Shown here piece after piece: positions 1-64,000 of a stretch of DNA of 64,000 nucleotides. Made by a program: the position numbers and the translations under genes. The first letter of the stretch is position 1. The number at the start of each line of letters is the position of its first letter. The DNA is from Patescibacteria group bacterium (lineage in GTDB: Bacteria; Patescibacteriota; Minisyncoccia; 2-02-FULL-40-12): positions 24,215 to 88,214 of the forward strand of contig JBBTXZ010000005.1 of the NCBI GenBank assembly GCA_038062015.1. The letters run 5' to 3'. The notes under the pieces were generated by a model, which was not told the DNA's origin, did no database searches, and saw only the letters and a program-made list of their open reading frames with translations.

Positions 1-369
1 AGCAAACTTTGAAGCCGTTTTGAGCGCGGCTCCTAAATTTACCCTCCCGGGCATCCTGTCGGATATTCGTAAAGAGCTGGAAGGTGCTACTTCCCCTATG
101 GGATAAGACTTTGGACGTGGACCCAGGTTTTTTGAGGCAATTTCCCGTTTGACCCGACGCGCGTTTTTCTGATAAGCGATTAGTGATTCTCTCGTTGTCA
201 GCCAACGGCCGTTGGCTTCACGAAGAGCATCAATTCTCTGCTGGCGGCAAAGCCGGCTGATATGATCAATTTCATACCCAAACTCTCGAGCTAACTCGCT
301 TATCGGAATGTACTCGGTTTTGTTTTGGTTGTTGCCGTAAAAACCCGACAAATCATAACATCCAAGTCT
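1..369 (-). CDS. Partial CDS (5' portion; continues beyond the window start): excisionase/HTH_17-like DNA-binding protein, GC-rich
   Basis: Open minus-strand frame with no stops from ~369 to position 1. It encodes ...ISELAREFGYEIDHISRLCRQQRIDALREANGRWLTTRESLIAYQ..., which fits the excisionase-type HTH pattern (S..ELA...G.S...I.RL...G.I.A.K.G..W.I....L..Y). No in-frame ATG near the 5' end, so the start is uncertain (TTG possible). Local GC is well above the genome background. Confidence 0.4.
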
Positions 370-433
370 TTACCAAATACCCGACATCACGCTGAGCGGA
401 TATTCGTCGTGCTCAGCGCGACATTCCGACATA
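265..433. repeat. 169-bp perfect direct repeat, copy 1 (contains hairpin cgctgagcg-N13-cgctcagcg)
   Basis: Identical to 829..997 by direct reading. Contains the inverted repeat cacgctgagcggatattcgtcgtgctcagcgcg. Confidence 0.9.
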
Positions 434-828
434 TCCAATTTTTAAAGTATATGTCGTGTGTATATAAATTATCTTATATACCAAGATAGCGCGTCAATAG
501 GTTTTTGTTGATAAGTTTATTAAAATCCTTACCCGTGTCAAATCTATTAGGATTTCGCTTTGGCTGACATTTTTTGGAGGTACGAATAGCTTATCTCAAG
601 TTTTTTGATTTTTTTGACTCGATTTTTGATTTCAAAAGGCCTTAAGCCGTTTTTCATCAATTTTTTACTTTTTTGATAGTTTATTAATGACTTTCTATGA
701 TACTTTATATATGTTTTAGCTATTTATAATACTTTTATTTTAAGATTTTTCATGATTTATTCGTTTAATTTTTAAATTTAGTTTTAATAGTAAAAATAAC
801 GAAAACTGCGGCGCCGATAATATCCATT

Positions 829-997
829 CTTATACCCAAACTCTCGAGCTAACTCGCTTATCGGAATGTACTCGGTTTTGTTTTGGTTGTTGCCGTAAAA
901 ACCCGACAAATCATAACATCCAAGTCTTTACCAAATACCCGACATCACGCTGAGCGGATATTCGTCGTGCTCAGCGCGACATTCCGACATATAGAGC
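829..997. repeat. 169-bp perfect direct repeat, copy 2
   Basis: Identical to 265..433. Immediately preceded by ggcgccgataatatccatt, which duplicates vanZ-like coding sequence at 1037..1055. Separated from copy 1 by ~395 bp of AT-rich DNA. Confidence 0.9.
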
Positions 998-1389
998 TAA
1001 AAAGAGGAATTGTCGTATAAAGTCATGAAAGTAATGGCGCCGATAATATCCATTGCTAAGTCATTGATAGTGTCATTAAGATTGCCCATACAGCAGATGA
1101 TTCCATGTGTATTATAAAGATAACTACTTAAGAAGGCGGTAGCTATATATTCTGAAAATTCCCAGATAACGCCGATAAAGACCGTTGCCCCTGTAATTAT
1201 GAGTAGTTTCTTAATTTTTCGGCCTTTCATATACTCTTTTAAATAGTTATAGAAAAACATAGCCACAAAAAAACCGCCTAAAAAGTGGAGAATTATGTCG
1301 AAATACAGAATTCGATAGAACCTGAAACCGAGGCCGAAAACCATATCAATCAGGAAAATCAGGATTAAAAACAGAATTGCGGTTCTCAT
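997..1389 (-). CDS. VanZ-like family membrane protein
   Basis: ORF 997..1518(-) trimmed to the internal Met (MRTAILFLIL...), because the upstream part overlaps the ileS start. Multi-pass TM protein with VanZ-like hydrophobic pattern. Confidence 0.55.
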   Translation of the reverse strand: MRTAILFLILIFLIDMVFGLGFRFYRILYFDIILHFLGGFFVAMFFYNYLKEYMKGRKIKKLLIITGATVFIGVIWEFSEYIATAFLSSYLYNTHGIICCMGNLNDTINDLAMDIIGAITFMTLYDNSSF

Positions 1390-1414
1390 TTTATTAGTGT
1401 AATAATCAATATAT

Positions 1415-4400
1415 ATGAAGCCTGAATTCAGTTTACCGAGAACAGAAGAAGAAATCCAGAAGTTTTGGGAGGCCAACAAGGTTTTTGAAAAAACTCTCGA
1501 AAACCGCAAGCGAGGCAAAAAATTTGTTTTTTATGAAGGACCGCCCACGGCCAACGGCCTGCCTCACATCGGTCATTTTTTGACCCGGGCGTTTAAGGAT
1601 TTGTTCGTTCGCTATAAAACTATGCGCGGTTTTTTTGTCCCCCGCCGGGCCGGCTGGGATACTCATGGCCTGCCAGTTGAAATAGAAGTTGAAAAAGAGC
1701 TCGGATTGAAATCAAAAAAAGAAATTGAAAAATACGGCATTGCCAAGTTCAATAAAAAAGCAAGGGAATCGGTCTGGCGCTATAAAGGTGAATGGGAGAA
1801 ATTTTCAAAGCGAATCGGATTCTGGCTGGATTTTGACAACCCTTATATCACCTATGCCAATGATTATATTGAAACGCTTTGGCATATAGTTAAGCAGTTT
1901 GATAAGAAAAAATTCCTGTATCAAGGCCATAAAGTTCTGCCCTGGTGCCCGCGCTGCGGTACTACCCTTTCAAGCCATGAAGTCGCTTTAGGATATGAAA
2001 GTATAACCGAGGATTCGGTTTATGTGAAGTTTAAAGTTACTGGCTATGAAAGATCACCGATCTATTTACTTGCTTGGACAACTACGCCTTGGACATTGCC
2101 CGGCAATGTTGCTTTGGCCGTTGGTAAAGATATAACTTATGTTAAGGGTTTTGTGCCGAATAAAGAGGAAATAGAATTTTATATCTTTGCAAAAGACCAA
2201 CTTCCTAAAATTAATGAAATTTTAGGTGAGGATTTGAATATAGTTACAGAATTCCCGGGAGGCGAGCTGGTCGGTTGGGAATACGAGCCCTTATTTGAAG
2301 TCAAAAAACTAAAATCCAATAAATCGTATAAAATTTATCCGGCTGATTTTGTGAATACCGAAGAAGGCGCCGGCGTAGTCCATACCGCGGTGATGTATGG
2401 AGAAGATGATTATCAATTAGGGGAAAAAGTCGGCCTGCCTAAACATCATACAGTAGATAAAGAAGGAAAATTCACTGAAGACGTTCCTGAATTTGCCGGC
2501 AGATTCGTTAAAGATGCCGAAAAAGACGTCATTGCTTACTTAAAAAACAAAAATCTTTTATTTAAAGTTGAACCTTATACTCATGATTATCCTTTTTGTT
2601 GGAGATGCAAAACGCCACTACTCTATTATGCGACCGATTCTTGGTTCGTAAAAACCACAGCCGTAAAAAAACAATTAATCGCCAACAACAAAAAAATAAA
2701 CTGGATTCCGCCCTACATTAAAGAGGGTCGTTTCGGCCAGTGGCTTAAAGAAGTCAAAGACTGGGCTTTTTCGCGAGACAGATATTGGGGAACGCCTCTG
2801 CCAATTTGGCATTGCCAAATTGGCAGAAGTAAAAAGTTAAAAGTTAAAAGTAAAAACTCAGATAATAATGGCTGCGGGAATTATTTAGTTATCGGATCAT
2901 TGGAAGAATTAGAGAAGCACCGCTATCAAAAACCAAACAGATACCATATCATCCGCCATGCCGAAAGCACAAAAAATATTGAGGGCCGGGAAATAAACAG
3001 CGTCAAACTGGAAAGTGATAAATATGATCTGACCGAAAAAGGGATCAACCAGGCCAGAAAATTAGCCAAAGATTTGAAAAACGAAAAAATAGACTTGATT
3101 TTCAGTTCCCCATTTTTAAGAGCTGAAAGAACCGCTGGAATAATAGCTGAAGAGTTGGGGCTTAAAGAAAAAGTTGACCACCGGCTTAAAGAAATAGACC
3201 ACGGAAGCGTCTGTGAAGGCAAGGATTATTTTGCCTGCATACCGAAAGGCCAATACCCTAACAAAGATTTTAACACTAAGTTCGGGCCGGATGGAGAGAG
3301 TCGGAATGACGTCAGAAAAAGAGTTTTTGATTTTATCAAAGAAACCGAAAGCAAATACGAAGATAAAAATATTTTAATCGTTAGCCACGGCGATCCTTTG
3401 TGGTTGATGGAGGGAATTTCAAAAAATCTTGGCGAAGAAGAATTATTTTCGGCGAAAAAGAACCAGATTTTGGGCATAAAAGATAATGCATTTAAGCTCA
3501 TTAAATTTGGAGAAAAAAGAGTTTTGGTTTTCGGCAATTATCCGAGGGATGAATTTGGGAATCCGGATCTTCACCGGCCGTATATAGATGAAGTTTTACT
3601 TAAATGCCCAAATTGTGGCGGCGGGACGCTAAGCGTCCCTGATAGCCACGCTCAGCGTGGCGAAATGAAACGGGTTCCGGAGGTAATTGATGTCTGGTTT
3701 GATTCGGGAGCAATGCCGTTTGCAAGTCGGCCTGACTTCCCGGCTGATTTTATAACCGAAGGCGTAGATCAGACCCGGGGCTGGTTCTACACTCTTTTGG
3801 CTGTTTCAACTCTTTTAGGCAAGAGTAATCCTTACAAAAATGTTATTTCTTTGGGTCATGTTTTGGATAAAGACGGGAAAAAGATGTCCAAGTCGCTTGG
3901 CAACGTGATTAAGCCTGATTATGTTATTGATAAATTCGGAGCTGATATTTCAAGATGGTGGTTTTATGGGGTTAATCAGGCCGGCGAATCAAAAAGTTTT
4001 CGAGAGGAAGAATTGAAAGAAATAACTAACGGCTTTGTCAGGGTGATTATAAATTCTTTGAGGTTTTGGCAATTATATAAAGGAAGTTCTAAAGCTAAAA
4101 TAAATTTCCACGATCTTAAAAATAAAAACTCTTTGAACTTATTAGACAGATGGTTATTATCAAAATGGAACAGTTTAGTTGATTTGGTTACAAAATCTTT
4201 GGATAAATACGACGCTACAACAGCAAGCAGAGAAATTGAAAAATTCGTGATTGAAGATTTATCCAATTGGTGGATTAGAAGAAGCCGGGATAAATTCCAA
4301 GTGCAACAAGGCGCTTCTCAGGAAGATTTACTAAGATTTGTCCTTTTGGAATTGTCGAAGTTAATTGCTCCGTTTGCGCCGTTTTTGGCGGAGTATCTGT

Positions 4401-5026
4401 ATAAGGAACTGCATCATGGTGTTAAGTTAGACGTGGCGAGTATTCATTTTCACAATTGGCCCAAAGCCGACAAAAAGCTGATTGATGAAAAGTTGGAAAA
4501 AGAAATGGAATTAGTGAGAGAGATTGTAAGTCTGGGCTTGGCGGCAAGGAAAGACGCGGGAATTAAGGTGAGGCAACCGCTGGCTTCGCTTGAAGTTTCA
4601 AAGTTTCAAAGTTTCAAAGTTTCAGAAGAGTTATTGAATCTAATAAAAGAGGAAGTGAATGTGAAAGACATAGAATTTAAAAGTTTAAAGTTTAAAGAAA
4701 CTGACAAAGAAGAACTATCGGTTGTTTTGGACACTGAAATTTCGCCGGCTTTAAGAGCCGGGGGTTGGGTTAGAGAATTTATAAGAATAATCCAGGATGC
4801 CCGAAAGGATGTCGGTTATGAATATGATCAAAAAGTCAGGGCTTACTGGTTTACTGAAGACAAATCTTTGGCCGAAGCCATAAAAAGAGAAGAAAAATTC
4901 ATAGTTCAAAAAACGGTTTTGAAAGAACTTCGCCAGTCTAACCACGACCCGAAGTTTGCCTATGATGTTGAAAAAGTCTGGGAGTTGGAACCGGGCCGAA
5001 AAATTTGGCTGGGATTGAAAAAGTGA
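1415..5026 (+). CDS. ileS: Isoleucyl-tRNA synthetase (type 2, eukaryote-like) carrying an internal ~200-aa histidine-phosphatase-like domain insertion
   Basis: HIGH motif (PHIGH), KMSKS, WFDSG and the CPNCGG zinc knuckle. 1203 aa, longer than usual because of the inserted domain (see findings). Confidence 0.95.
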   Translation: MKPEFSLPRTEEEIQKFWEANKVFEKTLENRKRGKKFVFYEGPPTANGLPHIGHFLTRAFKDLFVRYKTMRGFFVPRRAGWDTHGLPVEIEVEKELGLKSKKEIEKYGIAKFNKKARESVWRYKGEWEKFSKRIGFWLDFDNPYITYANDYIETLWHIVKQFDKKKFLYQGHKVLPWCPRCGTTLSSHEVALGYESITEDSVYVKFKVTGYERSPIYLLAWTTTPWTLPGNVALAVGKDITYVKGFVPNKEEIEFYIFAKDQLPKINEILGEDLNIVTEFPGGELVGWEYEPLFEVKKLKSNKSYKIYPADFVNTEEGAGVVHTAVMYGEDDYQLGEKVGLPKHHTVDKEGKFTEDVPEFAGRFVKDAEKDVIAYLKNKNLLFKVEPYTHDYPFCWRCKTPLLYYATDSWFVKTTAVKKQLIANNKKINWIPPYIKEGRFGQWLKEVKDWAFSRDRYWGTPLPIWHCQIGRSKKLKVKSKNSDNNGCGNYLVIGSLEELEKHRYQKPNRYHIIRHAESTKNIEGREINSVKLESDKYDLTEKGINQARKLAKDLKNEKIDLIFSSPFLRAERTAGIIAEELGLKEKVDHRLKEIDHGSVCEGKDYFACIPKGQYPNKDFNTKFGPDGESRNDVRKRVFDFIKETESKYEDKNILIVSHGDPLWLMEGISKNLGEEELFSAKKNQILGIKDNAFKLIKFGEKRVLVFGNYPRDEFGNPDLHRPYIDEVLLKCPNCGGGTLSVPDSHAQRGEMKRVPEVIDVWFDSGAMPFASRPDFPADFITEGVDQTRGWFYTLLAVSTLLGKSNPYKNVISLGHVLDKDGKKMSKSLGNVIKPDYVIDKFGADISRWWFYGVNQAGESKSFREEELKEITNGFVRVIINSLRFWQLYKGSSKAKINFHDLKNKNSLNLLDRWLLSKWNSLVDLVTKSLDKYDATTASREIEKFVIEDLSNWWIRRSRDKFQVQQGASQEDLLRFVLLELSKLIAPFAPFLAEYLYKELHHGVKLDVASIHFHNWPKADKKLIDEKLEKEMELVREIVSLGLAARKDAGIKVRQPLASLEVSKFQSFKVSEELLNLIKEEVNVKDIEFKSLKFKETDKEELSVVLDTEISPALRAGGWVREFIRIIQDARKDVGYEYDQKVRAYWFTEDKSLAEAIKREEKFIVQKTVLKELRQSNHDPKFAYDVEKVWELEPGRKIWLGLKK

Positions 5027-5040
5027 TAGGATAGAGTTAA

Positions 5041-6738
5041 ATGATCCGTCGAATAATAATCGGTTTATTCATTCTTTTGATTTTCGGCACGGCTATTTTT
5101 TTGTTGTACCGGAGCGGATTCCGCGAAGGCAATGTCATTTTTAAAATAGAAGCTCCGGACCAAGTCTCATCCGGAGAAGAAATTGAATACCGGCTCATCA
5201 TTGAAAACAGAAACAATTTTGATTTGAATAACACCAAGCTTTCGTTGTCTTATCCCGGCGGAACGATTTGGTTCAATAAAGAAGGCCAGCCGTCCAATTC
5301 GGCGATCAATAATATTGATTCAGCCGGGTTTCAAAGACGCGAGAGAAAAGAATTTATTTTAAGGGCAATTTTGACCGGCGAAAAAGGCGAGATTAAAAAA
5401 ATAAAGGCCGAATTCACTTATAGCCCGAGCGGCATCAAGCCGGTTTTTCAAAAAAGCGCCGAAGCCGGAACAACCATTTCGAAAGTTTCCATCCCTCTAA
5501 CTTTGAGCGGGCCGCCCAATGTCCTGCCCGGCCAACTGGTTCAGATCTCCCTTGATTTAAGAAATGAAACCGAAGATGACTTTAAGGATTTAGAAGTAGT
5601 TTTTTCCTATCCCGACGGCTTCATTTTCAAAAAAGCTTCGTTTTTGCCGAACCAGAGCAATAACGTATTTAATTTGTCTTTGCTTAAATCAGGGGAAGGC
5701 GTGAGGATTACTATTGAAGGCAATGTTTCCGGTTTTGAAAAAGAAAGCAAAAGATTTATCGCCGCATTAAAAAGAAAAATAGACGGGAAATTCTTTGATT
5801 TTCAAAAAACCCAGGTTCTGCTTACTGTTTCGTCGCCTCTTTTAGCCCTTGATGTTTTAGTGAATGATTCAAAAGATTATATCGCTAAAGCCGGAGACAA
5901 TTTAAAATATAAGATTATATTTTCAAATAATTCCGACAATAACTTTTCAGCTTTGGAATTGTCCGTTAAGCTTGAAGGCCAGATGTTTGACTTGGTTAGT
6001 TTGAAGACCAGCGGCTTTTTTGATCAAAACTCCAGGACAATTTTATGGAACGCGGCCGCCGAGCCGGCACTGGCGAATTTAAGCCCCAATCAAAGGGGAG
6101 AAGTTTCTTTTGATATTAATCTCAAGCCGGATTTTCCAAAGGCTTTCGGCAAAAATTATTCTTTGAAGGCGGGTTCTTCAATCCAGACTTCGTCGGTGCC
6201 TCCGGATTTTAATTTGGATAAGATTACGGCTTTAGCCGAATTGATTACCAAAGTTAAATCAAAGACTGATTTCATCTCCAAAGCTTTTTATAATGATTTA
6301 GTGTTTTCAAACACGGGTCCGGTGCCGCCGCAAGTTGGCCAAAAGACCACTTATACGATACATTGGAAGATAGTCAACGAGGGTAATGACCTGACCAATG
6401 TCAGAATCGTTTCGTCGCTTTTACCAGGCATCAGTTGGGAGAATAAATTTAAAATTATGCCGATCCAGTCAGATTTGAATTATAGTCTTTCAACCGGACA
6501 GATTTCCTGGAGTGTTCCGACTGTGCCAGCCGGAACCGGAATTGTTTCCCCGGTTTTTGAAGCGGTTTTTCAGGTTGGTGTAACGCCAAGCGTGAATCAA
6601 TCCGGCCAGAATTTGGGGATTTTAAAAGAGGTGGTTTTTGAAGCGGTTGATAACTTCACCAAAGAGAAAATTAATTTAAGTCAGCCCGGGATTAATACCC
6701 AGTTCGGGGTGGATTCTCCGGGGACGGTGCAGCCATAA
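5041..6738 (+). CDS. Hypothetical membrane-anchored, beta-rich extracytoplasmic protein
   Basis: N-terminal TM helix (IIIGLFILLIFGTAIFLLY), then a long S/T/N-rich region with repetitive beta-strand-like segments. No recognisable catalytic motif. Confidence 0.5.
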   Translation: MIRRIIIGLFILLIFGTAIFLLYRSGFREGNVIFKIEAPDQVSSGEEIEYRLIIENRNNFDLNNTKLSLSYPGGTIWFNKEGQPSNSAINNIDSAGFQRRERKEFILRAILTGEKGEIKKIKAEFTYSPSGIKPVFQKSAEAGTTISKVSIPLTLSGPPNVLPGQLVQISLDLRNETEDDFKDLEVVFSYPDGFIFKKASFLPNQSNNVFNLSLLKSGEGVRITIEGNVSGFEKESKRFIAALKRKIDGKFFDFQKTQVLLTVSSPLLALDVLVNDSKDYIAKAGDNLKYKIIFSNNSDNNFSALELSVKLEGQMFDLVSLKTSGFFDQNSRTILWNAAAEPALANLSPNQRGEVSFDINLKPDFPKAFGKNYSLKAGSSIQTSSVPPDFNLDKITALAELITKVKSKTDFISKAFYNDLVFSNTGPVPPQVGQKTTYTIHWKIVNEGNDLTNVRIVSSLLPGISWENKFKIMPIQSDLNYSLSTGQISWSVPTVPAGTGIVSPVFEAVFQVGVTPSVNQSGQNLGILKEVVFEAVDNFTKEKINLSQPGINTQFGVDSPGTVQP

Positions 6739-6787
6739 GGTAGAATTTAGGACTTAGAAATTAGAACTTAGAACCAGAAATTAAGAA

Positions 6788-8098
6788 ATGGAAGATAAGT
6801 TAAGCAAAATTGTTTCACTGGCCAAGCGCCGGGGTTTTATTTTCCCCGGTTCGGAGATTTACGGAGGGTTAGCCAACAGCTGGGACTATGGGCATGTTGG
6901 CAATGAACTGTTCAACAATCTAGCCAGTCTTTGGTGGAGTAAATTCGTTACCGAAAGAGACGACATGGTTGGAGTCAGAGGGACGGTCATAATGAATCCC
7001 AAAGTCTGGGAAGCTTCGGGCCATTTGCAGAGTTTCACTGACCCTCTCATCGAATGCAAAATTTGCCACAAAAGAATAAGGGCCGATAAAGAGGAAGAAA
7101 AACTGACCCACGAAGAATCGCACAACAACAAGAAAGAGAATCCGATATGGACCGAACCGAAAAATTTCAACCTTCTTTTCAAGACGTTTATCGGTTCGGT
7201 TGAAGACCAAAAGTCGGCCGTTTATTTAAGAGGAGAACTGGCCCAGACGATGTTTACGGATTTTAAGACGGTTTTAGACACCAATCGGCTCAAGCTGCCC
7301 TTTGGCATTGCCCAGATTGGCAAAGCTTTCAGAAATGAAATTACCACCGGTAATTTCATCTTCAGAACTAAAGAGTTTACGATAGCCGAGCTCGAATACT
7401 TTGTGAAGCCCGGCGAGGAAAATAAATATTTCAGGGAATGGCAGAATTTTATGGAAGAATTTCTGACCAACGAAATAGGCATCAAAAAAGAAAATCTAAA
7501 TTTATACGAACATCCCAAAGAGTCGCTGGCCCATTATTCAAAAGGGACGATTGATTTCCAGTATAAATTTCCGTGGGGCTGGGATGAACTGTGGGGGCTT
7601 GCTTCGAGAACTGATTACGATTTGAAAAATCACGAGAATTTTTCGGGAGAAAATCTTAAATATAAAGATCCGGAAACAGGAGATGAATTCTGGCCCTATG
7701 TGGTCGAACCTACCAGCGGATTAGACAGACTAATGCTGGCAGTATTGCTGGAATCATATAGTGAAGATGAAGACAGGGTGGTATTGAAATTTAAGCCCAA
7801 ACTGGCGCCGTATAAAGTTGGCATATTTCCATTACTAGCTAATAAGCCGGATTTGGTTAAGAAAGCGCGGGCGATTTACGAAGGTCTGAAAAAAGATTTT
7901 GAGGTTGTTTGGGACGACCGAGGCAATATCGGAAAAAGGTATTACTCGCAGGACGAAATCGGAACGGCTTGGTGCGTGACAATTGACCATCAGACCTTGG
8001 AAGACGATACGGTCACGGTCCGCGACCGTGACACGATGAAACAAGGAAGAATTAAGATTGAAGAGTTAAATAATTATTTTGAAGAACGGCTAAAATAG
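6788..8098 (+). CDS. glyQS: Glycyl-tRNA synthetase (dimeric class II type)
   Basis: N-terminus RGFIFPGSEIYGG...WDYG and overall alpha2-type GlyRS sequence pattern. Confidence 0.9.
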   Translation: MEDKLSKIVSLAKRRGFIFPGSEIYGGLANSWDYGHVGNELFNNLASLWWSKFVTERDDMVGVRGTVIMNPKVWEASGHLQSFTDPLIECKICHKRIRADKEEEKLTHEESHNNKKENPIWTEPKNFNLLFKTFIGSVEDQKSAVYLRGELAQTMFTDFKTVLDTNRLKLPFGIAQIGKAFRNEITTGNFIFRTKEFTIAELEYFVKPGEENKYFREWQNFMEEFLTNEIGIKKENLNLYEHPKESLAHYSKGTIDFQYKFPWGWDELWGLASRTDYDLKNHENFSGENLKYKDPETGDEFWPYVVEPTSGLDRLMLAVLLESYSEDEDRVVLKFKPKLAPYKVGIFPLLANKPDLVKKARAIYEGLKKDFEVVWDDRGNIGKRYYSQDEIGTAWCVTIDHQTLEDDTVTVRDRDTMKQGRIKIEELNNYFEERLK

Positions 8099-8102
8099 CC
8101 AA

Positions 8103-8134
8103 CCTACAAAAAATGATATATCATTTTTTGTAGG
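8103..8134. terminator. Perfect palindromic hairpin (cctacaaaaaatgatatatcattttttgtagg), intrinsic terminator
   Basis: Inverted repeat seen directly after the glyQS stop. Confidence 0.7.
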
Positions 8135-8158
8135 TTGAAGTTTGAAAACCCGAGATTT

Positions 8159-9436
8159 ATGAATCATGATTTCTTATTGCATCAATACGAAAACGGCCTG
8201 CGTCTTGTAGTCGTGCCGATGAAAAGCACCAAAACCGTGACGGTTTTGGTGCTGGTCGGCACCGGTTCCCGTTACGAAACCAAAGAGATCAACGGTATCT
8301 CCCATTTTTTGGAGCATATGATGTTCAAAGGAACGAATAAGAGGCCCAATACTTTGGATATTGCCAAAGAACTAGACTCAATCGGGGCCGAGTATAATGC
8401 TTTTACCCATAAAGAATATACTGGTTATTACGTCAAGGCAAGCAGTGAAAATTTAGACTTGATTACTGATGTCATATCCGACATATTTCTAAATTCAAAA
8501 CTTGACGAGAAGGAAATTGAAAAAGAAAAAGGAGTCATTATAGAAGAAATAAATTTATATCTGGACAATCCGCCCCGCTATGTAGGCGATTTATTCGAGA
8601 ACTTGCTTTACGGCGATCAGCCCTTGGGTTGGAATATTGCCGGAGAAAAAGACGTCGTCAGAAAATTGAACCGCAATAATTTCGTTGATTATTTCAATTC
8701 CCATTACGTAGCAAAGGACACTATTATTGCTGTCGCCGGTAACATAGATAAAGAAAAAGTGAGAGACGAACTGGTGCCGAAATTTTTCGGGGAAGCAAGA
8801 ATCGGGGGAAAATTGGACCGGCTGCCGGCGTCTGAATCCCAAACCAAGCCAAAAGTCCTTGTCCATTATAAAAAAACCGACCAGACTCACTTTATTTTGG
8901 GGGTTCGGGCTTACGATATGTTTTCTTCGAAGCTTCAAGCCGCTCAGATTTTATCGGTAATACTGGGCGGCGGCATGAGCTCGCGGCTTTTTATTCAAGT
9001 TCGAGAAAGGCAGGGTTTGGCTTACTATGTAAGTTCAAGTCTGGATCTTTATACTGATAAGGGATATCTGGCGACCCAGACAGGAGTGAATAATGATTTA
9101 GTGGAAAAAGCGATCGTTACGGTTTTGGAAGAATACAAAAAAATAAAAGAGAATATCGTGCCGGAAGAAGAGGTAAAAAAAGCAAAAGAATTTATAAAAG
9201 GAAAACTGGTTATCGGGCTTGAACAATCTGATGATCTGGCCGCTTACTATGCTAACCAGTGGCTTTTAAAGAACGAAACATTGACCCCGGAGGAAAAATT
9301 AAGTAAAATTATGGCAGTTACGGCCGATGAAGTTCAAGAAGCGGCCAATGAAATTTTCAGGCCGGAGAAGCTTAATCTAGCCTTAATTGGTCCGTTTGAA
9401 GACAAAGAGAAGTTTGAAAAACTATTAGAAATATGA
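8159..9436 (+). CDS. M16 family (pitrilysin/insulinase-like) zinc peptidase
   Basis: Inverted zinc motif HFLEHMMFKG (HxxEH). Start moved to the ATG at 8159, because the track start is a TTG inside the terminator hairpin. Confidence 0.85.
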   Translation: MNHDFLLHQYENGLRLVVVPMKSTKTVTVLVLVGTGSRYETKEINGISHFLEHMMFKGTNKRPNTLDIAKELDSIGAEYNAFTHKEYTGYYVKASSENLDLITDVISDIFLNSKLDEKEIEKEKGVIIEEINLYLDNPPRYVGDLFENLLYGDQPLGWNIAGEKDVVRKLNRNNFVDYFNSHYVAKDTIIAVAGNIDKEKVRDELVPKFFGEARIGGKLDRLPASESQTKPKVLVHYKKTDQTHFILGVRAYDMFSSKLQAAQILSVILGGGMSSRLFIQVRERQGLAYYVSSSLDLYTDKGYLATQTGVNNDLVEKAIVTVLEEYKKIKENIVPEEEVKKAKEFIKGKLVIGLEQSDDLAAYYANQWLLKNETLTPEEKLSKIMAVTADEVQEAANEIFRPEKLNLALIGPFEDKEKFEKLLEI

Positions 9437-10482
9437 ACGGAGAACGCTCATTATTTGATATCTCAACCGCCGCTATTTTTAAATTCATAATAATCGTTTT
9501 GTTTTTTGTTTTGCTTTATCAGGTCCGGCAGGTCATTTTTATTCTTTTTTTTGCGATTATAATCGCTTCGGCGATGAATCCTTTTGGCCAGTGGCTTGAC
9601 CGCAAAAGGATTCCCCGCCTTCTGGGCATTTTGGTTTTATACCTGTCAATATTCCTTTTGGTGGTTTTCATTCTTACTTTGATTATTCCTTTTTTTTCAC
9701 AGGAAATCGGCCAGCTGACTGAAGACTTGCCGAGGTTTATCGCCCAAGTGACGGCTTCGCTTGAAGCTATTAAAAGCGAGTCAGGGACTTTTGATATCGT
9801 CAGTCAGCTTGTAGGAATTCTAGATAGTTTTTCCCAGTTTCTTCAGGAGTCAAGTCAATCTGCCGTTGGTTTGATTATAAACATTTTCGGAGGCATTATT
9901 TCGTTTTTCGGGGTGGTGATCATTTCATTTTATCTTTCGGTGATGAGAGGCGGAATTGACCAGTTTTTGAAGTCGGTTGTGCCGGATAAATACGAAAAAT
10001 ATATATTGGACTTATGGCACCGTTCTGAAAAAAATTTGGGCCGCTGGTTTCAGGTCCAGCTACTATTATCTTTGATCGTCGGCTTGATGACTTTTATCGG
10101 TCTGTCTTTGCTCGGCATAAAATTCGCTCTTGTCTTAGCTGGTTTGATTATGATTTTAGAATTAGTGCCTAATGTCGGTCCGGTCTTGGCCGCTATTCCG
10201 GCTGTGGGCTTAGCCTTTTTCCAGTCGCCTTCTTTGGGCTTCTGGACGATTGTTCTTTATATTGGAATCCAACAGATTGAAAATCAGGTTTTGACGCCGT
10301 TGATTATAGGCCGGACACTGGGTATTAATCCGGTGGTGGTGATTATTTCTTTGCTCGTCGGATTTAATTTAGCTGGGATTTTGGGGATGATTTTAGCGGT
10401 GCCGGTGGCCACTGTGATAGTGGAGTTGTTTAATGACATTGTTGAGAAAAAAGAAAAAGCCAGAGCCGCAGCTGGAGGCTAG
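9433..10482 (+). CDS. AI-2E family transporter (PerM/YhhT-like)
   Basis: Eight-TM pattern and conserved AI-2E family sequence character. Confidence 0.75.
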   Translation: MNGERSLFDISTAAIFKFIIIVLFFVLLYQVRQVIFILFFAIIIASAMNPFGQWLDRKRIPRLLGILVLYLSIFLLVVFILTLIIPFFSQEIGQLTEDLPRFIAQVTASLEAIKSESGTFDIVSQLVGILDSFSQFLQESSQSAVGLIINIFGGIISFFGVVIISFYLSVMRGGIDQFLKSVVPDKYEKYILDLWHRSEKNLGRWFQVQLLLSLIVGLMTFIGLSLLGIKFALVLAGLIMILELVPNVGPVLAAIPAVGLAFFQSPSLGFWTIVLYIGIQQIENQVLTPLIIGRTLGINPVVVIISLLVGFNLAGILGMILAVPVATVIVELFNDIVEKKEKARAAAGG

Positions 10483-10517
10483 AAGCTGGAGGCTGGAGGT
10501 TGGAAGCTGGAAATAGT

Positions 10518-11192
10518 ATGGCTATTCTTTATATTGTTGCCACGCCGATCGGCAATTTGAAAGATTTCACGACCCGTGCCATCGAAACCTTGAAAGAGGT
10601 TGATTTTATTTTAGCCGAAGATACTCGTGAAACCATTAAACTTTTAAACTTTTATACCATCAAGAAACCATTAATATCATACTTTCAGCATAGCCGACTT
10701 AGTAAGATTGAGTATATTTTGGATTTATTAAAACAGGGGAAAAGCCTGGCTTTGGTTTCTGATGCCGGCACGCCCGGAATAAATGATCCGGGCGGAAAAC
10801 TGGTTGCCGAGATTGTTAAAAGGTTTGGCGATTCCGTGAGAATAGTTCCTATCCCCGGGCCGAATGCGGCAATTACGGCATTAAGTATCTGTGGTTTAAA
10901 TGCTGACCGATTTATGTTTTTAGGCTATCTGCCTCATAAAAAGGGCCGACAAAAGTTTTTTACCGAAATCTTGAAATCACGATATCCCGTAATAATTTAT
11001 GAATCGCCCCATCGGATTTTAAAAACCCTGAATGAGCTAGACGGATTTGAAGAATTAAAAAACCGCGAAATTGTCGTCTGTCGCGAACTGACTAAAAAAT
11101 TCGAGACGATTTATCGCGGCACGATTTCCGAGGTTTTATTAAAAATTGAGAGAGGCATAGTAAAAGGGGAGTTTACTGTCGTTATAAAATGA
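10518..11192 (+). CDS. rsmI: 16S rRNA (cytidine1402-2'-O)-methyltransferase
   Basis: ILYIVATPIGNLKDFTTRAIETLKEVDFILAEDTR... tetrapyrrole-methylase fold typical of RsmI. ATG at 10518 preferred over the TTG at 10500. Confidence 0.85.
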   Translation: MAILYIVATPIGNLKDFTTRAIETLKEVDFILAEDTRETIKLLNFYTIKKPLISYFQHSRLSKIEYILDLLKQGKSLALVSDAGTPGINDPGGKLVAEIVKRFGDSVRIVPIPGPNAAITALSICGLNADRFMFLGYLPHKKGRQKFFTEILKSRYPVIIYESPHRILKTLNELDGFEELKNREIVVCRELTKKFETIYRGTISEVLLKIERGIVKGEFTVVIK

Positions 11193-11193
11193 T

Positions 11194-11229
11194 CCCTAAA
11201 TTTATGCTATAGCATAAATTTAGGGATAT
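11194..11229. promoter_or_regulatory. 36-bp perfect palindrome atccctaaatttatgctatagcataaatttagggat (terminator/operator) downstream of the PaaX-like gene
   Basis: Seen directly. A near-identical copy lies at 11800..11836 on the other side of the gene. Confidence 0.8.
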
Positions 11230-11783
11230 TATTCTAGATTGTATTTCTTTTTTAATTTAGTTTCACCGTCTATTTCGGTTATCTCGCCTAATTTTACAAA
11301 AGGTTTAACTTCAAAGAGTTTTAGTATAAACTCTACCTCGTTCTCTAATGGATAAGGATGAATCCAAACGCTTTTCTGGAACTGGTATAAGCCAAGCCCT
11401 TTTAGTTTTTCTCTTAATGCGTTAGCCCGACCTTTAAATTTATTAGGGATGTCAAACATAACAAAACGCCATTTGCCGTCCCATTTTTTCATTGGCCTGA
11501 TTTTTAATTTTTCAAGATCGTATCCAAGTATTTTCTTTTTTCCATTTTTGGATAATTCGACTTTCATACTGCCATCGGGATTTTCTTTTATAATGATAAG
11601 TTTTCGTTCTTTAAGAGCGTGGATTACTTTGCCGATTTTATTATTGTATTTTCTTTTGATGAATTTATTTTTATTTAAGGCACTGAAAATGTTTGGAGCC
11701 ATTGCTCCGGTGATAGTAATTAATCCAAGTAATCCAACTCCTATTAGTATTTTTTTGATCAGTTCTTTTCTATCCGGATTCAT
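11229..11783 (-). CDS. Membrane-anchored winged-helix + PaaX_C/Cas2-fold domain protein (putative autoregulator), paralog of 43635..44231
   Basis: N-terminal TM helix, a wHTH-like middle, and C-terminal WDGKWRFVMFDIP...RANALREKL..LG..QFQKSVW (Cas2/PaaX-C-like pattern). Bracketed by two near-identical palindromes. Confidence 0.5.
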   Translation of the reverse strand: MNPDRKELIKKILIGVGLLGLITITGAMAPNIFSALNKNKFIKRKYNNKIGKVIHALKERKLIIIKENPDGSMKVELSKNGKKKILGYDLEKLKIRPMKKWDGKWRFVMFDIPNKFKGRANALREKLKGLGLYQFQKSVWIHPYPLENEVEFILKLFEVKPFVKLGEITEIDGETKLKKKYNLE

Positions 11784-11799
11784 TGTTTGAATTATATCT

Positions 11800-11836
11800 C
11801 CATCCCTAAAATTATGCTATAGCATAATTTTAGGGA
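11800..11836. promoter_or_regulatory. Palindrome ccatccctaaaattatgctatagcataattttagggatgg upstream of the PaaX-like gene start (candidate operator)
   Basis: Seen directly, ~17 bp upstream of the start codon at 11783. Confidence 0.7.
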
Positions 11837-11942
11837 TGGAGAGGAACGGGGAATAATAATACGGGGAATAATAATTATGAGGATAATTATTTGATTATCA
11901 GCGACTTTATTTTTGAGTATATAGTTGATATGATTTTGTATT

Positions 11943-13439
11943 ATGGCCGGAAAATTTTCTATTACAACTGCGATACCGTATGTAAATGCCAAAGGGCATG
12001 TGGGTTTTGCCATGGAGTTGATTCAAGCTGATGTGCTTGCCCGATTTGAGCGGCTTAGAGGAAATAATGTTTTTTTCTTAACCGGAACAGATGAAAATGC
12101 TCTCAAAAATGTGCAGGCGGCGGAAAAAGCGAATAAACCAATTAGAGAATTTATCGATGAACACGCTAAAAGTTTCATTGAGCTTGCTAAATTGCTCAAT
12201 ATATCAAATGACGATTTTATAAGAACTACAGAAGGAAGGCACATAAAGGGGGCCCAGAAACTTTGGCGGGCCTGTGAAGCGGCCGGCGATATTTATAAGA
12301 AAAAATATAAAGGTTTGTATTGCGTCGGATGCGAGGAGTTTAAAACAGAAAAAGATTTAATAGACGGATTATGCCCCGAGCATAATACTAAACTCGAAGA
12401 AATCGAAGAAGAAAACTACTTTTTCAGATTGTCTAAGTATCAGGATAAAGTCGAGAAACTTATTTTTTCAGATGAGTTGCGAATTGTGCCGATAACCCGG
12501 AAGAACGAGGCCTTAAGTTTTATCCGTCAAGGATTGCAAGATTTCAGTATTTCTCGCAGCCGGGAACGAGCTAAAAATTGGGGGATTCCTGTTCCCGGGG
12601 ACGACAGTCAGATAATTTACGTGTGGTATGACGCGTTAACCTGGTTTATAAACGCTCTCGGGTATTCTGATAACGAAGAAAAGTTTAAATTGTGGTGGAG
12701 TGATCGCAACATAGATCTTATCGGCAAGGGGATAAATAGATTTCATACGATTTACTGGCCGGTGATGTTAATTTCCGCCGGTCTTCTTCCGCCCAAGGAA
12801 ATATATATTCACGGATACATAACCATTGGCGGCGAAAAAATATCCAAATCCCTCGGCAACACAATTGACCCAGTTGATTTAGTCGGAAAATACGGAGTAG
12901 AAATTGTTCGTTATTTTCTTTTGCGGGAAATTCCGTCAGACGGCGACGGTGATTTTTCTGTCAAAAAATTAGAGGCCCGCCACAATGCGGATTTAGCTAA
13001 TAATTTAGGGAATTTGGTTTCGCGGGTTGTCGCTTTGATAGAAAAGTTTTTCAGCGGCAGTTTTAACTACTCCCGAAGATTTGTTTTAAAAGAAGTTGAC
13101 GATAAAGTGATTGATATATGGAAAAAGTACAATGAAAACATAAATAATTTTAAGCTCCACATTGCTTTAGAAAATATTTTTTCTTTGGTTGATTTCGCTA
13201 ATTTATATATTGATGAGCATAAACCCTGGTCTTTGGGCGATAATCCGGAGCATCTGAATGAAGTTATGACAAATCTGATTGTGATTTTACTTAATGTGGC
13301 TTGGTTTTTAAAGCCGTTTCTGCCTGAAACTTCAAACAGGATTTTCGGTATTTTAGGCGCGGATAAAGATGGTAAATCGTGGGAAGAAAAACCGTTTCAG
13401 GTCAAACCGGAAATTTTATTTCCGAAAATAGAGCAATGA
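11943..13439 (+). CDS. metG: Methionyl-tRNA synthetase (short form, no C-terminal tRNA-binding domain)
   Basis: N-terminal ITTAIPYVNAKGHVG region, zinc knuckle CVGCEEF...CPEH, and KISKS (KMSKS) motif. Confidence 0.9.
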   Translation: MAGKFSITTAIPYVNAKGHVGFAMELIQADVLARFERLRGNNVFFLTGTDENALKNVQAAEKANKPIREFIDEHAKSFIELAKLLNISNDDFIRTTEGRHIKGAQKLWRACEAAGDIYKKKYKGLYCVGCEEFKTEKDLIDGLCPEHNTKLEEIEEENYFFRLSKYQDKVEKLIFSDELRIVPITRKNEALSFIRQGLQDFSISRSRERAKNWGIPVPGDDSQIIYVWYDALTWFINALGYSDNEEKFKLWWSDRNIDLIGKGINRFHTIYWPVMLISAGLLPPKEIYIHGYITIGGEKISKSLGNTIDPVDLVGKYGVEIVRYFLLREIPSDGDGDFSVKKLEARHNADLANNLGNLVSRVVALIEKFFSGSFNYSRRFVLKEVDDKVIDIWKKYNENINNFKLHIALENIFSLVDFANLYIDEHKPWSLGDNPEHLNEVMTNLIVILLNVAWFLKPFLPETSNRIFGILGADKDGKSWEEKPFQVKPEILFPKIEQ

Positions 13440-13565
13440 AATATAATCCTCAAAAAATTGAGAAGAAGTGGTCCCGATTTTGTCTCCGACAAAGTCGGAG
13501 CTATAAAATCGAGGATCCTCGATTTGTTGATTGTGCTTCGCGCAAAACAAATCGGGACAGAAATT
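13437..13565 (+). other. ~130-bp insertion at the metG/leuS junction: duplicated leuS 5' end plus a nested-hairpin structured element
   Basis: atgaaatataatcctcaaaaaattgagaagaagtgg at 13436 duplicates the true leuS start atgaaatataatccaaacaaaatagaacgaaaatgg at 13566. Between them: long-range stem gtcccgattt/aaatcgggac enclosing the hairpin ctccgac-aaa-gtcggag and the 20-bp palindrome aaatcgaggatcctcgattt. Confidence 0.7.
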
Positions 13566-15986
13566 ATGAAATATAATCCAAACAAAATAGAACGAAAATG
13601 GCAACGTTACTGGGAGAATAAAAAACTTTATCAAACTAAAGATAAAGTCAAAGGCAAGAAAAATTTTTATCATTTGGTGATGTTTCCTTATACTTCAGGC
13701 GATCTTCATATGGGACATTGGTATAATTATGCGCCATCAGACGTATATGCCCGTTTCAAGCGGATGCAGGGATTAAATGTAATGGCGCCGATCGGTTTTG
13801 ACGCTTTCGGGCTTCCGGCTGAAAATGCGGCCATCCAAAGAAATATCAATCCGGCTGATTGGACCAGACAAAATATCTCGTATATGACCAAGCAATTAAA
13901 AAGCATGGGCGCAATTTTTGACTGGTCGAGAAAAGTAGAAACAATTGACCCCGAATACTATAAATGGACCCAGTGGATATTTTTGAAGTTTTATGAAAAG
14001 GGTTTGGCTTATCGAGCTAAAACAAAAGTAAATTGGTGTCCTAAGGATAAAACTGTTTTGGCTAACGAGCAGGTCGTGGATAATTGCTGCGAAAGGTGTG
14101 GGACTCAGGTGGTTCAGAAAGAATTAGTTCAGTGGATGTTTAAAATCACAAAATATGCCGATCAGCTTATTGATGATTTGGAAAAACTTGATTGGCCTGA
14201 AATAACTAAAACCGCCCAGAAGAATTGGATAGGAAGATCGCAGGGAGCAGTTATAAAATTTCAAGTTGAAAATTCAAAGAATTATGTAGATGTTTTTACG
14301 ACTAGGCCTGATACTATTTTCGGCGCTACTTTTATGGTTTTAGCGCCGGAGCATGAATTGGTTAAGAAAATTACTAAAGATCAATTTTTAGGCCAAGTAA
14401 ATAATTATCTTGAGAATGCAAAAAAGAAAACAGAGCTTGAAAGATTGGCTGAAGTAAAAGAAAAGACAGGGGTTTTTACTGGTGCTTATGCTTTCAATCC
14501 GGCAACCAAAGAGAAAATTCCGATTTGGATTTCTGATTTTGTTTTGCCTCATTACGGTACTGGCGCGATTATGGCTGTTCCGGCCCATGATGAAAGGGAT
14601 TTTGAGTTTGCAAAGAAGTTTAATTTATCCATTAGGGAAGTTATTGGCGGCGGCGATATTTTAAAAGAAGCGTACGAAGGCGAAGGTAAATTGATTAATT
14701 CGGGGAAGTTTTCCGGAATGGATTCTGAAAAAGCCAAGTGGGAAATTACAGAATTTGTCGGCGGAAAGAAAATGATTTCTTATCGGCTGCACGACTGGAT
14801 AATTTCTCGTCAGCGGTATTGGGGGGCGCCGATCCCAATGGTTTATTGCCAGAAATGTGATTGGCAGCCAGTTTCAGAAAAAGATTTGCCGGTTTTACTG
14901 CCTAAAATAAGAGATTACAAACCCCCTGGAACTGGAGAGCCGCCTTTAGTTAAAGCTAAAGATTGGCTCAATGTAAAATGTCCAAGATGTTTCGGTCAAG
15001 CTCGGCGTGAGACGGATACCATGGATGCTTTCGTTGATTCGGCTTGGTATTTTCTGCGATATAGCGATCCAAAAAACAAAAAACAATTTGCTTCAAAAGA
15101 CAAATTGGAGTCTTGGCTTCCGGTAGATATGTATATCGGCGGCCAGGAGCACGCCACTAAACACCTGCTTTATGCCAGATTTATAACCAAAGTTTTGAAT
15201 GACTCTGGTTATTTGAGTTTTGACGAGCCGTTTAAGACTATGAGGCATCAAGGTCTGATTTTGGGCCTTGACGGGAATAAAATGTCTAAATCAAGAGGCA
15301 ATATAGTTGATCCCGATGAAATGGTTAAGAAATTTGGTTCAGATTCTGTTCGAATGTATCTTTGTTTTATGGGGCCTTATGAAAACGGCGGACCTTGGGA
15401 TCCGAAAGCGATTGTTGGAGTATTCAGATTCCTAAACCGAGTTTGGAATCTGATAAAACCCAAATTCCAAAATCCAAATGACAAATCAATTCCAAATTCC
15501 AAAATCCAAAACAAAGAATTAGATAAAGTTTTCAATAAAGCGATTAAAAAAGTTGGCGAAGATATAGAAAACTTAAGATTTAACACAGCGGTGAGCGAAT
15601 TGATGAAGTTACTTAACGAAATAGAAGATTTTATTAATAAAGGTTTTACGTTTCAAGTTTCAAGCTTCAAGGTCTTTTTGAAATTGCTGGCGCCATTCGC
15701 GCCGCATTTAGCTGAAGAGCTTTGGCATCAGATTGGGAACAAAAAATCAATCCATTTAGAAAAGTGGCCGGAGTATAACCCGAAACTTATTGAAGATGAG
15801 ACAGTTGATTTGGTGATTCAAGTTAATGGCCGGACTCGGGATGTAATCAAAGCCCCGCATGATTTAACCGAGCCGCAAGCCCGCGAATTGGCTCTAGCTT
15901 CGGAAAAAATCAAAAAATACGTTTCCGGAAAAGAAATCAAAAAATTTATTTACATCCCCAACAAAATCGCTAATATAGTAATTTAA
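13566..15986 (+). CDS. leuS: Leucyl-tRNA synthetase
   Basis: HMGH (HIGH) motif and KMSKS. Start placed at MKYNPNKIERKWQ (the track ORF begins upstream inside the insertion). Carries an in-frame 'ccaaaatccaaa' repeat at ~15459..15511. Confidence 0.9.
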   Translation: MKYNPNKIERKWQRYWENKKLYQTKDKVKGKKNFYHLVMFPYTSGDLHMGHWYNYAPSDVYARFKRMQGLNVMAPIGFDAFGLPAENAAIQRNINPADWTRQNISYMTKQLKSMGAIFDWSRKVETIDPEYYKWTQWIFLKFYEKGLAYRAKTKVNWCPKDKTVLANEQVVDNCCERCGTQVVQKELVQWMFKITKYADQLIDDLEKLDWPEITKTAQKNWIGRSQGAVIKFQVENSKNYVDVFTTRPDTIFGATFMVLAPEHELVKKITKDQFLGQVNNYLENAKKKTELERLAEVKEKTGVFTGAYAFNPATKEKIPIWISDFVLPHYGTGAIMAVPAHDERDFEFAKKFNLSIREVIGGGDILKEAYEGEGKLINSGKFSGMDSEKAKWEITEFVGGKKMISYRLHDWIISRQRYWGAPIPMVYCQKCDWQPVSEKDLPVLLPKIRDYKPPGTGEPPLVKAKDWLNVKCPRCFGQARRETDTMDAFVDSAWYFLRYSDPKNKKQFASKDKLESWLPVDMYIGGQEHATKHLLYARFITKVLNDSGYLSFDEPFKTMRHQGLILGLDGNKMSKSRGNIVDPDEMVKKFGSDSVRMYLCFMGPYENGGPWDPKAIVGVFRFLNRVWNLIKPKFQNPNDKSIPNSKIQNKELDKVFNKAIKKVGEDIENLRFNTAVSELMKLLNEIEDFINKGFTFQVSSFKVFLKLLAPFAPHLAEELWHQIGNKKSIHLEKWPEYNPKLIEDETVDLVIQVNGRTRDVIKAPHDLTEPQARELALASEKIKKYVSGKEIKKFIYIPNKIANIVI

Positions 15987-15988
15987 CA

Positions 15989-16627
15989 ATGAAAACAATC
16001 AAAGTTGACTTAAAAGGCGATTTTTCCGAGGCAATCCGGGAGGCGGTTGCGGTTTTAAAACTGGGCGGAACAATAATTTATCCAACCGATACCTTATACG
16101 CCCTTGGAGCGAATGCTCTTGAACTTGGTCCAGTTGAGCGGGTTTTTAAGATAAAAGACAGGGCCAGAGAAAAACCGTTGCCTCTCGCTGTCAGAAATGT
16201 ACAGTGGGCAAAAGAACTCTCCTTTATTTATAAAAAGGAAGAAAAAATTTTAAATTCGGTTTGGCCGGGAGCAGTGACCGTCGTTCTTCCTAAAAGAAAT
16301 ATAGTGTCTAGTATTGTAACGGCTGGCCAGCCAAGCGTGGCTCTGCGGGTGCCAAACTATCCTTTCGTGGACAGACTATTGGGCCATTTCGGTTACCCTT
16401 TGACTGCAACTTCAGCTAACATTTCCGGTGAGGAGGCTTCCAGAAAGATTTCAGAAGTGATTGATCTGTTCAAAGAAAATTACTATAAACCTGATTTAGT
16501 AATTGATGCCGGAGATTTACCTGAATCAGAGCCGTCAACGATTTTGGATTTGACTACGGACAGGCCGAAAATTTTGAGGGTTGGTCCAGTGAAGCCCGAG
16601 ACCTTAAGAAAATTATTGGAAGTATGA
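15989..16627 (+). CDS. tsaC: L-threonylcarbamoyladenylate synthase (YrdC/Sua5 family)
   Basis: YPTDTLYALGANAL... and KIKDRAREKPLPLAV, typical YrdC motifs. Confidence 0.8.
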   Translation: MKTIKVDLKGDFSEAIREAVAVLKLGGTIIYPTDTLYALGANALELGPVERVFKIKDRAREKPLPLAVRNVQWAKELSFIYKKEEKILNSVWPGAVTVVLPKRNIVSSIVTAGQPSVALRVPNYPFVDRLLGHFGYPLTATSANISGEEASRKISEVIDLFKENYYKPDLVIDAGDLPESEPSTILDLTTDRPKILRVGPVKPETLRKLLEV

Positions 16628-17790
16628 TTAAAGATTTAATTAAAAAAGAACTTACCCGCCAGAAAAAAGTGATCAATCTGATTCCCTCCGAAAACTATCC
16701 CTCCAAAAATGTTTCGGCGGCTTTAGGAAGCCAATTGACTTCAAAATATTCTGAAGGGTATCCGGGCAAAAGATATTATGCCGGGAATAAAGTAATGGAT
16801 GAAATTGAGTTGGAAGCGCAGAATTTAGCCCGTAAGGTTTTTGGCTTGTCAAAAAACTGGCATGTTAATGCCCAGCCGTATTCCGGCTCGCCGGCCAATA
16901 TGGCGGTTTATTACGCTTTGCTTGAACCGGGCGAAAAAATCATGGGAATGAGCCTGCCTTTTGGCGGCCATCTTACCCATGGCTGGAAAGTGAATTTTTC
17001 GGCGCGTTTCTATAAAGCCGTGCAGTATCAGGTGGGCAAAGATGGATTTCTTGATTATTCTGCGATTAGAAGGCTTGCCCTTAAAGAAAAGCCTAAAATC
17101 ATAGTGGCCGGCGCCACCGCTTATCCAAGAAAATTTGATTTTCAGAAATTTGGCACAATCGCCCGCGAGGCCGGCGCATATTTTCTTGCAGATATTTCAC
17201 ATGAGGCCGGGCTTATTGCGGCCAAGTTGCACCCCTCGCCGTTTCCGCATGCGGATATAGTGACTACTACAACCCATAAAACGCTTCGCGGCCCGCGAGC
17301 CGCAGTTATTTTTGCAAACCTAAAATCGGTGTTAGCGAAACGAAACGGCGTTGAAATGGCTAAAGCAATTGACCGGGCAGTGTTCCCGGGGCTTCAAGGT
17401 GGGCCTCATATGAATACAATCGCGGCAATGGGGATTGCTTTTGAGGAAGCATTGAAGCCGGATTTCAAAAATTACATCAAACAAGTGGTTAAAAACGCGA
17501 AAGTTTTAGCCAATGAATTAAAAAAGTACGGCTTCAATTTAGTTTCCGGCGGAACCGACAATCATCTTATTCTGGTTGATTTGAAAAACAAGAACATCTC
17601 GGGCCGCGAAGCCCAAGACCGTCTTGAGAAATCAGGCATTATCGTCAATCGAAATACCGTGCCAGGCGATGAATCGCCGTTTAATCCAAGCGGTCTTCGC
17701 CTCGGCACCCCGGCTGAAACCACTCGCGGAGCTAAAGAAAAAGATATGGTAAAAATCGCTCAAAAAATCGCCGAGATTTTGAAAAATTGA
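16624..17790 (+). CDS. glyA: Serine hydroxymethyltransferase
   Basis: SENYPS..., the TTTTHKTLRGPR PLP-lysine region, and overall SHMT pattern. Confidence 0.92.
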   Translation: MIKDLIKKELTRQKKVINLIPSENYPSKNVSAALGSQLTSKYSEGYPGKRYYAGNKVMDEIELEAQNLARKVFGLSKNWHVNAQPYSGSPANMAVYYALLEPGEKIMGMSLPFGGHLTHGWKVNFSARFYKAVQYQVGKDGFLDYSAIRRLALKEKPKIIVAGATAYPRKFDFQKFGTIAREAGAYFLADISHEAGLIAAKLHPSPFPHADIVTTTTHKTLRGPRAAVIFANLKSVLAKRNGVEMAKAIDRAVFPGLQGGPHMNTIAAMGIAFEEALKPDFKNYIKQVVKNAKVLANELKKYGFNLVSGGTDNHLILVDLKNKNISGREAQDRLEKSGIIVNRNTVPGDESPFNPSGLRLGTPAETTRGAKEKDMVKIAQKIAEILKN

Positions 17791-17826
17791 CATTTTAGTA
17801 ATTTCCTGTATAGTTTAATATACCAA

Positions 17827-17850
17827 GAAAGTCCTGAAATAGGGACTTTC
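17827..17850. terminator. Hairpin gaaagtcctgaaatagggactttc after glyA
   Basis: Inverted repeat seen directly. Confidence 0.5.
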
Positions 17851-17892
17851 CAGAGAGCAATTCCGCTTTTTGAAAACATAGGAGAACTGACC

Positions 17893-18648
17893 ATGTCTGA
17901 ACAATTGGTCGGTGCGTTGCCGGGCGAAGTGCTTGGTACGCTGGCGGACATTATGCTGAAGCTCAAAAACGGCGGTATCTCGCCCGACGAGCTTAAGCAG
18001 TTCGCCAAACGGGAAAATCCGTTCGAGATCGTTGTAGTGTCGGCCCCGAAGGCCGCGCCAACGATCCAGACAATCGAGGAGCTTCTGGATGACTGGGTCA
18101 ACTTCTATCGAAACGTTTTCGCGGAGGACCTTGACTTAACTAGCCTGCGAGTACCCGACCGGCACGAGGGCTTTGACCGGCTTATCATCGTCGCCAAGGG
18201 TATGTCCCCGGAACGTGTTTTCCAAAAGATGCAAGAATTCTTTACTTGCTGGAAATACACGGGTAACCGGAGTCTCGACGAAGTCGTGTTCGACGCCGAC
18301 GGCGTGGAAAAGAAGCGCCGCCGCTCCGACCGCGAAACCCACGCTGTCTGGGTGCGCAACCGGATTGAGGCCGATCAAGAATTGAAGAATCAATCGGCCA
18401 ACCAGCTCAAGGAGTGCGGCATTCCCGGGATCACCTTGGAAGCGCGCGAGCTTTACGAGCTTAAATACTTCAGGGAAACCGGAAAGCACCTCGACATCAG
18501 CAATTGGACGCTTTGCGCGGGTTCGCGCCGCGTCGGTGGCCATGTGCCGGGCATGGGTTGGGACGGCGGCGACCGCAGGGTCGAGGTCTATTGGTTCAAT
18601 CCTTCGCATGCCTTCGCCTATCTCCGTTCCCGCGAAGCAGTTTCGTAA
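17893..18648 (+). CDS. Hypothetical protein, GC-rich (horizontally acquired island) with its own RBS and terminator
   Basis: Marked GC shift relative to neighbours. Strong SD (aggaga) 7 nt upstream. Stem-loop terminator follows. No recognisable domain. Confidence 0.6.
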   Translation: MSEQLVGALPGEVLGTLADIMLKLKNGGISPDELKQFAKRENPFEIVVVSAPKAAPTIQTIEELLDDWVNFYRNVFAEDLDLTSLRVPDRHEGFDRLIIVAKGMSPERVFQKMQEFFTCWKYTGNRSLDEVVFDADGVEKKRRRSDRETHAVWVRNRIEADQELKNQSANQLKECGIPGITLEARELYELKYFRETGKHLDISNWTLCAGSRRVGGHVPGMGWDGGDRRVEVYWFNPSHAFAYLRSREAVS

Positions 18649-18681
18649 TCTTGTACCTTTAATCTTATAACCTTTCTTCCG

Positions 18682-18728
18682 CGGCTCTACTAAAGGAGGT
18701 GATTCTAAAGTAGAGCCGTTTTATTTTT
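18682..18728 (+). terminator. Rho-independent terminator (cggctctac...gtagagccg + T-run)
   Basis: 9-bp stem followed by ttttattttt. Confidence 0.75.
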
Positions 18729-18770
18729 CGAAAAATTGTATAAAAAGTAAATTTCTATTAATTTATAGTT

Positions 18771-19568
18771 ATGTTTATCGACGGCAGAAAGATCGCCTTT
18801 AAAATTTTAGATGAGCTGAAAGAGACCCTTCGACAAGCTCAAGGCAAGAAAAAATTAAGACTTGTCGGGATTTTGGTTGGGGAGAAACCAGAATTAAGAA
18901 AATTCATTGAATTAAAGAAAAAAGCGGTTCAAGAAATCGGGGTAGATTTCAGAATTTATGAATTTCCGGAAAATATCAGCAATAATCAGTTAAGAGAAGA
19001 ATTGAATAAAATAGTTAAAGCAAAAGTAAATCACGGAGTGATTATTGAATTGCCATTACCAAGCCATTTAAATACCCAGTATCTATTAAATACAATTCCC
19101 GAAAAAAAAGATGTTGATGTTTTGTCGCAAAAAAGCCAGGGTTTATTCTTCACGGGTCGAAGCAAAATTCTTCCGCCCTCTGTTGAAGCGGTGAAGCAGA
19201 TTTTTGAAGAATATAATATTGATCCGAAAGGAAAAACCGCGGCGGTTTTCGGATATGGATTTTTAGTCGGGAAATTAGTTAGTCATTGGTTGATTCAGCA
19301 GGGGGCGACGGTTTCAATAATCACCGAATTCACGAAAGGGCCGGAAAAATTTTCTAGAGAAGCGGATATAGTAATTTCCGGGGTGGGTAAGCAGAACTTG
19401 ATTACAGCAGATATGGTGAAAGATGGGGCAGCGGTGATTGATTTTGGCAAAGACGTTGATTTTGAAAATGTTTCTCAAAAAGCCGGATTGATAACGCCGC
19501 CTGTCGGCGGGGTCGGGCCGATAGTTGTGGCCAGTGTTTTAAAGAATTTATTGGAATTGTGGAGTTAA
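18771..19568 (+). CDS. folD: Bifunctional 5,10-methylene-THF dehydrogenase / cyclohydrolase
   Basis: Conserved FolD N-terminal region and GKxxxVVGxS-like Rossmann segment (AAVFGYGFLVGK). Confidence 0.85.
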   Translation: MFIDGRKIAFKILDELKETLRQAQGKKKLRLVGILVGEKPELRKFIELKKKAVQEIGVDFRIYEFPENISNNQLREELNKIVKAKVNHGVIIELPLPSHLNTQYLLNTIPEKKDVDVLSQKSQGLFFTGRSKILPPSVEAVKQIFEEYNIDPKGKTAAVFGYGFLVGKLVSHWLIQQGATVSIITEFTKGPEKFSREADIVISGVGKQNLITADMVKDGAAVIDFGKDVDFENVSQKAGLITPPVGGVGPIVVASVLKNLLELWS

Positions 19569-20008
19569 TTATTATTTTTTTTGCTAAGTATCTTGGTTAT
19601 ATTTTGTTAGCTGCTTTTTTAATTCTGTTTTTAAATAATCAGCGTAAAGATTTTTTAATTGTTCCGCTTTTTTCCGCGTTATTGTCCAGATTTGTTTTTA
19701 CGGAGATAATCAGATTTTTCTATTTTCGGCAAAGACCCTTTGTGGTAGAAGCGTTTATACCTTTGATTAACCATGCGCCGACTGCTTCTTTCCCTTCCGG
19801 CCATGCCGCTTTTTTCTTTGCCTTGTCGGCCGGAATTTATTCTTTCAACAAAAAAGCCGGTCTTTGGTTTTTTGCGGCTAGCTCTCTTTTGAGTTTCGCC
19901 AGAGTTTTTGCCGGACTCCATTATTTCACTGATGTCTTGGGCGGCTTTATTGTCGGCTTCTTATCTTATTTGTTAGTTAAAAAGCTTTCAAGTTTAAAAC
20001 TTTTATAA
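19559..20008 (+). CDS. PAP2 family phosphatase (undecaprenyl-diphosphatase-like)
   Basis: PAP2 motifs SFPSGHAAFF and the ...HYFTDVLGG segment. Confidence 0.8.
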   Translation: MELIIIFFAKYLGYILLAAFLILFLNNQRKDFLIVPLFSALLSRFVFTEIIRFFYFRQRPFVVEAFIPLINHAPTASFPSGHAAFFFALSAGIYSFNKKAGLWFFAASSLLSFARVFAGLHYFTDVLGGFIVGFLSYLLVKKLSSLKLL

Positions 20009-20010
20009 AA

Positions 20011-20094
20011 TGCCGAGAGAGGGAGTCGAACCCTCAAGCCCTTGCGGACGGCTGATCTTGAGTCAGCTGCGGTTGCCAATTTCGCCACCTCGGC
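20011..20094 (-). tRNA. tRNA-Leu (anticodon CAA), type II with long variable arm; CCA not encoded
   Basis: Manual fold: acceptor GCCGAGG/UCUCGGC, anticodon stem GCUGA/UCAGC with loop CUCAAGA, long variable arm, T-arm GAGGG-UUCGACU-CCCUC. Confidence 0.8.
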
Positions 20095-20139
20095 TTATAT
20101 CTATTGTATCATTTTTTTCGCCGTTTTACAATTATAATA

Positions 20140-20904
20140 ATGGCCAAAGTAATCGGCATAGTTAACACTAAAGGCGGGAGCGGAAAAAGTACTACAAGTA
20201 TAAATTTGGGAGTTTATATGGCGGCTTTCGGTAAGCACGTTCTCCTCGTTGATTTGGATCCCCAGGCCAATGCTTCGGGTGGTTTGGGAATAAAACTGGA
20301 AAAAGACCAATACAATATTTATCATACCCTTGTGGCTGATGCAGAGCCCGGGGCCCTTATTAAAAAAACATCTATTTTTAATCTAGATATTCTGCCGTCT
20401 TCTGAAAGTCTGGCCGGCGCCAATATAGAACTTGTGAGTTTTAAAAACCGCGAGTTCCAGCTTAAAAAAGTTTTAGCTAAAGTTAAAAACGATTATGATT
20501 TTATTTTAATTGATTGCCTGCCTTCGGTCGGCATTTTGAACGTCAACGCCTTGTCTGCTTCGGACTATATTTTGATTCCGGTCCAGTCCGAGCATTTCGC
20601 TTTAGCCGGGCTTGATCAGCTTTTATCGGTTGTCGATTTGGTTAAAAAGTATTTGAATCCGGATTTGAGGATTCTGGGGGCGGTAGTGACAATGTTTGAT
20701 AAAAGAAACCAGCTGGATAGAAGTATTTTAAACCAAGTCCATAAAAATTTCCCGGGTCATGTTTTTAATGCCGTGATTCCGCGACAAGTCAGCCTTGCCG
20801 AATCTCCGAGCTTCGGGAAAAGCATTTTACAGCACGACCCTTATTCGAAAGGGGCTAGGTCTTATAGAGAGCTGGCGATCGAAGTAATGGATAAAGTTAA
20901 ATGA
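20140..20904 (+). CDS. parA: ParA/Soj family chromosome-partitioning ATPase
   Basis: Deviant Walker A KGGSGKST. ATG at 20140 (MAKVIGIVNTKGG). Confidence 0.9.
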   Translation: MAKVIGIVNTKGGSGKSTTSINLGVYMAAFGKHVLLVDLDPQANASGGLGIKLEKDQYNIYHTLVADAEPGALIKKTSIFNLDILPSSESLAGANIELVSFKNREFQLKKVLAKVKNDYDFILIDCLPSVGILNVNALSASDYILIPVQSEHFALAGLDQLLSVVDLVKKYLNPDLRILGAVVTMFDKRNQLDRSILNQVHKNFPGHVFNAVIPRQVSLAESPSFGKSILQHDPYSKGARSYRELAIEVMDKVK

Positions 20905-20905
20905 A

Positions 20906-21253
20906 ATGAAAAAAATAAAGGGCAGAGGGCTTCAGGCTCTCATTCCGATAAAACCCAGAACCAAATCCAAAAGAAAAAAGGAAAATGTTTATTATGTTGA
21001 GATAAGAAAAATCAGGCTTACCCCGGAACAATTTAAGGAAGAAGTCAATAAAAAAGTTTTAAAAGATTTAACCGAGTCAATCAAGAAATACGGAGTGATT
21101 CAGCCGCTCGCCCTGGTCAAAGTTGAAAAAAGAAAAAAACATGGGATTAATGTTTATTATAAGTTGCTTGAAGGTCGAAAAAGATTTTTAGCGGCTAAAG
21201 AGGCCGGCCTAAGAGTAGTCCCAGCAAAGATAAAGAAAAATGACCAAGTCTAA
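20906..21253 (+). CDS. ParB N-terminal-domain-only protein (truncated ParB-like, 115 aa, no HTH)
   Basis: RGLQALIP motif, GVIQPLALV segment, and LEGRKRFLAAKEAGL (ParB box II-like). Confidence 0.6.
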   Translation: MKKIKGRGLQALIPIKPRTKSKRKKENVYYVEIRKIRLTPEQFKEEVNKKVLKDLTESIKKYGVIQPLALVKVEKRKKHGINVYYKLLEGRKRFLAAKEAGLRVVPAKIKKNDQV

Positions 21254-22709
21254 AATTTTCCTGTTTTTGATGCTGGCGTTTATTTTGGGAGTCGGGAGCG
21301 GCTCCTTTTTTGATATATCTCAAGAGGTTTTTTTGGTTATTGCTATTATTGCCGTTTCTTTGGTGGCTGTTTTTTATCGTCAGGGTTCTAAAACTTTGAG
21401 TTTCCCGGTTGCTTTTAGCGCTTTTTTGATTCTAGCTTTTTCAGCCGGGGTTTTAAGATTTGACGTTTCCGAATCTATAAACAAAGTTTTAACCAGTTTT
21501 AACGATACAAATGTAAAAGTTGAATTGCGGGGATATATTAACGATGAACCGCAAAGATTAATTGATAAGCAGCGATTGACGCTTCAGGTTAAAGAAATTC
21601 GAGTGCCGGATTATGTTGACCCCGTTAGAGGCAGAGGCGCGCTGCGAGCCCTCGCGGCCTCTAACGGGGCGGTTTTTACCGATGAGAAGATTTTGACCAC
21701 CGTGAATTTATATCCGGAGTTTCAATACGGCGATTTGATTTCAATTGTAGGCATCCTCCAAAGTCCGAAAAATTTTGATGATTTCGATTACATTAATTAC
21801 TTGGCGAAAGATGGCATTTTTTCTTTGGTTTATTATCCGAAAATTTCTGAGATTTCTAAAGATGCCTTCTTCCGGCCTAAAGAAGTTTCTATTTTCGAAA
21901 ATTTAAAAATCGGCTTATTTAAGAATATTTTCAGGATTAAAAAATCTTTTGAAGAATCAATTGAAAGAGTTATCGCCGAGCCCAATGCCGCTTTGATTAA
22001 CGGGATTCTGCTCGGTTCGCGGGAGAATATTCCCCAAGACTTGAAAGAAGCTTTTAATAAAACCGGGACGACCCACATTTTAGCCATCTCCGGCTATAAT
22101 ATTACCATCGTCGGCCTTTATATTTCTTCATTGTTTATGTTTTTTATGCGGCGGCAAAAGGCTTTTTGGTTTACGGTTTTAGGCATAGTTATATTTACAA
22201 TTTTAACCGGCGCTTCAGCTTCGGTTATTCGGGCGGCGATTATGGGTATTTTGGTTTTGTTGGCCTATCGGGAAGGCCGATTCCACAACATGACCAACTC
22301 AATTGTTTTTGCCGGAGTAATTATGATTATCTTGAATCCGAAAGTTTTGAGATTTGATATTGGATTTCAGCTTTCTTTTCTAGCCACACTGGGGCTTATC
22401 TATCTTGCCCCTTTTTTAAGCGAGAAATTAAAGAGAGTGCCGGAATTCTGGAATTTCAGAGAAAATTTTATTGCCACCCTCTCCGCCCAAATAATGGTCT
22501 TGCCGGTAATTTTATATAACTTCGGCAGTTTTTCTTTGGTTTCTCTGCCGGCTAATGTATTGATTCTGCCGATTGTGCCGATAACAATGTTTTTCGGTTT
22601 TCTGGCCGGAGTTTCAGGATTGATTTGGCTGCGGCTTGGCGAAGCCATCGGTCTGATTGCCTGGCTTTTTTCCGAATATGAAATTTTAATCGTGAAGATT
22701 TTTTCTTGA
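21240..22709 (+). CDS. comEC: ComEC/Rec2 family competence channel protein (DUF4131 + competence domain)
   Basis: Polytopic membrane protein with the GTTHILAISGYNITIV competence-domain motif. Confidence 0.8.
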   Translation: MTKSKIFLFLMLAFILGVGSGSFFDISQEVFLVIAIIAVSLVAVFYRQGSKTLSFPVAFSAFLILAFSAGVLRFDVSESINKVLTSFNDTNVKVELRGYINDEPQRLIDKQRLTLQVKEIRVPDYVDPVRGRGALRALAASNGAVFTDEKILTTVNLYPEFQYGDLISIVGILQSPKNFDDFDYINYLAKDGIFSLVYYPKISEISKDAFFRPKEVSIFENLKIGLFKNIFRIKKSFEESIERVIAEPNAALINGILLGSRENIPQDLKEAFNKTGTTHILAISGYNITIVGLYISSLFMFFMRRQKAFWFTVLGIVIFTILTGASASVIRAAIMGILVLLAYREGRFHNMTNSIVFAGVIMIILNPKVLRFDIGFQLSFLATLGLIYLAPFLSEKLKRVPEFWNFRENFIATLSAQIMVLPVILYNFGSFSLVSLPANVLILPIVPITMFFGFLAGVSGLIWLRLGEAIGLIAWLFSEYEILIVKIFS

Positions 22710-22728
22710 ATAACATCCTAATTTACGA

Positions 22729-23622
22729 ATGTATCCAAATCTGCGAATAATTATTTTAGGGGTATTAACTCTATTTTTGGTTTTGACCTTTGTGGTTGAA
22801 TTCCGTGGCGAATACGGACTTAAAGTCTATTTTTTTGATGTCGGCCAGGGCGATTCAATTTTTATTGAAACAGAAGAAAAGAAACAAATTCTGATTGACG
22901 GCGGGCCGGATAACAAAGTGGTTCAAAAATTATCAGAAGCAATGCCATTTTGGGACCGAACCATAGACTTGGTTATTCTGACTCATCCGGACAAGGACCA
23001 TATCTTAGGTTTAATCGAAGTCTTGAAAAGATACCGAGTTAAGGGAATCATTGAAACTGGAATCGAATGCGGGAAAGCGGAATGTGTAGTCTGGAAAGAG
23101 TTGAAAGAAAAAGAAAAAGCGCCGGTTATTTTCGTGAAACTCGGCGACTCGTTAATACTTAACGAAAATACTAAAATTTTAATTTTAAATCCTTTCGCCG
23201 ATATGGCCGGAGAAAAAATTTCAAAAGCCAATAATTCTTCTATCGTGGCTAAATTAATCTACGATGGATACAGCATTTTATTGACCGGCGATATTGAGAA
23301 ACATATTGAAGAAAAGCTGGTTCTGGCCGGAGTAGACATTGATTCTGATTATCTTAAAATTCCGCATCATGGTTCTAAGACCTCAACCACCGAAGAATTT
23401 TTGGAAAAAATTTCCCCGCTTTCGGCTTTTATCTCTCTCGGCAAGAATAATTCTTACGGCCATCCGCATGATGAAGTTACCGGCCGTCTTGAAAAAAGAA
23501 ATATAAAATATTATCGTACTGATGAACTGGGAACTATTTTATTGAGTTGCAAGTTTAATGAACCGTGTTCAGTAAAATTCCAAATTCCAAATTCCAAAAT
23601 CCAAATAACAAATGACAAATAA
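22729..23622 (+). CDS. MBL-fold metallo-hydrolase (the ComEC C-terminal beta-lactamase domain as a separate gene)
   Basis: VYFFDVGQGDSIFIE and LVILTHPDKDHILG motifs. The 3' end runs into a 'ccaaaatccaaa' repeat. Confidence 0.8.
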   Translation: MYPNLRIIILGVLTLFLVLTFVVEFRGEYGLKVYFFDVGQGDSIFIETEEKKQILIDGGPDNKVVQKLSEAMPFWDRTIDLVILTHPDKDHILGLIEVLKRYRVKGIIETGIECGKAECVVWKELKEKEKAPVIFVKLGDSLILNENTKILILNPFADMAGEKISKANNSSIVAKLIYDGYSILLTGDIEKHIEEKLVLAGVDIDSDYLKIPHHGSKTSTTEEFLEKISPLSAFISLGKNNSYGHPHDEVTGRLEKRNIKYYRTDELGTILLSCKFNEPCSVKFQIPNSKIQITNDK

Positions 23623-23653
23623 AATCCAAAATCCAAATTCCAAAATAAATAAG

Positions 23654-24259
23654 ATGAAGAAATTACTAGCCGACCCCAAACATCCAAGGGAAGAAAAGAC
23701 CCTTGTTTTAATCAAGCCAGATGCCGTGAAAAGGGGGTTGGTCGGCGAAATAATCAAACGTTTTGAAAGCCGGGGACTTAAGATTATTGGTCTGAAAATG
23801 GTTCACGGCGCGCCAAAAGATTTTGACAAGCATTATCCTAAAAGCAAGGGATGGATTGCTAATTTAGGCAAAAGAACTATAGAAACCTACAAAAAATACA
23901 GTTACAGCTTGAAAAACGATTTTGGCACCGATGATCCGTTTAGAATCGGCAAAATTTTCCGTAACTGGCTGATTGATTTTATGGCTTCCGGGCCGGTGGT
24001 CAAGATTTTGATTGAAGGGGCTCATGCCATTGATGTGGTCAGAAAAATTGTCGGCGACACCCAGCCTCATTTTGCCCTGACCGGAACTATCCGCGGCGAT
24101 TTTAGTGTTGACTCGGCCGGCTCGGCGAATAAGTCAAAGCGGGCCGTTCATAATTTAGTTCACGCTTCGGGCGATAAAAATGAAGTCCGAAACGAAATAA
24201 TACTCTGGTTTAATCCCGAAGAAATCTGCGACTACAAGAGAGTGGAAGAGTTGATTTAA
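23654..24259 (+). CDS. ndk: Nucleoside-diphosphate kinase (with an internal insertion)
   Basis: TLVLIKPDAVKRGLVGEII... and active-site NLVHASGD. ATG at 23654. Confidence 0.8.
   Translation: MKKLLADPKHPREEKTLVLIKPDAVKRGLVGEIIKRFESRGLKIIGLKMVHGAPKDFDKHYPKSKGWIANLGKRTIETYKKYSYSLKNDFGTDDPFRIGKIFRNWLIDFMASGPVVKILIEGAHAIDVVRKIVGDTQPHFALTGTIRGDFSVDSAGSANKSKRAVHNLVHASGDKNEVRNEIILWFNPEEICDYKRVEELI
24203..24259. repeat. 56-bp direct repeat, copy 1 (the ndk 3' end)
   Basis: tctggtttaatcccgaagaaatctgcgactacaagagagtggaagagttgatttaa is repeated at 24998..25053. Confidence 0.9.
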
Positions 24260-24264
24260 TTGTA

Positions 24265-24675
24265 TTATTGCTGGATTTGAGTTATTGTTGGAGTTTTAAG
24301 TCCGGGTATTTTTTTTGATACATCTTCTTTAGCTAGAATTTTTGTTGCTAATTTAATAATTAAACTTAAATCAGGGCCGAATTTTGTGCCAATTTCGTCT
24401 AGGATTATCATTTCGTTAAGCAAATCTTCAAATTCTTCACTCAACTGGTCTCTAATCTTTTTATCTAAGGCATATTCAATTTTAATAAAACAATTACAGC
24501 CATCTTTTAGAGGAGTTTTTCCTTTCTGAAGAGCATCAATCACATCTAAAACCAGAAGAGCTGTTTCTCTTTCTATACCGGCAGTGTCTTTGCCTTCTTT
24601 TATCAAATTTAAAATCAACCGAAGCCGTTTTTGGATAATTTGATTATGTAGATTGTTTTTTTTCATTTTTACCAT
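24265..24675 (-). CDS. Hypothetical protein (second gene of the inserted two-gene cassette)
   Basis: ORF 136 aa, no recognisable motif. Its start overlaps the upstream ORF's end (operon-like). Confidence 0.4.
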   Translation of the reverse strand: MVKMKKNNLHNQIIQKRLRLILNLIKEGKDTAGIERETALLVLDVIDALQKGKTPLKDGCNCFIKIEYALDKKIRDQLSEEFEDLLNEMIILDEIGTKFGPDLSLIIKLATKILAKEDVSKKIPGLKTPTITQIQQ

Positions 24676-24683
24676 GATAATAA

Positions 24684-24959
24684 CTACTTTAAAATTATTT
24701 TTATGTCTTTGTGAATTACCCTGCCGGCTTTAACCACTACATGCCATACTTCAACTAACTTATTATTCTTAAATATTTTTACCATTTGCGATATGCCTTT
24801 ATCTTTTCCGAGAATTCCTCTTCTGACAATCTTAACAGAATAATTATCTATATTAACATAATCGATTTTTCTTAGCAATTTTGTGCCTCGGAAAGCGGTG
24901 ATTGATAATCGAGTTACAAGTTCTAAAATTTTAATAGTCCCTGAAGCAGGCATTGGCAT
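24684..24959 (-). CDS. Hypothetical small protein (first gene of the inserted cassette; possible toxin-antitoxin or defence pair)
   Basis: ORF 91 aa, basic, no recognisable motif. Confidence 0.4.
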   Translation of the reverse strand: MPMPASGTIKILELVTRLSITAFRGTKLLRKIDYVNIDNYSVKIVRRGILGKDKGISQMVKIFKNNKLVEVWHVVVKAGRVIHKDIKIILK

Positions 24960-24997
24960 AAGTAAATTATACGAAGTATTAAGAGATGGTCAAAGAT

Positions 24998-25053
24998 TCT
25001 GGTTTAATCCCGAAGAAATCTGCGACTACAAGAGAGTGGAAGAGTTGATTTAA
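24998..25053. repeat. 56-bp direct repeat, copy 2 (duplicate of the ndk 3' end), followed by the original ndk terminator
   Basis: Identical to 24203..24259. Followed by aaaaaccgctttaagcggttttttgg. Confidence 0.9.
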
Positions 25054-25056
25054 AAC

Positions 25057-25084
25057 CAAAAAACCGCTTTAAGCGGTTTTTTGG
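25057..25084. terminator. Bidirectional intrinsic terminator aaaaaccgctttaagcggttttttgg
   Basis: Stem-loop flanked by A-run and T-run. Confidence 0.8.
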
Positions 25085-25091
25085 TTTTAGT

Positions 25092-25161
25092 CGGGCTGCC
25101 GGGATTTGCACCCGGGCTAAATCGACCCCATCGACTCGTGCTGCTGCTACACCACAGCCCG
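25092..25161 (-). tRNA. tRNA-Pro(GGG)-like cloverleaf with non-canonical D-loop and T-loop (could be a tRNA-like element)
   Basis: Manual fold on the minus strand: acceptor CGGGCUG/CAGCCCG (7 bp), D-stem GUGU/GCAC, anticodon stem AGUCG/CGAUU with loop AUGGGGU (U33, GGG, G37), T-arm CCGGG-UGCAAAU-CCCGG. Lacks G18G19 and has G55. Begins 6 nt after the rpmB stop. Confidence 0.45.
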
Positions 25162-25167
25162 TGTTTT

Positions 25168-25350
25168 TTATCTCGTTTCTTTATGCAGCGTCTTAATGCA
25201 GTCGGTGCAGATTTTCATTCTCTTGCCGTTAACTACGGCCCATTGGAGATTGGGTTTTTGGCGATGGGTGCTTGTTGGATTATAATGGCCGCGCAATAAC
25301 TTGCGTTTGGTAACTTTCATTGATTTTTTTCCGCATCTCGGACAACGCAT
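25168..25350 (-). CDS. rpmB: 50S ribosomal protein L28 (zinc-ribbon type)
   Basis: MRCPRCGKKSMKVTKRKLLRGHYNPTS...PNLQWAVVNGKRMKICTDCIK, the L28 pattern with four Cys. Confidence 0.8.
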   Translation of the reverse strand: MRCPRCGKKSMKVTKRKLLRGHYNPTSTHRQKPNLQWAVVNGKRMKICTDCIKTLHKETR

Positions 25351-25434
25351 ACAATTAGAATTTAGTAATTAGTACTTAGAATTAAAAAACTAAGATCGTT
25401 TACAGATTACCTTAAAAATGATAACTTTTCAAGA

Positions 25435-26046
25435 ATGGAAGGACTTTTACTCGTCGTTTTTCAAATCCTTGTGGTTTTGTTTTCAATCGTCATCCACGAA
25501 GTCAGCCACGGCTTAATGGCTTTGAGTTTGGGCGATCAGACCGCTAAAAACGCCGGCCGGCTGACCCTTAACCCCTTGCCTCACTTGGATATATTCGGAT
25601 CAGTAATCCTCCCTCTTTTGACTTTTTCTTTGGGCGGTTTTATTTTCGGTTATGCCAAGCCAGTGCCTTATAATCCTCTTTATCTCCGGGACCAAAGATT
25701 CGGCCCGGCCAAGGTCGGTTTTGCCGGGCCAGCTTCAAACATTTTAATCGCTTTGATTTTTGGCCTGATTTTAAGATTTTTACCAACGTTTCTTCAGGCC
25801 ACGATTCTTCCGGAGCTTTTTTCTTTCATTGTTTTAATAAACTTAGTTTTGGCAGTTTTTAATCTGCTTCCGGTGCCGCCCTTAGACGGGCACTGGTTGC
25901 TTTTAAGCGCTGTGCCTGAAAGATTTTACGGTTTTAAAAATTTTTACCTGCGCTACGGATTGTTTTTATTTATTTTAGTTTTACTTTTTGTTTTGCCGCT
26001 TATTTTCCCTCTGGTGTTTAAACTCTTTAAATTGATAGTTGGATAG
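25435..26046 (+). CDS. Site-2 protease (M50) family membrane metalloprotease, small form
   Basis: HExxH in a TM helix (VIHEVSHG) and a second LPVPPLDG (LDG) motif. Confidence 0.75.
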   Translation: MEGLLLVVFQILVVLFSIVIHEVSHGLMALSLGDQTAKNAGRLTLNPLPHLDIFGSVILPLLTFSLGGFIFGYAKPVPYNPLYLRDQRFGPAKVGFAGPASNILIALIFGLILRFLPTFLQATILPELFSFIVLINLVLAVFNLLPVPPLDGHWLLLSAVPERFYGFKNFYLRYGLFLFILVLLFVLPLIFPLVFKLFKLIVG

Positions 26047-26104
26047 ATTTCTTGCGACGAAAAAATTTTTATGTTAGTATTTTTTTGCTAAATTGAAGTA
26101 ATTT

Positions 26105-26515
26105 ATGCCTACATTCAGACAGCTTTTGAAAAACCCGAGAAAAACATCAAAGGCGAAGACTAAGTCGCCGGCTTTGACTTTTGGATTTAATACTAATAAG
26201 AACCGGCCGGTTGACTATCCTTCCCCTTTTAAACGCGGGGTCTGCATCAAAGTTACAACTACCACTCCTAAAAAACCGAATTCGGCTCTAAGAAAAATCG
26301 CCCGGGTCCGGTTGACCAACGGCCAAGAAGTGACGGCTTACATTCCCGGCGTCGGCCATAACCTGCAGGAACACTCGGTGGTGGTGATAAGAGGCGGAAG
26401 GGTCAAGGATTTGCCCGGAGTCAGATACCATATTGTGAGAGGAGTTTTGGATTCAAGCGGTGTCGAAGGCCGGAAGCAGCAGAGGTCAAAGTACGGAGCC
26501 AAGAGGCCGAAATAA
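26105..26515 (+). CDS. rpsL: 30S ribosomal protein S12
   Basis: [14 protein letters not shown]...[34 protein letters not shown]. Confidence 0.95.
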
Positions 26516-26632
26516 GTTTTTGTCTGCGAGCGTTAGCGAGCAGTGACAAAAAGTTACCGAGCACATAATTAAATTTTATGTGCTCGGTGCTCAATGTTGT
26601 AGCTATTCGCTTCGCTCATAGACAACATTGGC

Positions 26633-27100
26633 ATGAGACAAGGACAAGCACCTAAAAGACCAAACGAACCAGACATTAAATACCAAAGCGCTCTAGTCGC
26701 TAAATTTATTAATTACATAATGAGAAGCGGCCGCAAGACGATTGCCCGCCGGATTGTTTATGATTCTCTGGAGAGCGCCGAAAAAAAATTGGGCAAAAGC
26801 CCTTTGGAAATTTTAGAGCAAGTCATAAAAAATGCCGGCCCGGATCAGGAATTAAGAAGCCGCCGGATCGGCGGGGCCAATTATCAGATTCCTTATCCGG
26901 TTAAGCAAGACCGGAGAATTACTTTAGCTTTACGTTGGATAATAGATGCGGCTAAAGCGAAAAAAGGGAAGCCGATGGATGATAAACTAACCCAGGAACT
27001 GATTGATGCTTTTAATAATACCGGCTTGGCAGTTAAGAAAAAGATAGATACTCACAGAATGGCGGATGCGAATAAAGCTTTTGCTCACTTTGCTTGGTGA
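26633..27100 (+). CDS. rpsG: 30S ribosomal protein S7
   Basis: Conserved S7 sequence pattern and gene order rpsL-rpsG-fusA. Confidence 0.92.
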   Translation: MRQGQAPKRPNEPDIKYQSALVAKFINYIMRSGRKTIARRIVYDSLESAEKKLGKSPLEILEQVIKNAGPDQELRSRRIGGANYQIPYPVKQDRRITLALRWIIDAAKAKKGKPMDDKLTQELIDAFNNTGLAVKKKIDTHRMADANKAFAHFAW

Positions 27101-27305
27101 CAGAGAGAATATAGAACACAGAATATAGAATATAGGATATAGGATATAGAATAAGAATGACCAATTCCTTTAAGGATTTGATAGTTTGGCAAAAGTCTAA
27201 ACAACTAGCCGTAGAAATATATAAACTAATTTAGAAGAAATAATGAAAATATTAAACAACTTTGTTAAGAAGTTATCTTAGTTTTAATTCTATATTCTAA
27301 ATTCT
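27101..27305. repeat. ~200-bp spacer bounded by inverted 'tagaat'-type repeat arrays (MITE-like element)
   Basis: Left end gaatatagaatataggatataggatatagaat. Right end ttctatattctaaattctat (inverse). A compact version lies at 39181..39258. Confidence 0.5.
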
Positions 27306-29438
27306 ATGCCAAGAGACTATCCAATCGAAAAAACCCGTAACATAGGCATTATCGCTCACATAGACGCAGGCAAGACCACGGTCAGCGAACGGGTTTTGTT
27401 TTACGCCGGCGTTTCTCATAAAATCGGCGAGGTTCATGAAGGCAAGGCGATTATGGACTGGATGGAGCAGGAACGCGAGCGGGGTATTACCATTACCGCG
27501 GCGGCGACCACGGTTTTTTGGGTGCCTGCTTACGCAATCGCCAATCATCAATCATCAATTACTAACCGAAAAGGCTTAGAATACAAAATCAATATCATTG
27601 ATACTCCCGGGCATGTTGATTTTACAGTTGAGGTGGAGCGTTCTTTGAGAGTGCTTGACGGAGCGGTGGTGGTTTTTGACGGCGTGGCCGGAGTGGAGCC
27701 CCAGTCAGAAACGGTCTGGCGCCAAGCCGACAAGTATAAAATTCCCCGAATATGCTTTATCAATAAATTAGACCGGTTAGGCGCTTCTTTTGATCGTTCT
27801 TTTCAATCAATTCTTGGAAGGCTTACTCCAAGCGCCGTCCGGATGCAGGTTCCTGACGGCGAAGAAGATAAGTTCACCGGCATAGCCGACCTTTTGACTA
27901 TGAAGTTTTATTGCTTTGAAGGAAAATTCGGCGAATCAGTGGCGGAATCGGAAATTCCGGAAAACCTGAAAGAAAAAGTCCAAAAGTTCCGCCACGAATT
28001 AATTGAAAAAATAGCTGAGAGCGACGATGAAATAATGGAAATGTTCTTGGAAGGAAAAGATATTCCCCTTGAAATTTTAAAAAAATCTTTGAGGAAGTCA
28101 GTTTTGAATTATAAAATCGTTCCAGTCTATTGCGGTTCGGCTTTAAAAAACAAAGGAGTTCAATTAGTTTTAGACGCGGTTATTGACTATTTGCCGTCTC
28201 CTTTGGATGTCCCGTCGATTAAAGGAATAAATCCTAAAACCGGCCAAGACGAGGAAAGGCACCCTAAAGATGATGAGCCTTTTACCGCTTTAGCTTTCAA
28301 GGTGGCCACTGATCCTTATGTCGGCCAGCTTACTTTTTTCAGGGTATATTCCGGAGTTTTGAAAGCCGGTTCTTATGTTTTAAACGCGACCAAAGACGAG
28401 AAGGAAAGAATCGGCCGGATTTTAAGAATGCATGCCAATGAAAGGCAGGAATTGTCAGAAGTCTATGCCGGCAATATCGCTGCCACTGTTGGTTTGAAAT
28501 TTACCAAAACCGGCGATACTTTAACTGACCCGGAGTGGCCGGTTGTTTTGGAGGAAATTGTTTTTCCGGAGCCGGTTATTTCTTTGAGGATTGAACCTAA
28601 AACCAAGGCTGACCAGGAGAAGATGTCTTCGGCTTTAAGAAAGCTTTCCGACGAAGATCCGACTTTCCGGATGAAAACCGATCAGGAGACCGGCGACATG
28701 ATTATTTCCGGGATGGGCGAACTTCATCTTGAAATTATCGTTGACCGGATGAAAAGGGAATTTTCAGTCGAGGCCGCTATTGGCCGGCCCCAAGTGGCTT
28801 ACAAAGAAACGATTACCGCTTCGACCGAAGTCGAGGGCAAATATATCAGACAGTCCGGCGGCCGGGGCCAGTACGGCCATGTCTGGTTGCGTCTTGAACC
28901 GTTAGAGCGGGGGCAGGGGCTTGAGTTTGTCAACGCTATCAGAGGCGGAGCCATACCTGATGAGTTCATTCCGGCGGTGGAAAAGGGAATTTTAGAAGCC
29001 AAAGAAAAAGGAGTTTTGGCCGGCTATCCGATAATCGATTTCAAAGCTACTTTGTATGACGGCACTTTCCACGAAGTTGATTCTTCGGAGATCGCTTTTA
29101 AAATCGCGGCTTCAGCCGCTTTTCAAGATGGAGCGAAAAGATCAAAACCGGTTATTTTAGAACCACTGATGAAACTTGAGGTAATTGTTCCGGAAAGATT
29201 CATGGGCGAAGCCACCGGCGATCTTTCGAGCCGTCGAGGCCAGATTTTAAATATCACTGACCGGGGGATCTTGAATCTTAAAGTCATAGATGCTAAGGTT
29301 CCTCTTGGTGAGATGTTCGGCTATGCCACGGTTTTACGTTCTTTGACCGAAGGGAGAGGCACCTTCACGATGGAATTTTCGAATTACGAGACGGTGCCCG
29401 CCAGCGTGGCCGGCGAAATCATCGCCGGGGAAAAATAA
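27306..29438 (+). CDS. fusA: Elongation factor G
   Basis: G-domain motifs [21 protein letters not shown], and EF-G domains IV/V. Confidence 0.95.
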
Positions 29439-29509
29439 GTTTTTGTCTACGAGCGAAGCGAGTGGCTACAAAAAGTATACCCGCCTTAGGCGGGCGCTGA
29501 AATTTATAG

Positions 29510-29860
29510 TTGCTTGCCAAGCTCGCAAATAAATTCCGCATGATAAACGAAGAATTGAAAAATTTAGTTTCCAGTTTAGGGACTTTGGTAATCGTTGAAA
29601 ATAATCAGCCGAAATTTATAGTCATGACCTATGATAAATTTAATTCAGTTATCCACAAAAGCATTGACAATTCTAGTAATTTTAATAAAGATAGTAATGA
29701 GACGCTAAGCGTTTCTGGTTATCACGCTCAGCGTGATGAGGAGATAGTTAATCGGTTGAATGAAGAAATATTTGCTTTAAAGGAGCAGGTAGTTGAAAAA
29801 GAAAAAGAATTTAGTAATTTGTCTGAGCGCAGCGATAGCGAGCACAGCGACAAATTCTAA
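29510..29860 (+). CDS. Small hypothetical protein (Phd/YefM-like N-terminal segment + coiled coil) inserted between fusA and tuf
   Basis: ORF 116 aa. Contains an in-frame double-hairpin element (gacgctaagcgtt...cacgctcagcgtg at 29702..29736). Flanked by repeat-family hairpins at 29441..29509 and 29861..29950. Confidence 0.45.
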
Positions 29861-29952
29861 ACCGAGCACATAAATTAGCCGAAAAAAGGCTAATTTATGT
29901 GCTCGGTGAGCGATTTTGCAGCTGCTCACTTCGTTCGCAGGCGAAAATCGTC

Positions 29953-31158
29953 ATGGCGGAAAAATTTGAAAGAAGCAAGACCCATGTGAATATCGGTACT
30001 ATAGGTCACGTGGATCACGGTAAAACCACTTTAACGGCGGCGATGCTTCATGTTGCTGGGGAACTTTTAACCGACGAAGGCTATAAGGCCAGAGTTGAAA
30101 AAATCGACCAGATTGACAAGGCTCCGGAAGAAAAAGCAAGAGGCATTACCATTGCTTTGCATCATTCCGAATTGGAAACGCCTAAAAGGCATTATGCCCA
30201 TGTTGATGCTCCGGGCCATGCCGATTACATTAAAAACATGATCACCGGAGCCGCCCAGATGGATGGAGCGATTCTGGTTGTTTCAGCCCCGGACGGTGCT
30301 ATGCCTCAAACAAGAGAGCATATTCTTTTAGCCCGCCAAGTCGGTGTTCCTTCCATTATCGTATTTTTAAACAAGACCGATCAGGTAGAGGACCAGGAAT
30401 TGGTTGATTTGGTTGAAACCGAAATCAGAGAGCTTCTGAATAAATATCAGTATCCCGGAGATTCAACGCCGATCATCCGCGGTTCGGGCTTGAAGGCCCT
30501 GGAAGCGAAATCAAAAGACGATCCGGCTGTCCAGCCGATTCGCGAGCTTTTGAAGACCATTGATGAATATATTCCGGACCCGGTCAGAGACACCGATAAG
30601 CCCTTTCTTATGCCGATTGAAGACGTTTTTTCGATTGAAGGCCGGGGCACGGTCGTGACCGGAAAAGTTGAGCGGGGCAAGATGAAGCTTAATGAGGAGA
30701 TAGAGATCATTGGAATGAGGCCGACCCAGAAAACAATCATCACCGGCGTCGAGATGTTTAATAAGCAGATGGATGAAACTATTGCCGGTGACAATGTCGG
30801 GCTCTTGCTTCGGGGAATCAAAAAAGAGGATGTTTCCCGCGGCCAGGTCATTGCCAAGCCCGGCTCAATCACTCCTCATACCGAATTTGAAGCCGAAATC
30901 TATATTTTGACCAAAGAGGAAGGCGGCCGCCACACTCCTTTCTTTGCCGGATATAAGCCCCAGTTTTACGTAAGGACTACCGATGTCACCGGTGAAGTAA
31001 TACTGCCGGAAGGAACGGAAATGGTTATGCCCGGTGATACCGTCAACTTGAAAATAAAATTGATTGCGCCGATCGCTCTGGAGGAAAAAATGAGATTCGC
31101 CATCAGAGAGGGAGGGAAAACGGTTGGTGCGGGAGTGGTGACGAAGATAATCGTTTGA
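29953..31158 (+). CDS. tuf: Elongation factor Tu
   Basis: [27 protein letters not shown] and the rest of EF-Tu. ATG at 29953 (the track ORF begins upstream). Confidence 0.95.
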
Positions 31159-31195
31159 TAAGATATATCGAAATATCAGACAGTTCCTTAAATCA

Positions 31196-31540
31196 ATGGC
31201 GAAGGTTAAAAAAGAAAAAGAAAGCAAATCGGAATCGGGGCAGCGGATCAGAATCCGCCTGAAAGCTTTTGACAGCCGAGTCATTGACCGGTCAGTCAAG
31301 CAGATTATTGAAACTTTGGAAAAACTTGATGTTAAAGTGATTGGGCCGATTCCGTTGCCGACAGAGATATGGAAAGACACAGTTCTCCGTTCTCCTTTTG
31401 TCCATAAAGACAGCCGGGAGCAGTTTGAAATGAGGACTCATAAAAGATTAATCGAAATTCTTAATCCGACTCCAAAAATTATTGATTCCTTGATAAATTT
31501 AAGTCTTCCTGCGGGAGTAGATATTGAGATCAAGATGTAG
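31196..31540 (+). CDS. rpsJ: 30S ribosomal protein S10
   Basis: IRIRLKAFD...PIPLPT... S10 pattern. Confidence 0.92.
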
Positions 31541-31744
31541 CATCCGAATAGCGCAACCTCGGCTTTCGGCCTCGGGTATCCGAATGCGTCCATCCGAATA
31601 TGCGGTGGCAAATCACGAATCAGAAAGCTATTCCTGGTTCGAAATTTGTTACCACTATGGTAATAAAAACAATAACAATTTAAGTTTGAAAAAAATTTAG
31701 CTTTAGTATGCTTAAAATCGGGCGCTAAGGCCCGATTTTCATTT

Positions 31745-32173
31745 ATGGCAGAAATTGTCGTCCGAAAATTAGGGATGTCTCAAGTATTCAAGGGAAACAA
31801 AGTTATCCCGGTTACTTTGATTGAAGTCCCCGGAGGAGATTTTGAAGTAAAAGAAGGCGACAAAGTAAAGGTGAGCGGGATTTCAAAAGGAAAAGGATTT
31901 CAGGGGGTGGTGAAGAGGCATGGATTTTCCGGTTTTCCGGCCAGCCACGGGCACAAGGGTCACGAAAGGGGGCCCGGTTCAATCGGCCAGAGATTCCCTC
32001 AGCATACTTTGAAAGGGAAAAGGATGGCCGGCCGCATGGGCGGGACAAAAGTGACGGTTAGGAACCTAGAAGTTGTTAAAATAGACAAAGACGATAGAAT
32101 CTTGGCGGTTAAAGGAGCGGTGCCCGGAAGAAGAGGGACGGAGTTAAAGATAATAAAAAGTTTAAATGTTTAA
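31745..32173 (+). CDS. rplC: 50S ribosomal protein L3 (short form)
   Basis: [13 protein letters not shown]...[14 protein letters not shown]3 core. Only 142 aa. Confidence 0.85.
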
Positions 32174-32191
32174 AAGTTTAAAAATAAAATT

Positions 32192-32851
32192 ATGGAAGTT
32201 AAATTATACAATCAGTCAGGTGAAGAAGTCGGAAGCGTTGAATTATCAGATGCTATTTTTAATGTGCCGATAAACCCAGATTTAATTTATCAGGCAGTGG
32301 TTACCCAAAGGGCCAACGCCAGAAAAATTTTAGCTCACGCAAAAGGAAGAGGCGAAGTAAGAGGTGGCGGTAAAAAGCCGTGGCGTCAGAAAGGCACTGG
32401 CCGGGCCCGGCATGGTTCAATAAGGTCGCCGATTTGGAAAGGAGGCGGAGTGACTCACGGACCCCTCAAGCAAAAAGTCTATTTTAAAAATATAAATAAA
32501 AAAGCCAGAAGGAAGGCTCTCTTTATGGCTTTGAGTTCAAAAATTAAAGACGGCCAGTTAATAATTTTGGATTCCATTTCTTTGGTTGAAGCCAAGACTA
32601 AAAAAATGAAAGAGATTATAGACAAAATTTCAGTTAATTTGCCGGGATACAAAAAGAGCAGAAAAAAAAACGATTCAATTTTATTGGTTCAACCCGATTC
32701 GGATAAATCCCTGATCAGAACCGCCAGGAACTTAAATTTTGCCAAAGTAGTTCGGGCCGACGGTTTGAATACGACCGATGTTCTAGAAAAAAAATATCTT
32801 GTCTTACTGAAAAATGCGATACCGGTGATTGAAAAGACATACCTTAGATAA
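32192..32851 (+). CDS. rplD: 50S ribosomal protein L4
   Basis: Position after rplC and L4-like sequence (GGGKKPWRQKGTGRAR). Confidence 0.9.
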   Translation: MEVKLYNQSGEEVGSVELSDAIFNVPINPDLIYQAVVTQRANARKILAHAKGRGEVRGGGKKPWRQKGTGRARHGSIRSPIWKGGGVTHGPLKQKVYFKNINKKARRKALFMALSSKIKDGQLIILDSISLVEAKTKKMKEIIDKISVNLPGYKKSRKKNDSILLVQPDSDKSLIRTARNLNFAKVVRADGLNTTDVLEKKYLVLLKNAIPVIEKTYLR

Positions 32852-32948
32852 TTTTCAATTTTCAATTTTAAATGAAATCTAAATTTTTAAAATTCAAAAC
32901 ATTTAAGCGTTCAATTAAAATTTAAAATTTGGGTTTTGAATTTTTAAC

Positions 32949-33338
32949 ATGGCATTATTCAAAAGAAAAAAAGAGCCCCCCTTCGCTAAAGCTACGGAGG
33001 GCAAGGGAATAAAAGAAGCCGAGAAGAAGGAGGCCAAACTTGGTTTGCCTGTAGGCAAAGACCCTCGGCTTTACAAAATAGTAGAGAAGCTGGTTCAAAC
33101 CGAAAAAGCAATCGGTTCGTCCAGCCACAATAAATATGTTTTTAAGGTTTCGCCGAAAACCAACAAGATTGAAGTCAAGAAAGCGATTGAAAAATTATAC
33201 GAGGTTAAAGTCAAGGACGTGAGAATAATTAATACGTTTGGGAAAAAGAGGCAGGTCGGCCGTTTTGAAGGCTGGAAGCCGGGTTTTAAAAAGGCGATCG
33301 TGGCATTAGAGAAAGGATATAAAATTGAAACAATATAA
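32949..33338 (+). CDS. rplW: 50S ribosomal protein L23 (with N-terminal extension)
   Basis: KYVFKVSPKTNKIEVKKAIEKLYEVKVKDVRI L23 core. Confidence 0.88.
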   Translation: MALFKRKKEPPFAKATEGKGIKEAEKKEAKLGLPVGKDPRLYKIVEKLVQTEKAIGSSSHNKYVFKVSPKTNKIEVKKAIEKLYEVKVKDVRIINTFGKKRQVGRFEGWKPGFKKAIVALEKGYKIETI

Positions 33339-34149
33339 ACCCATAACTCCGGGAAGAAGACAGATGACTGGCTACAATTTCAATGGTTTGATTAAAACCA
33401 GGCCTTTAAAATCTTTGACTAAGAATTTTAAAAGAAGTTTCGGCCGTTCCGGCAACGGAAGAATCACTTCAAGGCATTTAGGCGGGGGTCATAAAAAACT
33501 ATACCGTTTGGTTGATTTCAAGCAGGACAAATTAGATATGCCGGCCAGAGTCAAGACTATTGAATACGATCCATATCGGTCATCTAGGATTGCCTTGGTT
33601 GCTTATGCCGATGGAGAAAAGAGATATATTTTATCGCCTGACGGGCTTAAGATTGGAGAAAAAATACAGTCTTTTTCCGGAAAAGGAAATTTGGATAACG
33701 GTAACAGGATGAAGTTAAGATTTATTCCTCAAGGAACGTTGGTCCATAATATTGAATTAAATCCTGGTCAGGGCGGGAAAATGGCCAGATCAGCCGGTTC
33801 TTCGGCTCAAGTTCTGGCTCAGGATAATAAATATACCCAGCTAAAAATGCCTTCCGGAGAAGTAAGAATGGTTTTGTCGGAAAGCCGGGCTTCGATAGGC
33901 CAGCTTTCAAATCCAGAGCATATTCATATCAGCCTTGGGAAAGCCGGAAGATCGCGTTGGCTTGGAAAAAGGCCGAAAGTCCGCGGTTCGGCCATGAATC
34001 CGGTTGACCATCCGCATGGCGGCGGCGAAGGCAGGCAGGGCATCGGTTTAACCGGTCCTAAAACCCCTTGGGGCAAGCCGGCTAGGGGGGTAAAAACCAG
34101 AAAAAGAAAGAAGAAGTCGAGCAAGTTAATTTTAAAGAGAAGAAAGTAA
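33325..34149 (+). CDS. rplB: 50S ribosomal protein L2
   Basis: L2 pattern including the ...GSAMNPVDHPHGGGEG signature. Confidence 0.95.
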   Translation: MKQYKPITPGRRQMTGYNFNGLIKTRPLKSLTKNFKRSFGRSGNGRITSRHLGGGHKKLYRLVDFKQDKLDMPARVKTIEYDPYRSSRIALVAYADGEKRYILSPDGLKIGEKIQSFSGKGNLDNGNRMKLRFIPQGTLVHNIELNPGQGGKMARSAGSSAQVLAQDNKYTQLKMPSGEVRMVLSESRASIGQLSNPEHIHISLGKAGRSRWLGKRPKVRGSAMNPVDHPHGGGEGRQGIGLTGPKTPWGKPARGVKTRKRKKKSSKLILKRRK

Positions 34150-34226
34150 CATCTACAAAATTACAAATCATTTACGAATATACAAATTTGTATATTTGTA
34201 GGGATTTGTAAATTCGTAGATATTTA

Positions 34227-34565
34227 ATGAGCCGAAGCCTAAAAAAAGGACCATATGTAGATCAGAAATTGCTCAAGAAATTGGGGCGGTTTAAAGCTGG
34301 CGATAAAACAATTATCAAAACCTGGTCGCGGGGCTCATCCGTTACCCCGGAAATGGTCGGTTTTACTATCGGCGTTCATAACGGTAAAATCCATATTCCG
34401 GTTTTTATCGTTGAAGAGATGGTCGGCCATAAATTGGGCGAATTCAGTTTGACTAAGAAATTCACCCGGCACGGCGGAAAGATGCAGAGAGAACTTGAAG
34501 CCCAAGCCAAACAGAAAGAGATTGATGCGGCCAAAACGGTCAAGGCGGCCGAAGAGAAGAAATAG
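34227..34565 (+). CDS. rpsS: 30S ribosomal protein S19 (with C-terminal extension)
   Basis: [11 protein letters not shown]...GHKLGEF S19 pattern. Confidence 0.92.
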
Positions 34566-34577
34566 TTAACTAAAACT

Positions 34578-35123
34578 ATGCCACAAATCACTGCCCAATT
34601 AAATTATTTACGAATATCCCCCAGAAAAGTGCGGGCGGTGGTTGAATTGCTTAGGGGCTTGGATGTTGATGCGGCCATAGCCCAGCTTAGATATTTAACC
34701 AGAAGGCCAGCCAAGCCGATTTTAAAGCTTTTAAATTCAGCTATTTCTAATGCAAAGCACCTTGGTTTCGAAAAAGATTATCTTTATATAAAAGAAGCAA
34801 TGGTTAATGAAGGAATGAAATTAAAAAGATATAAGCCCAAAGGATTTAGTCTTATGATGCCGATTCAGAAAAAAACTTCGCATATAAAAATAGTTTTGGA
34901 CGAGCTTCCGGAAGAAAAAAAGAAAAAGAAAGAAAAGTTAATAGCTAAAATGCCGAAAATTGAAGAGAAAAAACTTTCCTTCGGCAAGGCTATGGAGGAT
35001 AAGAAGGAAGAAAAAATTGAAAAACCAAAGTTTGGTAAAGAAACAGAAAAAGTTCCAAAGAAAAGAGGATTCGGCGGGATTAAGACATTGGGTCGGAGGT
35101 TATTTAGAAGAAAGGTGGTTTAA
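34578..35123 (+). CDS. rplV: 50S ribosomal protein L22 (Lys-rich C-terminal extension)
   Basis: LRISPRKVRAVVELLRG L22 pattern. Confidence 0.9.
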   Translation: MPQITAQLNYLRISPRKVRAVVELLRGLDVDAAIAQLRYLTRRPAKPILKLLNSAISNAKHLGFEKDYLYIKEAMVNEGMKLKRYKPKGFSLMMPIQKKTSHIKIVLDELPEEKKKKKEKLIAKMPKIEEKKLSFGKAMEDKKEEKIEKPKFGKETEKVPKKRGFGGIKTLGRRLFRRKVV

Positions 35124-35177
35124 AGAAATTTCGATATGTCGATATAAAAACATTTCGACATATCGAAATATCAAATT

Positions 35178-35834
35178 ATGGGGCAGAAAACTTCACCAAT
35201 TTCAATGAGGATGGGTTTTACCCAGGACTGGCGCTCCCGGTATTTTTCCAAACGCGAAATGATTAAGTACCTGAGGGAAGATGTCAAAATCCGCGAATTT
35301 TTAAATAAAAAATTGAGATTTATGAGCGTAGCCCGGGTTGAAATTGAAAGGACGGCCGGCCAGCTGAAAGTAATAATTTTTACTTCAAGGCCGGGTTTGA
35401 TCATTGGCCGCGGCGGAACCGGAAGCGAAGAACTTAAAAAAGAAATTGAAAAGTTGATTGCCTGTTCTAGCCCGGTGAGAATTGAAATCCAGGAATATAG
35501 AGGCCCGGAAAGCTCGGCGGCGATAATGGCCGAACAGATTGTTGAGCGAGTCGAGAAAAGGGTGCCTTTTCGAAGAGTCATTAAGCAGGCTTTGGCAAAA
35601 ATAATATCAAATCGGGAGGTCAAAGGGGCCAAGATTGGAATTAAGGGCCGTCTGGATGGAAGTGAAATCGCCCGGACAGAGCATTTAGAAGAAGGATTGA
35701 TGCCTCTTCAAAAATTGACCGCCGATATCGATTTTGCTAAAAATACGGCTTATACCACTTATGGAACAGTCGGAGTAAAAGTTTGGATTTATAAAGGCGA
35801 TGTAAAAAATGGTGTTTCAACCAAGAAGGATTAA
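35178..35834 (+). CDS. rpsC: 30S ribosomal protein S3
   Basis: MGQKTSPI...KH domain and S3 C-terminal domain. Confidence 0.95.
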   Translation: MGQKTSPISMRMGFTQDWRSRYFSKREMIKYLREDVKIREFLNKKLRFMSVARVEIERTAGQLKVIIFTSRPGLIIGRGGTGSEELKKEIEKLIACSSPVRIEIQEYRGPESSAAIMAEQIVERVEKRVPFRRVIKQALAKIISNREVKGAKIGIKGRLDGSEIARTEHLEEGLMPLQKLTADIDFAKNTAYTTYGTVGVKVWIYKGDVKNGVSTKKD

Positions 35835-36216
35835 ATATCCAAAAGTCCATAAAGGCCGATTAAAGAAAGTCTCGAGCCGAGGCGTCAGCTTAGCTTTTGG
35901 TTCCTATGGTCTCAAGGCTTTAGAATCAAGCTGGATAAAAGTCAATCAAATAGAAGCGGCCAGAAGGACTTTAATCAGGTATCTTGAAAAAGGAGGGAAA
36001 ATTTGGATCAGGATTTTCCCCGATAAGCCCCGAACCGCCAGAAGTCCGGAACTTGGAATGGGCGGGGGAGCTGGAAGCATGAGTCATTTTGTTGCGCCGG
36101 TTGAAGCAGGCAGAATTTTATTCGAGCTCGACGGCATTTCCGAAGACGCGGCCAAAGAGGCTTTTAAACTGGCCAGCCATAAATTGCCGGTAAAGACCAG
36201 ATTCATTAAAAGATAA
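35809..36216 (+). CDS. rplP: 50S ribosomal protein L16
   Basis: L16 pattern (...RIFPDKP...). Confidence 0.92.
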   Translation: MVFQPRRIKYPKVHKGRLKKVSSRGVSLAFGSYGLKALESSWIKVNQIEAARRTLIRYLEKGGKIWIRIFPDKPRTARSPELGMGGGAGSMSHFVAPVEAGRILFELDGISEDAAKEAFKLASHKLPVKTRFIKR

Positions 36217-36292
36217 TACTACGAAGTACGAATCAGTCCGAATGTACGAATTCGTATATTCGTAAAGATTCGTAAATTCGTAGTTTAACATT

Positions 36293-36559
36293 TTGACAGT
36301 AGAAAAAATCATAGAAAAAAAGAAGAAGCGGCAACTAAAAGGAATAGTGGTTTCAGACAAGATGCAGAAAACCATCGTGGTTTCGGTTGTCCGTTTGAAA
36401 AAGCATCCCAAATACAAAAAATATTTCAAGGTTACCAGAAAATTCAAAGCCCATGACGAGAATAATGAATATCATGTGGCTGATAAAGTAGTAATAGAAG
36501 AAACGAGGCCGCTGTCGAAAGATAAGAAATGGAGGGTAATTAGTAAACCATTGGCATGA
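36293..36559 (+). CDS. rpsQ: 30S ribosomal protein S17 (TTG start)
   Basis: [31 protein letters not shown]17 pattern. No L29 gene between rplP and rpsQ. Confidence 0.85.
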
Positions 36560-36921
36560 TTCAATTACGAAGTATTATTAATGTTGCCGACAACTCGGGC
36601 GCTAAAACTATTGGCGTAATTAGGGTTTTGAAAGGCCATAAGGGGAAATACGGCGAAGTCGGCGATATCGTCGTTGGTTCGGTTAAGGAAGCAGAACCGA
36701 GAAAGGCAGTCAAGAAAAAGGACATAGTCCGCGCTTTGATTGTAAGGCAGAAGAAACCCATCAGGAGATTAGACGGTTCGTATGTGAGATTCGATGACAA
36801 CGCCGTAGTCATAATTGAAGGCAAAGAGCCGAAAGCGACAAGGATTTTCGGGCCGATAGCCAGAGAAGTAAGAGAAAGAGGCTTTAATGCGGTCGCTTCA
36901 ATGGCAGAAGAACTGGTGTAA
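36556..36921 (+). CDS. rplN: 50S ribosomal protein L14
   Basis: [17 protein letters not shown]... L14 pattern. Confidence 0.95.
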
Positions 36922-36997
36922 ATCTACGAATTTACCAATTCATTACAAATATACAAATATTTGTATATTTGTAGAGATTTGTAATTTTGTAGATAAA

Positions 36998-37303
36998 ATG
37001 AATATTCGAACGAATGATACAATAATGATGCTTATAGGCAAAGATAAAGGTAAAACTGGAAAAATACTGCAAGTTTTGCCAAAAAGCGGAAAGGCCGTAG
37101 TTGAAGGCTTGAACCTGGTTAAAAGGCACCAGCGACCCAAGAAACAAGGCCAAAAAGGAGAAATTATTTCAAGGCCGAGGCCGATTGATATTTCGAATGT
37201 GATGTTAATTTGCCGGCACTGCAAGAAGCCTTCAAGAATGGGAATGAGACGAGAAGGTAAAAAAGTATTTAGGGTCTGCAAGAGATGCCGTGGAGAAAAT
37301 TAA
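36998..37303 (+). CDS. rplX: 50S ribosomal protein L24 (KOW) with C-terminal CxxC...CxxC zinc-ribbon-like tail
   Basis: MNIRTNDTIMMLIGKDKGKTGKIL KOW motif. Start at the internal Met, because the upstream part overlaps rplN. C-terminus CRHCKK...CKRCRG. Confidence 0.8.
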   Translation: MNIRTNDTIMMLIGKDKGKTGKILQVLPKSGKAVVEGLNLVKRHQRPKKQGQKGEIISRPRPIDISNVMLICRHCKKPSRMGMRREGKKVFRVCKRCRGEN

Positions 37304-37304
37304 A

Positions 37305-37838
37305 ATGACCAGACTTTTAGAAAAGTATAGAAAAGTAATGCCATCCATGATGGAGAAGTTTTCTTATAAGAATGTAATGGCTGTTCCGAAGATTGAAAAG
37401 GTCGTAATAAATGTCGGATCAGGAAGAATAGATTCCGAACCGAAATTCAAAGAAAGGGTCCAAAAAGATATCGCCGCAATTTGTGGCCAGAAGCCGGCTT
37501 CAAGATCAGCCAAAAAATCGATTTCCGGGTTTAAAATAAGACAGGGGATGATGATTGGTTTTATTTCCACTTTAAGGGGGAAAAGGATGTATGATTTTCT
37601 GGACCGTCTGATCTCAATAGCTCTGCCAAGATCTCGCGATTTCCGGGGCATCGACGTCAAATCGTTTGATCAAAAAGGCAGTTTGAATATGGGTATAAGA
37701 GAGCAGATAATTTTTCCGGAGGTGAACTACGAATCATCCAAAGATATTTTTCCTTTTCAAATTACGGTCGTGACCACGGCTAAAACCAAAGAAGAGGGAT
37801 TGGAATTATTGAAATTAATGGGATTTCCAATAAAATAA
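37305..37838 (+). CDS. rplE: 50S ribosomal protein L5
   Basis: [19 protein letters not shown]...[15 protein letters not shown]5 pattern. ATG at 37305 immediately after the rplX stop. Confidence 0.9.
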
Positions 37839-37851
37839 ATTTCGATATATT

Positions 37852-38037
37852 ATGGCTAAAAAATCACTAGTTTCCAGATTGAATAAACCGAAAAAATACA
37901 AAGTTAGAAAAGTTAACCATTGTTTTATTTGCGGCCGGACAAGAGGCTATATCAGAAAATTTGATTTATGCCGGATACATTTTAGGGAGTTAGCCTCGAA
38001 AGGGGAGATCCCGGGGGTAAAGAAATCATCATGGTAA
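37852..38037 (+). CDS. rpsZ: 30S ribosomal protein S14 type Z (zinc-binding)
   Basis: 61 aa with CFICGR...CRIH cysteines and the S14 pattern. Confidence 0.9.
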
Positions 38038-38167
38038 AGGCTTGGTTGAAAAATTCAAGCCAAAGGCGTAGAATTTTTCAACCAAGCCTTTACCCGCCTA
38101 AGGCGGGCGCTCAACTTTGTAGTTGTTCGCTTCACCCCGCTGAGCGGGGATTCGCTCACAAACAAAA

Positions 38168-38572
38168 ATGGCAGATTTAACTTCAGATTTTTTCATCAGA
38201 ATAAAAAACGCCTATCTGGTTAAAAAAGACCGGGTGGTTGTGCCTTTTTCAAGAATGAAATACGAAATGGCTAAAATTTTGGAGCAAAGCGGTTTTGTTT
38301 TGGCTATCCGGAAAAAAAAGAAAATAAAAAAAAGTGGATATGAAGAACTATTTCTGGATTTAAAGTTGAAATACGAAGGGGATGAGCCGGCATTCAGCAA
38401 TGTCAGGCTTCTTTCAAGTCCGAGCCGGCGGATTTATTTGAAGAAAAGCGAAATCAGGCCGGTTAGAGACGGCTACGGTATTTTAATAATTTCTACTTCG
38501 CGCGGGATTATGACCGGCGACCAGGCCCAGAAGCTCGGTCTTGGCGGCCAAGCGATAGCAGAAGTGTGGTAG
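38168..38572 (+). CDS. rpsH: 30S ribosomal protein S8
   Basis: S8 pattern and position after S14. Confidence 0.92.
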   Translation: MADLTSDFFIRIKNAYLVKKDRVVVPFSRMKYEMAKILEQSGFVLAIRKKKKIKKSGYEELFLDLKLKYEGDEPAFSNVRLLSSPSRRIYLKKSEIRPVRDGYGILIISTSRGIMTGDQAQKLGLGGQAIAEVW

Positions 38573-38619
38573 CGGAGAGAAATAGAATTTAGTAAATAGA
38601 ACTTAGAATATTTAAATTT

Positions 38620-39183
38620 ATGAGCAGAATCGGCAAGCAACCAATTAAGATTCCTGAAGGCGTTGAAATAAAAATCAGCGATGATTTGATTTTGGTAAAA
38701 GGGCCAAGGGGTCAGTTGTCAAAAAAGATTTATCCTTTAATATCGGTCAGCGAAAGCGGCGGGTTAATCACGGTTCAGCCGAAAAATGATACAAAAGAAG
38801 CTTTGGCTTTGTGGGGGACTTTCCGTTCTTTGATTAATAATATGGTTAAAGGCGCAAAAGAAGGTTTTGAGAAAGTTTTGCTTTACGAGGGGATTGGTTT
38901 TAAATCTGAAGTGAAACAAGATCCTTCGGTTGAATCGGAGAAAGTACTGGAATTAAACGTCGGATTTACTCATCCGGTCAGAATTACGGCTCCCAAAGGC
39001 ATTGACTTTAAAGCCGAAAAAAACCAAATTACTATTTCCGGGGCTGATAAGGAGCTGGTCGGTCAGATTGCCGCAAATGTAAGGAACGTAAGGCCGCCAG
39101 AGCCATATAAAGGCAAAGGGATAAGATATAAGGACGAGGTGATAATCAGAAAAGCAGGGAAGAAAGCGGTGGCGACGGGATAG
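38620..39183 (+). CDS. rplF: 50S ribosomal protein L6
   Basis: MSRIGKQPIKIPEGV... L6 pattern. Confidence 0.95.
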   Translation: MSRIGKQPIKIPEGVEIKISDDLILVKGPRGQLSKKIYPLISVSESGGLITVQPKNDTKEALALWGTFRSLINNMVKGAKEGFEKVLLYEGIGFKSEVKQDPSVESEKVLELNVGFTHPVRITAPKGIDFKAEKNQITISGADKELVGQIAANVRNVRPPEPYKGKGIRYKDEVIIRKAGKKAVATG

Positions 39184-39258
39184 AGATAGAACATAGAATA
39201 TAGAATATAGAATGTAGAATACGATCCTATGTTCTATATTCTAAATTCTACATTCTAA

Positions 39259-39585
39259 ATGGATTCAAAAGAAAAACGACAAAAAAGAATAAGACGGCAT
39301 AAACGGGTGAGAGCGGTTGTGAAAGGCACAAGTGAGCGGCCTCGTTTTTCTGTTTTTCGTTCAAACAAACGGATTTACGCTCAACTGATTGACGATTTCA
39401 GAGGGATGACTTTATTAAACGGGAGCAATGTTAAAACATCTGCTTTTAAGGTCGGAGAAACTTTGGCGAAAAAAGCATTAGAGAAGGGAATAAATTCAGT
39501 TGTTTTTGATAGAGGAGGATATAAATATCACGGCCAAGTTAAGGCTTTAGCCGAAGGGGCAAGAAAAGGCGGATTGAAATTTTAG
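39259..39585 (+). CDS. rplR: 50S ribosomal protein L18
   Basis: L18 pattern (...[20 protein letters not shown]...). Confidence 0.92.
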
Positions 39586-39593
39586 AAAATAAA

Positions 39594-40073
39594 ATGGAAG
39601 AAATAAAAAAAACAGAGAATAATTCAGGCAGAGGAATTTCTGAATACGACCAGAAAGTTTTGGATATCGCCCGGGTGACCCGGGTCACTAAGGGTGGCAA
39701 AAGATTCACTTTCAGGGCAGCTATTGTAATTGGCGATAAGCACGGGAAAGTCGGCTTCGGCCTCGGTAAGGGGCTTGATGTTGCCCGGTCGGTTGACAAA
39801 GCTTTTAAACAAGCCAAGAAGAATTTAATCAATGTTATTTTTAAAGAAGGGACGATTCCCCATCGCATTGAAGCAAAAGTTAATAGTGCGGTCGTTTTCT
39901 TAAAACCAGCTGCCAAAGGAAGCGGAGTCCGAGCCGGCGGCCCGATGCGGGTAATTGCCAAATTAGCCGGAATTGAAGATGTTTCGGGGAAAATAATCTC
40001 CAGAACTAATAATAAAATCAACATTGCCAAAGCGACGATTGAGGCGTTGAAGAAACTAAAAAGTCCAAAATAA
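39594..40073 (+). CDS. rpsE: 30S ribosomal protein S5
   Basis: S5 dsRBD and C-terminal domain pattern (VTKGGKRFTFRA...). Confidence 0.95.
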   Translation: MEEIKKTENNSGRGISEYDQKVLDIARVTRVTKGGKRFTFRAAIVIGDKHGKVGFGLGKGLDVARSVDKAFKQAKKNLINVIFKEGTIPHRIEAKVNSAVVFLKPAAKGSGVRAGGPMRVIAKLAGIEDVSGKIISRTNNKINIAKATIEALKKLKSPK

Positions 40074-40074
40074 A

Positions 40075-40521
40075 ATGCAGCTATACGAATTAAAACCATT
40101 ACAAAAAAGAAAAAATAAAAAACGGGTCGGCCGGGGAGGCAAGCGAGGCACTTATTCCGGCAAAGGGCAGAAAGGCCAAAAGTCCCGTGCCGGTGCCGGG
40201 ATAAAGCCGGGTTTTCGCGGCGGCGACACCCCGCTTTGGAAAAAATTCCATAAAGCCAGAGGCGCGACCAAAACACTGGATATAAAAAAGCGCGGTTTCC
40301 AGCTTCGCCATCCCAAGCCGGAAATTGTTAATTTAAGAGATCTGGAAAGAAATTTTTCAGAGGGCGAGATGGTTTCACCTGAAACGTTGATGGAAAAAAG
40401 GCTGGTGAAAAAAGTAAAGCATGGTGTTAAAATTTTAGGCAAAGGCGAGCTTCGCAAGAAATTGATATTCAAAGGAATAAAGATGTCAAAATCAGTGAAA
40501 GAAAGAATTGCGAGGGTATAG
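40075..40521 (+). CDS. rplO: 50S ribosomal protein L15
   Basis: GRGGKRGTYSGKGQKGQKSR L15 pattern. Directly follows rpsE, so no L30 gene. Confidence 0.92.
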   Translation: MQLYELKPLQKRKNKKRVGRGGKRGTYSGKGQKGQKSRAGAGIKPGFRGGDTPLWKKFHKARGATKTLDIKKRGFQLRHPKPEIVNLRDLERNFSEGEMVSPETLMEKRLVKKVKHGVKILGKGELRKKLIFKGIKMSKSVKERIARV

Positions 40522-40567
40522 CCAATTTCTTCTCTGAATTTTTTAGACAAATAATCTTTAGAGAGTA
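40522..40567 (+). repeat. ~46-bp intergenic repeat (ccaatttcttctctgaattttttagacaaataatc...agagag), copy 1 of 3
   Basis: Also at 42833..42879 (inverted) and 63838..63883 (direct). Confidence 0.85.
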
Positions 40568-40668
40568 CCATTCGCTCCGTTTCACTCCGTCTACACTAAA
40601 ATTTGCCGACAACTAGGGCGTGTCCACCCCTTCATCCCCTAGCTTGTTAGCGGCAAATTTTTACTCTC
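40561..40668 (+). ncRNA. ~108-nt long imperfect hairpin with nested inverted repeats (candidate structured ncRNA or complex terminator)
   Basis: Nested inverted repeats gagagta/tactctc, aaatttgccg/cggcaaattt and ctaggg/ccctag around the loop cgtgtccaccccttcatc. Confidence 0.4.
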
Positions 40669-40790
40669 TTTCAGTTATTTGTTACTAAAAAACCCAAGTT
40701 CAGAAATTGGCTATATCCCTCGCCAGCCAATAATCAGATTCCGCTGCTCGCCAAGCTCGCAACGGCGAAGCCCGAAATACAAGAAATGCC

Positions 40791-41213
40791 ATGGAAAATA
40801 AACTAAAAGAAACAACGAGTGCTGGTGGTATAGTGATAAATCAGAAAGGAGATATTCTGGTGGTTAGTCAACATGGTACCTCTTGGTCATTGCCCAAGGG
40901 TCATGTTGAAGAAGGAGAAAATTATTTGACTACAGCAAAGCGTGAAATATATGAAGAGTCAGGCATTAAAGACCTCAAATTTATAAAAGAACTTGGCAGT
41001 TATCAACGAAATAAGATAAGTTTAGATGGAGGAGATGATCCTTCAGAAATAAAAACGATTCATATGTTTTTGTTTAAAACAGCTGATTCTAGTTTAAAGC
41101 CTCAAGATCCTATGAACCCAGAAGCACGATGGGTTAACAAAAATGATGTGGGGAAATTGCTCACTCATACTAAAGATAGAGAATTCTTTGAAAGAGTAAA
41201 AGCGGAATTATAA
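40791..41213 (+). CDS. NUDIX hydrolase
   Basis: Nudix box GHVEEGENYLTTAKREIYEESGI. Confidence 0.85.
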   Translation: MENKLKETTSAGGIVINQKGDILVVSQHGTSWSLPKGHVEEGENYLTTAKREIYEESGIKDLKFIKELGSYQRNKISLDGGDDPSEIKTIHMFLFKTADSSLKPQDPMNPEARWVNKNDVGKLLTHTKDREFFERVKAEL

Positions 41214-41565
41214 ATGTTATATAGAATTAATAAAAAGCCACAAACTTATCCATTTAGATTTAGAAACCGGCTCGCGATATCAATTTCTGTATAAAAAGCG
41301 CGAGGGTGTAGTTGTTGAGGAAGTTCAGGAGGCCGAAATTGCACGGTTTGTCATAGATTTTTAGAAGAATAAAGATTTGGATTAAGCATAAGCGAAGCCA
41401 AATCTTCTTCTAAAATATCTTGACAAAATGAGGCCGTATGTACAGTGAGCGAAACCTCGCTGGGGTTTCGCGAACGGTTCCGAAACAGCTACACCCGAAG
41501 GTAGCTTTTTAAGAAATTGATATTGCGAGAGGTGAGTTTTTATAGTATGTTTGTGGCTGATTTAA

Positions 41566-42825
41566 ATGAATAAAATACTAAAACTTTTCAAAATTCCGGA
41601 TTTGAGAAAGAGGGTAGTTTTTATATTGGCCCTTTTGGTTATTTTTCGGATAGCGGCGGCGATTCCGGTGCCGGGAATCGATACTTCGCGTTTAGCCCAG
41701 TTTTTTTCCCAGAACCAGCTTTTTGGCTTAATCAGTTTATTCACCGGCGGCGGTTTGGAAACTTTATCAATCGTGATGCTCGGCGTCGGTCCTTATATAA
41801 CCGCTTCAATCATCATGCAGCTTTTGACTATGATTTTCCCCCAGCTTGAACAGATGTATAAGTATGAGGGCGAGGCCGGAAGGCAGAAGTTCAATCAGTA
41901 TTCGCGCCTTTTGACTGTGCCTCTGGCCCTGCTTCAGGGCTTTGGATTTTTGACCTTGCTTTCCCGGCAAGGAGTCATCGGCGCCTTATCTTTAAACCAA
42001 TGGCTTATTTCTTTGATCGTGGTTACGGCCGGAACAATATTTATAATGTGGCTCGGGGAATTGATTACAGAAAAAAATCTGGGCAACGGAATTTCGCTTT
42101 TGATTTTCGCCGGCATCGTTAGTAGTGGCCCGCAGGCGGTAAGACAGCTCTATTTCGGTTATGACCCGGGCCAGCTCTTCACTTATGTTGGTTATTTCAT
42201 TTTGGCTTTGGTGATAATCGGTGGCGTAGTCTATATTACTGAAGCCCAGAGGCAAATTCCGATAAACTACGCTAAACGCGTCCGCGGTTTTAAGATGTAT
42301 GGCGGCGTTTCAACTTACTTGCCTTTGCGGGTTAATCAGGCTGGCGTAATTCCGATAATTTTTGCCTTGTCTATTTTACTTTTTCCGGGAATGGTGGCTA
42401 ATTTTTTCGCCGGGTCAAACATTGTTTTTCTTTCCAGATTAGCCGAGGGTTTTAACAGATTTTTGAATAATCAAATGATTTATGGAAGCTTGTATTTTAT
42501 TTTGGTCGTCGCTTTTACCTATTTTTACACGGCTATCACTTTTGATCCGAAATCAATTTCGGAAAATATCCAGAAGCAAGGCGGCTATATCCCCGGCATC
42601 CGGCCCGGACCGTCAACTGCCCAGTTTTTAAGCCATCTCTTAAATCGGATTACTTTGGTCGGAGCCGTTTTTTTAGGCCTGATTGCGGTTTTACCTTCCA
42701 TTATTCAGGTTTTAACCGGGATTAGCGCTTTTACTTTGGGTGGGACCTCATTATTAATTATGGTTTCGGTGGCGTTGGAGGTGATGAAGCAGATGGAGAG
42801 CCAGCTTTCGATGTATGAATACTAA
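41566..42825 (+). CDS. secY: Preprotein translocase subunit SecY
   Basis: Ten-TM SecY pattern and position after the ribosomal cluster. Confidence 0.95.
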   Translation: MNKILKLFKIPDLRKRVVFILALLVIFRIAAAIPVPGIDTSRLAQFFSQNQLFGLISLFTGGGLETLSIVMLGVGPYITASIIMQLLTMIFPQLEQMYKYEGEAGRQKFNQYSRLLTVPLALLQGFGFLTLLSRQGVIGALSLNQWLISLIVVTAGTIFIMWLGELITEKNLGNGISLLIFAGIVSSGPQAVRQLYFGYDPGQLFTYVGYFILALVIIGGVVYITEAQRQIPINYAKRVRGFKMYGGVSTYLPLRVNQAGVIPIIFALSILLFPGMVANFFAGSNIVFLSRLAEGFNRFLNNQMIYGSLYFILVVAFTYFYTAITFDPKSISENIQKQGGYIPGIRPGPSTAQFLSHLLNRITLVGAVFLGLIAVLPSIIQVLTGISAFTLGGTSLLIMVSVALEVMKQMESQLSMYEY

Positions 42826-42832
42826 TTGCTTT

Positions 42833-42879
42833 GACCTCTCTGAGGATTATTTGTCTAAAAAATTCAGAGAAGAAATTGG
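42833..42879 (-). repeat. ~46-bp intergenic repeat, copy 2 (inverted orientation)
   Basis: gacctctctgaggattatttgtctaaaaaattcagagaagaaattgg is the reverse complement of copy 1. Confidence 0.85.
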
Positions 42880-42912
42880 TCATACCCGAGCAAGTTTGCT
42901 ATCGTTAAATCA

Positions 42913-43572
42913 ATGTATAAAGTCATTTTCTTAATCGGGCCGCCGGGGTCAGGGAAAGGGACGCAAGCCGAGCTTTTAGCCAAAGAACTCGGTTTTTATC
43001 ATTTTGAAATTTCAAAAGTGATTGAGAAGAATTTTAAGGAGGCTGATTCGAGCGACAAAGAAATCAGCCACCAAAAAGAACATTGGATTGCTGGAGAACT
43101 GATTCATCCTGAACTTGTTTCAAGTTGGTTTATAGAAGAAGTTGAGTTACTTAAAGATAAAGTAAGCGGTTTTGTTTTTTCAGGCTCCGGAAGAAATTTA
43201 AAAGAAATAGAAGAGGAATTGGGTTATTTGGAAAAGATTTACGGCCAGGAGAATATTGCGGCAGTTGAAATAAAATTGAGCGAGGAAGAATCGGTAAAAA
43301 GAAACAGCCATCGCCGGATTTGTTCAAAAAATCGCCATCCGATTCCGAATTTTCCGGAATACGCCGATATAAAAGTTTGCCCCGAAGACGGTTCAGAAAT
43401 TATTACCCGACCTTTGGATAAGCCGGAAATAATAAAGGAGCGTTATAAAGTTTATCTTCAGGAGACTCAACCGGTGATTGAATATTTCAGACAGAACGGA
43501 TATAAAGTGATGGAAGTTAATGGCGAACAGCCGATTGAGAAAGTATTCCAAGACATTAAATTATCTCTTTAA
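42913..43572 (+). CDS. adk: Adenylate kinase (long form, zinc-binding LID)
   Basis: P-loop GPPGSGKGTQ and LID cysteines C...C...C. Confidence 0.9.
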   Translation: MYKVIFLIGPPGSGKGTQAELLAKELGFYHFEISKVIEKNFKEADSSDKEISHQKEHWIAGELIHPELVSSWFIEEVELLKDKVSGFVFSGSGRNLKEIEEELGYLEKIYGQENIAAVEIKLSEEESVKRNSHRRICSKNRHPIPNFPEYADIKVCPEDGSEIITRPLDKPEIIKERYKVYLQETQPVIEYFRQNGYKVMEVNGEQPIEKVFQDIKLSL

Positions 43573-43589
43573 TCTAAATTAAACTTATA

Positions 43590-43625
43590 TTACAATTGTA
43601 ATATAAGTTTAATTTTTGATTTAAT
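43590..43625. promoter_or_regulatory. Perfect palindrome aaacttatattacaattgtaatataagttt upstream of the PaaX-like paralog 2 (candidate operator)
   Basis: Seen directly, ~10 bp before the ATG at 43635. Confidence 0.75.
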
Positions 43626-43634
43626 GGAATTTTA

Positions 43635-44231
43635 ATGAAACTTGGTGAATTAAGGGTCAAAAAAGAAAGCTTTACTTTAAAAGTTCTTAAAGCCGTAGCA
43701 ATTGGAGGGATGGCATTAATTGCTACTTCAAATAAACGCTTTTGGCTTGATTTTTATTTAAACTTTAATAAAGAGTTAAATAGATATAAAACACAGAAAG
43801 AAAGAAGTAAATTGTATCATGCCCTTAGATACTTAAGAGGGAGAAAATTTGTAGATGTTGCAGAAAGACCAGATGGTTTATTGGTAAAAATCAGCACTAA
43901 AGGGTATGAAGTAGTTAAATTTTTTGAATCCATTGAGAAAATGAATTTAATAAAGCCTACCAAATGGGACGGTAAATTCCGATTAGTTATTTTTGATATA
44001 CCTGCAAAAAAGCAGGGAGCGCGCATTGTTTTTATACAAAAGCTAAAAGAAATGAATTTTTATATGCTTCAAAAAAGTATTTGGGTCCATCCTTACGATT
44101 GTACTAATGAAATTGCAGTTCTTAAAAAATTATTTGAAATAGAACCTTATGTTAAAATAGTCGTTGCAGATGCAATAGAAGAACCTTATAAGATTTTAAA
44201 GAATTTTAATTTATTTAAAAGAATGTTGTAG
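43635..44231 (+). CDS. Membrane-anchored wHTH + PaaX_C/Cas2-fold domain protein, paralog of 11229..11783, inserted between adk and map
   Basis: KWDGKFRLVIFDIPAKKQGARIVFIQKLKEMNFYMLQKSIWVHPY aligns with WDGKWRFVMFDIPNKFKGRANALREKLKGLGLYQFQKSVWIHPY of the other copy. Confidence 0.5.
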   Translation: MKLGELRVKKESFTLKVLKAVAIGGMALIATSNKRFWLDFYLNFNKELNRYKTQKERSKLYHALRYLRGRKFVDVAERPDGLLVKISTKGYEVVKFFESIEKMNLIKPTKWDGKFRLVIFDIPAKKQGARIVFIQKLKEMNFYMLQKSIWVHPYDCTNEIAVLKKLFEIEPYVKIVVADAIEEPYKILKNFNLFKRML

Positions 44232-44262
44232 ATATATTACAATTGTAATATATCTTTAATTT
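44232..44262. promoter_or_regulatory. Palindrome agatatattacaattgtaatatatct downstream of paralog 2 (terminator / second operator copy)
   Basis: Seen directly. Same tatattacaattgtaatata core as the upstream palindrome. Confidence 0.7.
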
Positions 44263-45039
44263 GTGGGAATTATTACTAAATCAGAAAAAGAAATAGCAAT
44301 AATGAAAGAAGGTGGAAATATTTTGGCAGAGATTCTTAAAAAACTCGCCACAGAAATAAAAATTGGAATAGCCACTATGGAATTAGAGAATCTAGCCCGC
44401 CAATTAATAGAAAAAGCCAGAGCAGAGTCGGCCTTTTTGGGATTTAAAAATTATCCAGCAGTTTTGTGTACTTCTGTTAATGAGGAAGTAGTCCATGCTA
44501 AACCTTCTTATAGAGTATTAAAGGAAGGCGATTTACTCAAAATTGATATGGGAATTCTTTATAGAGGATTTTATACTGATTCGGCGATTACTCTACTTGT
44601 AACAGATTGGGCTATTTTTAAGATAGAACAACAAGAAGAGTATTTTCAGAAAAATAAACTGATTAAAACTACAAAAGAATGTCTTGAAATCGGGATTTCT
44701 CAAGCAAAAATCGGTAATACAATCGGCGATATTTCTTTTGCTATTCAAAATCACGCCGAAAAAAATGGTTTTTCGGTGATTCAGGATTTAGTCGGCCACG
44801 GCATCGGCCGCGAACTTCACGAAGAACCCGAGGTGCCGAATTTCGGCGCTCCGGGTAAAGGTCCGAAACTAAAAGAAGGAATGGTAATTGCCATTGAGCC
44901 GATGCTCTCGGCCGGTTCTCATGAAGTTATAGAAGATAAAAAAACTTTGGCTTGGATGACAAAAGACAGTTCTTTATCGGCTCATTTCGAACATACTATA
45001 GCAATAATAAAAAGTGGTCCGTTGGTGTTAACTAAGTAG
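44263..45039 (+). CDS. map: Type I methionine aminopeptidase (GTG start)
   Basis: MetAP pattern with metal ligands (D...D...H...E...E context: LVGHGIGRELHEEP). Confidence 0.9.
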   Translation: MGIITKSEKEIAIMKEGGNILAEILKKLATEIKIGIATMELENLARQLIEKARAESAFLGFKNYPAVLCTSVNEEVVHAKPSYRVLKEGDLLKIDMGILYRGFYTDSAITLLVTDWAIFKIEQQEEYFQKNKLIKTTKECLEIGISQAKIGNTIGDISFAIQNHAEKNGFSVIQDLVGHGIGRELHEEPEVPNFGAPGKGPKLKEGMVIAIEPMLSAGSHEVIEDKKTLAWMTKDSSLSAHFEHTIAIIKSGPLVLTK

Positions 45040-45057
45040 TTTGATAAGATTTAAGAA

Positions 45058-45780
45058 ATGCATCTTTCTGTAATAATTCCTGCTTATAACGAAGCTGAAA
45101 GAATCACTGGCACTCTTTTTTCAATAAAAGATTATTTATCCCGACAACCCTATGATTGGGAAGTTTTGGTGATTTCAGACGGTTCAAAAGATAATACTGC
45201 TGAAATAGTGAATAATTTTACTAAACAAAATCCAAGTTTTAAATTAATAGATAATAAAGAGAACCACGGGAAAGGCTACGTAGTTAGACAAGGAATGCTT
45301 GAAGCAAAAGGTGAATACCGCTTATTCACCGACGCCGATAATTCAACAACTATAGACCATCTGGAAAGATTCTGGTCATACTTTAAACAAGGCCATGATG
45401 TCGTGATCGCTTCGATTGCAGCTAGAGGAGCAACTTTAGCTCATTCCGAAAAATTCTATAAACGTTGGTTCGGGAAGCTTGGTAATCTTTGGATTCAGTT
45501 GTGGCTTTTGCCTGGAATTTGGGATTCCAGAAGAGGTTTTAAGATGTTTACAAAAAAAGCGGCCGAAGATATTTTTTCAAAAGTGATAGAACCGGGCTGG
45601 ATTTTTGATGACGAAGCTTTGGCTATTGCGAGAAGACTAAGTTATAAAATAAAAGAAGTCCCTATCCATTGGGTTAATGACCCTGAGTCAAAAGTAAAGT
45701 TAAGAGATTATCCAAAATCTTTATTAGGTACTTTAAAAATAAGATCGAATTTATTAAGAGGGAAATATAGTTTAAAATAA
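45058..45780 (+). CDS. Family 2 glycosyltransferase (dolichyl/polyprenyl-phosphate sugar transferase-like)
   Basis: VIIPAYNEAERI...DGSKDNT...DAD GT2 signature. Confidence 0.8.
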   Translation: MHLSVIIPAYNEAERITGTLFSIKDYLSRQPYDWEVLVISDGSKDNTAEIVNNFTKQNPSFKLIDNKENHGKGYVVRQGMLEAKGEYRLFTDADNSTTIDHLERFWSYFKQGHDVVIASIAARGATLAHSEKFYKRWFGKLGNLWIQLWLLPGIWDSRRGFKMFTKKAAEDIFSKVIEPGWIFDDEALAIARRLSYKIKEVPIHWVNDPESKVKLRDYPKSLLGTLKIRSNLLRGKYSLK

Positions 45781-45784
45781 TTTT

Positions 45785-46777
45785 ATGGACAAATCATTAA
45801 GCGAATTCAGGCAGGATTTAGTTTCCGGGGACTGGGTTTTATTTTCGGCCGAAAGAACCCATTCCATAAGAAAATTTGAAGATTCTTTTCAACTCAAAGA
45901 GGATTGCCCTTTTGAGGATCCCCAAAAATCCGGCCAGGAAATTATCTGGGGCTGGCCGGACAAAGAGAACTGGCGGGTTATGATTATTAAAAATAAGTAT
46001 CCGGCGGTTCTATCAGGGGTTTGCACTCCGACGAGATACTTCGGGCCGTTTAATATTCATGACGGCGTAGGGGAGCACAATGTCATAGTTTTTAAAGATC
46101 ACGATACTCATTTTGCCGACTTCACGATTGACCAGGCAGTTGAGGCCATCAGAGTTTATAAAAAAAGATATCAGGAAATGACCGTGGCTTCTGAATGTGT
46201 TGAATACATAATGATTTTTCACAATTCCGGCAAAGAAGCTGGAGCCAGCATTTTTCATCCTCACTCCCAAATTATTTCTTTGCCGATTCTGCCGCCGGAT
46301 GTATCAAGAAGCATTCGCGGCTCTTATGGATATTACCAAGAACATAAAAAGAGGGTTTACGACGTTGTCGTTGAGTGGGAGTTGGAGCAGAAAAAAAGAA
46401 TTGTCTATGAAAATGATTTTTTTGTCGCTTTCTGCCCTTTTGTTTCTAAATTCCCTTATGAGGTCAGGATATTTTCCAAAGACAGCCATGCCCATTTTGA
46501 AAAGATGCCTGATGAATTTGACAAATATTTAACCGATGTCCTTTTGGCCGTTTTGAAAAAAATCAGAAAAGTCTTGAATAATCCGCCTTATAATTTTTTC
46601 ATCCACACCGCGCCGGCTAAAGAGAGTAAATTTGAGGCCAATTTCCACGAATTCTACCATTGGCATATAGAGATTCTGCCTAAACTTTCAATAGCCGCCG
46701 GTTTTGAGCTGGGAACCGGAGTGGATATAAACGTGGTTGATCCGGATGTGGCGGCCGAAGAATTGAGAAATGCTTAA
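45785..46777 (+). CDS. Galactose-1-phosphate uridylyltransferase (GalT/HIT-like) family protein
   Basis: LVSGDWVLFSAERTHSIRKF and the HxHxQ-like motif FHPHSQI. Confidence 0.6.
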   Translation: MDKSLSEFRQDLVSGDWVLFSAERTHSIRKFEDSFQLKEDCPFEDPQKSGQEIIWGWPDKENWRVMIIKNKYPAVLSGVCTPTRYFGPFNIHDGVGEHNVIVFKDHDTHFADFTIDQAVEAIRVYKKRYQEMTVASECVEYIMIFHNSGKEAGASIFHPHSQIISLPILPPDVSRSIRGSYGYYQEHKKRVYDVVVEWELEQKKRIVYENDFFVAFCPFVSKFPYEVRIFSKDSHAHFEKMPDEFDKYLTDVLLAVLKKIRKVLNNPPYNFFIHTAPAKESKFEANFHEFYHWHIEILPKLSIAAGFELGTGVDINVVDPDVAAEELRNA

Positions 46778-47396
46778 CCTGATTTCATCAGTAAGCCGAT
46801 GGTCGTTGGATGTTTTAAGCCAAGCAGGATATCTTGGCGTTTTTTTTCTCTCAATCGCCGACCGGCTGGCTTTTCAATTCATTCCCGGAGAAGTTATTTT
46901 TTCTCTACTCGGTTTTTTAGTCAGCCAAGCCAGGTTTGATTTCATTTTGGCCCTAGTTTTAACGGTCGCAGGGAATTTTATCGGCGATGTCGTTATTTAT
47001 TCTATTTCTTTGAAGGGCGGTCGTAAATTTATCGAGAAATTCGGCAAATACTTTTTGATTTCCCATTATGATTTAGAGCATACAGAAAAGATTTTTGATA
47101 AATACGGAAGTAAAATGATTTTCTGGGGAAGATTTATTCCAGTTGTAGTTACTTTCATTTCCATTCCGGCCGGTTTGGCCAAAATGAATTTCAAAAAGTT
47201 TTCTATTTTTACTTTTTTAGGCTCTTTGCCGAGAAATTTCATTTTAATCTTTCTCGGTTTTAAACTGGGCGAAAATTGGTCTTTAATCATCAGGTTTTGG
47301 GGGAAGAGCCAATCTGTTATAATTTTAGTGTTGATTGGATTGGTGGTTGGGTATATTTACCGGCATTTAAGAAAAAAACATCTTACTCATAATTAA
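46770..47396 (+). CDS. DedA/TVP38 family membrane protein
   Basis: GYLGVFFLSIADRLAFQFIPGEVIFSLLGF DedA pattern. Confidence 0.75.
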   Translation: MLNLISSVSRWSLDVLSQAGYLGVFFLSIADRLAFQFIPGEVIFSLLGFLVSQARFDFILALVLTVAGNFIGDVVIYSISLKGGRKFIEKFGKYFLISHYDLEHTEKIFDKYGSKMIFWGRFIPVVVTFISIPAGLAKMNFKKFSIFTFLGSLPRNFILIFLGFKLGENWSLIIRFWGKSQSVIILVLIGLVVGYIYRHLRKKHLTHN

Positions 47397-47397
47397 T

Positions 47398-48084
47398 ATG
47401 GATAAAAAAATTATCGTAGCCAATTGGAAGATGAATCCGCAGATGCTCCCAGAAGCCGAGGATTTATTTCGGGTCAGCGGCAATGCCATCGTCTGTCCGC
47501 CGTTTGTTTATATCGAAGCTTTGTCAAAAATAGATTCAGAAGCAGTTTTAGGCGCCCAAGATTGTCATTGGGAAGATGAAGGCGCTTTTACCGGCGAAGT
47601 TTCCGCTAAGATGCTTAAAAACTTAGGGGTCAGATATGTGATTATCGGTCATTCGGAAAGAAGGTGGATTTTCGGCGAAACCGACGAGATAATAAATAAA
47701 AAATTAGAAGCGGTTTTAAGAAACGATTTGACGCCGATTTTGGCTGTCGGCGAAAGGAATAAAAGTGATAAAAGAGAAGAAATTTTAACCTCTCAATTAA
47801 AAGCCGATTTAGATGGAGTTGATTCTGCTAAAATTATTATTGCTTATGAACCGGTTTGGGCCATCGGTAGTGGCGATGCCGAAACTCCGGAACATACCAT
47901 TGAGGCGGTTAAAATTATCAAAAGCGTAGTCGGCGACGCCCCGGTTTTATACGGTGGCAGCGTTGATCCCCGGAATGTCGGAGATTTTATCTCAAAGCCG
48001 GAAATCGCCGGTGTTCTGATTGGTGGAGCAAGCGTTGATAAAGAAGAATTTAGAAAAATCATGGAGATCGTTTCAAATGTTTAA
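47398..48084 (+). CDS. tpiA: Triosephosphate isomerase
   Basis: IVANWKMN and AYEPVWAIGSG motifs. Confidence 0.92.
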   Translation: MDKKIIVANWKMNPQMLPEAEDLFRVSGNAIVCPPFVYIEALSKIDSEAVLGAQDCHWEDEGAFTGEVSAKMLKNLGVRYVIIGHSERRWIFGETDEIINKKLEAVLRNDLTPILAVGERNKSDKREEILTSQLKADLDGVDSAKIIIAYEPVWAIGSGDAETPEHTIEAVKIIKSVVGDAPVLYGGSVDPRNVGDFISKPEIAGVLIGGASVDKEEFRKIMEIVSNV

Positions 48085-49216
48085 AAAGTTAGAGCAATTT
48101 TCAAAAGAAGAGCTAAGTGGCAAAAAAGTTTTTCTGCGGGTTGATTTTAATATTCCATTAACACAACTTCCAACTTCTAGTTTTCGGCTTACAGAGACTT
48201 ATAGAATAAAAGCCCACAAAGAGACTATTGATTTTTTATTGTCGGCTGGAGCCAAAGTCGGGCTAGTTAGTCATATCAACGATAGTTTCAAAAATATTAC
48301 AGAAGAAATTGGGATAATTTTAGGCCATCAGCTTAATTTTGAAGAAGATATTTTAAATCCAAAGTTAGATTCGCCACTCACCCTTTTTGAAAACATCCGA
48401 AAATACGAAGGTGAAGAAATAAACGATTCTGGATTTGCCGAAGATTTGGCTAAAAACTTCGATATTTACGTTAACGACGCTTTTTCGGTTTCTCACCGCA
48501 ATCACGCTTCGGTCTCGGCGATAACCAAATTCCTGCTGTCTTATGCCGGTTTTTTAATGGAAAAAGAATTAAGTAATCTGGAGAAAGTTTTAAATGCGCC
48601 GGCTCAAGGGAAGATAATAATTTTAGGCGGAGCGAAAATTTCCACCAAGATTCCGGTGATTAGGAACTTTTTAGACAAAGCCGGCCATATATTAATCGCC
48701 GGCGCCTTGGCTAATGCAGTTTTCAAATTTAAGGGCTTGGCCGTAGGTCGGTCAACGGCTGATGATTCAGAAGCGACAGAAGTATTGAAACAAACAGATT
48801 GGGACGATTCCAAAATTCTACTGCCTAAAGACATAGTTGTTTTAGAAGACCCTGAAGGAACCCTAAAAGTATTGCCGGTTCAGAATTTAGAGGATAATCA
48901 GATGATTCTGGATATTGGTCCGGAAACGGCCAAGCAATTTTCGGAAATAATAAAAAAATCAAAAACGGTTATTTTCAACGGGCCGCTCGGATTAGCTGAG
49001 GTTGAAGCTTTTTCAGCCGGAACAAAAATAGTTTTAGATTCAATAATCCGTTCCGGGGCTTTTTCGGTTATTGGGGGTGGAGACACTCTGGCTTTGGTTG
49101 AAAAATTGAATTTAACAGACAGTTTTGGTTTTGTTTCCACCGGCGGCGGAGCGATGCTGGAATTTTTGGCTGGGAATAAACTGCCGGGGTTGGAGGCATT
49201 GGGATATTATGGATAA
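48077..49216 (+). CDS. pgk: Phosphoglycerate kinase
   Basis: KVFLRVDFNIP and PGK C-terminal motifs. ATG at 48077 overlaps the tpiA stop. Confidence 0.9.
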   Translation: MFKKLEQFSKEELSGKKVFLRVDFNIPLTQLPTSSFRLTETYRIKAHKETIDFLLSAGAKVGLVSHINDSFKNITEEIGIILGHQLNFEEDILNPKLDSPLTLFENIRKYEGEEINDSGFAEDLAKNFDIYVNDAFSVSHRNHASVSAITKFLLSYAGFLMEKELSNLEKVLNAPAQGKIIILGGAKISTKIPVIRNFLDKAGHILIAGALANAVFKFKGLAVGRSTADDSEATEVLKQTDWDDSKILLPKDIVVLEDPEGTLKVLPVQNLEDNQMILDIGPETAKQFSEIIKKSKTVIFNGPLGLAEVEAFSAGTKIVLDSIIRSGAFSVIGGGDTLALVEKLNLTDSFGFVSTGGGAMLEFLAGNKLPGLEALGYYG

Positions 49217-50060
49217 TCAAAAAATTAAGAAAAATGTAGTTATTTTATATCACGCTGACTGCAGCGACGGTTTTGGCGGAGCTTTTGCGGCTTGGAAGAA
49301 ATTCGGCGAGGAAGCCGATTATATTCCGATAGAACATCAGGCGCCTTTACCAGAAGATTTAAAGGGAAAACAGATTTTTTTCATTGATATTGTTCCGGAC
49401 GAAACAATTCTTAAAAAAGTGATTAACGGCAATATTTCAGTTGTCGGGATTGACCACCATAAAACCAGCGAGGCCAGTATGCATTTATTTAAAGAATATT
49501 CTTTTGACAACAATCATTCCGGCGCGGTTTTAGCCTGGAAATATTTTAATCAAGAAAAATCAGTTCCCAAGCTTTTGCTTTTAATTGAAGATATGGATTT
49601 ATGGAGATGGGGATATCCGGAGACTAGCCGATTTATTGCGGCCTTAGCTCTTTACGATTATGGCTTTGATAGTTGGGATAAAATATCCTCGGATATAGAA
49701 AATCCTGAAAAGTTTAAAGACTATCTTTCCAAAGGAGAAATTATAAATACTTACATCAAAAGAATCGCCAATAATTTAGTTAAGTATGCCCAAAAAGTCA
49801 ATTTTGAAGGTTATCAGGTTTATGCCGCGAATGTGCACCACCCAATTAAAAGTTTTGTTGGGCCGGTTTTAAAAGAAAAATATCCGCCTTTTGCTATTAC
49901 TTGGGTTCAGGAAGGCGATATAATTCACGTTTCTTTGCGGTCTGACGGTTCGGTTGATGTTTCTGAAATCGCTAAAAAATACGGGGGCGGAGGGCACAAA
50001 GCCGCGGCCGGTTTTTCTTTCCCGGCCGGCCAGCCCTTTCCATGGAAGATAATCAAATAA
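49209..50060 (+). CDS. DHH/DHHA1 family phosphoesterase (NrnA-like)
   Basis: HADCSDGFGGAFA and IDHHKT (DHH) motifs, plus a GGGH DHHA1 region. Confidence 0.8.
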   Translation: MDNQKIKKNVVILYHADCSDGFGGAFAAWKKFGEEADYIPIEHQAPLPEDLKGKQIFFIDIVPDETILKKVINGNISVVGIDHHKTSEASMHLFKEYSFDNNHSGAVLAWKYFNQEKSVPKLLLLIEDMDLWRWGYPETSRFIAALALYDYGFDSWDKISSDIENPEKFKDYLSKGEIINTYIKRIANNLVKYAQKVNFEGYQVYAANVHHPIKSFVGPVLKEKYPPFAITWVQEGDIIHVSLRSDGSVDVSEIAKKYGGGGHKAAAGFSFPAGQPFPWKIIK

Positions 50061-50111
50061 ACCCAGCTTACAAATAATGATATATCATAAAAAGTAAGCT
50101 GGAGGAAAATT

Positions 50112-50549
50112 ATGAATCAAAAATTTATAATACACACAGATGGAGGAGCTAGAGGAAATCCAGGCCCTGCAGCAATAGGCGTTATAATAGAAGCGCCCGC
50201 GGAGATAAAAAAATACGGCGAATATATTGGTGAAGCGACTAATAATGAGGCCGAGTATCAAGCGGTGGTTTTCGCCTTGAAAAAATTGAAGCAGTTAATC
50301 GGAAAGGAAAAATCAAAATCAGAGGCCGAGGTTGAGATTCATTTAGACAGCGAGCTTTTAGCCAGCCAGATTAATGGAGAATATAAGATTAAAGAAAAGA
50401 ACTTGCAGGAGCTTTTTTTGCAAGTTTGGAACTTGAAGCAGGATTTTAAAAACGTAAGTTTCAAAAATATTCCGCGAGAAAAAAATCGGGGCGCGGATAA
50501 GCTGGTTAATCAGGCTTTGGATAAAGAGTTGTCAAGATTGGATTTATAG
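50112..50549 (+). CDS. rnhA: Ribonuclease HI
   Basis: IHTDGGARGNPGPAAIG...NNEAEY RNase H motifs. Confidence 0.88.
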   Translation: MNQKFIIHTDGGARGNPGPAAIGVIIEAPAEIKKYGEYIGEATNNEAEYQAVVFALKKLKQLIGKEKSKSEAEVEIHLDSELLASQINGEYKIKEKNLQELFLQVWNLKQDFKNVSFKNIPREKNRGADKLVNQALDKELSRLDL

Positions 50550-50550
50550 A

Positions 50551-50580
50551 CAAAAAAATCGATGAGTATCGATTTTTTTG
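50551..50580. terminator. Bidirectional terminator caaaaaaatcgatgagtatcgatttttttg
   Basis: Stem-loop flanked by A-run and T-run, between rnhA(+) and rnpB(-). Confidence 0.8.
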
Positions 50581-50589
50581 TGTTCCTTG

Positions 50590-50965
50590 GTAAATCTATA
50601 AGCCGAATTCTGTATTTGTGTAGTCATTTATCTGGCCCATCGATTACTTTCAGGGTCAAGCGGCACTCCCTAAACTACATAGAGTCCAGGGTACGGCCTT
50701 GCACCCGGGTAAGGATTTAGCGGACCGATATGTTGCCATACCAGTACTCGTTTCACCCCGATGCTTTAAACCCATCGCATCGGACTAAGCTTAATTTGAT
50801 AAAATCAAATCTTTGGGTTTGCCTTCTTTGGAGTCGCCTCCTTGGACGTCTCTTGTCGCACCTCTATCCTTTCGGACGGCGGGCGTTACCCGCTACCATT
50901 TTAACTACTCATTTTTAAATAAGTACGTGGGTGTTCGGACTTTCCTCTCTCTGTTAAAATATATA
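50590..50965 (-). ncRNA. rnpB: RNase P RNA (bacterial type)
   Basis: Minus strand contains a P3 hairpin followed by GAGGAAAGUCCGAAC (P4 5' strand), GGGUAACGCC, a GAAAGG...GGUGCGACAAGAGAC region resembling GAAAGGGUGCGGUAAGAGCGCACC, and ACAGAAUUCGGCUUAUAG (P4 3' strand, cf. ACAGAACCCGGCUUAUCGG). The + strand ORFs here are spurious. Confidence 0.65.
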
Positions 50966-51014
50966 ACAGAGAGTGACTACCCGATTTGCCAAAGAACTAT
51001 TATATTATAGCAAA

Positions 51015-51617
51015 ATGAACTTAAAAGTCAAACGGTTTATTGATATAGTATTATCTCTTATTGGTTTAATCGTTTTAAGCCCTGTTTTTTTAATCATTGC
51101 CTTTTTCATCAAGTGGGATTCAGAAGGTCCAGTCTTTGTGAAATTAAGAAGAGTAAGCCAAGGGAAAGATTTTTGTTTTATAAAATTCAGGTCGATGATA
51201 AATAACGCCCACTTCCTCAACCCACAATTGCGTCTAATTAGAAATGACAGGCCAAATGCCGGCCCTTTTTGGAAGATGAAAGATGATCCGAGAATTACCA
51301 GAGTGGGTAGATTTTTGAGGAGTCATTTTTTGGACGAGCTGCCTTCTTTGATTAATGTCTTAAAGGGCGATATAAGTTTGGTTGGGCCGCGGCCGCACGA
51401 GCCGGAAGAAGTTATTCAATATAAAAATAAATATCCAGAAGTTGTTGCAGCCAAGGCAGGCATTACCTGTTTGCCTCGGCTTTATAATCCGCATCTCACT
51501 TTTGAAGAAGAAATGATAATAGAACAAAATTATTTAAAAAACCAATCCCTCTCGCTTGATTTTAAAATTTTGGTTAAAACACTCGCGAAGGTTTTTAAGG
51601 ACAGGCCGGAAGGGTGA
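51015..51617 (+). CDS. Polyprenyl-phosphate sugar phosphotransferase (bacterial sugar transferase, WbaP/WcaJ-like small form)
   Basis: N-terminal TM, then ...DELPSL.NVLKGDISLVGPRP signature. ATG at 51015 chosen, because the track's GTG start overlaps rnpB. Confidence 0.8.
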   Translation: MNLKVKRFIDIVLSLIGLIVLSPVFLIIAFFIKWDSEGPVFVKLRRVSQGKDFCFIKFRSMINNAHFLNPQLRLIRNDRPNAGPFWKMKDDPRITRVGRFLRSHFLDELPSLINVLKGDISLVGPRPHEPEEVIQYKNKYPEVVAAKAGITCLPRLYNPHLTFEEEMIIEQNYLKNQSLSLDFKILVKTLAKVFKDRPEG

Positions 51618-51866
51618 ATTAGTAATGTTTAACTTTTAATACCTAAGTATAAAAAGAGCTATATGACTCCTCATCTTGAATGCACCCCAGCGAATTTTGA
51701 CAAAAGACACCAACTTTGCTATAATGTAAAAGTAAGATAAAACAGCACTTTTATAAGATTTATTTGCGAAAGAGATAGCCGTAGCCAAAAGCACTTCGAT
51801 AAACTCAGTGTTTCTGGCTATGGCTATCATGGTGATGGTCCTCTGGCACAACCCAAGGAGGTTGTC

Positions 51867-52475
51867 ATGGCAAGAGTAGCACTCTGCGATATTCGTGGAC
51901 TGCTCGTTGATACGATCGAGAAGCTGTCGGGCGAAGATGGTACCGAGTGGGCTGAAGAGTTCAAGCAGATTCTCCGTAAGGGAGTATCGGGTTTGCTCAG
52001 GAAGTTCACCGAAGTCATGGCCACCGGCGTCCAGAGGTTCGTCGCCAGAGACGCTTTCGGCGAGAACAACGCTGACGGCATCAAGTTCTATCTCTGGCCG
52101 AATTTCGTGAACAACTACCTCGGTAAGATCGAGGAAGACGTGAAGCCGGCGACCATCGTCATCCACCGTCTCGAGAAGGCATCGCGCAACGACAAAATCA
52201 TGGCCGAGCTGGGCATTGACATCAAGACCAAGAAGGGGGTCATCAAGTTGGCCCACTTCCGCGAGATGCTCAAAGTTCAAGCCCAAGGCCAGGAAGGTCT
52301 TCTTCTTGTTAACGGTTACGCAAACATGGCGTATATCGAAGATGAGAAAGGGAAGGTCTGGGCCGTGTACGCGTACTGGTATTCGTCGTATCGCGAGTGG
52401 CGCGTCTTTGCCGACTCTGTCGAGGACCCGTGCGAGTGGTTTCAGGGCGACCGGGTTCTCTCGCAAGTATCCTAG
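51867..52475 (+). CDS. DGR target (variable) protein, GC-rich; the C-terminal ~36 aa are encoded by the variable repeat
   Basis: Strong SD aaggagg 7 nt upstream. The 3' end (52357..52462) matches the downstream TR except at TR adenines. A terminator follows. Confidence 0.8.
   Translation: MARVALCDIRGLLVDTIEKLSGEDGTEWAEEFKQILRKGVSGLLRKFTEVMATGVQRFVARDAFGENNADGIKFYLWPNFVNNYLGKIEEDVKPATIVIHRLEKASRNDKIMAELGIDIKTKKGVIKLAHFREMLKVQAQGQEGLLLVNGYANMAYIEDEKGKVWAVYAYWYSSYREWRVFADSVEDPCEWFQGDRVLSQVS
52357..52462 (+). repeat. DGR variable repeat (VR)
   Basis: 106-nt alignment with 52788..52893. All 16 mismatches lie where the TR has A (VR has T, C or G). Confidence 0.85.
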
Positions 52476-52512
52476 GATCTTGGGTCTTCGGACTTTTGGT
52501 CCTTGGGTCCGC

Positions 52513-52555
52513 CGGGTCGGTTGGAGTTTTCAACCGACCCGTTTTCTTTTACAAA
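52513..52555 (+). terminator. Hairpin + T-run downstream of the VR (gggtcggttgg...ccaaccgaccc gttttctttt)
   Basis: Seen directly. May also act as the DGR target-recognition hairpin. Confidence 0.6.
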
Positions 52556-52787
52556 AGTTTCCAGTAAGATATATTTGGATAGTAGGCGAATCTGCCGGCG
52601 GTTACGGCTTCCGGCGGCCGAACTCCAGGCGTGCATAATGGTTTTGAATATAGGAGCCTTAAAAACGAAGATACTTGGTGCGGAATATTAGGGGAATAAG
52701 GAAAATTATATTCCGAGGGTCCCGAATTCGATACAGTCCTGAGAGCATTCAAGGGGCAGTGGCACAGAAGATATTCCGTACGATAAT

Positions 52788-52893
52788 CTGGGCCGTGAAC
52801 GCGAACTGGAATTCGTCGAATCGCGAGTGGAACGTCAATGCCAACTCTGTCGAGAACCCGAACGAGTGGAATCAGGGCAACCAGGTTCTCTCG
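52788..52893 (+). repeat. DGR template repeat (TR), non-coding, rich in AAC codon-equivalents
   Basis: In the VR frame it would encode WAVNANWNSSNREWNVNANSVENPNEWNQGNQ. The ORF 52675..52989 in the track is an artefact of this repeat. Confidence 0.85.
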
Positions 52894-52920
52894 AAAATCT
52901 CTTCGTTCAATCCGCCTTAT

Positions 52921-53196
52921 CTATTGGCGGGTTGTTTTTTTCTGCCAGCCGCCGAGCATCCGGCCGACCTCTTCAAGTTTTATAGATAGAGCAATATACT
53001 GTTTACTATTCAATAGTTTTAGTTCCCACATTATCTGAAAAAGGAATTTTAGTATATCAAACGAGTCAGATGCTTTATTGAGATATATCAGTTTATCCGG
53101 TTTTGTTTTCCGACTCGCGATAAAAATATTCTGAATCGTTTCAATAAATAAAGATTCAATTTTAGCTCCAAGTCCGAATCTGGTCAGTTTGTCCAA
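52921..53196 (-). CDS. avd: Avd-like accessory variability determinant (four-helix-bundle, 23S-IVS protein family), antisense to TR and RT
   Basis: C-terminus ...YIALSIKLEEVGRMLGGWQKK matches the IVS/Avd family ending (E-I/V-G-K/R-M-L-x-G-L/W). TTG start, with no in-frame ATG upstream. Confidence 0.55.
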   Translation of the reverse strand: MDKLTRFGLGAKIESLFIETIQNIFIASRKTKPDKLIYLNKASDSFDILKFLFQIMWELKLLNSKQYIALSIKLEEVGRMLGGWQKKTTRQ

Positions 53197-53263
53197 ATGA
53201 ATCCAATAACCATGCCAAATCTTGTAAGCGGCAATAAGCTTTTGGAGTATCGGCAGAGTAAGG

Positions 53264-54247
53264 TTGGGGGGGGGGCGTAGAAGTCATCTTTATTATGAAG
53301 ATATTATCTCACTTGAAAATATTTTGGAAGCGTGGAAAGAATTCATCAAAGACAAAAGAAAGAAAAAAGATGTCTATGAGTTCCAGTTGAATCTGATGGA
53401 TAATATTTTGGAACTCCACCGAGATTTAAAGAGCTTCAAATATATTCATGGTGGTTATAAGGTATTCAAAATCAACGATCCGAAACCAAGAAACATCCAT
53501 AAAGCCGATGTCAGAGACAGATTACTGCATCACGCCATTTACAGAATTTTGTATCCGTTTTTTGATAGGACGTTTATTAGTGACTCTTTTTCCTGCAGAA
53601 ACTACAAAGGGACTCACAGGGCCTTAAACAGATTCAGAAGGTTTGGTTACAAGGTCAGTAAAAATAACACTAAAACCTGCTGGGTTTTAAAATGCGACAT
53701 CAGGAAATTCTTTGAAAATATTAGCCAAGATATTCTAATCGGTATTTTAAAAAAGTATATTCCAGATAAAAAAGTAATCTGGCTGCTTGAAAAAGTAATC
53801 CGCAGTTTTTCTTCTGGTTTGCCCCTCGGAAATCTTACTTCCCAACTCTTAATCAATATCTATATGAATGAATTTGACCAGTTTGTGAAACATAAATTAA
53901 GGATTAAATATTATATCAGATATGCTGATGATTTTGTCATCTTTTCGGGAGATAGAAACTGGCTTGAAAGTAAAATAGAACCGATTAGGAACTTCTTATC
54001 TGACAGATTGAAATTAGAGCTTCATTCGGATAAGATTTTCATTAAAACCTTAGCTTCGGGAGTTGATTTTCTCGGCTGGGTTCATTTTCCGGACCACAGA
54101 ATTCTAAGAACAACTACCAAAAGAAGAATGTTTAGAAGATTAAAAGAATCAAGAAATCAAGAAACTCTTAATTCTTATTTGGGGTTGATTAAACACGGGA
54201 ACACTGGAAAGATAAAAAAGAAGATTTATTTAATTCAAAAATTATGA
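53264..54247 (+). CDS. DGR reverse transcriptase
   Basis: RT motifs, including the catalytic YADD (IRYADDFVIF) and an upstream ...LPLGNLTSQLLINIYMNEFD (motif 4/5-like). TTG start flanked by a 10-G homopolymer. Confidence 0.85.
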   Translation: MGGGRRSHLYYEDIISLENILEAWKEFIKDKRKKKDVYEFQLNLMDNILELHRDLKSFKYIHGGYKVFKINDPKPRNIHKADVRDRLLHHAIYRILYPFFDRTFISDSFSCRNYKGTHRALNRFRRFGYKVSKNNTKTCWVLKCDIRKFFENISQDILIGILKKYIPDKKVIWLLEKVIRSFSSGLPLGNLTSQLLINIYMNEFDQFVKHKLRIKYYIRYADDFVIFSGDRNWLESKIEPIRNFLSDRLKLELHSDKIFIKTLASGVDFLGWVHFPDHRILRTTTKRRMFRRLKESRNQETLNSYLGLIKHGNTGKIKKKIYLIQKL

Positions 54248-54534
54248 ACCCCCACACTCACAAAGCTTATATGTTCTACGTTTATTTAATAAAAAGTAGG
54301 AAAACAGGTAATTTATACACGGGTTGTACTAGTAATTTGGTAAAAAGATTCAAAGAACATAATGAAAACAAAAACTTTTCTACGAAGAATAAAGGACCAT
54401 TTGAACTTATTTACTATGAAGCATATAAAAATAAAGACGATGCTTTCAATCGCGAACATAATTTAAAGCTTCGTGCCAATGCTTTAACTGGTCTTAAAAG
54501 AAGGCTGGTTAAAAGCCTCGGCAAAGCTTTATGA
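54244..54534 (+). CDS. GIY-YIG nuclease family protein (YhbQ/UPF0213-like), overlapping the RT stop by 4 nt
   Basis: FYVYLIKSRKTGNLYTGCTSNLVKRFKEHN, the GIY-YIG signature. Confidence 0.75.
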   Translation: MNPHTHKAYMFYVYLIKSRKTGNLYTGCTSNLVKRFKEHNENKNFSTKNKGPFELIYYEAYKNKDDAFNREHNLKLRANALTGLKRRLVKSLGKAL

Positions 54535-55634
54535 GTGTGGGGGTGAAAATCGCTTTAGTCTATGATTATTTGACTCAATTCGGCGGAGGGGAAAGAGTGC
54601 TTAAAGCGTTTTGCGAAATGTTCCCGGAGGCGCCGATTTTTACTTTGATTTATGACGAGCGAGCTACTGGCGGCGCTTTTAAGAATAAAAAAATCTATAC
54701 CTCTTTTTTACAAAAAATCCCGGGCGCCAAGAAACTTTTCCGCGGGTTCATTTGGCTGATGCCTTTGGCAATTGAGCAATTTGATTTGTCTGATTTTAAT
54801 CTAGTAATTTCTGTTTCTCATTCTTTCGGCAAAGGCATAATCACAAAGCCAAAAACAAAACATATTTGCTATTGTCTGACTCCGACCCGCTATCTTTGGC
54901 ATGATGCCGGCCTGCCCTTCAAACCGGTTTCGCAATTTCTCCTGACTTATTTAAGGGCTTGGGATTATCAAGCCGCTCAACGGCCGGATTATTTTATCGC
55001 TGATTCGGAAAACGTCCGCCAAAGAATCAAGAAATACTATAACCGCGAATCAAAAGTGATTTACCCGCCACTCTGGAGGCTGGAGACTGGAGGCGAGAAG
55101 CTGGAAGTTGAATATAAAAACTATTTTTTGATGGTCGGGCGGATGGTGCCGTATAAAAGATTTGATATAGCGATAGAGGCATTTAAAAGATTGCCGGAAG
55201 AAAAATTGTTAATTATCGGCGATGGACCGGGAAGAAAGAAGTTAGAAGTAAGAAATAAGAAATTAGGAGCTAAGAATATAAGATTTCTTGGCAAGGTTTC
55301 TGATTCAGAACTGGCAAAATATTATGCCGGCTCTAAAGCGCTGATTTTTCCGCAAGAAGAAGATTTCGGCATTGTGCCATTGGAAGCAATGGCTTCGGGC
55401 CGATCAGTGATTGCTTATCGGGCCGGCGGGGCCCTGGAAACAGTAATAGAAGGGGAGACCGGCGAATTTTTCAGCGAACAAACTCCGGAATCTTTAATGA
55501 GAAAAGTCCAGTCATTTGACGAGAAAAAATTTAACCCGCAGAAAATCAGAGAGTATTCTTTTAAGTATGACAAAGTAGAGTTTAAAAATAAGATCCAGAA
55601 TTTTTTAAGCCATTTGCATAATTATAAAAAATAA
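54531..55634 (+). CDS. Family 4 (GT-B) glycosyltransferase
   Basis: GT4 C-terminal signature (...LIFPQEEDFGIVPLEAMASGRSVIAY...). Carries an in-frame 'ctggaggctggag' repeat at ~55079..55125. Confidence 0.8.
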   Translation: MSVGVKIALVYDYLTQFGGGERVLKAFCEMFPEAPIFTLIYDERATGGAFKNKKIYTSFLQKIPGAKKLFRGFIWLMPLAIEQFDLSDFNLVISVSHSFGKGIITKPKTKHICYCLTPTRYLWHDAGLPFKPVSQFLLTYLRAWDYQAAQRPDYFIADSENVRQRIKKYYNRESKVIYPPLWRLETGGEKLEVEYKNYFLMVGRMVPYKRFDIAIEAFKRLPEEKLLIIGDGPGRKKLEVRNKKLGAKNIRFLGKVSDSELAKYYAGSKALIFPQEEDFGIVPLEAMASGRSVIAYRAGGALETVIEGETGEFFSEQTPESLMRKVQSFDEKKFNPQKIREYSFKYDKVEFKNKIQNFLSHLHNYKK

Positions 55635-55660
55635 GATAATATTATATAAGGAGGTGAAAG

Positions 55661-55966
55661 ATGGGTGATATTTTCAGCTGGCCCCTGTCTTTGGCAATGA
55701 AGGCTTTCAGTTTTTTCGTCTTAGCCGCTTTCCTTTTTTTGATTGCTGGTTTAGCGGCTTGGATAAGAGACGCCCGGCCGCCGGAAGAAAAGTTAGTCGT
55801 TTTTGTCATCTGGGCTGGTCTTGCTGCCGTGTCTTTCTTCGGTTTTCTGATTTTTGGCTTGGGCTTATCTGGTTCAGCAGGAGTCGTAGTCGGCGCCTCT
55901 CTCTGGGGTTTTTTCTGGAAGCAGATTATATCGTTCTTTTTTGGAAAAGAGCCTTTGTCGCTTTAA
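55661..55966 (+). CDS. Small hypothetical membrane protein (3 TM)
   Basis: ORF with a hydrophobic helix pattern. SD ggaggtg upstream. Confidence 0.45.
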   Translation: MGDIFSWPLSLAMKAFSFFVLAAFLFLIAGLAAWIRDARPPEEKLVVFVIWAGLAAVSFFGFLIFGLGLSGSAGVVVGASLWGFFWKQIISFFFGKEPLSL

Positions 55967-56026
55967 GCGGCGAAGGCTCTATTTTATTCACAAAGGATTT
56001 ATTTAAAATTTTGCTATACTAAAAGA

Positions 56027-58516
56027 GTGAATAGGCAAAATATCACTTTGGCTATTTTTGATGTCAGGCCGATTGATTCCAAAACTAAAAGGGTTAATTT
56101 CGAATTGATAGAAAGTTTAAGGCCGGAAATAAATCTAAAGGGGGAAAATAGAAAAAAGAAGCTTATCCCTAGTGAAGTCTCCTATTCGAATATTCTGCCC
56201 GTAAAAATAATTCCACCAGTTCTTGATGTCAAAGAAGAAGTCTTACAAGAATTACAAGCCAATCTTTCAGAGGGCATTGATTTTAATAAAGAAATTGAGC
56301 TATTCGGCGGCAGATTAGTAGATTCTCCAACTCGAATTCGGCCGAAATTGTCCTACTTGATATTTAAAAAGGATAAAAAGCCTGATTCCGATTATCTTAC
56401 TCAAGATAGTGAAAATTTAGATAAATTTAGAAAAGAATTTTCAAAGATATTTTCTGATTATCCGAAAGAAACCAAAGTCAATGGAGAGATAAAATTGATT
56501 TCGCCGCCTCCTTATCTGCCTTGGGGACCCGAAATAAATGTCAAAGAATCCAGGCCAGTTTTAAGTCTTTCACCGGCGGCCAGAGAATTAGATGCGGTGC
56601 TGGATACTTTTAGTAAAGCAGTAAAAAGCGAGCCAGCGCCCATTCCCTATAAGGCAGTTGAGGAGAAATCTTCAAAAGCCCTGATTTATTTTGCTTTAAG
56701 CGTGGCCTCTGTTTTTATTTTAACCTTTTTGTCGGTTGAATCTTTGAATTTAAAAAACAGCATTCTCCAGAGAAGCAATCAGGCTTACATAAATTTGAAC
56801 TCGGTTCAGGGTAATCTTTCCGAGTTCAATTTTTCCGGAGCGGCCAGTTCTTTTGCTTTAGCCGCAAGGAATTTTGAATTGATGCATGAGGATTTGAAAA
56901 AAGCCGGATCCGTTTTCAACGTTTTGGATAAAGTGACTCTTGGCGGGACCTCAAATGTTTCAAGTCTTCTTAAAGCCGGCGAGCTTATTTCCGGAGCCGC
57001 GGTCCAGCTCGCCGCCGCCTTAGAAAAAATTTCGGATGTGAATTTGATTTCAGTCATTCAATTCGATGCAAAAAATAACACGGAAACGAATATTTTGGAA
57101 GTTCTAAGGCAGTTTCGGATCAATTTGATCCAGGCATCTAGAAACTTAAATGAAGCCGATGCGTTAATTTCAAATTCAGATACGAGTTTAATCCCAGAGT
57201 CTGAAAGGAAAAGATTTGAAGAATTAAAGTTAAGTCTCTCGGAATTCAACGGTTTTATTGAAAAAGCGGTCCGTTACTCGGATGCTTTAATGTTTATGCT
57301 CGGCCAGTCCGGCCCTCAAAGATATATTGTTTTGTTCCAGAACACTTCCGAATTAAGGCCGACCGGAGGCTTCCCCGGTTCTTATGCTTTAATAGAGTTT
57401 AACAAAGGAACGATGGAAAAGTTTTTTGTCGACGATATTTACAATCCCGACGGCCAGATGAAGGAAAAAATAATTCCGCCCCGGCCTTTACAAAAAATCA
57501 CGCCTAACTGGGGTATGCGCGACGCCAATTGGTTCAGCGATTTTCCGGCTTCAGCCAAAAAAGTCGCCGAATTTTACTATAAAGATACCGGTATTTTAGT
57601 TGACGGAGTGATGGCGGTAAATGTTGATTTGATCCCCGAAATTCTGAAAATAACCGGTCCGATTGAGATGACTGACTATGGAATTGTTTTAGACTCTGAA
57701 AATTTCATCTTCGAAATTCAAAAAGAAGTTGAATATGAGAGGAGCAAAGGCGATGGCCAGCCCAAAAGAATTTTAGTTGATTTTGGGCCTAAGCTTTTAG
57801 AAAAACTATCAAGTTTAAGCCGCGATGACTGGATGAAAGTTTTTGCGGTTTTAGTGGCCGGACTTGAGAAAAAGGATATTTTAGGCTATTTTGCCGAGCC
57901 CCGGCTCGAGAATCTAGCTTTGGAGAATGGCTTTGCCGGAGAAATAAAAGAGGCCCAAAACTTTGATTATTTAATGATTGCTCATTCAAATATCATGGGT
58001 TCTAAGACCGACGCCGTAATTGATAATTTTGTTTCGTTGAATATAGAGAAATCGGAAAATGGCTTGGATCATACTTTGAAAATTGAAAGAAGGCATAACG
58101 GCGGCAATTTTGGTTTTTACAATAAGAAAAATAACGATTACGTGAGGGTCCTTTTGCCTGATGGTGCTGAATTGATTGAGGTAAGCGGGAATGATTCGTT
58201 TGAATCCAATCCTTTATTGGATTATCGACAAAATGGTTTTGTTTTTGATCCTGATTTAGAAAGGTATGAATCAAGAATCCAAAAAACAGGCAGTATAGAA
58301 ATTTTAAGCGAAGCCGGTAAAAAAGTTTTTGCCTTTTGGATGATTGTCGAACCGGGGCAGGCCAAGACAGTTAAAATAAAATACAAGACCCCAAATTCAG
58401 ACAGTATCTATATTCAAAAACAACCGGGCCTGAAGAGTAAATTCACTTTGATTCTCAACGGCAAAATTTTATTTGACGAAAGCCACTCTTTTGATAAGAA
58501 TATTGTTCTGGAGTGA
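56027..58516 (+). CDS. Large hypothetical secreted/membrane-anchored protein (DUF4012-like?)
   Basis: ORF 829 aa with an internal TM segment (ALIYFALSVASVFILTFL) and the motif FQNTSELRPTGGFPGSYALIEF. No catalytic motif recognised. Confidence 0.45.
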   Translation: MNRQNITLAIFDVRPIDSKTKRVNFELIESLRPEINLKGENRKKKLIPSEVSYSNILPVKIIPPVLDVKEEVLQELQANLSEGIDFNKEIELFGGRLVDSPTRIRPKLSYLIFKKDKKPDSDYLTQDSENLDKFRKEFSKIFSDYPKETKVNGEIKLISPPPYLPWGPEINVKESRPVLSLSPAARELDAVLDTFSKAVKSEPAPIPYKAVEEKSSKALIYFALSVASVFILTFLSVESLNLKNSILQRSNQAYINLNSVQGNLSEFNFSGAASSFALAARNFELMHEDLKKAGSVFNVLDKVTLGGTSNVSSLLKAGELISGAAVQLAAALEKISDVNLISVIQFDAKNNTETNILEVLRQFRINLIQASRNLNEADALISNSDTSLIPESERKRFEELKLSLSEFNGFIEKAVRYSDALMFMLGQSGPQRYIVLFQNTSELRPTGGFPGSYALIEFNKGTMEKFFVDDIYNPDGQMKEKIIPPRPLQKITPNWGMRDANWFSDFPASAKKVAEFYYKDTGILVDGVMAVNVDLIPEILKITGPIEMTDYGIVLDSENFIFEIQKEVEYERSKGDGQPKRILVDFGPKLLEKLSSLSRDDWMKVFAVLVAGLEKKDILGYFAEPRLENLALENGFAGEIKEAQNFDYLMIAHSNIMGSKTDAVIDNFVSLNIEKSENGLDHTLKIERRHNGGNFGFYNKKNNDYVRVLLPDGAELIEVSGNDSFESNPLLDYRQNGFVFDPDLERYESRIQKTGSIEILSEAGKKVFAFWMIVEPGQAKTVKIKYKTPNSDSIYIQKQPGLKSKFTLILNGKILFDESHSFDKNIVLE

Positions 58517-60369
58517 TAAGTACCAGAAATTTTGTCATCATCGCTCACATAGACGCAGGCAAGTCCACTTTGGCGGATCGGTTTTTGGAATTAACCGGAA
58601 CAATTGAAAAAAGAAAGATGCAGGAGCAGTTTTTGGATATGCATCCTTTAGAAAGAGAACGGGGGATTACGATTAAACTTCAGCCGGTAAGGATGAATTA
58701 TGGTGATTATATTCTGAATTTGATTGATACTCCGGGCCATGTTGATTTTTATTATGAGGTTTCGCGATCTTTGGCTGCAGTTGAAGGAGCCATTCTTTTA
58801 ATAGATGCCACTAAAGGAATTCAGGCCCAGACCCTTTCAAACTATAATTTTGCCCTTAGGCAGGGCCTTACAATAATTCCAGTTATAAATAAAATTGACT
58901 TGCCTAACGCTCAAGTGGAAAAAATTGAAGAAGAAGTGATAAATTTAACCGGAGCAAAAAGAGAAGATATTTTTAAGATTTCAGCCAAAATAGGGACTGG
59001 GATTGAAGATGTTTTGAGAGCGGTGATAGAAAGAGTGCCGCCGCCGCGCTCAGCGCGGCTGTCTGGGACGCTAAGCGTCCCGCCCAAAGGGAAGGCCGAG
59101 TCTCTCCAAGCTCTTATTTTTGATTCAAAATTTGATACTTATAAAGGAATAATTGCCTATGTCAGAATTTTTAGCGGTAAGGTTAAGACTGGAGATAAAA
59201 TTAAATTTGCAGTTCAAAATCAAATTGCCGAAGCAATTGAAGTTGGTTATTTTAAACCGAATTTGGAAAAATCAGGAAGCTTGAATGATGGTGAAATCGG
59301 CTATATCGCTACTGGTTTGAAAGATATTTCTAGAGTCAGGGTTGGCGACACGATTATTTTAGCCGATTCTGACGCTTCAGCTTTGCCGGGCTATGAAGAG
59401 CCGAATCCTTTTGTTTTTGCCAGTTTGTATCCCCGCAATGCCAACGATTTCAGTTATCTTAGGGAATCTTTGGAAAAGTTAAAGCTTCAGGATTCTTCTT
59501 TGCGTTTTGAGCCGGAGCATTCCGATGCTTTGGGTCCGGGTTTCCGGTGCGGATTTCTAGGGATGCTTCATGCTGAAATTGTTTCAGAGCGGCTGAAAAG
59601 GGATTTTAGTTTGGATTTAATTATTACTTCGCCCTCGGTTGAGTACGAAGTAAAATTAAAAAGTAAAAATGACCCATCCGATAAAACTCAGGGTCATCCT
59701 GAGCGAAGTCGAACGGATGAAAAATTAAAAATTAAGTCTGCTTCGAAACTTCCGGATCCAAGTCAGATAGATATAATTTTAGAGCCGATGGTGGAAATTG
59801 AAATTTTGAGTCCAACCCAATACTTAGGGCAGATAATGAAACTGATGCCGGATTATCGGGCTCAGTATATTGAAACAAGTTATTTGAGTTCTGAAACCAT
59901 TATTTTAAAATACCACGTGCCTTTAGCCGAAATAATTATTGATTTTTATGACAAATTAAAAAGTATCAGCTCTGGTTTTGCTTCGATGAATTATAAATTT
60001 ACCGATTTTAAAGAATCTGACTTAGTTAAGTTAGATATTTTGATTGGTGGTGAGCCCGTCGAACCATTTTCGCGGATTGTGCCTCGTGAGAATTCTTATC
60101 AGGAAGGAAAAAGAGTGGTTGAAAAATTAAAAGAGATAATGCCGCCGCAATTATTCACTTTGGCTTTGCAGGCGGCGATTGGGGGTAAAATTATTGCGCG
60201 GGAAACGATTAATGCCCGCCGAAAAGACGTAACCGGTTATCTCTATGGCGGCGATGTGACCAGAAAGATGAAGCTTTTGAAGAAACAGAAACGCGGCAAG
60301 GAGCGGCTCAAAGAAAGTGGTCGCGTGGAAATTCCGCAAGAGGTTTATTTGGAGATACTTAAGAAATGA
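58513..60369 (+). CDS. lepA: Elongation factor 4 (LepA), GTG start, with an in-frame palindromic insertion
   Basis: [22 protein letters not shown] and the LepA C-terminal domain. Inserted ...RSARLSGTLSVPP... in the ERVPPP-G loop. Confidence 0.92.
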   Translation: MISTRNFVIIAHIDAGKSTLADRFLELTGTIEKRKMQEQFLDMHPLERERGITIKLQPVRMNYGDYILNLIDTPGHVDFYYEVSRSLAAVEGAILLIDATKGIQAQTLSNYNFALRQGLTIIPVINKIDLPNAQVEKIEEEVINLTGAKREDIFKISAKIGTGIEDVLRAVIERVPPPRSARLSGTLSVPPKGKAESLQALIFDSKFDTYKGIIAYVRIFSGKVKTGDKIKFAVQNQIAEAIEVGYFKPNLEKSGSLNDGEIGYIATGLKDISRVRVGDTIILADSDASALPGYEEPNPFVFASLYPRNANDFSYLRESLEKLKLQDSSLRFEPEHSDALGPGFRCGFLGMLHAEIVSERLKRDFSLDLIITSPSVEYEVKLKSKNDPSDKTQGHPERSRTDEKLKIKSASKLPDPSQIDIILEPMVEIEILSPTQYLGQIMKLMPDYRAQYIETSYLSSETIILKYHVPLAEIIIDFYDKLKSISSGFASMNYKFTDFKESDLVKLDILIGGEPVEPFSRIVPRENSYQEGKRVVEKLKEIMPPQLFTLALQAAIGGKIIARETINARRKDVTGYLYGGDVTRKMKLLKKQKRGKERLKESGRVEIPQEVYLEILKK

Positions 60370-63159
60370 TTAACTGCAAACTCCGGTGATTTCACCGCAG
60401 TTGCGGCAGAGGAGGCAAGTACCGGCCCGGTACATAATAAATCCGCATTTAGAGCAGAGAGGATTTTCAGTTGTTTCAGATAGAGCCAAAGCTGGTTGGA
60501 TATCTGGCTCTGATTCTGTTTGTTCTGTAAATTTAGCCATTATAGTTTCAAGGCCATTGTTGTTAAGGGCACTTGGCAGACCATTTTTTGTAACTGATTC
60601 AGTTTTTTCGTTTCTGGCATCGCCATCACGCTGAGCGTGACTACTGGAGACGTTTAGCGTCCCGTTTCCGGGAGCGGGCGTCCCGAAAACTTCAACTTTT
60701 TCTTCGTCGGTCAAAAACTTCGCGCCCAGATATTTAAAAATATAATCAACAATTGAACTGGCAAATGGAATATCTTTGTTGGCGGTCATACCCATCGGTT
60801 CAAAGCGCATATCTTTTAGTTTTTTAACCAGAACTTTGAGCGGAATGCCGTATTGCAAGGATACTGAAGTCAGGACCGCAATCGTGTCCATTAAGCCGGC
60901 CATGGTTGAACCTTCTTTAGCCATATTGATGAATGTTTCGCCGACTTTGTAATCTTCCGGGTAAAGCCCGACATTGATGTAGCCTTCGTGGCCGGTGATG
61001 GAAAATTTGTGATGTATTGCCGGCCGTTCATTGGGCAGGTAGCGCCGGATTAATTTCGGCAGTTTTATCTTCTTTTCTTCCTTTTCGGTGTTTAATGGTT
61101 GGACTGTTTTGGAGCCGTCCCGGTAAAAAGCCACAGCCTTGATCCTCAGTCTCCAGGCCTCGATAAAAGCATTAAAGATTTCTTCTTTGGTTGATTCGCG
61201 AGGCAGATTTACGGTTTTTGAAATTGCGCCGCTCACAAAGGGCTGGACCGCCCCCATCATTTTTAAATGGCCCATATAACTTATAGTTCTTGTTCCTTTA
61301 GCGGCCTTGAAAGAACAGTCAAAGACCGGCAGGTGTTCGTTTTTAATATGCGGCGCTCCTTCAATGGTGTCATTCCGGTCAATATAATCGGTTATTTCTT
61401 TTATTTGTTCATCGGTGTAATTGAGTTTCTTTAAAGCTCGCGAAACTTGGTTATTCACTAGTTTCAAAACTCCGCCGCCGACTAATTTTTTGTATTTAAT
61501 CAAAGCCAACTCCGGTTCAATGCCAGTGGTATCGCAGTCCATCATAAAAGCTATAGTGCCAGTGGGAGCAATGACGCTTACTTGAGAATTTCGATAGCCG
61601 AATTCATGGCCGTAAGCCAAAGCTTCATCCCAGGATCTTTGAGCTTCTTTAAGGAGTTCTTTTTGTTCGACTAAATTTTCATCAATCTTATAAGCCTCGT
61701 CGCGATGCATTTTAATTACGTTTAGCATCGGTTCTCTATTAATGGGATAGCCGTTGAAAGGCCCCTTATGTTTAGCTATTTCAGCCGAGAATTTGTATGC
61801 TTTGCCATTATATAGAGCCGAGATCGCTCCGGCCATAGCCCGACCCTTGTCAGAATCATAAGGCAGGCCTTGGGCCATTAAAAGGGAACCAAGGTTGGCA
61901 AAACCAAGACCGAGCTGGCGGAAATTCTTGGTATTTTGAGTGATTTTTTCGGTTGGGTAAGAAGAATTATCTACTAAAATATCCTGAGCCAGAATCATTA
62001 CATCAACCGCTTTTTTGAAAAGTTCGGTATCAAAATCTTCGTCATCTTTTAAGAATTTTAGAAGATTGAGCGAAGCTAAGTTACATGCAGAATTATCTAT
62101 ACTCATATATTCACTACATGGATTTGAGGCATTTATTCTACTTGTATTTGGAAGCGTGTGCCATCGATTTATTGTCGTATCATATTGCATTCCCGGATCA
62201 GCCGAGTGCCAAGCTGCGTCGGCGCACCATTCAAGCACTTGTCTGGCTTTTACTTTTTCCAAACTCTCGCCGTCTTTCACCGCTTTTAAATCCCAATCTT
62301 CATCATTCAAAACTTTTTCCATAAACTCATCAGTAACTCTGACGGAATTGTTTGCATTCTGGAAAGGCAGAGTGGTATAGATTGAAAAAAGCTTGCCTTC
62401 TATTGAAGTGTCATACTTTCCGGTCTGGGCCAGCACCCGCGACATTTCTTCCATAATGCGTTTGCAGTAAATGAAGTCTTTGATGTCAGGATGGTCGGCA
62501 TTGAGTACTACCATCTTGGCGGCGCGCCTTGTCCGGCCGCCTGACTTGATTGAATTGGCCACACCATCCGCTCCTTGCATAAAAGAAACCGGGCCAGAAG
62601 CAGTTCCGCCTTTAGATAAAGATTCTTTTGAAGAACGTAGATTGGAAATATTTATTCCTGAACCAGAACCATTTTTGAAAATTTTCCCTTCAACTGCATA
62701 CCAGTCATGAAGAATTGAATCCATGTCATCTTCAACCGAAAGGATAAAACAGGCCGAGGCCTGAAAGTTTTCAATTACGCCGACATTGAACCAGACCGGA
62801 CTATTAAAAGAAGCGTATTGATTAACTAATAACCATTTCAAGTCGTTTTCAAAATTCTGGGTGTTTTCGGCTGAATCAAAGTAGCCATCTTTTAAGCCTA
62901 AGCTGGAAATTGTTTTAGCCACCCGGCTGACTAGTTGTTTAACCGAATTTTCTCTTTCCGGAGAATTTTTTTTGCCGGAAAAATATTTTGAAGCGACAAT
63001 GTCAATCGCAGTCTGGGACCAAAAATCAGGAACCTCAACATTTTTCTGTTCAAAAATAATTCGGCCGTCTGATGAGCCGATTTTAGCGTCTCTCTTAACC
63101 CAGTTTATTTGGTCAAAGGGATCGCCTTGGGCGAATTTTGGTTGCCAGTTAAAAGCCAC
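60370..63159 (-). CDS. nrdJ: Adenosylcobalamin-dependent ribonucleotide reductase (class II, NrdJ) with C-terminal zinc ribbon
   Basis: Class II RNR pattern (large, VWFNVGV..., catalytic Cys context ...NPCSEY...) and C-terminal CSKCGF...CRNCG. Carries an in-frame double-hairpin element near the C-terminus. Confidence 0.8.
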   Translation of the reverse strand: MAFNWQPKFAQGDPFDQINWVKRDAKIGSSDGRIIFEQKNVEVPDFWSQTAIDIVASKYFSGKKNSPERENSVKQLVSRVAKTISSLGLKDGYFDSAENTQNFENDLKWLLVNQYASFNSPVWFNVGVIENFQASACFILSVEDDMDSILHDWYAVEGKIFKNGSGSGINISNLRSSKESLSKGGTASGPVSFMQGADGVANSIKSGGRTRRAAKMVVLNADHPDIKDFIYCKRIMEEMSRVLAQTGKYDTSIEGKLFSIYTTLPFQNANNSVRVTDEFMEKVLNDEDWDLKAVKDGESLEKVKARQVLEWCADAAWHSADPGMQYDTTINRWHTLPNTSRINASNPCSEYMSIDNSACNLASLNLLKFLKDDEDFDTELFKKAVDVMILAQDILVDNSSYPTEKITQNTKNFRQLGLGFANLGSLLMAQGLPYDSDKGRAMAGAISALYNGKAYKFSAEIAKHKGPFNGYPINREPMLNVIKMHRDEAYKIDENLVEQKELLKEAQRSWDEALAYGHEFGYRNSQVSVIAPTGTIAFMMDCDTTGIEPELALIKYKKLVGGGVLKLVNNQVSRALKKLNYTDEQIKEITDYIDRNDTIEGAPHIKNEHLPVFDCSFKAAKGTRTISYMGHLKMMGAVQPFVSGAISKTVNLPRESTKEEIFNAFIEAWRLRIKAVAFYRDGSKTVQPLNTEKEEKKIKLPKLIRRYLPNERPAIHHKFSITGHEGYINVGLYPEDYKVGETFINMAKEGSTMAGLMDTIAVLTSVSLQYGIPLKVLVKKLKDMRFEPMGMTANKDIPFASSIVDYIFKYLGAKFLTDEEKVEVFGTPAPGNGTLNVSSSHAQRDGDARNEKTESVTKNGLPSALNNNGLETIMAKFTEQTESEPDIQPALALSETTENPLCSKCGFIMYRAGTCLLCRNCGEITGVCS

Positions 63160-63235
63160 AATTTAGTATTCAAATAAAAATACAAACCTAACCCAATTTT
63201 AAGTTTTTGGGATGACGGGGTCAATGTTTATAACC

Positions 63236-63841
63236 TTAATATTCAACGCCTCGCTTTACCGGTCCAAATTTATATTTGATTTCCTTCATTTCTGTGGCGA
63301 TGTCGGCTAGGTATATGAATTTTTGGGGCGCGTTTCGGCCGGTAAGAATGATGTCAGTGCCTTGGGGCGCCTTTTTGAGTATTTTTAAGATATCGTTTTC
63401 AGAAATCAGTTTCAAACTGATGGCGACATTGACTTCGTCTAAAATTACAAGATCATATTTTTTGCTCAAAATTATTTTTTCAGCGAGCTTCAGAGTTTTT
63501 TGAGCCGCTTTTTTGTGGACTGAACGCGGAAGCCGGTCACCCATGATGCCGACAAAGCCTTTACCGCCTTTGATTATTTGAAAATTATAGAATTTTTTTA
63601 ATTCTTCTGTTAATTTTTTATTTTTGCTTTGTAATTTTGATTTTTGATTTTTAATTTTTGATATCAGGTAATCTTCTCCCGATACCCATGGTCCCTTGAT
63701 GAACTGGATCATTATAACTTTCTTGCCTTCGCCCAAAGCCCGGATGGCCTGGCCCAAAGCCGCAGTAGTCTTACCTTTGCCGTTACCGGTATAAACGATA
63801 ATCATAAATGTTTGTTCAGGGAAACCGGCCCGCAACACCAA
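63236..63841 (-). CDS. cobO: Cob(I)alamin adenosyltransferase (CobA/CobO/BtuR type)
   Basis: P-loop-like IIVYTGNGKGKTTAALG and overall BtuR pattern. Confidence 0.75.
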   Translation of the reverse strand: MVLRAGFPEQTFMIIVYTGNGKGKTTAALGQAIRALGEGKKVIMIQFIKGPWVSGEDYLISKIKNQKSKLQSKNKKLTEELKKFYNFQIIKGGKGFVGIMGDRLPRSVHKKAAQKTLKLAEKIILSKKYDLVILDEVNVAISLKLISENDILKILKKAPQGTDIILTGRNAPQKFIYLADIATEMKEIKYKFGPVKRGVEY

Positions 63842-63883
63842 TTTCTTCTCTGAATTTTTTAGACAAATAATCTTCAGAGAGTT
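63838..63883 (+). repeat. ~46-bp intergenic repeat, copy 3, followed by a ~70-bp element homologous to 41290..41360
   Basis: ccaatttcttctctgaattttttagacaaataatcttcagagag, then ...aggaggccgaagtagcacggtaagtca (compare 41329 aggaggccgaaattgcacggtttgtca). Confidence 0.8.
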
Positions 63884-64000
63884 GTGTAGGTTGAGGATAG
63901 AGTATGTTTTTCGGGAAATTTAGGAGGCCGAAGTAGCACGGTAAGTCAAGATTGTTTAACGAAATCATGAAGTGATTTCTAGTCTTGACTTTACGAGGCC

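Follow-up and report, generated by a model that had tools for sequence, protein, structure and literature searches.

Insertion sequences of the IS200/IS605 type are about 0.7 kb long and carry one small gene with a hairpin-forming palindrome near each end. They have none of the usual terminal inverted repeats, no target duplication is visible, and the stretch beyond the hairpin is not equally long at the two ends; in IS200 the hairpin ahead of the gene shields it from transcription that enters from outside. A palindrome is also the operator to which the regulator PaaX binds. In the Patescibacteria, genomes are tiny, and few regulators or mobile elements can be recognised in them. RAYT genes (for REP-associated tyrosine transposases) are single-copy and mostly vertically inherited, and each has its own family of extragenic palindromes, which lie on either side of it in non-coding DNA (PMC3116915, PMC5581495); these palindromes, the REPs, reach high copy numbers (PMC3733652).

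In this study, we show that two genes in a window of 64,000 nucleotides (the whole stretch of Patescibacteria DNA that was analysed) are physically associated with long palindromes, a copy of the same type standing at both ends of each gene. We see about an even chance that these genes, A and B, belong to a large family of self-contained modules in Patescibacteria, in which a wHTH-Cas2-like protein acts as a dimer and binds the palindromes that bound its own gene.

Genes A and B and their protein family

Gene A (11229–11783, minus strand, 184 aa, NCBI AAB584_01455) and gene B (43635–44231, plus strand, 198 aa, AAB584_01680) lie where the initial annotation had placed them and are of the same architecture. 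They are true paralogues, as it had supposed, with 34% protein identity over 179 aa (BLASTP, E = 4e-31). A six-frame search found them to be the only family genes of the window, and a third paralogue, C (AAB584_01115), is present on a different contig of the same MAG. The A protein is made up of an N-terminal hydrophobic helix, a wHTH-like segment at about residues 40–90 and a Cas2-like PaaX_M domain at residues 99–174, directly after which both proteins stop. The hydrophobic segment suspected at the outset was found in A and in B (2.0 and 1.6, respectively, in the best 19-aa Kyte-Doolittle window), and the suspected wHTH-like segment corresponds to a weak MarR-like match with recognition helix and wing, ahead of the Cas2-like domain.

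The proposal of a Cas2/PaaX-like C-terminal domain held in part. Both proteins match Pfam PF20803 PaaX_M ('PaaX central Cas2-like domain') well over the gathering score (E = 4e-19 for A, 4e-17 for B), but neither matches PaaX_C (PF08223) at E ≤ 1. The PaaX wHTH (PF07848) likewise gave no match at this threshold, at which PaaX_M was the sole Pfam domain and Y1_Tnp was absent. The scores remain below the cut-offs of the PaaX equivalog TIGR02277 (28.2 bits for A and 22.8 for B; cut-off 264.55) and of the Cas2 model TIGR01573 (21.6 and 19.6 bits for the two proteins; cut-off 24.5), and the PADLOC Cas2 models match A and B at E = 5e-5 to 1e-2. AF2 models the Cas2-like domain with a pLDDT of about 90 and the hydrophobic N-terminus at low confidence. 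Structure comparison agreed with the profile searches as far as it went: the best Foldseek match in the PDB was a weak one to E. coli PaaX (8a39, E = 2e-3), followed by Cas2 proteins, with none at E ≤ 0.001, and the C-terminal domain alone found zero matches among PDB sequences with phmmer.

The family comprises 1051 clusters (50% identity) at E ≤ 1e-30, with proteins of about 180–220 aa. Several paralogues occur per Patescibacteria genome, and database entries label the members 'hypothetical', 'PaaX' or 'Cas2', the last of these for some members named by NCBI. The hydrophobic N-terminus scores at least 1.6 in 59 of 87 members (best 19-aa Kyte-Doolittle window) and is weak or missing in about one third. 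In a 20-sequence alignment the FDIP and QKSVW motifs are invariant or almost so, and D111, Y144, K104 and E149 are invariant. We take the two motifs to resemble the Cas2 motifs YDI and Q-x-S-V-F, and D111 to be the counterpart of the catalytic Asp of Cas2. The gene neighbours include rsmI/metG, adk/map, uvrD/ksgA, dnaE and hpf/secA; no paa (phenylacetate) catabolic genes were present near the members examined, and no member was found on viral or phage contigs. The dN/dS of gene A against its orthologues is 0.08–0.12, so gene A is functional and under purifying selection.

The palindromes and their link to the genes

Gene A is situated between genes for a TP_methylase (RsmI-type) and MetRS, and gene B between those for adenylate kinase and a Peptidase_M24 protein (methionine aminopeptidase), which agrees with the rsmI/metG and adk/map neighbourhoods named before. 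Downstream of A, a perfect palindrome of 36 nt, ATCCCTAAATTTATGCTATAGCATAAATTTAGGGAT (11192–11227), begins with the final base of the rsmI stop codon and stops 1 nt short of the A stop codon. Upstream of A, a perfect palindrome of 46 nt, TCTCCATCCCTAAAATTATGCTATAGCATAATTTTAGGGATGGAGA (11797–11842), adjoins a TATAAT hexamer (11791–11796, minus strand) lying 7 nt before the A ATG; the 36-mer reported earlier is 11802–11837 within it. Over their common 36 nt the sole difference between the two is one mirrored T/A swap. Upstream of B, a perfect palindrome of 40 nt, AAATTAAACTTATATTACAATTGTAATATAAGTTTAATTT (43576–43615, with the 30-mer reported earlier at 43581–43610 within it), extends from 3 nt past the adk stop codon to 19 nt before the B ATG. 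Downstream of B, a perfect palindrome of 26 nt, AGATATATTACAATTGTAATATATCT (44230–44255), overlaps the TAG stop of the gene: its left arm holds the last two bases of TAG, its right arm is changed to match at arm positions 11–12, and direct-repeat similarity to the upstream B copy extends to 44262. All four are loopless, 26–46 nt long and near-identical within each gene's pair. The four palindromes of the initial annotation are thus real and perfect, but its coordinates were off by 2–15 nt.

The window contains 11 perfect palindromes with arms of at least 11 nt. Ten dinucleotide shuffles gave 0–1 each, none with an arm above 11 nt, so that the long palindromes cannot be ascribed to chance; four of the six longest perfect ones flank A or B. 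Moreover, the A core ATGCTATAGCAT occurs in the window only at both A flanks, and the B core TATTACAATTGTAATA has exact matches there only at both B flanks. The claim that the palindromes are locus-specific is correct for these cores, but related solo palindromes exist in the window and in relatives (see below). One solo palindrome of A type, CAACCTACAAAAAATGATATATCATTTTTTGTAGGTTG (8100–8137), lies between a class II aaRS gene (GlyRS-type) and an M16 peptidase gene; a second, imperfect one of 40 nt, CCAGCTTACAAATAATGATATATCATAAAAAGTAAGCTGG (50063–50102), lies between a DHH/DHHA1 gene and rnhA, and its right end overlaps the GGAGG ahead of rnhA. The core of these solos, ATGATATATCAT, is unlike A's own, and no cognate gene for palindromes of the ATGATATATCAT type was found in the partial genome searched.

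Among the four gene-flanking palindromes of the window, a terminator scan flagged only that at 11192–11227, as a bidirectional terminator-like site; none passed at B, and three of the four have no T-run. Promoter and terminator consensus scans otherwise stayed at background level. The reading of the palindromes as generic terminators, which would have spoken against the initial annotation, was not upheld, as the cores are locus-specific and the palindromes mostly loopless.

The palindrome-gene-palindrome arrangement is family-wide in Patescibacteria. Of 76 homologues taken from GTDB genomes, 48 have a 12-mer or longer in common between the upstream and downstream flanks, compared with 15 of the 797 other ORFs of the same loci; for 20-mers or longer the numbers are 28 homologues and 3 other ORFs. 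The palindrome varies by locus, with cores that include GCTATAGC, GCATATGC, CGATCG, GCGGCCGC and GCAATTGC. Family palindromes are perfect and loopless, measure 26–66 nt with stems of 13–33 bp, and have their upstream copy 0–70 nt before the ATG. Half-sites are kept within clades, ATTACA in the B clade and ATG[C/A]TA in the A clade. A search for covariation between the recognition helix and the core type was merely suggestive ('LERAI' with GCTATAGC, 'L.KEI' with ACGATCGT) and is confounded by phylogeny. The downstream copy is equally common at convergent (17/35) and co-directional (12/36) neighbours; we therefore rejected the idea that it is the operator of the next gene, because a convergent junction offers no promoter to regulate.

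Two palindromic direct repeats of 26–46 bp that bracket a 'spacer' by or around a Cas2 homologue might also be regarded as a degenerate or proto-CRISPR unit. Their length and palindromic character are within the CRISPR range, the proteins have weak similarity to Cas2 models (TIGR01573 21.6 bits against the cut-off of 24.5; PADLOC E of about 5e-5), and NCBI names some members Cas2. We nevertheless hold this to be extremely improbable: the repeats are only two, they differ between paralogues of one genome, the 'spacer' is a coding gene of 570–610 bp, and the window has only two family genes and no CRISPR-like array among its 20 largest direct-repeat families.

Concerted change, symmetry and movement

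On every contig that extends far enough, the seven A-type genes examined (from distinct assemblies, 64–85% identical) are flanked by rsmI and metG. Each genome examined with an A orthologue has its own palindrome, the same at both sides of the gene, which shows that the paired copies change together between genomes. In one of them (L124) the palindrome is imperfect, and both copies carry the same asymmetry as direct repeats. In another (L121), a solo copy (13610–13647) is identical at 38 of 38 positions to the copy flanking the A orthologue 3 kb away; it occupies the GlyRS|M16 junction, the same as the solo at 8100–8137 of the window, a junction at which the two genes overlap and the palindrome is absent in L094 and L123. 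Further solo copies were found in L036, L054 and L019, so that the search for additional copies suggested initially was productive in the window and in relatives alike. Such copies are few: near-identical extras within ±10 kb occur at 4 of 37 loci, an exact-core search gave about six distant solo copies in 692 kb, and the density is about 1 per 50–100 kb (partial genomes). On these counts, a high-copy REP-like repeat was rejected as such and kept as a 'low-copy' one.

The palindromes have a pronounced two-fold symmetry. Of the differences between the two copies of a pair, 34 appear in mirrored form on both arms, 22 are confined to a single arm and 5 are of other kinds, and 62 of 71 flanking palindromes (87%) are symmetric through the centre, compared with 22 of 80 other palindromes (28%). 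Because the differences are mostly mirrored and 87% are centre-symmetric, a DNA-level site is favoured over an RNA hairpin. The attempt to recognise the RNA strand by its mismatches was uninformative, with 13 of G:T type and 9 of A:C type on the sense strand and no clear excess. It is quite improbable, in our view, that the palindromes act in the transcript, as hairpins serving as a 5' insulator or stabiliser and as a 3' terminator or RNase III sites that excise the gene's mRNA from operons, perhaps bound or cut by the Cas2/VapD-like domain as an RNase. Perfect stems of 13–33 bp directly after stop codons, the terminator-like copy downstream of A and the mirrored changes, a classic stem signature when compensatory, would suit such a role, and some Cas2 and VapD proteins are reported to be RNases. 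On the other hand, symmetry through the would-be loop is needless for a hairpin, G:U-compatible sense-strand mismatches are not in excess, three of the four window palindromes have no T-run, an Rfam scan of the window had no match at the palindromes, and the occurrence of the same sequence in both hairpins and in a solo 3 kb away is left unexplained. Moreover, the upstream A copy sits between divergent genes directly before the likely -10 box, and since this box is placed for a leaderless mRNA, that copy is probably not transcribed with A.

Comparison with relatives shows that the module is inserted as a whole. The B block, palindrome, gene and palindrome together (43573–44262, plus strand, 690 bp), exactly fills the gap from the adk stop codon to the map GTG start codon. 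In 12 relatives (Adk 70–86% identical) adk and map overlap (ATGA) or are 2–80 nt apart, in accordance with the expectation that this pair is normally uninterrupted, and neither a family gene nor a B-type palindrome is present at the junction. The 690-bp block is therefore an insertion. Since the empty sites of the relatives hold no palindrome, target-site duplication of a pre-existing palindrome and site-specific integration at a chromosomal palindrome were rejected for B. The G+C of gene B is 0.29, that of the window 0.40. In a further relative (L110), another family member occupies the adk|map junction.

The module is also duplicated as a unit. Two contigs assigned to one MAG by binning, and therefore perhaps not from one cell, have in common a 784-bp block (L064 and L066) that is 97% identical, with unrelated flanks and neighbouring genes. 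Its limits are about 15 nt to the left of the upstream palindrome and 4 nt to the right of the downstream one, no target duplication is visible, and the L066 copy has a premature stop codon. This is the one 97% pair among 80 family loci; L030 and L050, likewise a pair within one MAG, have 78% identity across 599 bp and unrelated flanks. The B-clade paralogues B, C and L090 occupy three separate gene contexts with the common core ATTACA-NN-TGTAAT, and the total length of the module is 0.68–0.78 kb. Taken together, these comparisons show that the palindrome-bounded block moves as a unit.

All seven A-type genes being syntenic, gene A is not a recent insertion. The widespread member P0073 has a single context in 20 of 20 contigs read, on which ground its recent transposition was rejected. 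As the context of P0073 is constant and A has stayed in place through a long divergence, the modules are not active insertion sequences. The mobile cassette, one of two alternatives offered in the initial annotation, is therefore borne out for B, by the 12 relatives and by the 97% block in two unrelated contexts of another MAG, but not for A as a recent arrival. The other, a co-evolving autoregulator and operator, falls short when taken alone, as it does not explain the mirrored changes between the two sites, the shared direct-repeat asymmetry or the 38/38 solo copy. The two alternatives are not exclusive.

In its fuller form the latter alternative describes an ordinary autoregulated transcription factor, a minimal PaaX-like repressor with the upstream palindrome as operator and the downstream one as a second operator (by DNA looping), a bidirectional terminator, or both. 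The solos would be a small regulon, the modules would have spread passively by generic recombination or horizontal transfer, and the likeness of the copies would come from common specificity and local gene conversion. This is a possible but doubtful account. A wHTH and a dimerisation domain are combined as in PaaX, the upstream copy is 0–70 nt from the ATG and adjoins TATAAT in A, half-sites are kept within clades (ATTACA; ATG[C/A]TA), and the gene is under strong purifying selection in a stable position; reportedly, a regulator gene of the CsoR/RcnR family is also flanked by palindromic operator repeats (bioRxiv 10.1101/2025.07.11.664438). However, palindromes of 26–66 nt far exceed the expected need of one wHTH dimer. 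Even variable positions within one genome are still mirrored (34 against 22 single-arm changes), which points to a pairing or copying constraint and not to base readout by the protein, and the direct-repeat asymmetry of L124 and the L121 solo speak for copying, not convergence. Nor does this account fit a downstream copy that is as common at convergent junctions (17/35), where no promoter exists, or block limits that coincide with the palindromes in both the duplication and the insertion.

It is also conceivable, though we think it unlikely, that the module represents a new type of autonomous transposable element, whose wHTH-Cas2-like protein is a nuclease or recombinase that recognises the terminal palindromes, as extruded hairpin or duplex, and moves modules and solos by a logic like that of TnpA of IS200/IS605 and of RAYT/REP, with an unrelated catalytic fold. 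Several features would be expected of such an element: one small gene with a palindrome at each end in 0.68–0.78 kb; a 97% duplicate in an unrelated context, with asymmetric ends (about 15 and 4 nt) and no visible target duplication; insertion exactly at adk|map, and the independent insertion of another member there; solo copies at the orthologous GlyRS|M16 junction in some relatives and not in others; a G+C low relative to the neighbours; and the invariance of D111, and also of Y144, K104 and E149. Yet profile searches of A and B found no HUH/Y1, DDE, serine- or tyrosine-recombinase signatures, the copy number is very low, the members are mostly single and vertically inherited, none is on a viral contig, and perfect palindromes, unlike IS200/IS605 ends, give no cue to strand or orientation. 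Furthermore, CRISPR adaptation can do without the nuclease activity of Cas2, and in PaaX this domain is non-catalytic. We accordingly give little weight to the proposition that the protein itself nicks, copies or moves palindrome-bounded DNA, in which case modules and solos would form a new mobile-element class specific to bacteria of the candidate phyla radiation.

The proposed module and known systems

We infer instead that the Cas2-like protein binds the palindromes bounding its own mobile module. The Cas2-like domain would serve as the dimeriser, as in PaaX and Cas2, so that the protein acts as a symmetric dimer, and the N-terminal hydrophobic segment of most members may be a membrane anchor. 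The dimer would bind the module-specific palindrome at both gene ends. At the promoter-proximal copy (0–70 nt before the ATG, and next to the -10 box in A) binding would lead to autorepression, and the copy next to the stop codon may serve as a terminator, a roadblock or a boundary. What enters gene junctions and spreads by duplication is the module between its two palindromes, whereas solo palindromes of the same type are dispersed at low copy number and would be kept alike by copying or conversion. Autoregulation, membrane anchoring and the agent of movement or copying are inferred parts of the model. Some observations sit uneasily with it: the copy number is low and no member is on viral contigs; P0073 and A stay in fixed positions; the core of the window solos (ATGATATATCAT) is unlike that of A (ATGCTATAGCAT); the L066 copy is interrupted by a premature stop codon; and mirrored changes could arise in any long palindrome, functionless, through hairpin-templated correction.

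With these results, an unexplained family gains a testable genomic rule, by which each gene has its own long perfect palindrome at either end and insertion and duplication involve the whole unit. Should the protein do no more than bind, the family is a catalogue of hundreds of orthogonal pairs of protein and DNA site, and a first means of approaching how these uncultured bacteria regulate their genes. If it also copies or moves sites, it represents a new palindrome-associated element, run by a Cas2 homologue on repeats outside CRISPR; were the enzymatic reading true, a free-living Cas2 relative handling palindromic repeats without Cas1 would bear on the origin of repeat handling in CRISPR adaptation. 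Annotating these genes as 'CRISPR-associated endonuclease Cas2' or 'phenylacetic acid degradation regulator' is probably misleading.

With regard to the protein, the family is like PaaX in that the Cas2-like domain PF20803 follows a winged helix and in its best, weak, structural match (8a39). It is unlike PaaX in its length (about 190 aa against about 300), in the absence of PaaX_C, of a PF07848 match and of nearby paa genes, in its hydrophobic N-terminal segment and in its TIGR02277 scores (28 and 23 bits against 264). With Cas2 it has in common the ferredoxin-like fold, according to the weak Foldseek matches, and a gene tied to palindromic direct repeats of 26–46 bp; of its conserved motifs, that of beta1 with a final Asp and Q-x-S-V-[FW] presumably have counterparts in Cas2. 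It differs from Cas2 by scoring under the TIGR01573 cut-off, by the additional wHTH and hydrophobic N-terminus and by repeats that bracket the gene itself; in addition, none of the 20 largest direct-repeat families of the window is a CRISPR array. Intrinsic terminators are a poor comparison as well, since the scan accepts no gene-flanking palindrome of the window other than the one downstream of A, and 62 of 71 family palindromes are loopless.

The overall relation of gene and palindrome resembles that of RAYT genes and REP sequences, or an IS200-type element with a hairpin at each end. As with REP/RAYT, the gene is flanked on both sides by its own type of extragenic palindrome (48/76 against 15/797 control ORFs), each paralogue has its own type, extra copies are placed in short intergenic spacers just past stop codons, and copies are similar within a genome and differ between related genomes. 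Unlike RAYT, the protein is a wHTH with a Cas2-like PaaX_M domain and not an HUH/Y1 transposase, its palindromes are perfect and loopless (26–66 nt) and number a few per 100 kb, much below REPs, the gene-bearing module is itself inserted and duplicated, and the system is confined to Patescibacteria within the genomes examined. As in IS200/IS605, palindromes delimit the mobile unit (L064/L066, about 15 and 4 nt; the B block filling adk|map) and the end distances of the L064/L066 block are unequal; unlike these elements, the family has no Y1_Tnp domain, its palindromes are perfect and hence identical on both strands, no examined genome has many identical copies (one 97% pair in 80 loci), and many members are stable and syntenic. 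In the literature searched, we found neither a link of PaaX to Cas2, the candidate phyla radiation or Patescibacteria, nor genes flanked by identical or perfect palindromes, and thus no description of the present arrangement, which appears akin to REP/RAYT and IS200 elements and yet is built on a Cas2-like, predicted DNA-binding protein.

Genes A and B and their predicted product

Gene A (11229-11783, minus strand, 184 aa), which lies between an RsmI-type methyltransferase gene and metG, and gene B (43635-44231, plus strand, 198 aa), which lies between adk and map, correspond to the NCBI loci AAB584_01455 and AAB584_01680 of the Patescibacteria MAG. Their proteins are 34% identical (E = 4e-31) and both match the Pfam family PaaX_M ('PaaX central Cas2-like domain') at E = 4e-19 for A and 4e-17 for B, with no other significant Pfam domain in either, in agreement with the paralogy, the neighbouring genes and the Cas2/PaaX-like C-terminal domain proposed in the initial annotation. 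The G+C content is 0.32 in A and 0.29 in B, and 0.40 in the window. Perfect, loopless palindromes stand on both sides of each gene, at 11192-11227 (36 nt) and 11797-11842 (46 nt) for A and at 43576-43615 (40 nt) and 44230-44255 (26 nt) for B; the bracketing and the palindrome sequences reported earlier were thus recovered, with coordinates that had been 2-15 nt off. The window contains 11 perfect palindromes with arms of at least 11 nt, compared with 0-1 in dinucleotide shuffles, and the cores of the A pair and of the B pair are each absent elsewhere in it. A TATAAT box adjoins the upstream palindrome of A, and its placement 7 nt before the ATG suggests that the A mRNA may be leaderless. In the divergent promoter region, between this palindrome and the start codon of metG, the 15-mer ACGGGGAATAATAAT is perfectly duplicated in tandem (11846-11875). 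The gene order at 10500-13439, namely rsmI, a small oppositely oriented, predicted DNA-binding gene and metG, recalls the yabC(rsmI)-abrB-metS order of Bacillus subtilis, which may be a coincidence.

In an AlphaFold2 model based on 20 family sequences, the N-terminus (residues 1-46) is of low confidence, residues 48-89 form a helix followed by a beta-hairpin 'wing' (pLDDT about 55-70), and residues 100-184 form a confident ferredoxin-like domain (pLDDT about 90). The wHTH-like segment noted earlier amounts to this helix and wing of low-to-middling pLDDT, together with a weak match of the family profile to the recognition helix and wing of a MarR protein. The TM anchor said to be shared by A and B is present in both as a membrane-helix-like hydrophobic 19-residue window, as it is in 59/87 members, yet it is weak in the remaining 28, and membrane anchoring of the protein is putative. 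WDGK, FD-P, Q-S, PY and E149 are invariant in the family alignment, and FDIP and QKSVW resemble the Cas2 signatures, namely a beta1 strand that terminates in the catalytic Asp, and Q-x-S-V-F. Foldseek against the PDB gave E. coli PaaX 8a39 as best match (E = 2e-3) followed by many Cas2 structures, all weak and none at E <= 0.001. The Cas2 model scored 21.6 bits, below its cut-off of 24.5, and the PaaX equivalog score was far under its own cut-off, which places the protein outside both PaaX proper and Cas2. That the gene is a relic of a CRISPR system, as its Cas2-like features might be read, seems to us scarcely credible. The family comprises 1051 clusters (50% identity) at E <= 1e-30 and 3484 at E <= 1e-10, with at least 591 relatives in GTDB species genomes; among the 80 loci listed, most come from candidate-phyla-radiation MAGs, and no member was found in the viral contigs searched.

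Palindromic brackets across the family

For 76 homologues from different genomes with usable flanks, we set the 200 nt upstream of the start codon against the 120 nt downstream of the stop codon. An exact match of at least 12 nt was common to both flanks in 48/76 family genes versus 15/797 other ORFs of the same loci, and one of at least 20 nt in 28/76 versus 3/797. The shared sequence mostly lies in the middle of a long, locus-specific palindrome (up to 66 nt), with central cores that include GCTATAGC, GCATATGC, CGATCG, GCGGCCGC, GCAATTGC and GCTTAAGC. Typically, 0-70 nt separate the upstream copy from the ATG, and the downstream copy starts -8 to +45 nt from the stop codon, a few lying as far away as 96 nt.

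At 29 loci the two copies were compared by position, a change being scored as mirrored where both arms had changed and each copy was still self-complementary. The arms were the same at 466 positions, and the differences were mirrored at 34, restricted to a single arm at 22 and of another kind at 5. The sole difference between the two copies of A is a T/A swap on both arms, and the left arm of the downstream B copy holds the last two bases of the TAG stop, with the complementary changes on its right arm. Symmetry through the centre was found in 62/71 family palindromes versus 22/80 other palindromes in the same loci, and several of these 22 look like further elements of the same kind. Since an RNA or single-strand hairpin needs no self-complementary loop, this symmetry favours reading the sites as putative two-fold symmetric duplex-DNA sites, or as the product of a copying mechanism. 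An RNA-hairpin function, for which the centre symmetry of the 62 palindromes would be superfluous, is accordingly quite improbable. The mismatches (13 of G:T type and 9 of A:C type, with no clear strand bias) and an Rfam scan that returned nothing at the palindromes both fit the duplex-DNA or copying reading. It is likewise in keeping with that reading that a downstream copy occurs about equally often where the next gene is convergent (17/35) and where it is co-directional (12/36), which means that this copy does not simply serve the promoter that follows as an operator.

Insertion, duplication and long-term residence

A metagenome scan with the Adk of the window yielded 12 relatives (Adk 70-86% identical, SecY up to 95%). 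In all 12, adk and map overlap (ATGA) or lie 2-80 nt apart, with one exception whose spacer is roughly 170-190 nt, and neither a family gene nor a B-type palindrome is present at any of these junctions. The two genes are thus normally adjacent, as had been claimed, and judging from this comparison the 690 bp from 43573 to 44262, both palindromes included, are a lineage-specific insertion. A more distant genome, L110 (Adk 53% identical), carries at the same junction a different family member, 31% identical to B and flanked by its own CGATCG-core repeats, and in another locus, L012, no gene separates adk from map, after which comes a family gene.

Two contigs from a single Moraniibacteriota MAG, L064 and L066, have in common a 784-bp block at 97% identity, whose left end lies about 15 nt outside the upstream palindrome and whose right end lies 4 nt outside the downstream one. 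The alignment does not extend into the flanks, and the block shows no visible target duplication. Its neighbours in L064 are a sigma factor and a TrmB-like gene, those in L066 a reverse transcriptase and dnaE, and the L066 copy has a premature stop codon. This duplication into unrelated contexts, together with the insertion at adk-map, supports the palindrome-bounded mobile cassette offered as one alternative in the initial annotation. The pseudogenised 97% duplicate in L066 (5605-6723) directly follows the reverse-transcriptase (RVT_1) gene, the 3' end of which runs into the upstream palindrome of the block, and what was duplicated might represent a transcript. An older copy, 78% identical over 599 bp, is found on two contigs of one Gribaldobacteria MAG (L030 and L050). 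In the MAG of the window itself, a third paralogue, C, is 65% identical to B and lies between uvrD and ksgA. Another B-clade member is located after dnaE. The B-clade palindromes have the half-site ATTACA in common and differ in their central dinucleotides (ATTACAATTGTAAT in B, ATTACACGTGTAAT in C). Movement of this kind might be the work of a true new transposase or nuclease, and if the protein were catalytic the system would be categorically new; we consider this unlikely.

All seven A-type genes examined (64-85% identical, from distinct assemblies) have rsmI on one side and metG on the other wherever the contig extends that far, which marks A as an old resident and not as a recent insertion. 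They are under purifying selection (dN/dS 0.08-0.12). The A-type palindrome has a version particular to each genome, carried by both flanking copies; it differs gradually among close relatives, the core of L122 being a hybrid (ATGATATAGCAT), and in L124 it is imperfect, with the same asymmetry in both copies, as direct repeats. The versions matched on both sides and the directly repeated asymmetry point to probable copying or conversion between the two flanking copies, rather than to independent selection for one binding specificity. A plain autoregulated repressor, in a module that moved only passively, is a minority reading to which we give some weight.

Two palindromes with the core ATGATATATCAT, which is related to that of A, stand in the window without a family gene alongside, one at 8100-8137 between a GlyRS-type gene and an M16 peptidase gene and one at 50063-50102 before rnhA; both are closer to the palindrome flanking the A orthologue of L001 than to that of the window's A. 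At the GlyRS/M16 junction of L121 the palindrome is identical at 38/38 positions to the copy downstream of the A orthologue in that genome, at a distance of 3 kb; L094 and L123 have overlapping genes here, and the palindrome is absent. Occasional solo copies occur at other loci too, at a low density of roughly one per 50-100 kb. The 34-nt loopless palindrome GGTCTGGCTACGCCAGATCTGGCGTAGCCAGACC recurs nearly unchanged in L017 (15089-15122 and 15504-15537) and in a different genome (L028, 5610-5643), and different genomes may have solo palindromes of this class in common.

Further repeats were seen in the window. Intergenic spacers of the ribosomal-protein cluster (34150-34225, 36220-36290 and 36925-36995), mutually related as repeat families D2 and D20, contain inverted heptamer-like units (TACGAAT/TACAAAT, then ATTCGTA/ATTTGTA) that form long imperfect palindromes, and the TACAAA/TTTGTA motif recurs in the B-type core and on the outer arms of the solo palindromes. 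Many short arrays that repeat every 7 nt, with varying motifs (CCAAAAT, ATAGAAT, TTAGAAT, CTGGAGG), lie at 6731-6767, 10472-10512, 15455-15518, 23575-23652, 25346-25382, 27097-27160, 38573-38609 and 39186-39221, and one lies in the adk-map spacer of one relative (L102, about 3650-3720); they give the impression of being a second type of filler for the spacers of this lineage. The last 61 bp of ndk are duplicated (24199-24259 and 24993-25053, 97% identical) around a 733-bp insert with a 136-aa minus-strand ORF lacking any Pfam match and possibly a second small ORF, adjoining a 39-nt palindrome and tRNA-Pro (25090-25161); 24199-25053 resembles a further small insertion accompanied by a long duplication. 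A 35-nt composite of two short palindromes (GACGCTAAGCGTC ... CACGCTCAGCGTG) occurs at 3625-3659, 29701-29735, 59045-59079 and 60627-60661, by coordinates inside long ORFs. Between rnhA and a class A RNase P RNA gene (50583-50992, minus strand, 113 bits), a classic looped hairpin (50550-50581) is probably a bidirectional terminator. Direct-repeat pairs 98% identical lie at 267-434 and 825-992 (168 nt) and at 40522-40566 and 63838-63882 (45 nt).

A proposed self-contained module and its nearest known counterparts

The best-supported interpretation is that of a self-contained module in which the protein would recognise the palindrome found on either side of the gene that encodes it. The two palindromes would delimit the unit that undergoes insertion and duplication, with the promoter-proximal site serving, most simply, autorepression and the distal site acting as a boundary; we infer binding, autoregulation and the agent of copying or movement from these arrangements. 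In the literature searched, no paper linked PaaX with Cas2, the candidate phyla radiation or Patescibacteria, and none mentioned genes flanked by identical or perfect palindromes. Among known architectures, the nearest are RAYT genes and the REP sequences that belong to them (PMC3116915, PMC5581495), and IS200-type elements, although the protein of the module belongs to neither family. Palindrome-associated gene modules are a known kind, represented here with an unrelated, Cas2-like protein.

Follow-up and report, generated by a model that had tools for sequence, protein, structure and literature searches.

A palindromic double-hairpin repeat at a Patescibacteria metG–leuS junction, apparently one copy of a widespread and undescribed mobile family

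Results

Organization of the metG–leuS junction

The window (the whole 64,000-nucleotide stretch of DNA analysed) carries metG followed by two versions of the leuS 5' end, with palindromic DNA separating them. Window coordinates of the features are as follows.

11943–13439, forward strand: metG (methionine--tRNA ligase) coding sequence, 498 aa; its TGA (13437–13439) overlaps the stub ATG at 13436 (ATGA)
13436–13471, forward strand: orphaned leuS 5' stub, codons 1–12 (MKYNPQKIEKKW), keeping the ancestral ATGA overlap with metG
13472–13557, no strand assigned: palindromic double-hairpin repeat element, 86 nt, TCCCGATT...AATCGGGA, at TGG^CAG between leuS codons 12 and 13
13558–13564, forward strand: CAGAAAT, old leuS codons 13–14 (Gln-Lys) plus 1 nt, 3' of the element; relatives have TGG CAG AAA/AAG after codon 12
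13566–15986, forward strand: working leuS coding sequence, 806 aa from ATG 13566; aligns over its full length to LeuS homologues starting MKYNP...
13436–13576, forward strand: mechanical 46-codon ORF from the stub ATG through the element to a TAA, the stop lying 8 nt into leuS

From the stub ATG at 13436 the sequence is ATGAAATATAATCCTCAAAAAATTGAGAAGAAGTGG (MKYNPQKIEKKW), and from the second ATG at 13566 it is ATGAAATATAATCCAAACAAAATAGAACGAAAATGG (MKYNPNKIERKW). The two are identical at 27 of 36 nt, with an exact match over the first 14, and six of the nine differences are at third codon positions. An earlier note on this DNA had described a leuS 5' end duplicated around a structured segment and a metG stop overlapping a decoy ATG; both descriptions agree with the sequence. 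The second, complete leuS 5' end begins 9 nt after the element. Since CAGAAAT follows the element, the element lies inside the stub and not at its edge. The proposed insertion with a target duplication of about 36 bp thus stands as an insertion, which loci L003 and L082 lack (L numbers denote the loci compared), and falls as a target duplication, because the element is inside the first copy.

The stub ATG and the true leuS ATG are 130 nt apart and therefore in different frames. The decoy frame had been thought to terminate exactly over the true start; its actual stop is the TAA at 13574–13576, 8 nt downstream of the first base of the ATG, and the TGA of the ATGA at 13567–13569 belongs to another frame. 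The leuS frame is that of metG and is open back to the metG stop; in the database entry for the window LeuS (P0001) the start is set one codon upstream, at ATT 13563. Exact and relaxed stem-motif searches of the 64 kb recover this one copy of the element only. A stem upstream of rplC has the 7-mers AATCGGG and CCCGATT in common with the element, in swapped order (chance expectation 0.03), and its architecture is not that of a family member.

Fold of the junction

The minimum free energy of 13430–13600 folded as RNA is -48.8 kcal/mol, compared with -27.9 ± 3.5 for shuffled sequences (z = -5.95, 0/200); folded as DNA, the same segment gives z = -6.79. All three stems named in the earlier note are present: GTCCCGATTT/AAATCGGGAC at 13471–13480 and 13549–13558 (1–3 nt from the coordinates first given), the CTCCGAC-AAA-GTCGGAG hairpin at 13485–13501 and the 20-nt palindrome at 13506–13525. 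The outer stem does not enclose the others as had been supposed; the minimum free energy fold consists of two adjacent bulged hairpins (13470–13517 and 13518–13556), which correspond to the following parts of the element.

13472–13515, no strand assigned: hairpin A, made of TCC-CGATT (13472–13479), variable arm 1 (13480–13506) and AATCG-A-GGA (13507–13515), with bulge A13512
13516–13557, no strand assigned: hairpin B, made of TCC-T-CGATT (13516–13524, bulge T13519), variable arm 2 (13525–13549) and AATCG-GGA (13550–13557)

The CTCCGAC-AAA-GTCGGAG hairpin is an inner hairpin of arm 1, and the conserved core AATCGAGGATCCTCGATT (13507–13524) spans hairpins A and B. Covariance-model searches with cmscan, using E ≤ 10 for 13000–14000 and the gathering score for the whole window, return nothing beyond noise, one tRNA and RNase P RNA. 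The junction has no match to the T-box, in agreement with the earlier note, or to any other Rfam family. An intrinsic terminator or attenuator was considered and rejected: the central palindrome with its tail GTTGATTGTG is a weak match to the consensus, and the geometry of the stub ORF is not conserved in six leuS loci.

leuS loci in other lineages

The stub–element arrangement is found at leuS in six lineages (the window, L005, L107, L128, L204 and L205) with an identical junction, CAGAAAT after the insert (CAAAAAT in L204). In L002, L003, L081 and L082 too, a metG homologue immediately precedes leuS. The orthologous metG–leuS site is empty in L002, L003 and L082; the genes overlap as ATGA in L003 and L082, where the working leuS start has the same ATGA context as the window stub, and are separated by 3 nt in L002. 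Relative to the true ATG, the decoy ORFs of the six loci stop at +8, +8, +11, -52, -51 and -74. They end 8–11 nt past the true start in the window, L128 and L205 and inside the element, 51–74 nt before the start, in L005, L107 and L204.

Codons 1–12 and 13–20 of the window leuS are 92% and 79% identical to L005, as against 78% and 58% to the window's own clade (L081); over codons 21–40 the pattern is reversed (59% to L005, 87% to L081), a mosaic signal that rests on 60 nt of a gene whose product has a conserved N-terminus anyway. Sliding identity along metG, scanned for a recombination breakpoint upstream, is uniform and shows no mosaic, which makes it uninformative on this point. The element-free L082 also has the 'new' type of leuS start. 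The L005 stub resembles the leuS start of an element-free relative, L206, and the CAGAAAT that follows the L005 element does not match the L206 sequence, CAACGCT. Differences between stub and true copy fall at third positions in 26 of 35 cases; this bias was set aside as proof of foreign origin, neutral decay of the stub together with synonymous change in the gene giving a similar ratio.

A family of palindromic repeats

Searches yield at least 121 distinct copies of the element from at least 120 metagenome stretches (groundwater and sediment), a sample that depends on the search pattern used. The family consensus is TCCCGATT-[variable arm]-AATCG-N-GGATCC-N-CGATT-[variable arm]-AATCGGGA; members are about 46–95 nt long and have no ORF of their own. 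The terminal inverted repeats TCCCGATT/AATCGGGA have T in 114 and A in all 121 of the 121 copies listed, and the termini often extend to TTGT.../...ACAA. Among the copies listed, 223 of the 242 arm sequences differ from one another and still pair (MFE per nt -0.545, compared with -0.116 when shuffled), and the two bulge positions vary independently of one another.

The RNAalifold consensus of the family is likewise two bulged hairpins. In the alignment 99.0% of cells are paired, and changes on both sides of a pair number 111, against 28 ± 4.5 in shuffles (0/500); one-side changes and G-U pairs are nearly absent. The element is strand-symmetric: in most copies the pattern matches on both strands, and the arm lengths are symmetric. 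This symmetry, together with covariation that is Watson–Crick only with almost no G-U, points to DNA rather than RNA as the selected form. We conclude that the element belongs to a family of small palindromic mobile repeats that is widespread in Patescibacteria and apparently undescribed. A literature search, of incomplete coverage and no proof of novelty by itself, found no described Patescibacteria repeat of this kind, and the family pattern has no match in viral contigs.

Insertion sites and copies within genes

Copies occur in intergenic DNA, directly upstream of start codons, beside tRNAs, at 3' ends and inside ORFs. Several contigs hold more than one (L005, with three copies in 6.7 kb, L087, L085, L114 and L130), and copies are nested in L096 and probably in L092. 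L005, L145, L157 and L178 carry a copy at a second leuS site, after EELW, where the window has none. Elements sit at the midpoint of sites resembling T(T/G)G^CA(A/G). No target-site duplication of fixed length is seen, and most of the copies listed have no flanking repeat. Flanking repeats, where present, are 13 to >60 nt long and always end at a gene end, the element not being at the repeat junction; a few copies (L195, L179, L156 and L094) have exact flanking repeats of 9–13 nt.

Copies within ORFs, among them two recurrent sites in LeuS, lengthen the gene by exactly the length of the element. All 24 of those listed have a length of 3n and are free of stops, compared with 43% in that length class among other copies (P = 1.6e-9); being always in frame and open, they are therefore translated. 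Splicing or T4 gene 60-type translational bypass of the element was rejected, as a complete start and N-terminus follow it and copies in ORFs keep the frame and so are read. In 1.5 Mb of loci no pair of termini flanks a transposase-like ORF that would mark a cognate autonomous element; the intervals between solitary termini (L178, L100) contain a LeuS gene or no long ORF, and no transposase. One unrelated ORF lies just beyond the solitary termini examined (L178, L100).

Duplicated gene ends

About one-sixth of the copies listed lie in a duplicated gene end that has diverged, and an intact copy of the gene is always left. The genes concerned are leuS and four other protein families (5' end), one protein family (3' end) and four tRNAs; for about 20 copies the left and right flanks align with scores far beyond the null. 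In the tRNA cases (Thr, Val, Trp and Ile) a 5' fragment of the gene carries the element and an intact gene follows closely downstream; the two copies are nearly identical. The stub continues 3' of the element with a 7/7-nt match in L186 and L111, and as CAGAAAT in leuS. This remnant is usually 5–8 nt and typically about 7 nt, with exceptions in L148 (19 nt) and L109 (about 0–2 nt). L148 has three tandem units of stub plus element, 100% identical, upstream of an intact tRNA-Ile.

Discussion

Nature of the element

We estimate a probability of about 0.85 that 13472–13557 is a copy of a repeat family behaving as mobile selfish DNA, that the leuS stub upstream of it is dead and that LeuS is made from ATG 13566. 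Rickettsia palindromic elements (RPEs), small palindromic repeats lying in frame within protein genes and translated as an extra peptide (PMC10969869), offer a parallel, since the Patescibacteria copies in ORFs (24 of 24 listed) are also in-frame, translated insertions. This likeness is one of behaviour. The RPEs belong to another phylum and are about 100–150 nt long, as against 46–95 nt, and it is the Patescibacteria family that has two bulged hairpins with hypervariable, covarying arms. Its ties to duplicated gene ends and tRNA stubs have no mention for RPEs in PMC10969869.

Bacterial MITEs (Correia/CREE, ERIC, BOX, RUP and the Coxiella QMITEs) are short, non-coding, dispersed sequences with terminal inverted repeats, which are present or absent at orthologous sites and occasionally lie in frame within genes (PMC10969869, PMC5896051). 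The family shares their small non-coding units, terminal inverted repeats, many dispersed copies and presence or absence at orthologous sites. It departs from MITEs in lacking a regular target-site duplication, in arms that are nearly all different yet perfectly paired, and in an architecture that restores gene ends; the 1.5 Mb of fetched loci yielded no cognate insertion sequence.

REP, REPIN and BIME sequences, which RAYT transposases mobilise, are inverted pairs of hairpin units in which structure is kept more than sequence and which lack a target duplication; REPs are extragenic and accompanied by a RAYT (IS200/IS605-like Y1) gene. Two bulged hairpins with Watson–Crick-only covariation and no regular duplication resemble REPs or elements derived from IS200/IS605. 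In contrast to REPs, Patescibacteria copies also occupy genes, and their unit is fully strand-symmetric. The 1.5 Mb of fetched loci showed no transposase. An integron attC site was also considered and rejected: the ends are TCCCGATT/AATCGGGA, GTTRRRY is absent and the idea of a bulged hairpin alone is similar.

Outside bacteria, Paquin, Laforest and Lang (2000; cited in PMC3787672) reportedly described double-hairpin elements in Allomyces mitochondria that are mobile, intergenic and occasionally in genes. The plan of two adjacent hairpins is the point of resemblance. Hairpin repeats occur in other mitochondria as well (PMC2800124). All of these differ in being organellar and unrelated in sequence. 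Integrative elements and mobile endonuclease ORFs bring a replacement end for the gene that they target, as in tRNA-gene islands and mitochondrial hybrid genes, and the result is likewise an intact gene with a displaced, diverged end fragment beside the inserted DNA. Theirs, however, are kilobases of DNA with an integrase or nuclease, compared with 46–95 nt of non-coding hairpin DNA here, and the Patescibacteria element sits inside the displaced fragment and affects mostly 5' ends.

Origin and spread of the leuS arrangement

Several independent gene families, and tRNAs, share the order of stub, element, remnant of about 7 nt, and new start with the whole gene; given this recurrence and a remnant that is usually 5–8 nt, the junction was probably made in connection with the hairpin. 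For its origin we tentatively suggest, at somewhat less than even odds, that replication or an exonuclease would stall a few nucleotides past the hairpin, and that a template switch to an intact gene start, or illegitimate joining with one, would follow. The unit of element, CAGAAAT and fresh leuS codons 1–12(–20) may then move between lineages by homologous recombination, with the conserved N-terminal coding sequence of leuS as homology arms and naturally competent cells as recipients, so that every invasion would turn the recipient's own start into a fresh stub. Competence and recombination genes are present in Patescibacteria (PMC12455944). The explanation in its entirety (a mobile family copy, a dead stub, a start at 13566 and this origin and spread) seems to us reasonably probable.

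A broader and more doubtful idea is that the elements are 'gene-end-regenerating' cassettes. A hairpin-triggered event with an offset of ~7 nt would make a unit of element, remnant and fresh gene end, which would invade the same conserved housekeeping gene or tRNA elsewhere by natural transformation and homologous recombination. The hypervariable yet perfectly palindromic arms would then record repeated opening and fill-in of the hairpin. If true, this would be a homing-like lifestyle without splicing or an intein, and perhaps without a dedicated nuclease.

A purely in-situ history seems rather unlikely to us: insertion at TGG^CAG, a hairpin-induced template switch that re-copies the start, bypass of the hairpin on the second pass and later drift. 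It would fit the typical 5–8-nt offset in independent targets and the near-identical copies in the tRNA cases, and the identical tandem units of L148 indicate that local tandem amplification does occur. It leaves unexplained why the stubs are protein-like despite a leuS divergence of about 35% (nt) and why CAGAAAT is shared by lineages with different native sequences. The two accounts overlap and are not mutually exclusive; an in-situ event could well have given rise to each cassette.

That the stubs are protein-like in six lineages could also stem from selection on a peptide, the arrangement being ancient and vertically inherited and the stub a functional, translated upstream peptide. All six stubs keep a start codon and KY(N/F)PxKIE(K/R)KW, and their differences are mostly synonymous or conservative. 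We regard this as improbable, as the start codons (ATG, GTG, TTG) and ORF lengths (16–47 aa) vary, tRNA genes have analogous stubs that are untranslatable, the arrangement is missing from the nearest relatives within each clade, and the elements of the six loci differ strongly while the stubs do not.

The earlier note had suggested a possible translational-coupling or attenuation device. Read as a cis-regulatory leader of leuS, it would have metG-coupled ribosomes translate the decoy ORF across the hairpins and re-initiate at the true ATG, or would attenuate through alternative pairings (1:2/3:4 versus 1:4/2:3). The junction is indeed very stable, its four CGATT/AATCG half-sites permit two alternative pairings, a possible GGGA ribosome-binding site sits in the stem and the decoy ORF ends just past the true start in three loci (window, L128, L205). 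The same family is, however, found at 121 or more other places, in at least 120 unrelated contexts that include ORFs and sites beside tRNAs. Decoy stops are not conserved among the six leuS loci, falling inside the element in the other three (L005, L107, L204); close relatives manage without the element, no Rfam family matches, and strand symmetry and the near absence of G-U pairs speak for selection on DNA. As the reason for the element's existence the leader reading is largely refuted, and we consider it quite improbable. The element is selfish DNA, not a regulator of leuS. Its presence calls for no regulatory role specific to leuS; a local influence on translation of leuS in the window genome is conceivable.

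An ordinary transposon insertion with a 36-bp target-site duplication, since diverged, is very improbable: direct repeats do flank the element, and four copies have exact 9–13-nt flanking repeats (L195, L179, L156, L094), but 7 nt of the old gene lie between the element and the second copy, most copies have no flanking repeat, those in ORFs add exactly the element length, and the repeats of 13 to >60 nt always run to a gene end. A chimeric joining of two strains across the palindrome during metagenome assembly, conceivable in a MAG contig because palindromes and strain mixtures can confuse assemblers, has a negligible chance given the same architecture in six independent assemblies from different projects, copies whose only exact match is 14 nt (below assembler k-mer size) and the coherent biology of >120 copies, the in-frame rule among it.

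Implications

Patescibacteria genomes are tiny and tightly packed and are thought to be poor in repetitive or selfish DNA. Hairpin repeats living inside essential genes (LeuS, tRNAs) alter that picture; they persist through in-frame translation or by leaving a restored copy of the gene. For annotation, the leuS start is very probably 13566, and 13436–13565 is very probably not a riboswitch. Repeats of this family also account for odd N-terminal extensions and mis-called starts among database proteins (for example P0030, P0069 and the 842-aa TTG-start ORF of the window). Such elements are markers of recombination between uncultivated lineages and may reveal a mechanism of duplication that depends on a hairpin and keeps an almost constant offset.

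The metG-leuS junction

In this contig of a Patescibacteria MAG the stop codon of metG overlaps the ATG of an old, dead copy of the leuS 5' end (the stub), which is separated from the working gene by a palindromic segment (the element).

Features of the metG-leuS junction (window positions)
11943-13439: metG, its TGA stop overlapping the ATG at 13436
13436-13471: leuS stub of twelve codons (MKYNPQKIEKKW), opened by ATG 13436
13472-13557: the element, palindromic, 86 nt, directly after the stub
13558-13564: CAGAAAT remnant, then a single T before the leuS ATG
13566: ATG of working leuS (806 aa), first twelve codons MKYNPNKIERKW

Stub and working start are identical at 27 of 36 nt, the initial 14 nt exactly. 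The earlier note had this junction correct overall, with small coordinate slips. Folding of the region lies far above shuffles as RNA (z = -5.95; minus strand z = -4.64) and as DNA (z = -6.79), the preferred fold being two adjacent bulged hairpins instead of the outer stem enclosing the rest that had been described. The stub ORF, said to end exactly over the true start, stops at TAA 13574-13576, past the ATGA. LeuS translation must begin at 13566; the NCBI entry takes an ATT at 13563, one codon upstream. An 842-aa ORF with a TTG start (13458-15986) is a spurious N-terminal extension of LeuS from gene calling, and gene callers reading through element and stub give false extensions in other database LeuS proteins (P0030, MVPILLEN..IEDPRF..IGT; P0069, ..LRESGP..).

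The Rfam search gave no T-box match, as the earlier note had stated. T-box, attC site and terminator identities for the element were all rejected. Two gathering-score matches were returned for the whole window.

Rfam matches in the window
50583-50992, minus strand: bacterial RNase P RNA class A (113 bits; 410-nt match, 367-position model)
20011-20094, minus strand: tRNA, 84 nt

The element as an insertion in leuS

The nearest LeuS relatives have 72-77% nucleotide identity. Among the fetched comparison loci (L numbers), metG and leuS overlap by ATGA with zero intervening sequence in L003 and L082, and are 3 nt apart in L002. The window's clade reads TGG CAG AAA/AAG after leuS codon 12, therefore the CAGAAAT that follows the element is the old leuS continuing. 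The element is an insertion between codons 12 and 13, inside the first leuS copy and not at its end, which excludes the simple 36-bp target-site duplication that had been proposed. L081, the closest relative that has a spacer here, carries one of 55 nt with an unrelated perfect 22-nt palindrome, CCAAAATTGAATTCAATTTTGG (2963-2984), preceded by GATCGGGCGAC; insertion of palindromes may recur at this junction.

A family of double-hairpin repeats

BLAST of 94 nt against the fetched loci gave three related copies in L005: one at the same leuS position, with its own stub MSKYNPQKIEKKW and a different upstream gene, one intergenic, and one inside the leuS ORF after EELW. The pattern CCCGATT N5-35 AATCG NNNN TCC N CGATT N3-33 AATCGGG, derived from four copies, matched at least 120 stretches in metagenome contigs and none in 2.9 million viral contigs; at least 121 distinct element sequences are known in total, and the window has one copy only. 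The family consensus reads (TT)G-TCCCGATT-[arm]-AATCG-N-GGATCC-N-CGATT-[arm]-AATCGGGA-C(AA), and most copies match on both strands. Arm length is symmetric within a copy and bimodal overall (7-14 or 23-31 nt), with inner hairpin modules recurring in long arms (CTCCGAC..GTCGGAG, CCAAATC..GATTTGG, TCAAGC..GCTTGA). One element clearly lies within another's arm in L096 (716-827), and L092 2757-2846 is probably also nested, a second AATCGGGAC standing just past the matched copy. The element is a mobile, strand-symmetric double-hairpin repeat.

Among the matches listed, 223 of 242 arms differ and remain self-complementary (MFE/nt -0.545 vs -0.116 for shuffled arms). RNAalifold of 39 short-form copies gives two hairpins with one bulged base apiece. 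In the family alignment 99.0% of cells are paired, G-U pairs and one-side changes are nearly nil, and two-sided changes fill 111 cells vs 28 +/- 4.5 in shuffles (0/500), a signal that is lost when partners are slid. Bulge positions vary independently: the core AATCGAGGATCCTCGATT is present in 78 of 121 copies among the matches listed, and most variants alter just one of the two bulge positions. Such a pattern is less expected of an RNA than of single-stranded DNA in folded form or of a strict DNA palindrome, and argues against the central palindrome being the selected helix. Nearly all arms differ between copies yet are perfectly Watson-Crick paired, with G-T intermediates almost nil; ordinary mutation and selection seem a weak explanation, and the arms may owe their form to a palindrome-generating process, for example one of hairpin opening and fill-in.

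A related stem had been noted just 5' of ATG 31745, assigned there to rplC. This hairpin (31712-31741, AAAATCGGGC-GCTAAG-GCCCGATTTT) has the 7-mers of the family's two ends exchanged, the right-end one preceding the left-end one (chance expectation 0.03 per window), and could be a footprint, an element-end junction or an unrelated terminator-like hairpin.

Copies inside genes and the insertion site

All 24 copies found in long ORFs among the matches listed are stop-free and of the frame-keeping length class, which accounts for 43% of the other copies (P = 1.6e-9). It follows that in-gene copies are translated, and splicing or ribosomal bypass is ruled out. Each of three frames occurs among them (SRF..KSRILD..SG, VPI..NRGSSI..IG, PDF..IEDPRF..NRD). 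The site after EELW, vacant in the window, is occupied in four highly dissimilar LeuS genes. By flank statistics and by comparison of filled with empty sites, the insertion point is the midpoint of sequences like T(T/G)G^CA(A/G), and no regular duplication accompanies it. Also among the matches listed, a long ORF has its ATG 8-15 nt from the element on about 26 element sides. The element is tolerated in genes only in frame, or beside an intact gene end.

In-frame, translated copies in genes are known for the Rickettsia palindromic elements (PMC10969869), which the in-gene copies resemble in this. As a hairpin repeat the family is like MITEs or REPINs; unlike MITEs it has no fixed target duplication. 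No cognate insertion sequence was found in 1.5 Mb of fetched loci, and no description of such a family was found in Rfam 15, a 2024 prokaryotic MITE review or literature text searches.

Duplicated gene ends

The left flank of each element was aligned to its own right flank and scored against a null. About 20 of about 120 copies among the matches listed exceed the 99-99.9% null, each with a diverged copy of a gene end.

Gene ends duplicated around the element
leuS 5' end: window, L005, L107, L128, L204, L205 (the last two located via unusual N-terminal extensions in P0030 and P0069)
Thioredoxin-reductase-like N-terminus: L186, L097
Zinc-ribbon protein: L185, L133
RsmI-like N-terminus: L109
Another 5' end: L111
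3' end (NPQxVExIL*): L172, L085
tRNA 5' fragment, then intact tRNA: L129 (Thr), L153 (Val), L196 (Trp), L148 (Ile)

In all cases the complete gene is kept and the element lies within the dead copy, which usually runs 5-8 nt past it (CAACAAC in L186 and GAAAATG in L111, both 7/7; CAGAAAT in leuS; 6-7 nt in L153 and L129); L148 (19 nt) and L109 (about 0-2 nt) depart from this. L148 carries three 155-nt tandem units (5212-5599, minus strand) of stub, element and spacer, 100% identical, so local amplification occurs. Each unit comprises the 5' half of tRNA-Ile(TAT), with the element in the D-loop, and a 43-nt promoter-like spacer; the intact tRNA-Ile (5078-5151) is next. The gene-end-restoring arrangement can be likened to the leftovers of integrative islands and mitochondrial mobile ORFs, which differ in that here less than 100 nt of non-coding DNA is involved.

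From the near-constant offset between junction and hairpin we infer an event caused by the hairpin. A polymerase or exonuclease could stall a few nucleotides beyond the hairpin, after which an intact gene start would be reached by template switching or joined on illegitimately. The product would presumably spread in naturally competent cells through homologous recombination. Patescibacteria have genes for competence and recombination (PMC12455944). No partner enzyme was found in the fetched loci.

The six leuS loci

All six leuS loci have an insert after the W12 codon, a CAGAAAT or CAAAAAT remnant and a new start. In L205 (1560-1601) the site holds a different GC-rich hairpin, GCCCCGCC-AAC-GGCGGGGC, with CAGAAAT retained; this reflects either replacement of the element or use of the site by a second family. 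The stubs resemble working N-termini (KY(N/F)PxKIE(K/R)KW) and differ among themselves mostly by synonymous changes. Their ORFs span 16-47 codons from an ATG, GTG or TTG start, with stops at +8, +8, +11, -52, -51 and -74 when counted from the true ATG. With stops so scattered (+11 to -74) a conserved geometry is absent, and the proposal of translational coupling or attenuation of leuS is not supported. A local effect on leuS translation in this genome is possible, since the likely ribosome-binding region falls within the hairpins and the stub ORF extends through them; it is not the element's purpose.

Element, remnant and new codons 1-12(-20) may move together between lineages, turning the recipient's native start into a new stub. 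This is suggested by the L005 stub, which is akin to the start of the element-free relative L206 (MSRYDPQKIEKKW), by the mismatch of L005 CAGAAAT with L206 CAACGCT, and by a mosaic at the start of the window's leuS: its true codons share 92% (1-12) and 79% (13-20) identity with L005 and 78% and 58% with L081, an order reversed from codon 21 (59% vs 87%). The evidence for such transfer is suggestive only: the segments are short, LeuS N-termini are generally conserved, and L082, which lacks the element, shares the 'new'-type start. No recombination breakpoint was seen in metG.

In one relative (L082 462-1523, L083 327-1388) a 353-aa ORF with a faint LAGLIDADG_3 match stands in place of the TP_methylase gene that precedes metG in L081. 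Some Parcubacteria LeuS proteins, 950-991 aa long, have a NUDIX domain (PF00293) inserted inside the enzyme (L001 4001-5641; P0003, P0007, P0018; L178 860-3835).

Follow-up and report, generated by a model that had tools for sequence, protein, structure and literature searches.

Two similar blocks in a 64,000-nucleotide stretch of DNA from a Patescibacteria group bacterium (the window), one inside leuS and the other at the junction of an MBL-fold gene with ndk, belong, as single arms, to a class of C/A-rich simple-sequence arrays with a period of seven nucleotides. These arrays are, on balance, probably altered by slippage and filtered by selection. It had been claimed from the sequence alone that a repeat family is translated in frame within LeuRS and is present again at the MBL/ndk junction. 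The family is real, and the sequences that the original prediction quoted lie where it had placed them; the second block was assigned to the right locus but its 3' end was not, as the array reaches about 23652.

Period-7 arrays in the window

Both blocks are degenerate period-7 arrays of AAATTCC and AAAATCC units around the centre AAATGACAAAT:

15455..15518, plus strand: degenerate heptamer array in leuS (13566-15986), AAACCC AAATTCC AAAATCC AAATGAC AAATCA ATTCC AAATTCC AAAATCC AAAAC
23573..23652, plus strand: composite heptamer array at the MBL/ndk junction, (AAATTCC)3 AAAATCC AAATAAC AAATGAC AAATAA AATCC AAAATCC AAATTCC AAAATAAATAAG

Tandem Repeats Finder called period 7 at both loci, with 8.6 copies and 73% matches at 15455-15511 and with 10.4 copies and 80% matches at 23575-23644; the leuS array is made of two lag-7 runs (15459-15488 and 15484-15518). 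In a local alignment the two arrays pair over about 66 nt with one 7-nt gap, and the loci have in common a stretch of 20 identical nucleotides and a similar higher-order layout. The head-to-tail 7-nt units that characterize the LSSR/STRR-like class are present at both loci. In the C/A-rich arrays to which the two blocks belong, two variable bases accompany a core of CAAAW, as in CCAAATT, CCAAAAT and GACAAAT. Neither array contains a palindrome, and no inverted partner of either was found within the window. The minimum free energy of the RNA was -6.8 kcal/mol at the leuS array (z = -1.6) and 0 kcal/mol at the junction array, where 200 of 200 shuffles folded as well or better and the sense strand has a single G. 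A search against Rfam gave only RNase P and a tRNA above the gathering score in the window, and neither the arrays nor seven hairpin loci had a match.

The G+C content of the genome is about 40%, and the peptides that the two arrays encode in the linker and the tail are rich in Lys, Asn and Gln, as is common in variable loops. This raises the question whether the blocks are chance low complexity, which A-rich coding sequence with many Lys, Asn and Gln codons could produce in an AT-rich genome even if no repeat process were at work. If this were the case, the signal would be expected at lag 3 or 6, but it is at lag 7. Of the strict arrays in the window, 10 have lag 7, 2 have lag 8 and 4 have lag 14; the remaining lags from 2 to 15 have none, and 20 dinucleotide shuffles gave none. 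At a looser threshold there are 17 period-7 arrays versus about 0.1 expected from Markov simulations, and at most one array at each other lag except lag 8, which has six. The 12-mer CCAAAATCCAAA, with at most one mismatch, matches 10 times in the window versus 1.94 ± 1.29 times in 100 dinucleotide shuffles, none of which reached 10, and nine of the ten matches fall within the leuS and junction loci. The lag spectrum and the shuffles refute chance, against which the exact 20-nt identity and the common layout of the two loci also speak, and we regard it as extremely improbable.

The same lag-7-only signal was seen in the relatives L122, L123 and L124. Among the other arrays of the window is one whose unit type is that at the leuS site of L123:

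63613..63662, minus strand: sense-oriented (TCAAAAA)-type array in a CobA/CobO-like gene (63236-63841; Pfam CobA_CobO_BtuR), translated as SKIKNQKSKLQSKNKK

In the roughly 70 kb of the genome that were covered, copies of the leuS/junction type occupy just 2-3 loci, and there is no further copy in the 6.4 kb beyond the window end.

The leuS array lies in a variable linker of LeuRS

Positions 15459-15511 of leuS are translated as KPKFQNPNDKSIPNSKIQNK, which is located in the variable linker behind the RFLNRVW helix in the anticodon-binding domain of LeuRS. This linker is hypervariable, ranging from about 14 to more than 40 residues among 34 orthologs. The original prediction had asked whether LeuRS orthologs lack the segment, and close ones do: the linker has 27 residues in the window and 14 (for example, NLVNKKPGNDKSDK) in many close orthologs, and it is short and array-free in L127 and many others. 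Residues ~693-722 of the T. thermophilus LeuRS (1H3N) align to the window linker, and the segment there is of similar length.

Period-7 sequence is also present at the leuS site in five other Parcubacteria and the units are various, being AAAWTCC in the window, AAATTYC in L001, GCGAATA in L122, TCAAAAA in L123, four copies of CAACGAC in L124 and AAAATCC in L128. The arrays of the window and L001 differ in length by 24 nt. Because arrays occur in lineages at 60-75% LeuRS identity, the alignments indicate that the leuS site is one that has long carried arrays and has received no recent insertion. The core of the array was compared between genomes:

15477..15488, plus strand: AATGACAAATCA, codons N-D-K-S, in the core of the leuS array (from the DNA of the linker in 8 genomes and the protein alignment)

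This core is common to the window, the array-free ortholog L127 and L123, and it is probably older LeuRS sequence on either side of which heptamer units were later added. The most likely explanation for the LeuRS array is that it has no function of its own, i.e., that it is neutral.

It had also been pointed out that the peptides encoded at the two loci are similar. They are, but 7 is coprime to 3 and three units therefore always yield one 7-residue peptide, KFQIPNS or KIQNPKS, and thus the likeness of the peptides is no independent evidence.

In L001 and L122, leuS has a reverse transcriptase gene nearby, and a diversity-generating retroelement is present in the window. The possibility that a reverse transcriptase generates the arrays was considered and is unsupported, since none of 117 metagenome loci has a reverse transcriptase homolog.

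One array is probably read in two frames at the MBL/ndk junction

The MBL-fold ORF (22729-23622) terminates in CSVKFQIPNSKIQITNDK and a stop codon, and the block thus does provide, as had been stated, the last codons of this gene. The same array contains an ATG in frame with ndk:

23575..23622, plus strand: array-encoded C-terminal tail of the MBL-fold (ComEC C-terminal-type) protein, KFQIPNSKIQITNDK, with the TAA stop at 23620-23622
23612..23656, plus strand: array ATG (23612-23614) in AAATGACAAATAA to the conserved ndk ATG (23654-23656), in frame; possible N-terminal extension of NDK, MTNKIQNPNSKINK

Most MBL orthologs stop about 10 residues sooner (ending in PCQVKTQN), and a subset end in SKIQ[IM][ST]NDK or SKFQNPNDK. 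The description of the block as lying upstream of the ndk start is correct for the conserved ATG at 23654, but the block is not merely upstream, as the array ATG at 23612 is in frame with ndk and gives an 11-nt overlap with the MBL stop. The junction copy probably overlaps the ndk start codon. In L128, L129, L137 and L235 the composite, its frame and the distance of 19 codons to the conserved ADP motif are as in the window. Five genomes have the array ATG in frame with ndk, and in L129 and L137, which have no ATG at the conserved position, it is the sole in-frame ATG; gene callers chose it as the ndk start in L125, L126 and L129. On sequence grounds we infer that the array ATG may really be used as the ndk start in the window strain. 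The number of units differs between genomes, with four upstream units in the window, two in L128 and three in L129, and with two, two and one AAATRAC units, respectively; a 1-nt change restores the frame. In L127 the junction is a decayed A-rich spacer with period 7.

The junction array is 88-92% conserved versus 74-81% for its coding flanks, and the part after the ATG is equal in length in three lineages. Together with the absence of any predicted structure in the junction RNA, this would fit a G-poor, C/A-rich array that is kept as a selected cis-acting nucleic-acid signal, such as an unstructured translation leader or standby site of ndk in a host that makes weak use of Shine-Dalgarno sequences, a rut-like tract for the loading of Rho, an array to which a protein with an OB fold or of Avd-like type binds, or a DNA uptake sequence. 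Inspection of the sequence ahead of ndk revealed no Shine-Dalgarno-like motif, eight of the 17 window arrays lie in or at non-coding DNA (12.6% of the window), often a few bases from a start codon, and there is a precedent in the TAACTGA repeats of Beggiatoaceae directly 5' of start codons, for which a role in translation has been proposed (PMC4679880). However, the conserved length and frame are equally accounted for by coding as the NDK N-terminus, and the leuS copy is deep in a translated gene where a leader or rut role makes little sense. Differing arrays (TAGAAnn, GCTGGAG and TTYGTAn) occupy equivalent positions, which no single binding specificity fits, and the junction array contains no sigma-70-like promoter or intrinsic terminator and matches no Rfam family. 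Uptake sequences in particular are expected about once per kb in both orientations, and this candidate was rejected because two loci in one orientation were found in about 70 kb. A selected cis-acting signal is therefore quite unlikely.

Distribution in other genomes and orientation within genes

Stretches of (CCAAAWT)3 number at least 120 and are spread over more than 10 phyla, and perfect CCAAAAT or CCAAATT arrays are present in Nostoc, Microcoleus, Calothrix and many other named genomes. The 20-mer CCAAAATCCAAATGACAAAT occurs 89 times in 86 distinct contexts on metagenome contigs, in tracts of 27-125 nt, and its settings are hairpin arms, the flanks of PF05635 (Avd-like) genes, or in frame in housekeeping genes. 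Among the 89 copies, 28 have an inverted partner downstream with which they form a hairpin with a stem of about 40-55 bp, and 14 are in frame in unrelated genes, namely, those for IleRS, UvrC, GatB, TopA, PfkB kinases and glycosyltransferases. Thus, the earlier view that these are short elements tolerated in coding sequence is borne out as far as tolerance is concerned by many unrelated housekeeping genes, but there is no discrete element with fixed ends because what is found is a heptamer-periodic array whose unit number and unit type differ among lineages. Within ORFs, 11-14 copies of the 20-mer are in the sense orientation and 0-2 in the antisense orientation, and simple arrays within ORFs of named genomes gave sense versus antisense counts of 25 versus 5 and 14 versus 2. 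The arrays in UvrC occupy length-variable loops. Three joined array peptides had no scorable match in a set of 5.8 billion proteins. Three of the metagenome contigs were named via cluster members, one each as Doudnabacteria, as Patescibacteria and, by its label, as Nanoarchaeia or uncultured archaeon.

Possible copying of arrays and the link to PF05635 genes

An exact 20-mer that recurs in so many contexts, with inverted partners and with in-frame copies in unrelated genes, is in keeping with the blocks being single arms of a dispersed non-autonomous element that spreads by transposition-like insertion or by gene conversion between arrays. When complete, such an element would form a long hairpin whose arms are inverted heptamer arrays and whose loop may hold a small PF05635 gene (Avd-like, four-helix-bundle). 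The copies in leuS and at MBL/ndk would have begun as insertions or conversion tracts and been reshaped later. Nine of 12 PF05635 genes, at loci picked for carrying the 20-mer and hence giving no unbiased estimate, lie between inverted heptamer arrays; in L160 the inverted arrays around the PF05635 gene match perfectly (30/30), and the window itself has an N-terminal PF05635 fragment (27104-27305):

27104-27158 and 27281-27305: inverted TAGAAT array pair around a 25-residue PF05635 fragment (E = 5.7e-4)

An identical 31-nt AAGTAAA-type block sits in two different genes of L122. Among MBL orthologs the junction array is patchy, being absent from the closest one, L127, and present in the more distant L128 and L129, and it is nearly identical wherever present. 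On the other hand, fixed ends, terminal inverted repeats and target-site duplications are absent at the two window loci, neither of which has an inverted partner or an inverted array across a PF05635 gene or remnant. Copy lengths are highly variable, lineages differ in unit number by 7-nt steps, there is no association with a transposase or integrase, and 2-3 loci in about 70 kb are few for such an element. Nor can insertion of a single element explain the unrelated units that are present at the leuS site elsewhere. A MITE was rejected on the same grounds, since neither locus has terminal inverted repeats or a target-site duplication when compared with the array-free L127 and lengths range over 27-125 nt. 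Spread by copy-and-paste is possible, but we doubt it.

The loci picked for carrying the 20-mer do show that the heptamer class is linked, unexpectedly, to small Avd-like genes. The heptamer arrays could then be cis-elements of a widespread selfish or regulatory cassette with the PF05635 gene in the loop of the inverted-array stem, which we hold to be unlikely; the "stem of PF05635 gene cassette" is a grouping proposed here and no established family. The layout would echo that of 23S rRNA intervening sequences, with a stem plus an ORF, and a search of the literature on repeats flanking PF05635 genes found nothing relevant. If the cassette is real, then it, or the activity of its protein, would have seeded hairpins with short loops, single-arm leaders and in-frame copies (those in leuS and at MBL/ndk among them) as its derivatives, the long-noted and unexplained heptanucleotide excess in bacteria would have a cause, and there would be a first functional handle on stand-alone PF05635 proteins.

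Probable slippage and selection

Slippage filtered by selection, the reading that we favour, would work as follows. The arrays are a general trait of the window's Parcubacteria genome and of many other bacteria, and they would lengthen, shorten and switch unit type in place, the simplest route being slipped-strand mispairing in 7-nt steps. We infer that slippage is the generating step. Selection would purge all gene-breaking arrays, leaving coding survivors at structurally permissive places such as the LeuRS variable linker and the extreme C-terminus of the MBL protein, where extra small indels hold them in frame. Nearly all of them have the orientation that gives a stop-free, hydrophilic and probably disordered peptide (K, Q, N, P, S, I), and few have the antisense reading, which is hydrophobic (G, F, W, I, L, D). 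The junction array would have been co-opted, one array in two frames supplying the MBL tail and stop as well as an ATG for ndk, and this ATG would give ndk a short N-terminal extension or a structure-free leader with the genes overlapping by the 11 nt.

Variation in unit number between genomes at one locus, as for a slippage-type class, was seen both at the junction and in leuS. Within the strain, the arrays are identical with 0 indels in two other assemblies, L125 (99.88% identity) and L126 (99.99%), and an assembly artefact is therefore ruled out. Among these three assemblies, which are consensus sequences and not reads, no length polymorphism was found in 18-21 kb, and thus the arrays are not hypermutable at present. 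A phase-variable contingency locus was likewise rejected because the arrays are imperfect, are in frame in all lineages, include one in an essential aminoacyl-tRNA synthetase and have no length variants.

Some of the results argue against slippage alone. One composite, including the GACAAAT unit, is present at two unrelated loci of one genome; for independent slippage to account for this recurrence and for the 89 exact 20-mers, a limited set of units would have to be favoured in some way. The junction array also surpasses its coding flanks in conservation and is patchy over the MBL tree. Finally, slippage alone would not lead one to expect the inverted array pairs at PF05635 genes, which hint at copying or at a function.

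Comparison with known repeats

The classic repeats inserted in frame in protein-coding genes are the Rickettsia palindromic elements (RPEs), which are short, are translated at permissive surface positions in essential genes including those for aminoacyl-tRNA synthetases, and also occur between genes. They are discrete palindromic elements of about 100-150 bp with defined ends. RPEs are mentioned in a review of MITEs (PMC10969869). Like RPEs, the window copies are in frame in coding genes at permissive sites, to which the metagenomes add 14 more in-frame hosts; unlike RPEs, they are non-palindromic, have no defined ends and are made of 7-nt units. The intragenic repeats of Borgs are reportedly perfect and recent, with unit lengths divisible by three, whereas the window unit has 7 nt and the arrays are degenerate and old, lineages at about 70% protein identity having them. 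Borg tandem repeats resemble the window arrays in that they lie in ORFs, add low-complexity, probably disordered segments and evolve fast (PMC9879509).

Heptanucleotide units are the most abundant class of long simple-sequence repeats (LSSRs) in most prokaryotic genomes, and slippage has been proposed for them (Mrazek, Guo and Shah 2007, as summarised in PMC4679880 and PMC4692102). Prokaryotic heptanucleotide LSSRs, including the STRR heptamers of heterocystous cyanobacteria, are like the window arrays in their tandem 7-nt units, period-7 excess, several unit types per genome, intergenic enrichment, occasional inverted pairs, and variation in length and sequence between related genomes (PMC4679880, PMC4692102). 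The window arrays differ in being short and degenerate, with a 5-nt core and two variable bases, in having a Patescibacteria host, in that about half of them are intragenic and translated although 7 is no multiple of 3, and in that one composite recurs at different loci and in different genomes. For Patescibacteria and the Candidate Phyla Radiation, a literature search on repeats of the heptamer or hairpin kind found nothing relevant.

The TAACTGA repeats of marine Beggiatoaceae, some Cyanobacteria and Bacteroidetes are likewise heptamers right 5' of start codons with a scattered phylogeny, and there too the reading-frame content of the unit sets where it is tolerated (PMC4679880). TAACTGA has forward stop codons and can hardly enter genes, whereas CCAAAWT has no stop in any frame of either strand and does occur in frame; moreover, a single unit dominates in Beggiatoaceae (PMC4679880), and the window genome has many. 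The Xanthomonas GGGAATC and Nostoc GGGGAYT repeats are also intergenic heptamer arrays between conserved genes that vary in length among close relatives and form inverted pairs at times, but their units are G-rich and quadruplex-capable (PMC4692102), whereas the CCAAAWT unit lacks G on its sense strand and no structure is predicted for it.

Conclusions

Heptanucleotide arrays as such are already known in prokaryotes, and what differs is the translated, degenerate form in Patescibacteria. Its meaning is that a mutational process in 7-nt steps can still reshape essential proteins, and in the reduced genomes of Patescibacteria this process gives aminoacyl-tRNA synthetases, UvrC, GatB and other proteins hydrophilic loops. 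In one instance, the stop codon of a gene and, probably, the start codon of the gene after it come from a single repeat read in two frames. For annotation, such arrays are a source of N-terminal extensions, whether genuine or spurious, and make marker proteins vary in length. If the link between inverted arrays and PF05635 genes holds in an unbiased survey, then the question why bacterial repeats favour seven bases would become experimentally approachable.

Two heptamer arrays in the window

The original prediction was that a repeat family is translated in frame inside leuS and recurs at the junction between ndk and the upstream gene for an MBL-fold (ComEC C-terminal-type) protein. On re-reading the sequence both blocks were found where they had been claimed; the observation is confirmed, and its interpretation is largely right but has to be refined.

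13566-15986, leuS, the block translated in frame as ...RFLNRVWNLIKPKFQNPNDKSIPNSKIQNKELDKVF...
15455-15518, heptamer array in leuS
22729-23622, MBL-fold ORF, C-terminal end ...CSVKFQIPNSKIQITNDK and stop
23573-23652, array at the MBL/ndk junction

Tandem Repeats Finder showed that both blocks are period-7 arrays; an alignment of the two spans about 66 nt, broken by a single gap of exactly 7 nt. The 12-mer CCAAAATCCAAA has, with at most one mismatch, 10 matches in the window against 1.9 expected, a count reached by no shuffle, and 9 of the 10 lie within these two loci. Both arrays are identical in two further assemblies from the same strain, a Patescibacteria/Parcubacteria MAG, and therefore an assembly artefact is ruled out.

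The leuS site and other in-gene arrays

In an alignment of 34 LeuRS orthologs, the stretch from RFLNRVW to K.FHKAIKK is hypervariable; this linker has 27 residues in the window, 14 (NLVNKKPGNDKSDK) in the related locus L127 and up to about 40 in others. Many close relatives have, like L127, a short linker. Since the corresponding segment of T. thermophilus LeuRS is similar in length to that of the window, the array occupies a connector in the anticodon-binding domain that normally varies.

DNA at the leuS site in loci from other genomes, codon position as in the window
L001: AAATTCC AAATTTC AAAATTTC AAAACCC
L122: (GCGAATA)n
L123: (TCAAAAA)3 TCAAAATGACAAATCAAAATTC
L124 (Harrisonbacteria): AAATGAC(CAACGAC)4
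L128: AAAATCC...AAAATCCAAATGACAAA
L127: array-free, AAAAAACCGGGCAATGACAAATCAGATAAA

Comparison with the array-free DNA of L127 shows that the NDKS codons, AATGACAAATCA, are common to both forms; in the leuS array heptamer units flank these codons on both sides. The site is a long-standing hotspot of heptamer arrays and not the target of a single recent insertion. leuS contains another period-7 array, unrelated to the first: (GTTTCAA)3 at 15640-15675, which is read as FTFQVSSFK and makes the protein 5 residues longer here than in L001 and L122. Among the Pfam hits of LeuRS orthologs that are about 950-960 residues long is a NUDIX domain (L128 710-3595, protein P0003; also P0007 and P0018).

Other in-gene arrays behave like the leuS site. 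In the isoleucyl-tRNA synthetase (IleRS) gene at 4593, (AAGTTTCA)4 of the window corresponds to TAGAAT-type units in L001 and to a non-repeat of similar length in L122. L122 carries an identical 31-nt block, AAGTAAAAAGTTAAAAGTAAAAAGTAAAAAT, in two genes of one genome, IleRS (856-886) and SHMT (13761-13791), and the heptamer array at 2821-2863 of the window, just upstream of an inserted His_Phos_1 domain, is a variant of that block at the same IleRS site. This histidine-phosphatase domain lies between the halves of the catalytic domain of the synthetase (1415-5026, about 1200 residues) and is also inserted in L001, L122 and L158. Two loci of different phyla, L102 (Chitinophagaceae) and L068 (Udaeobacter), share a translated (CCAAAWT) array at one position, before the DxGTGSG motif of what looks, by eye, like a PrmC/HemK-type methyltransferase.

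The MBL/ndk junction

Most MBL orthologs terminate in ...PCQVKTQN, while the window protein is about 10 residues longer and a subset of relatives end in ...SKIQ[IM][ST]NDK or ...SKFQNPNDK. The junction DNA of the window, L128 and L129 is one composite with differing unit numbers.

Junction DNA (slash after TAA)
Window: (AAATTCC)3 AAAATCC AAATAAC AAATGAC AAATAA/AATCC AAAATCC AAATTCC AAA...
L128: AATTCC AAAATCC AAATGAC AAATGAC AAATAA/ATTCC AAAATCC AAATTCC AAA...
L129: AATTCC AAATTCC AAAATCC AAATGAC AAATAA/ATTTC AAAATCC AAATTCC AAA...

Among these three, array and spacer are 88-92% identical compared with 74-81% for flanking coding DNA; L127, the closest MBL ortholog, has a decayed A-rich period-7 spacer in place of the array. 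The motif AAATGACAAATAA contains the TAA that ends the MBL gene together with an ATG in frame with ndk, and thus one array serves two frames: the MBL tail with its stop, and a possible N-terminal NDK extension (MTNK[IF]QNP[NK]SK) or leader. In all five array-bearing genomes this ATG is exactly 19 codons upstream of the conserved A-D-P of ndk; in L129 and L137 the conserved ndk position lacks an ATG, which leaves the array ATG as the only one in frame, and gene callers chose it as the ndk start in the sister assemblies. Coding use alone can explain the conservation of the junction array. The tract has no predicted RNA structure (minimum free energy 0 kcal/mol), and no promoter-like or terminator-like consensus was found in it.

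Further downstream, the last 56 nt of ndk, stop included (24204-24259), recur as an exact direct repeat 794 nt on (24998-25053). The copies enclose two minus-strand ORFs (24265-24675 and 24684-24959) with no Pfam hit, and tRNA-Pro (25090-25161) adjoins. The insert is absent from L127 and is probably a small integrated element restoring the ndk 3' end.

Period 7 across the window

When lags 2-15 were compared, the window had 10 strict arrays at lag 7, 2 at lag 8, 4 at lag 14 and none at the remaining lags; dinucleotide shuffles gave none. A looser threshold gave 17 lag-7 arrays against about 0.1 simulated, and relatives' loci likewise show a signal at lag 7 only. Unit types vary (CCAAAWT, TAGAAnn, GCTGGAG, TTYGTAn, AAGTWAA, AAGTTTC, TCAAAAA), and in most of them a core of about 5 nt is conserved while two bases vary. 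Nine arrays are wholly intragenic and 8 lie in or at non-coding DNA, which makes up 12.6% of the window, often with a start codon a few bases on. Some form inverted pairs.

10470-10514, (GCTGGAG)n, end of AI-2E transporter gene and spacer to next start codon, GGAGG motifs every 7 nt
34170-34226, 36240-36292 and 36935-36996, three ribosomal-protein-operon spacers, each a TACRAAT/ATTYGTA palindrome, then ATTYGTA heptamers just 5' of a start codon
39181-39262, two inverted TAGAAT-type arrays, flanked by two ribosomal-protein-operon genes and reaching as far as the following start codon; hairpin of 28 pairs, -28.5 kcal/mol, z = -6
55073-55101, (GCTGGAG)n, inside a glycosyltransferase gene
55230-55272, AAGAAAT-type array, inside the same glycosyltransferase gene

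Folding energies of the three spacers range from -17.5 to -20 kcal/mol, with z about -5.4, and within each copy nearly all units make one base choice, TTTGTA or TTCGTA.

Distribution in other genomes and metagenomes

At least three (CCAAAWT) repeats occur in at least 120 stretches of named genomes. Among the matches listed, hosts include Cyanobacteriota, Acidobacteriota, Chloroflexota, Verrucomicrobiota, Bacteroidota, Planctomycetota and others, with five Patescibacteria; the arrays are mostly perfect, often adjoined by other heptamer arrays, frequently located just 5' of an ATG and occasionally placed within genes, in frame. In long ORFs among these matches the sense reading (KIQNPKS) outnumbers the antisense (GFWILDF) 25 to 5 with at least 100 open codons on both sides, and 14 to 2 with at least 150.

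At least 117 metagenome stretches fit the pattern CCAAAATCCAAAT, 0-7 bases, GACAAAT. Among the matches listed, 89 have the exact composite 20-mer, in 86 distinct contexts. The flanks again peak at lag 7 (0.365 vs about 0.25-0.29), and the neighbouring units draw on a small vocabulary (AATGACA, AATGTCA, AATGCCA, AAGCTCA, AAGTTCA, AAATCCA). Of the 89 listed copies, 28 are followed downstream by an inverted partner, giving a long A/U-rich hairpin, often directly 3' of a stop codon, and 14 lie within long ORFs, none with a hairpin, read as SKIQMTN or [IF]QNPNDK; sense exceeds antisense by 11-14 to 0-2 among these matches. In-frame hosts include IleRS, UvrC, GatB, TopA, PfkB kinases and glycosyltransferases, the UvrC copies being in two different loops of two organisms. 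Where contigs bear a taxon label, it is Doudnabacteria, Patescibacteria or, in one case, archaeal.

Association with PF05635 genes

The commonest gene adjoining the metagenome arrays encodes a PF05635 protein (Pfam E-values 1e-15 to 1e-37). This family, that of the 23S rRNA intervening-sequence protein, folds as a four-helix bundle and is related to Avd of diversity-generating retroelements (PMC10053308). In L131, L160, L183, L194, L195, L228 and L242 the gene lies between a C/A-rich array and an inverted T/G-rich partner, the pair in L160 matching perfectly (30/30). Two more such genes, a second in L183 and one in L101 (Desulfobacterales), have inverted arrays of quite different units. Thus 9 of the 12 PF05635 genes (about 115 residues) in the loci examined lie between inverted arrays, whose units differ by locus (CCAAAAT/GACAAAT, GGTTTGT, ACTCCAW). 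Because presence of the repeat was the criterion for selecting these loci, the sample is biased and the association is a lead, not a result.

27104-27158, TAGAAT-type array, rpsG/fusA spacer
27155-27232, 25-residue ORF MTNSFKDLIVWQKSKQLAVEIYKLI, N-terminal PF05635 fragment matching the first 19 positions of the family with E = 5.7e-4, which misses the family cut-off
27281-27305, inverted ATTCTAT array, abutting the fusA ATG

The region 27104-27305 looks like what is left of a PF05635 gene cassette whose arms were inverted heptamer arrays. Elsewhere the window has a complete diversity-generating retroelement (51867-54534).

51867-52475, target gene, variable repeat at 52357-52471
52787-52901, template repeat, 83% identical to the variable repeat, all mismatches inside the repeat at template adenines
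52921-53196, minus strand, bAvd gene
53264-54247, reverse transcriptase
54244-54534, GIY-YIG ORF

Interpretation

The reading with the best support takes the leuS and MBL/ndk blocks as an instance of the known heptanucleotide simple-sequence repeats (Mrazek et al. 2007, as cited in PMC4679880 and PMC4692102), related cases being TAACTGA, GGGAATC and STRR (PMC4679880, PMC4692102). What differs here is the Patescibacteria host and that the arrays are often translated. Slippage fits the changes in unit number between lineages, and array position, frame and strand fit selection that lets arrays through only as hydrophilic loops free of stops, in permissive places. Slippage alone leaves three observations unexplained: one composite recurs in many genomes and at loci unrelated to each other, its presence is patchy yet well conserved, and inverted arrays surround PF05635 genes. 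Because of these, two alternatives are kept, namely a copy-and-paste or conversion process, which we consider rather unlikely, and a cis-acting function of the arrays, which is more doubtful still. The window copies did not pass as palindromic element, MITE, uptake sequence or contingency locus, and they matched no Rfam family. As an instance of heptanucleotide repeats the arrays are of moderate interest alone, and of higher interest if the link to PF05635 proves general.
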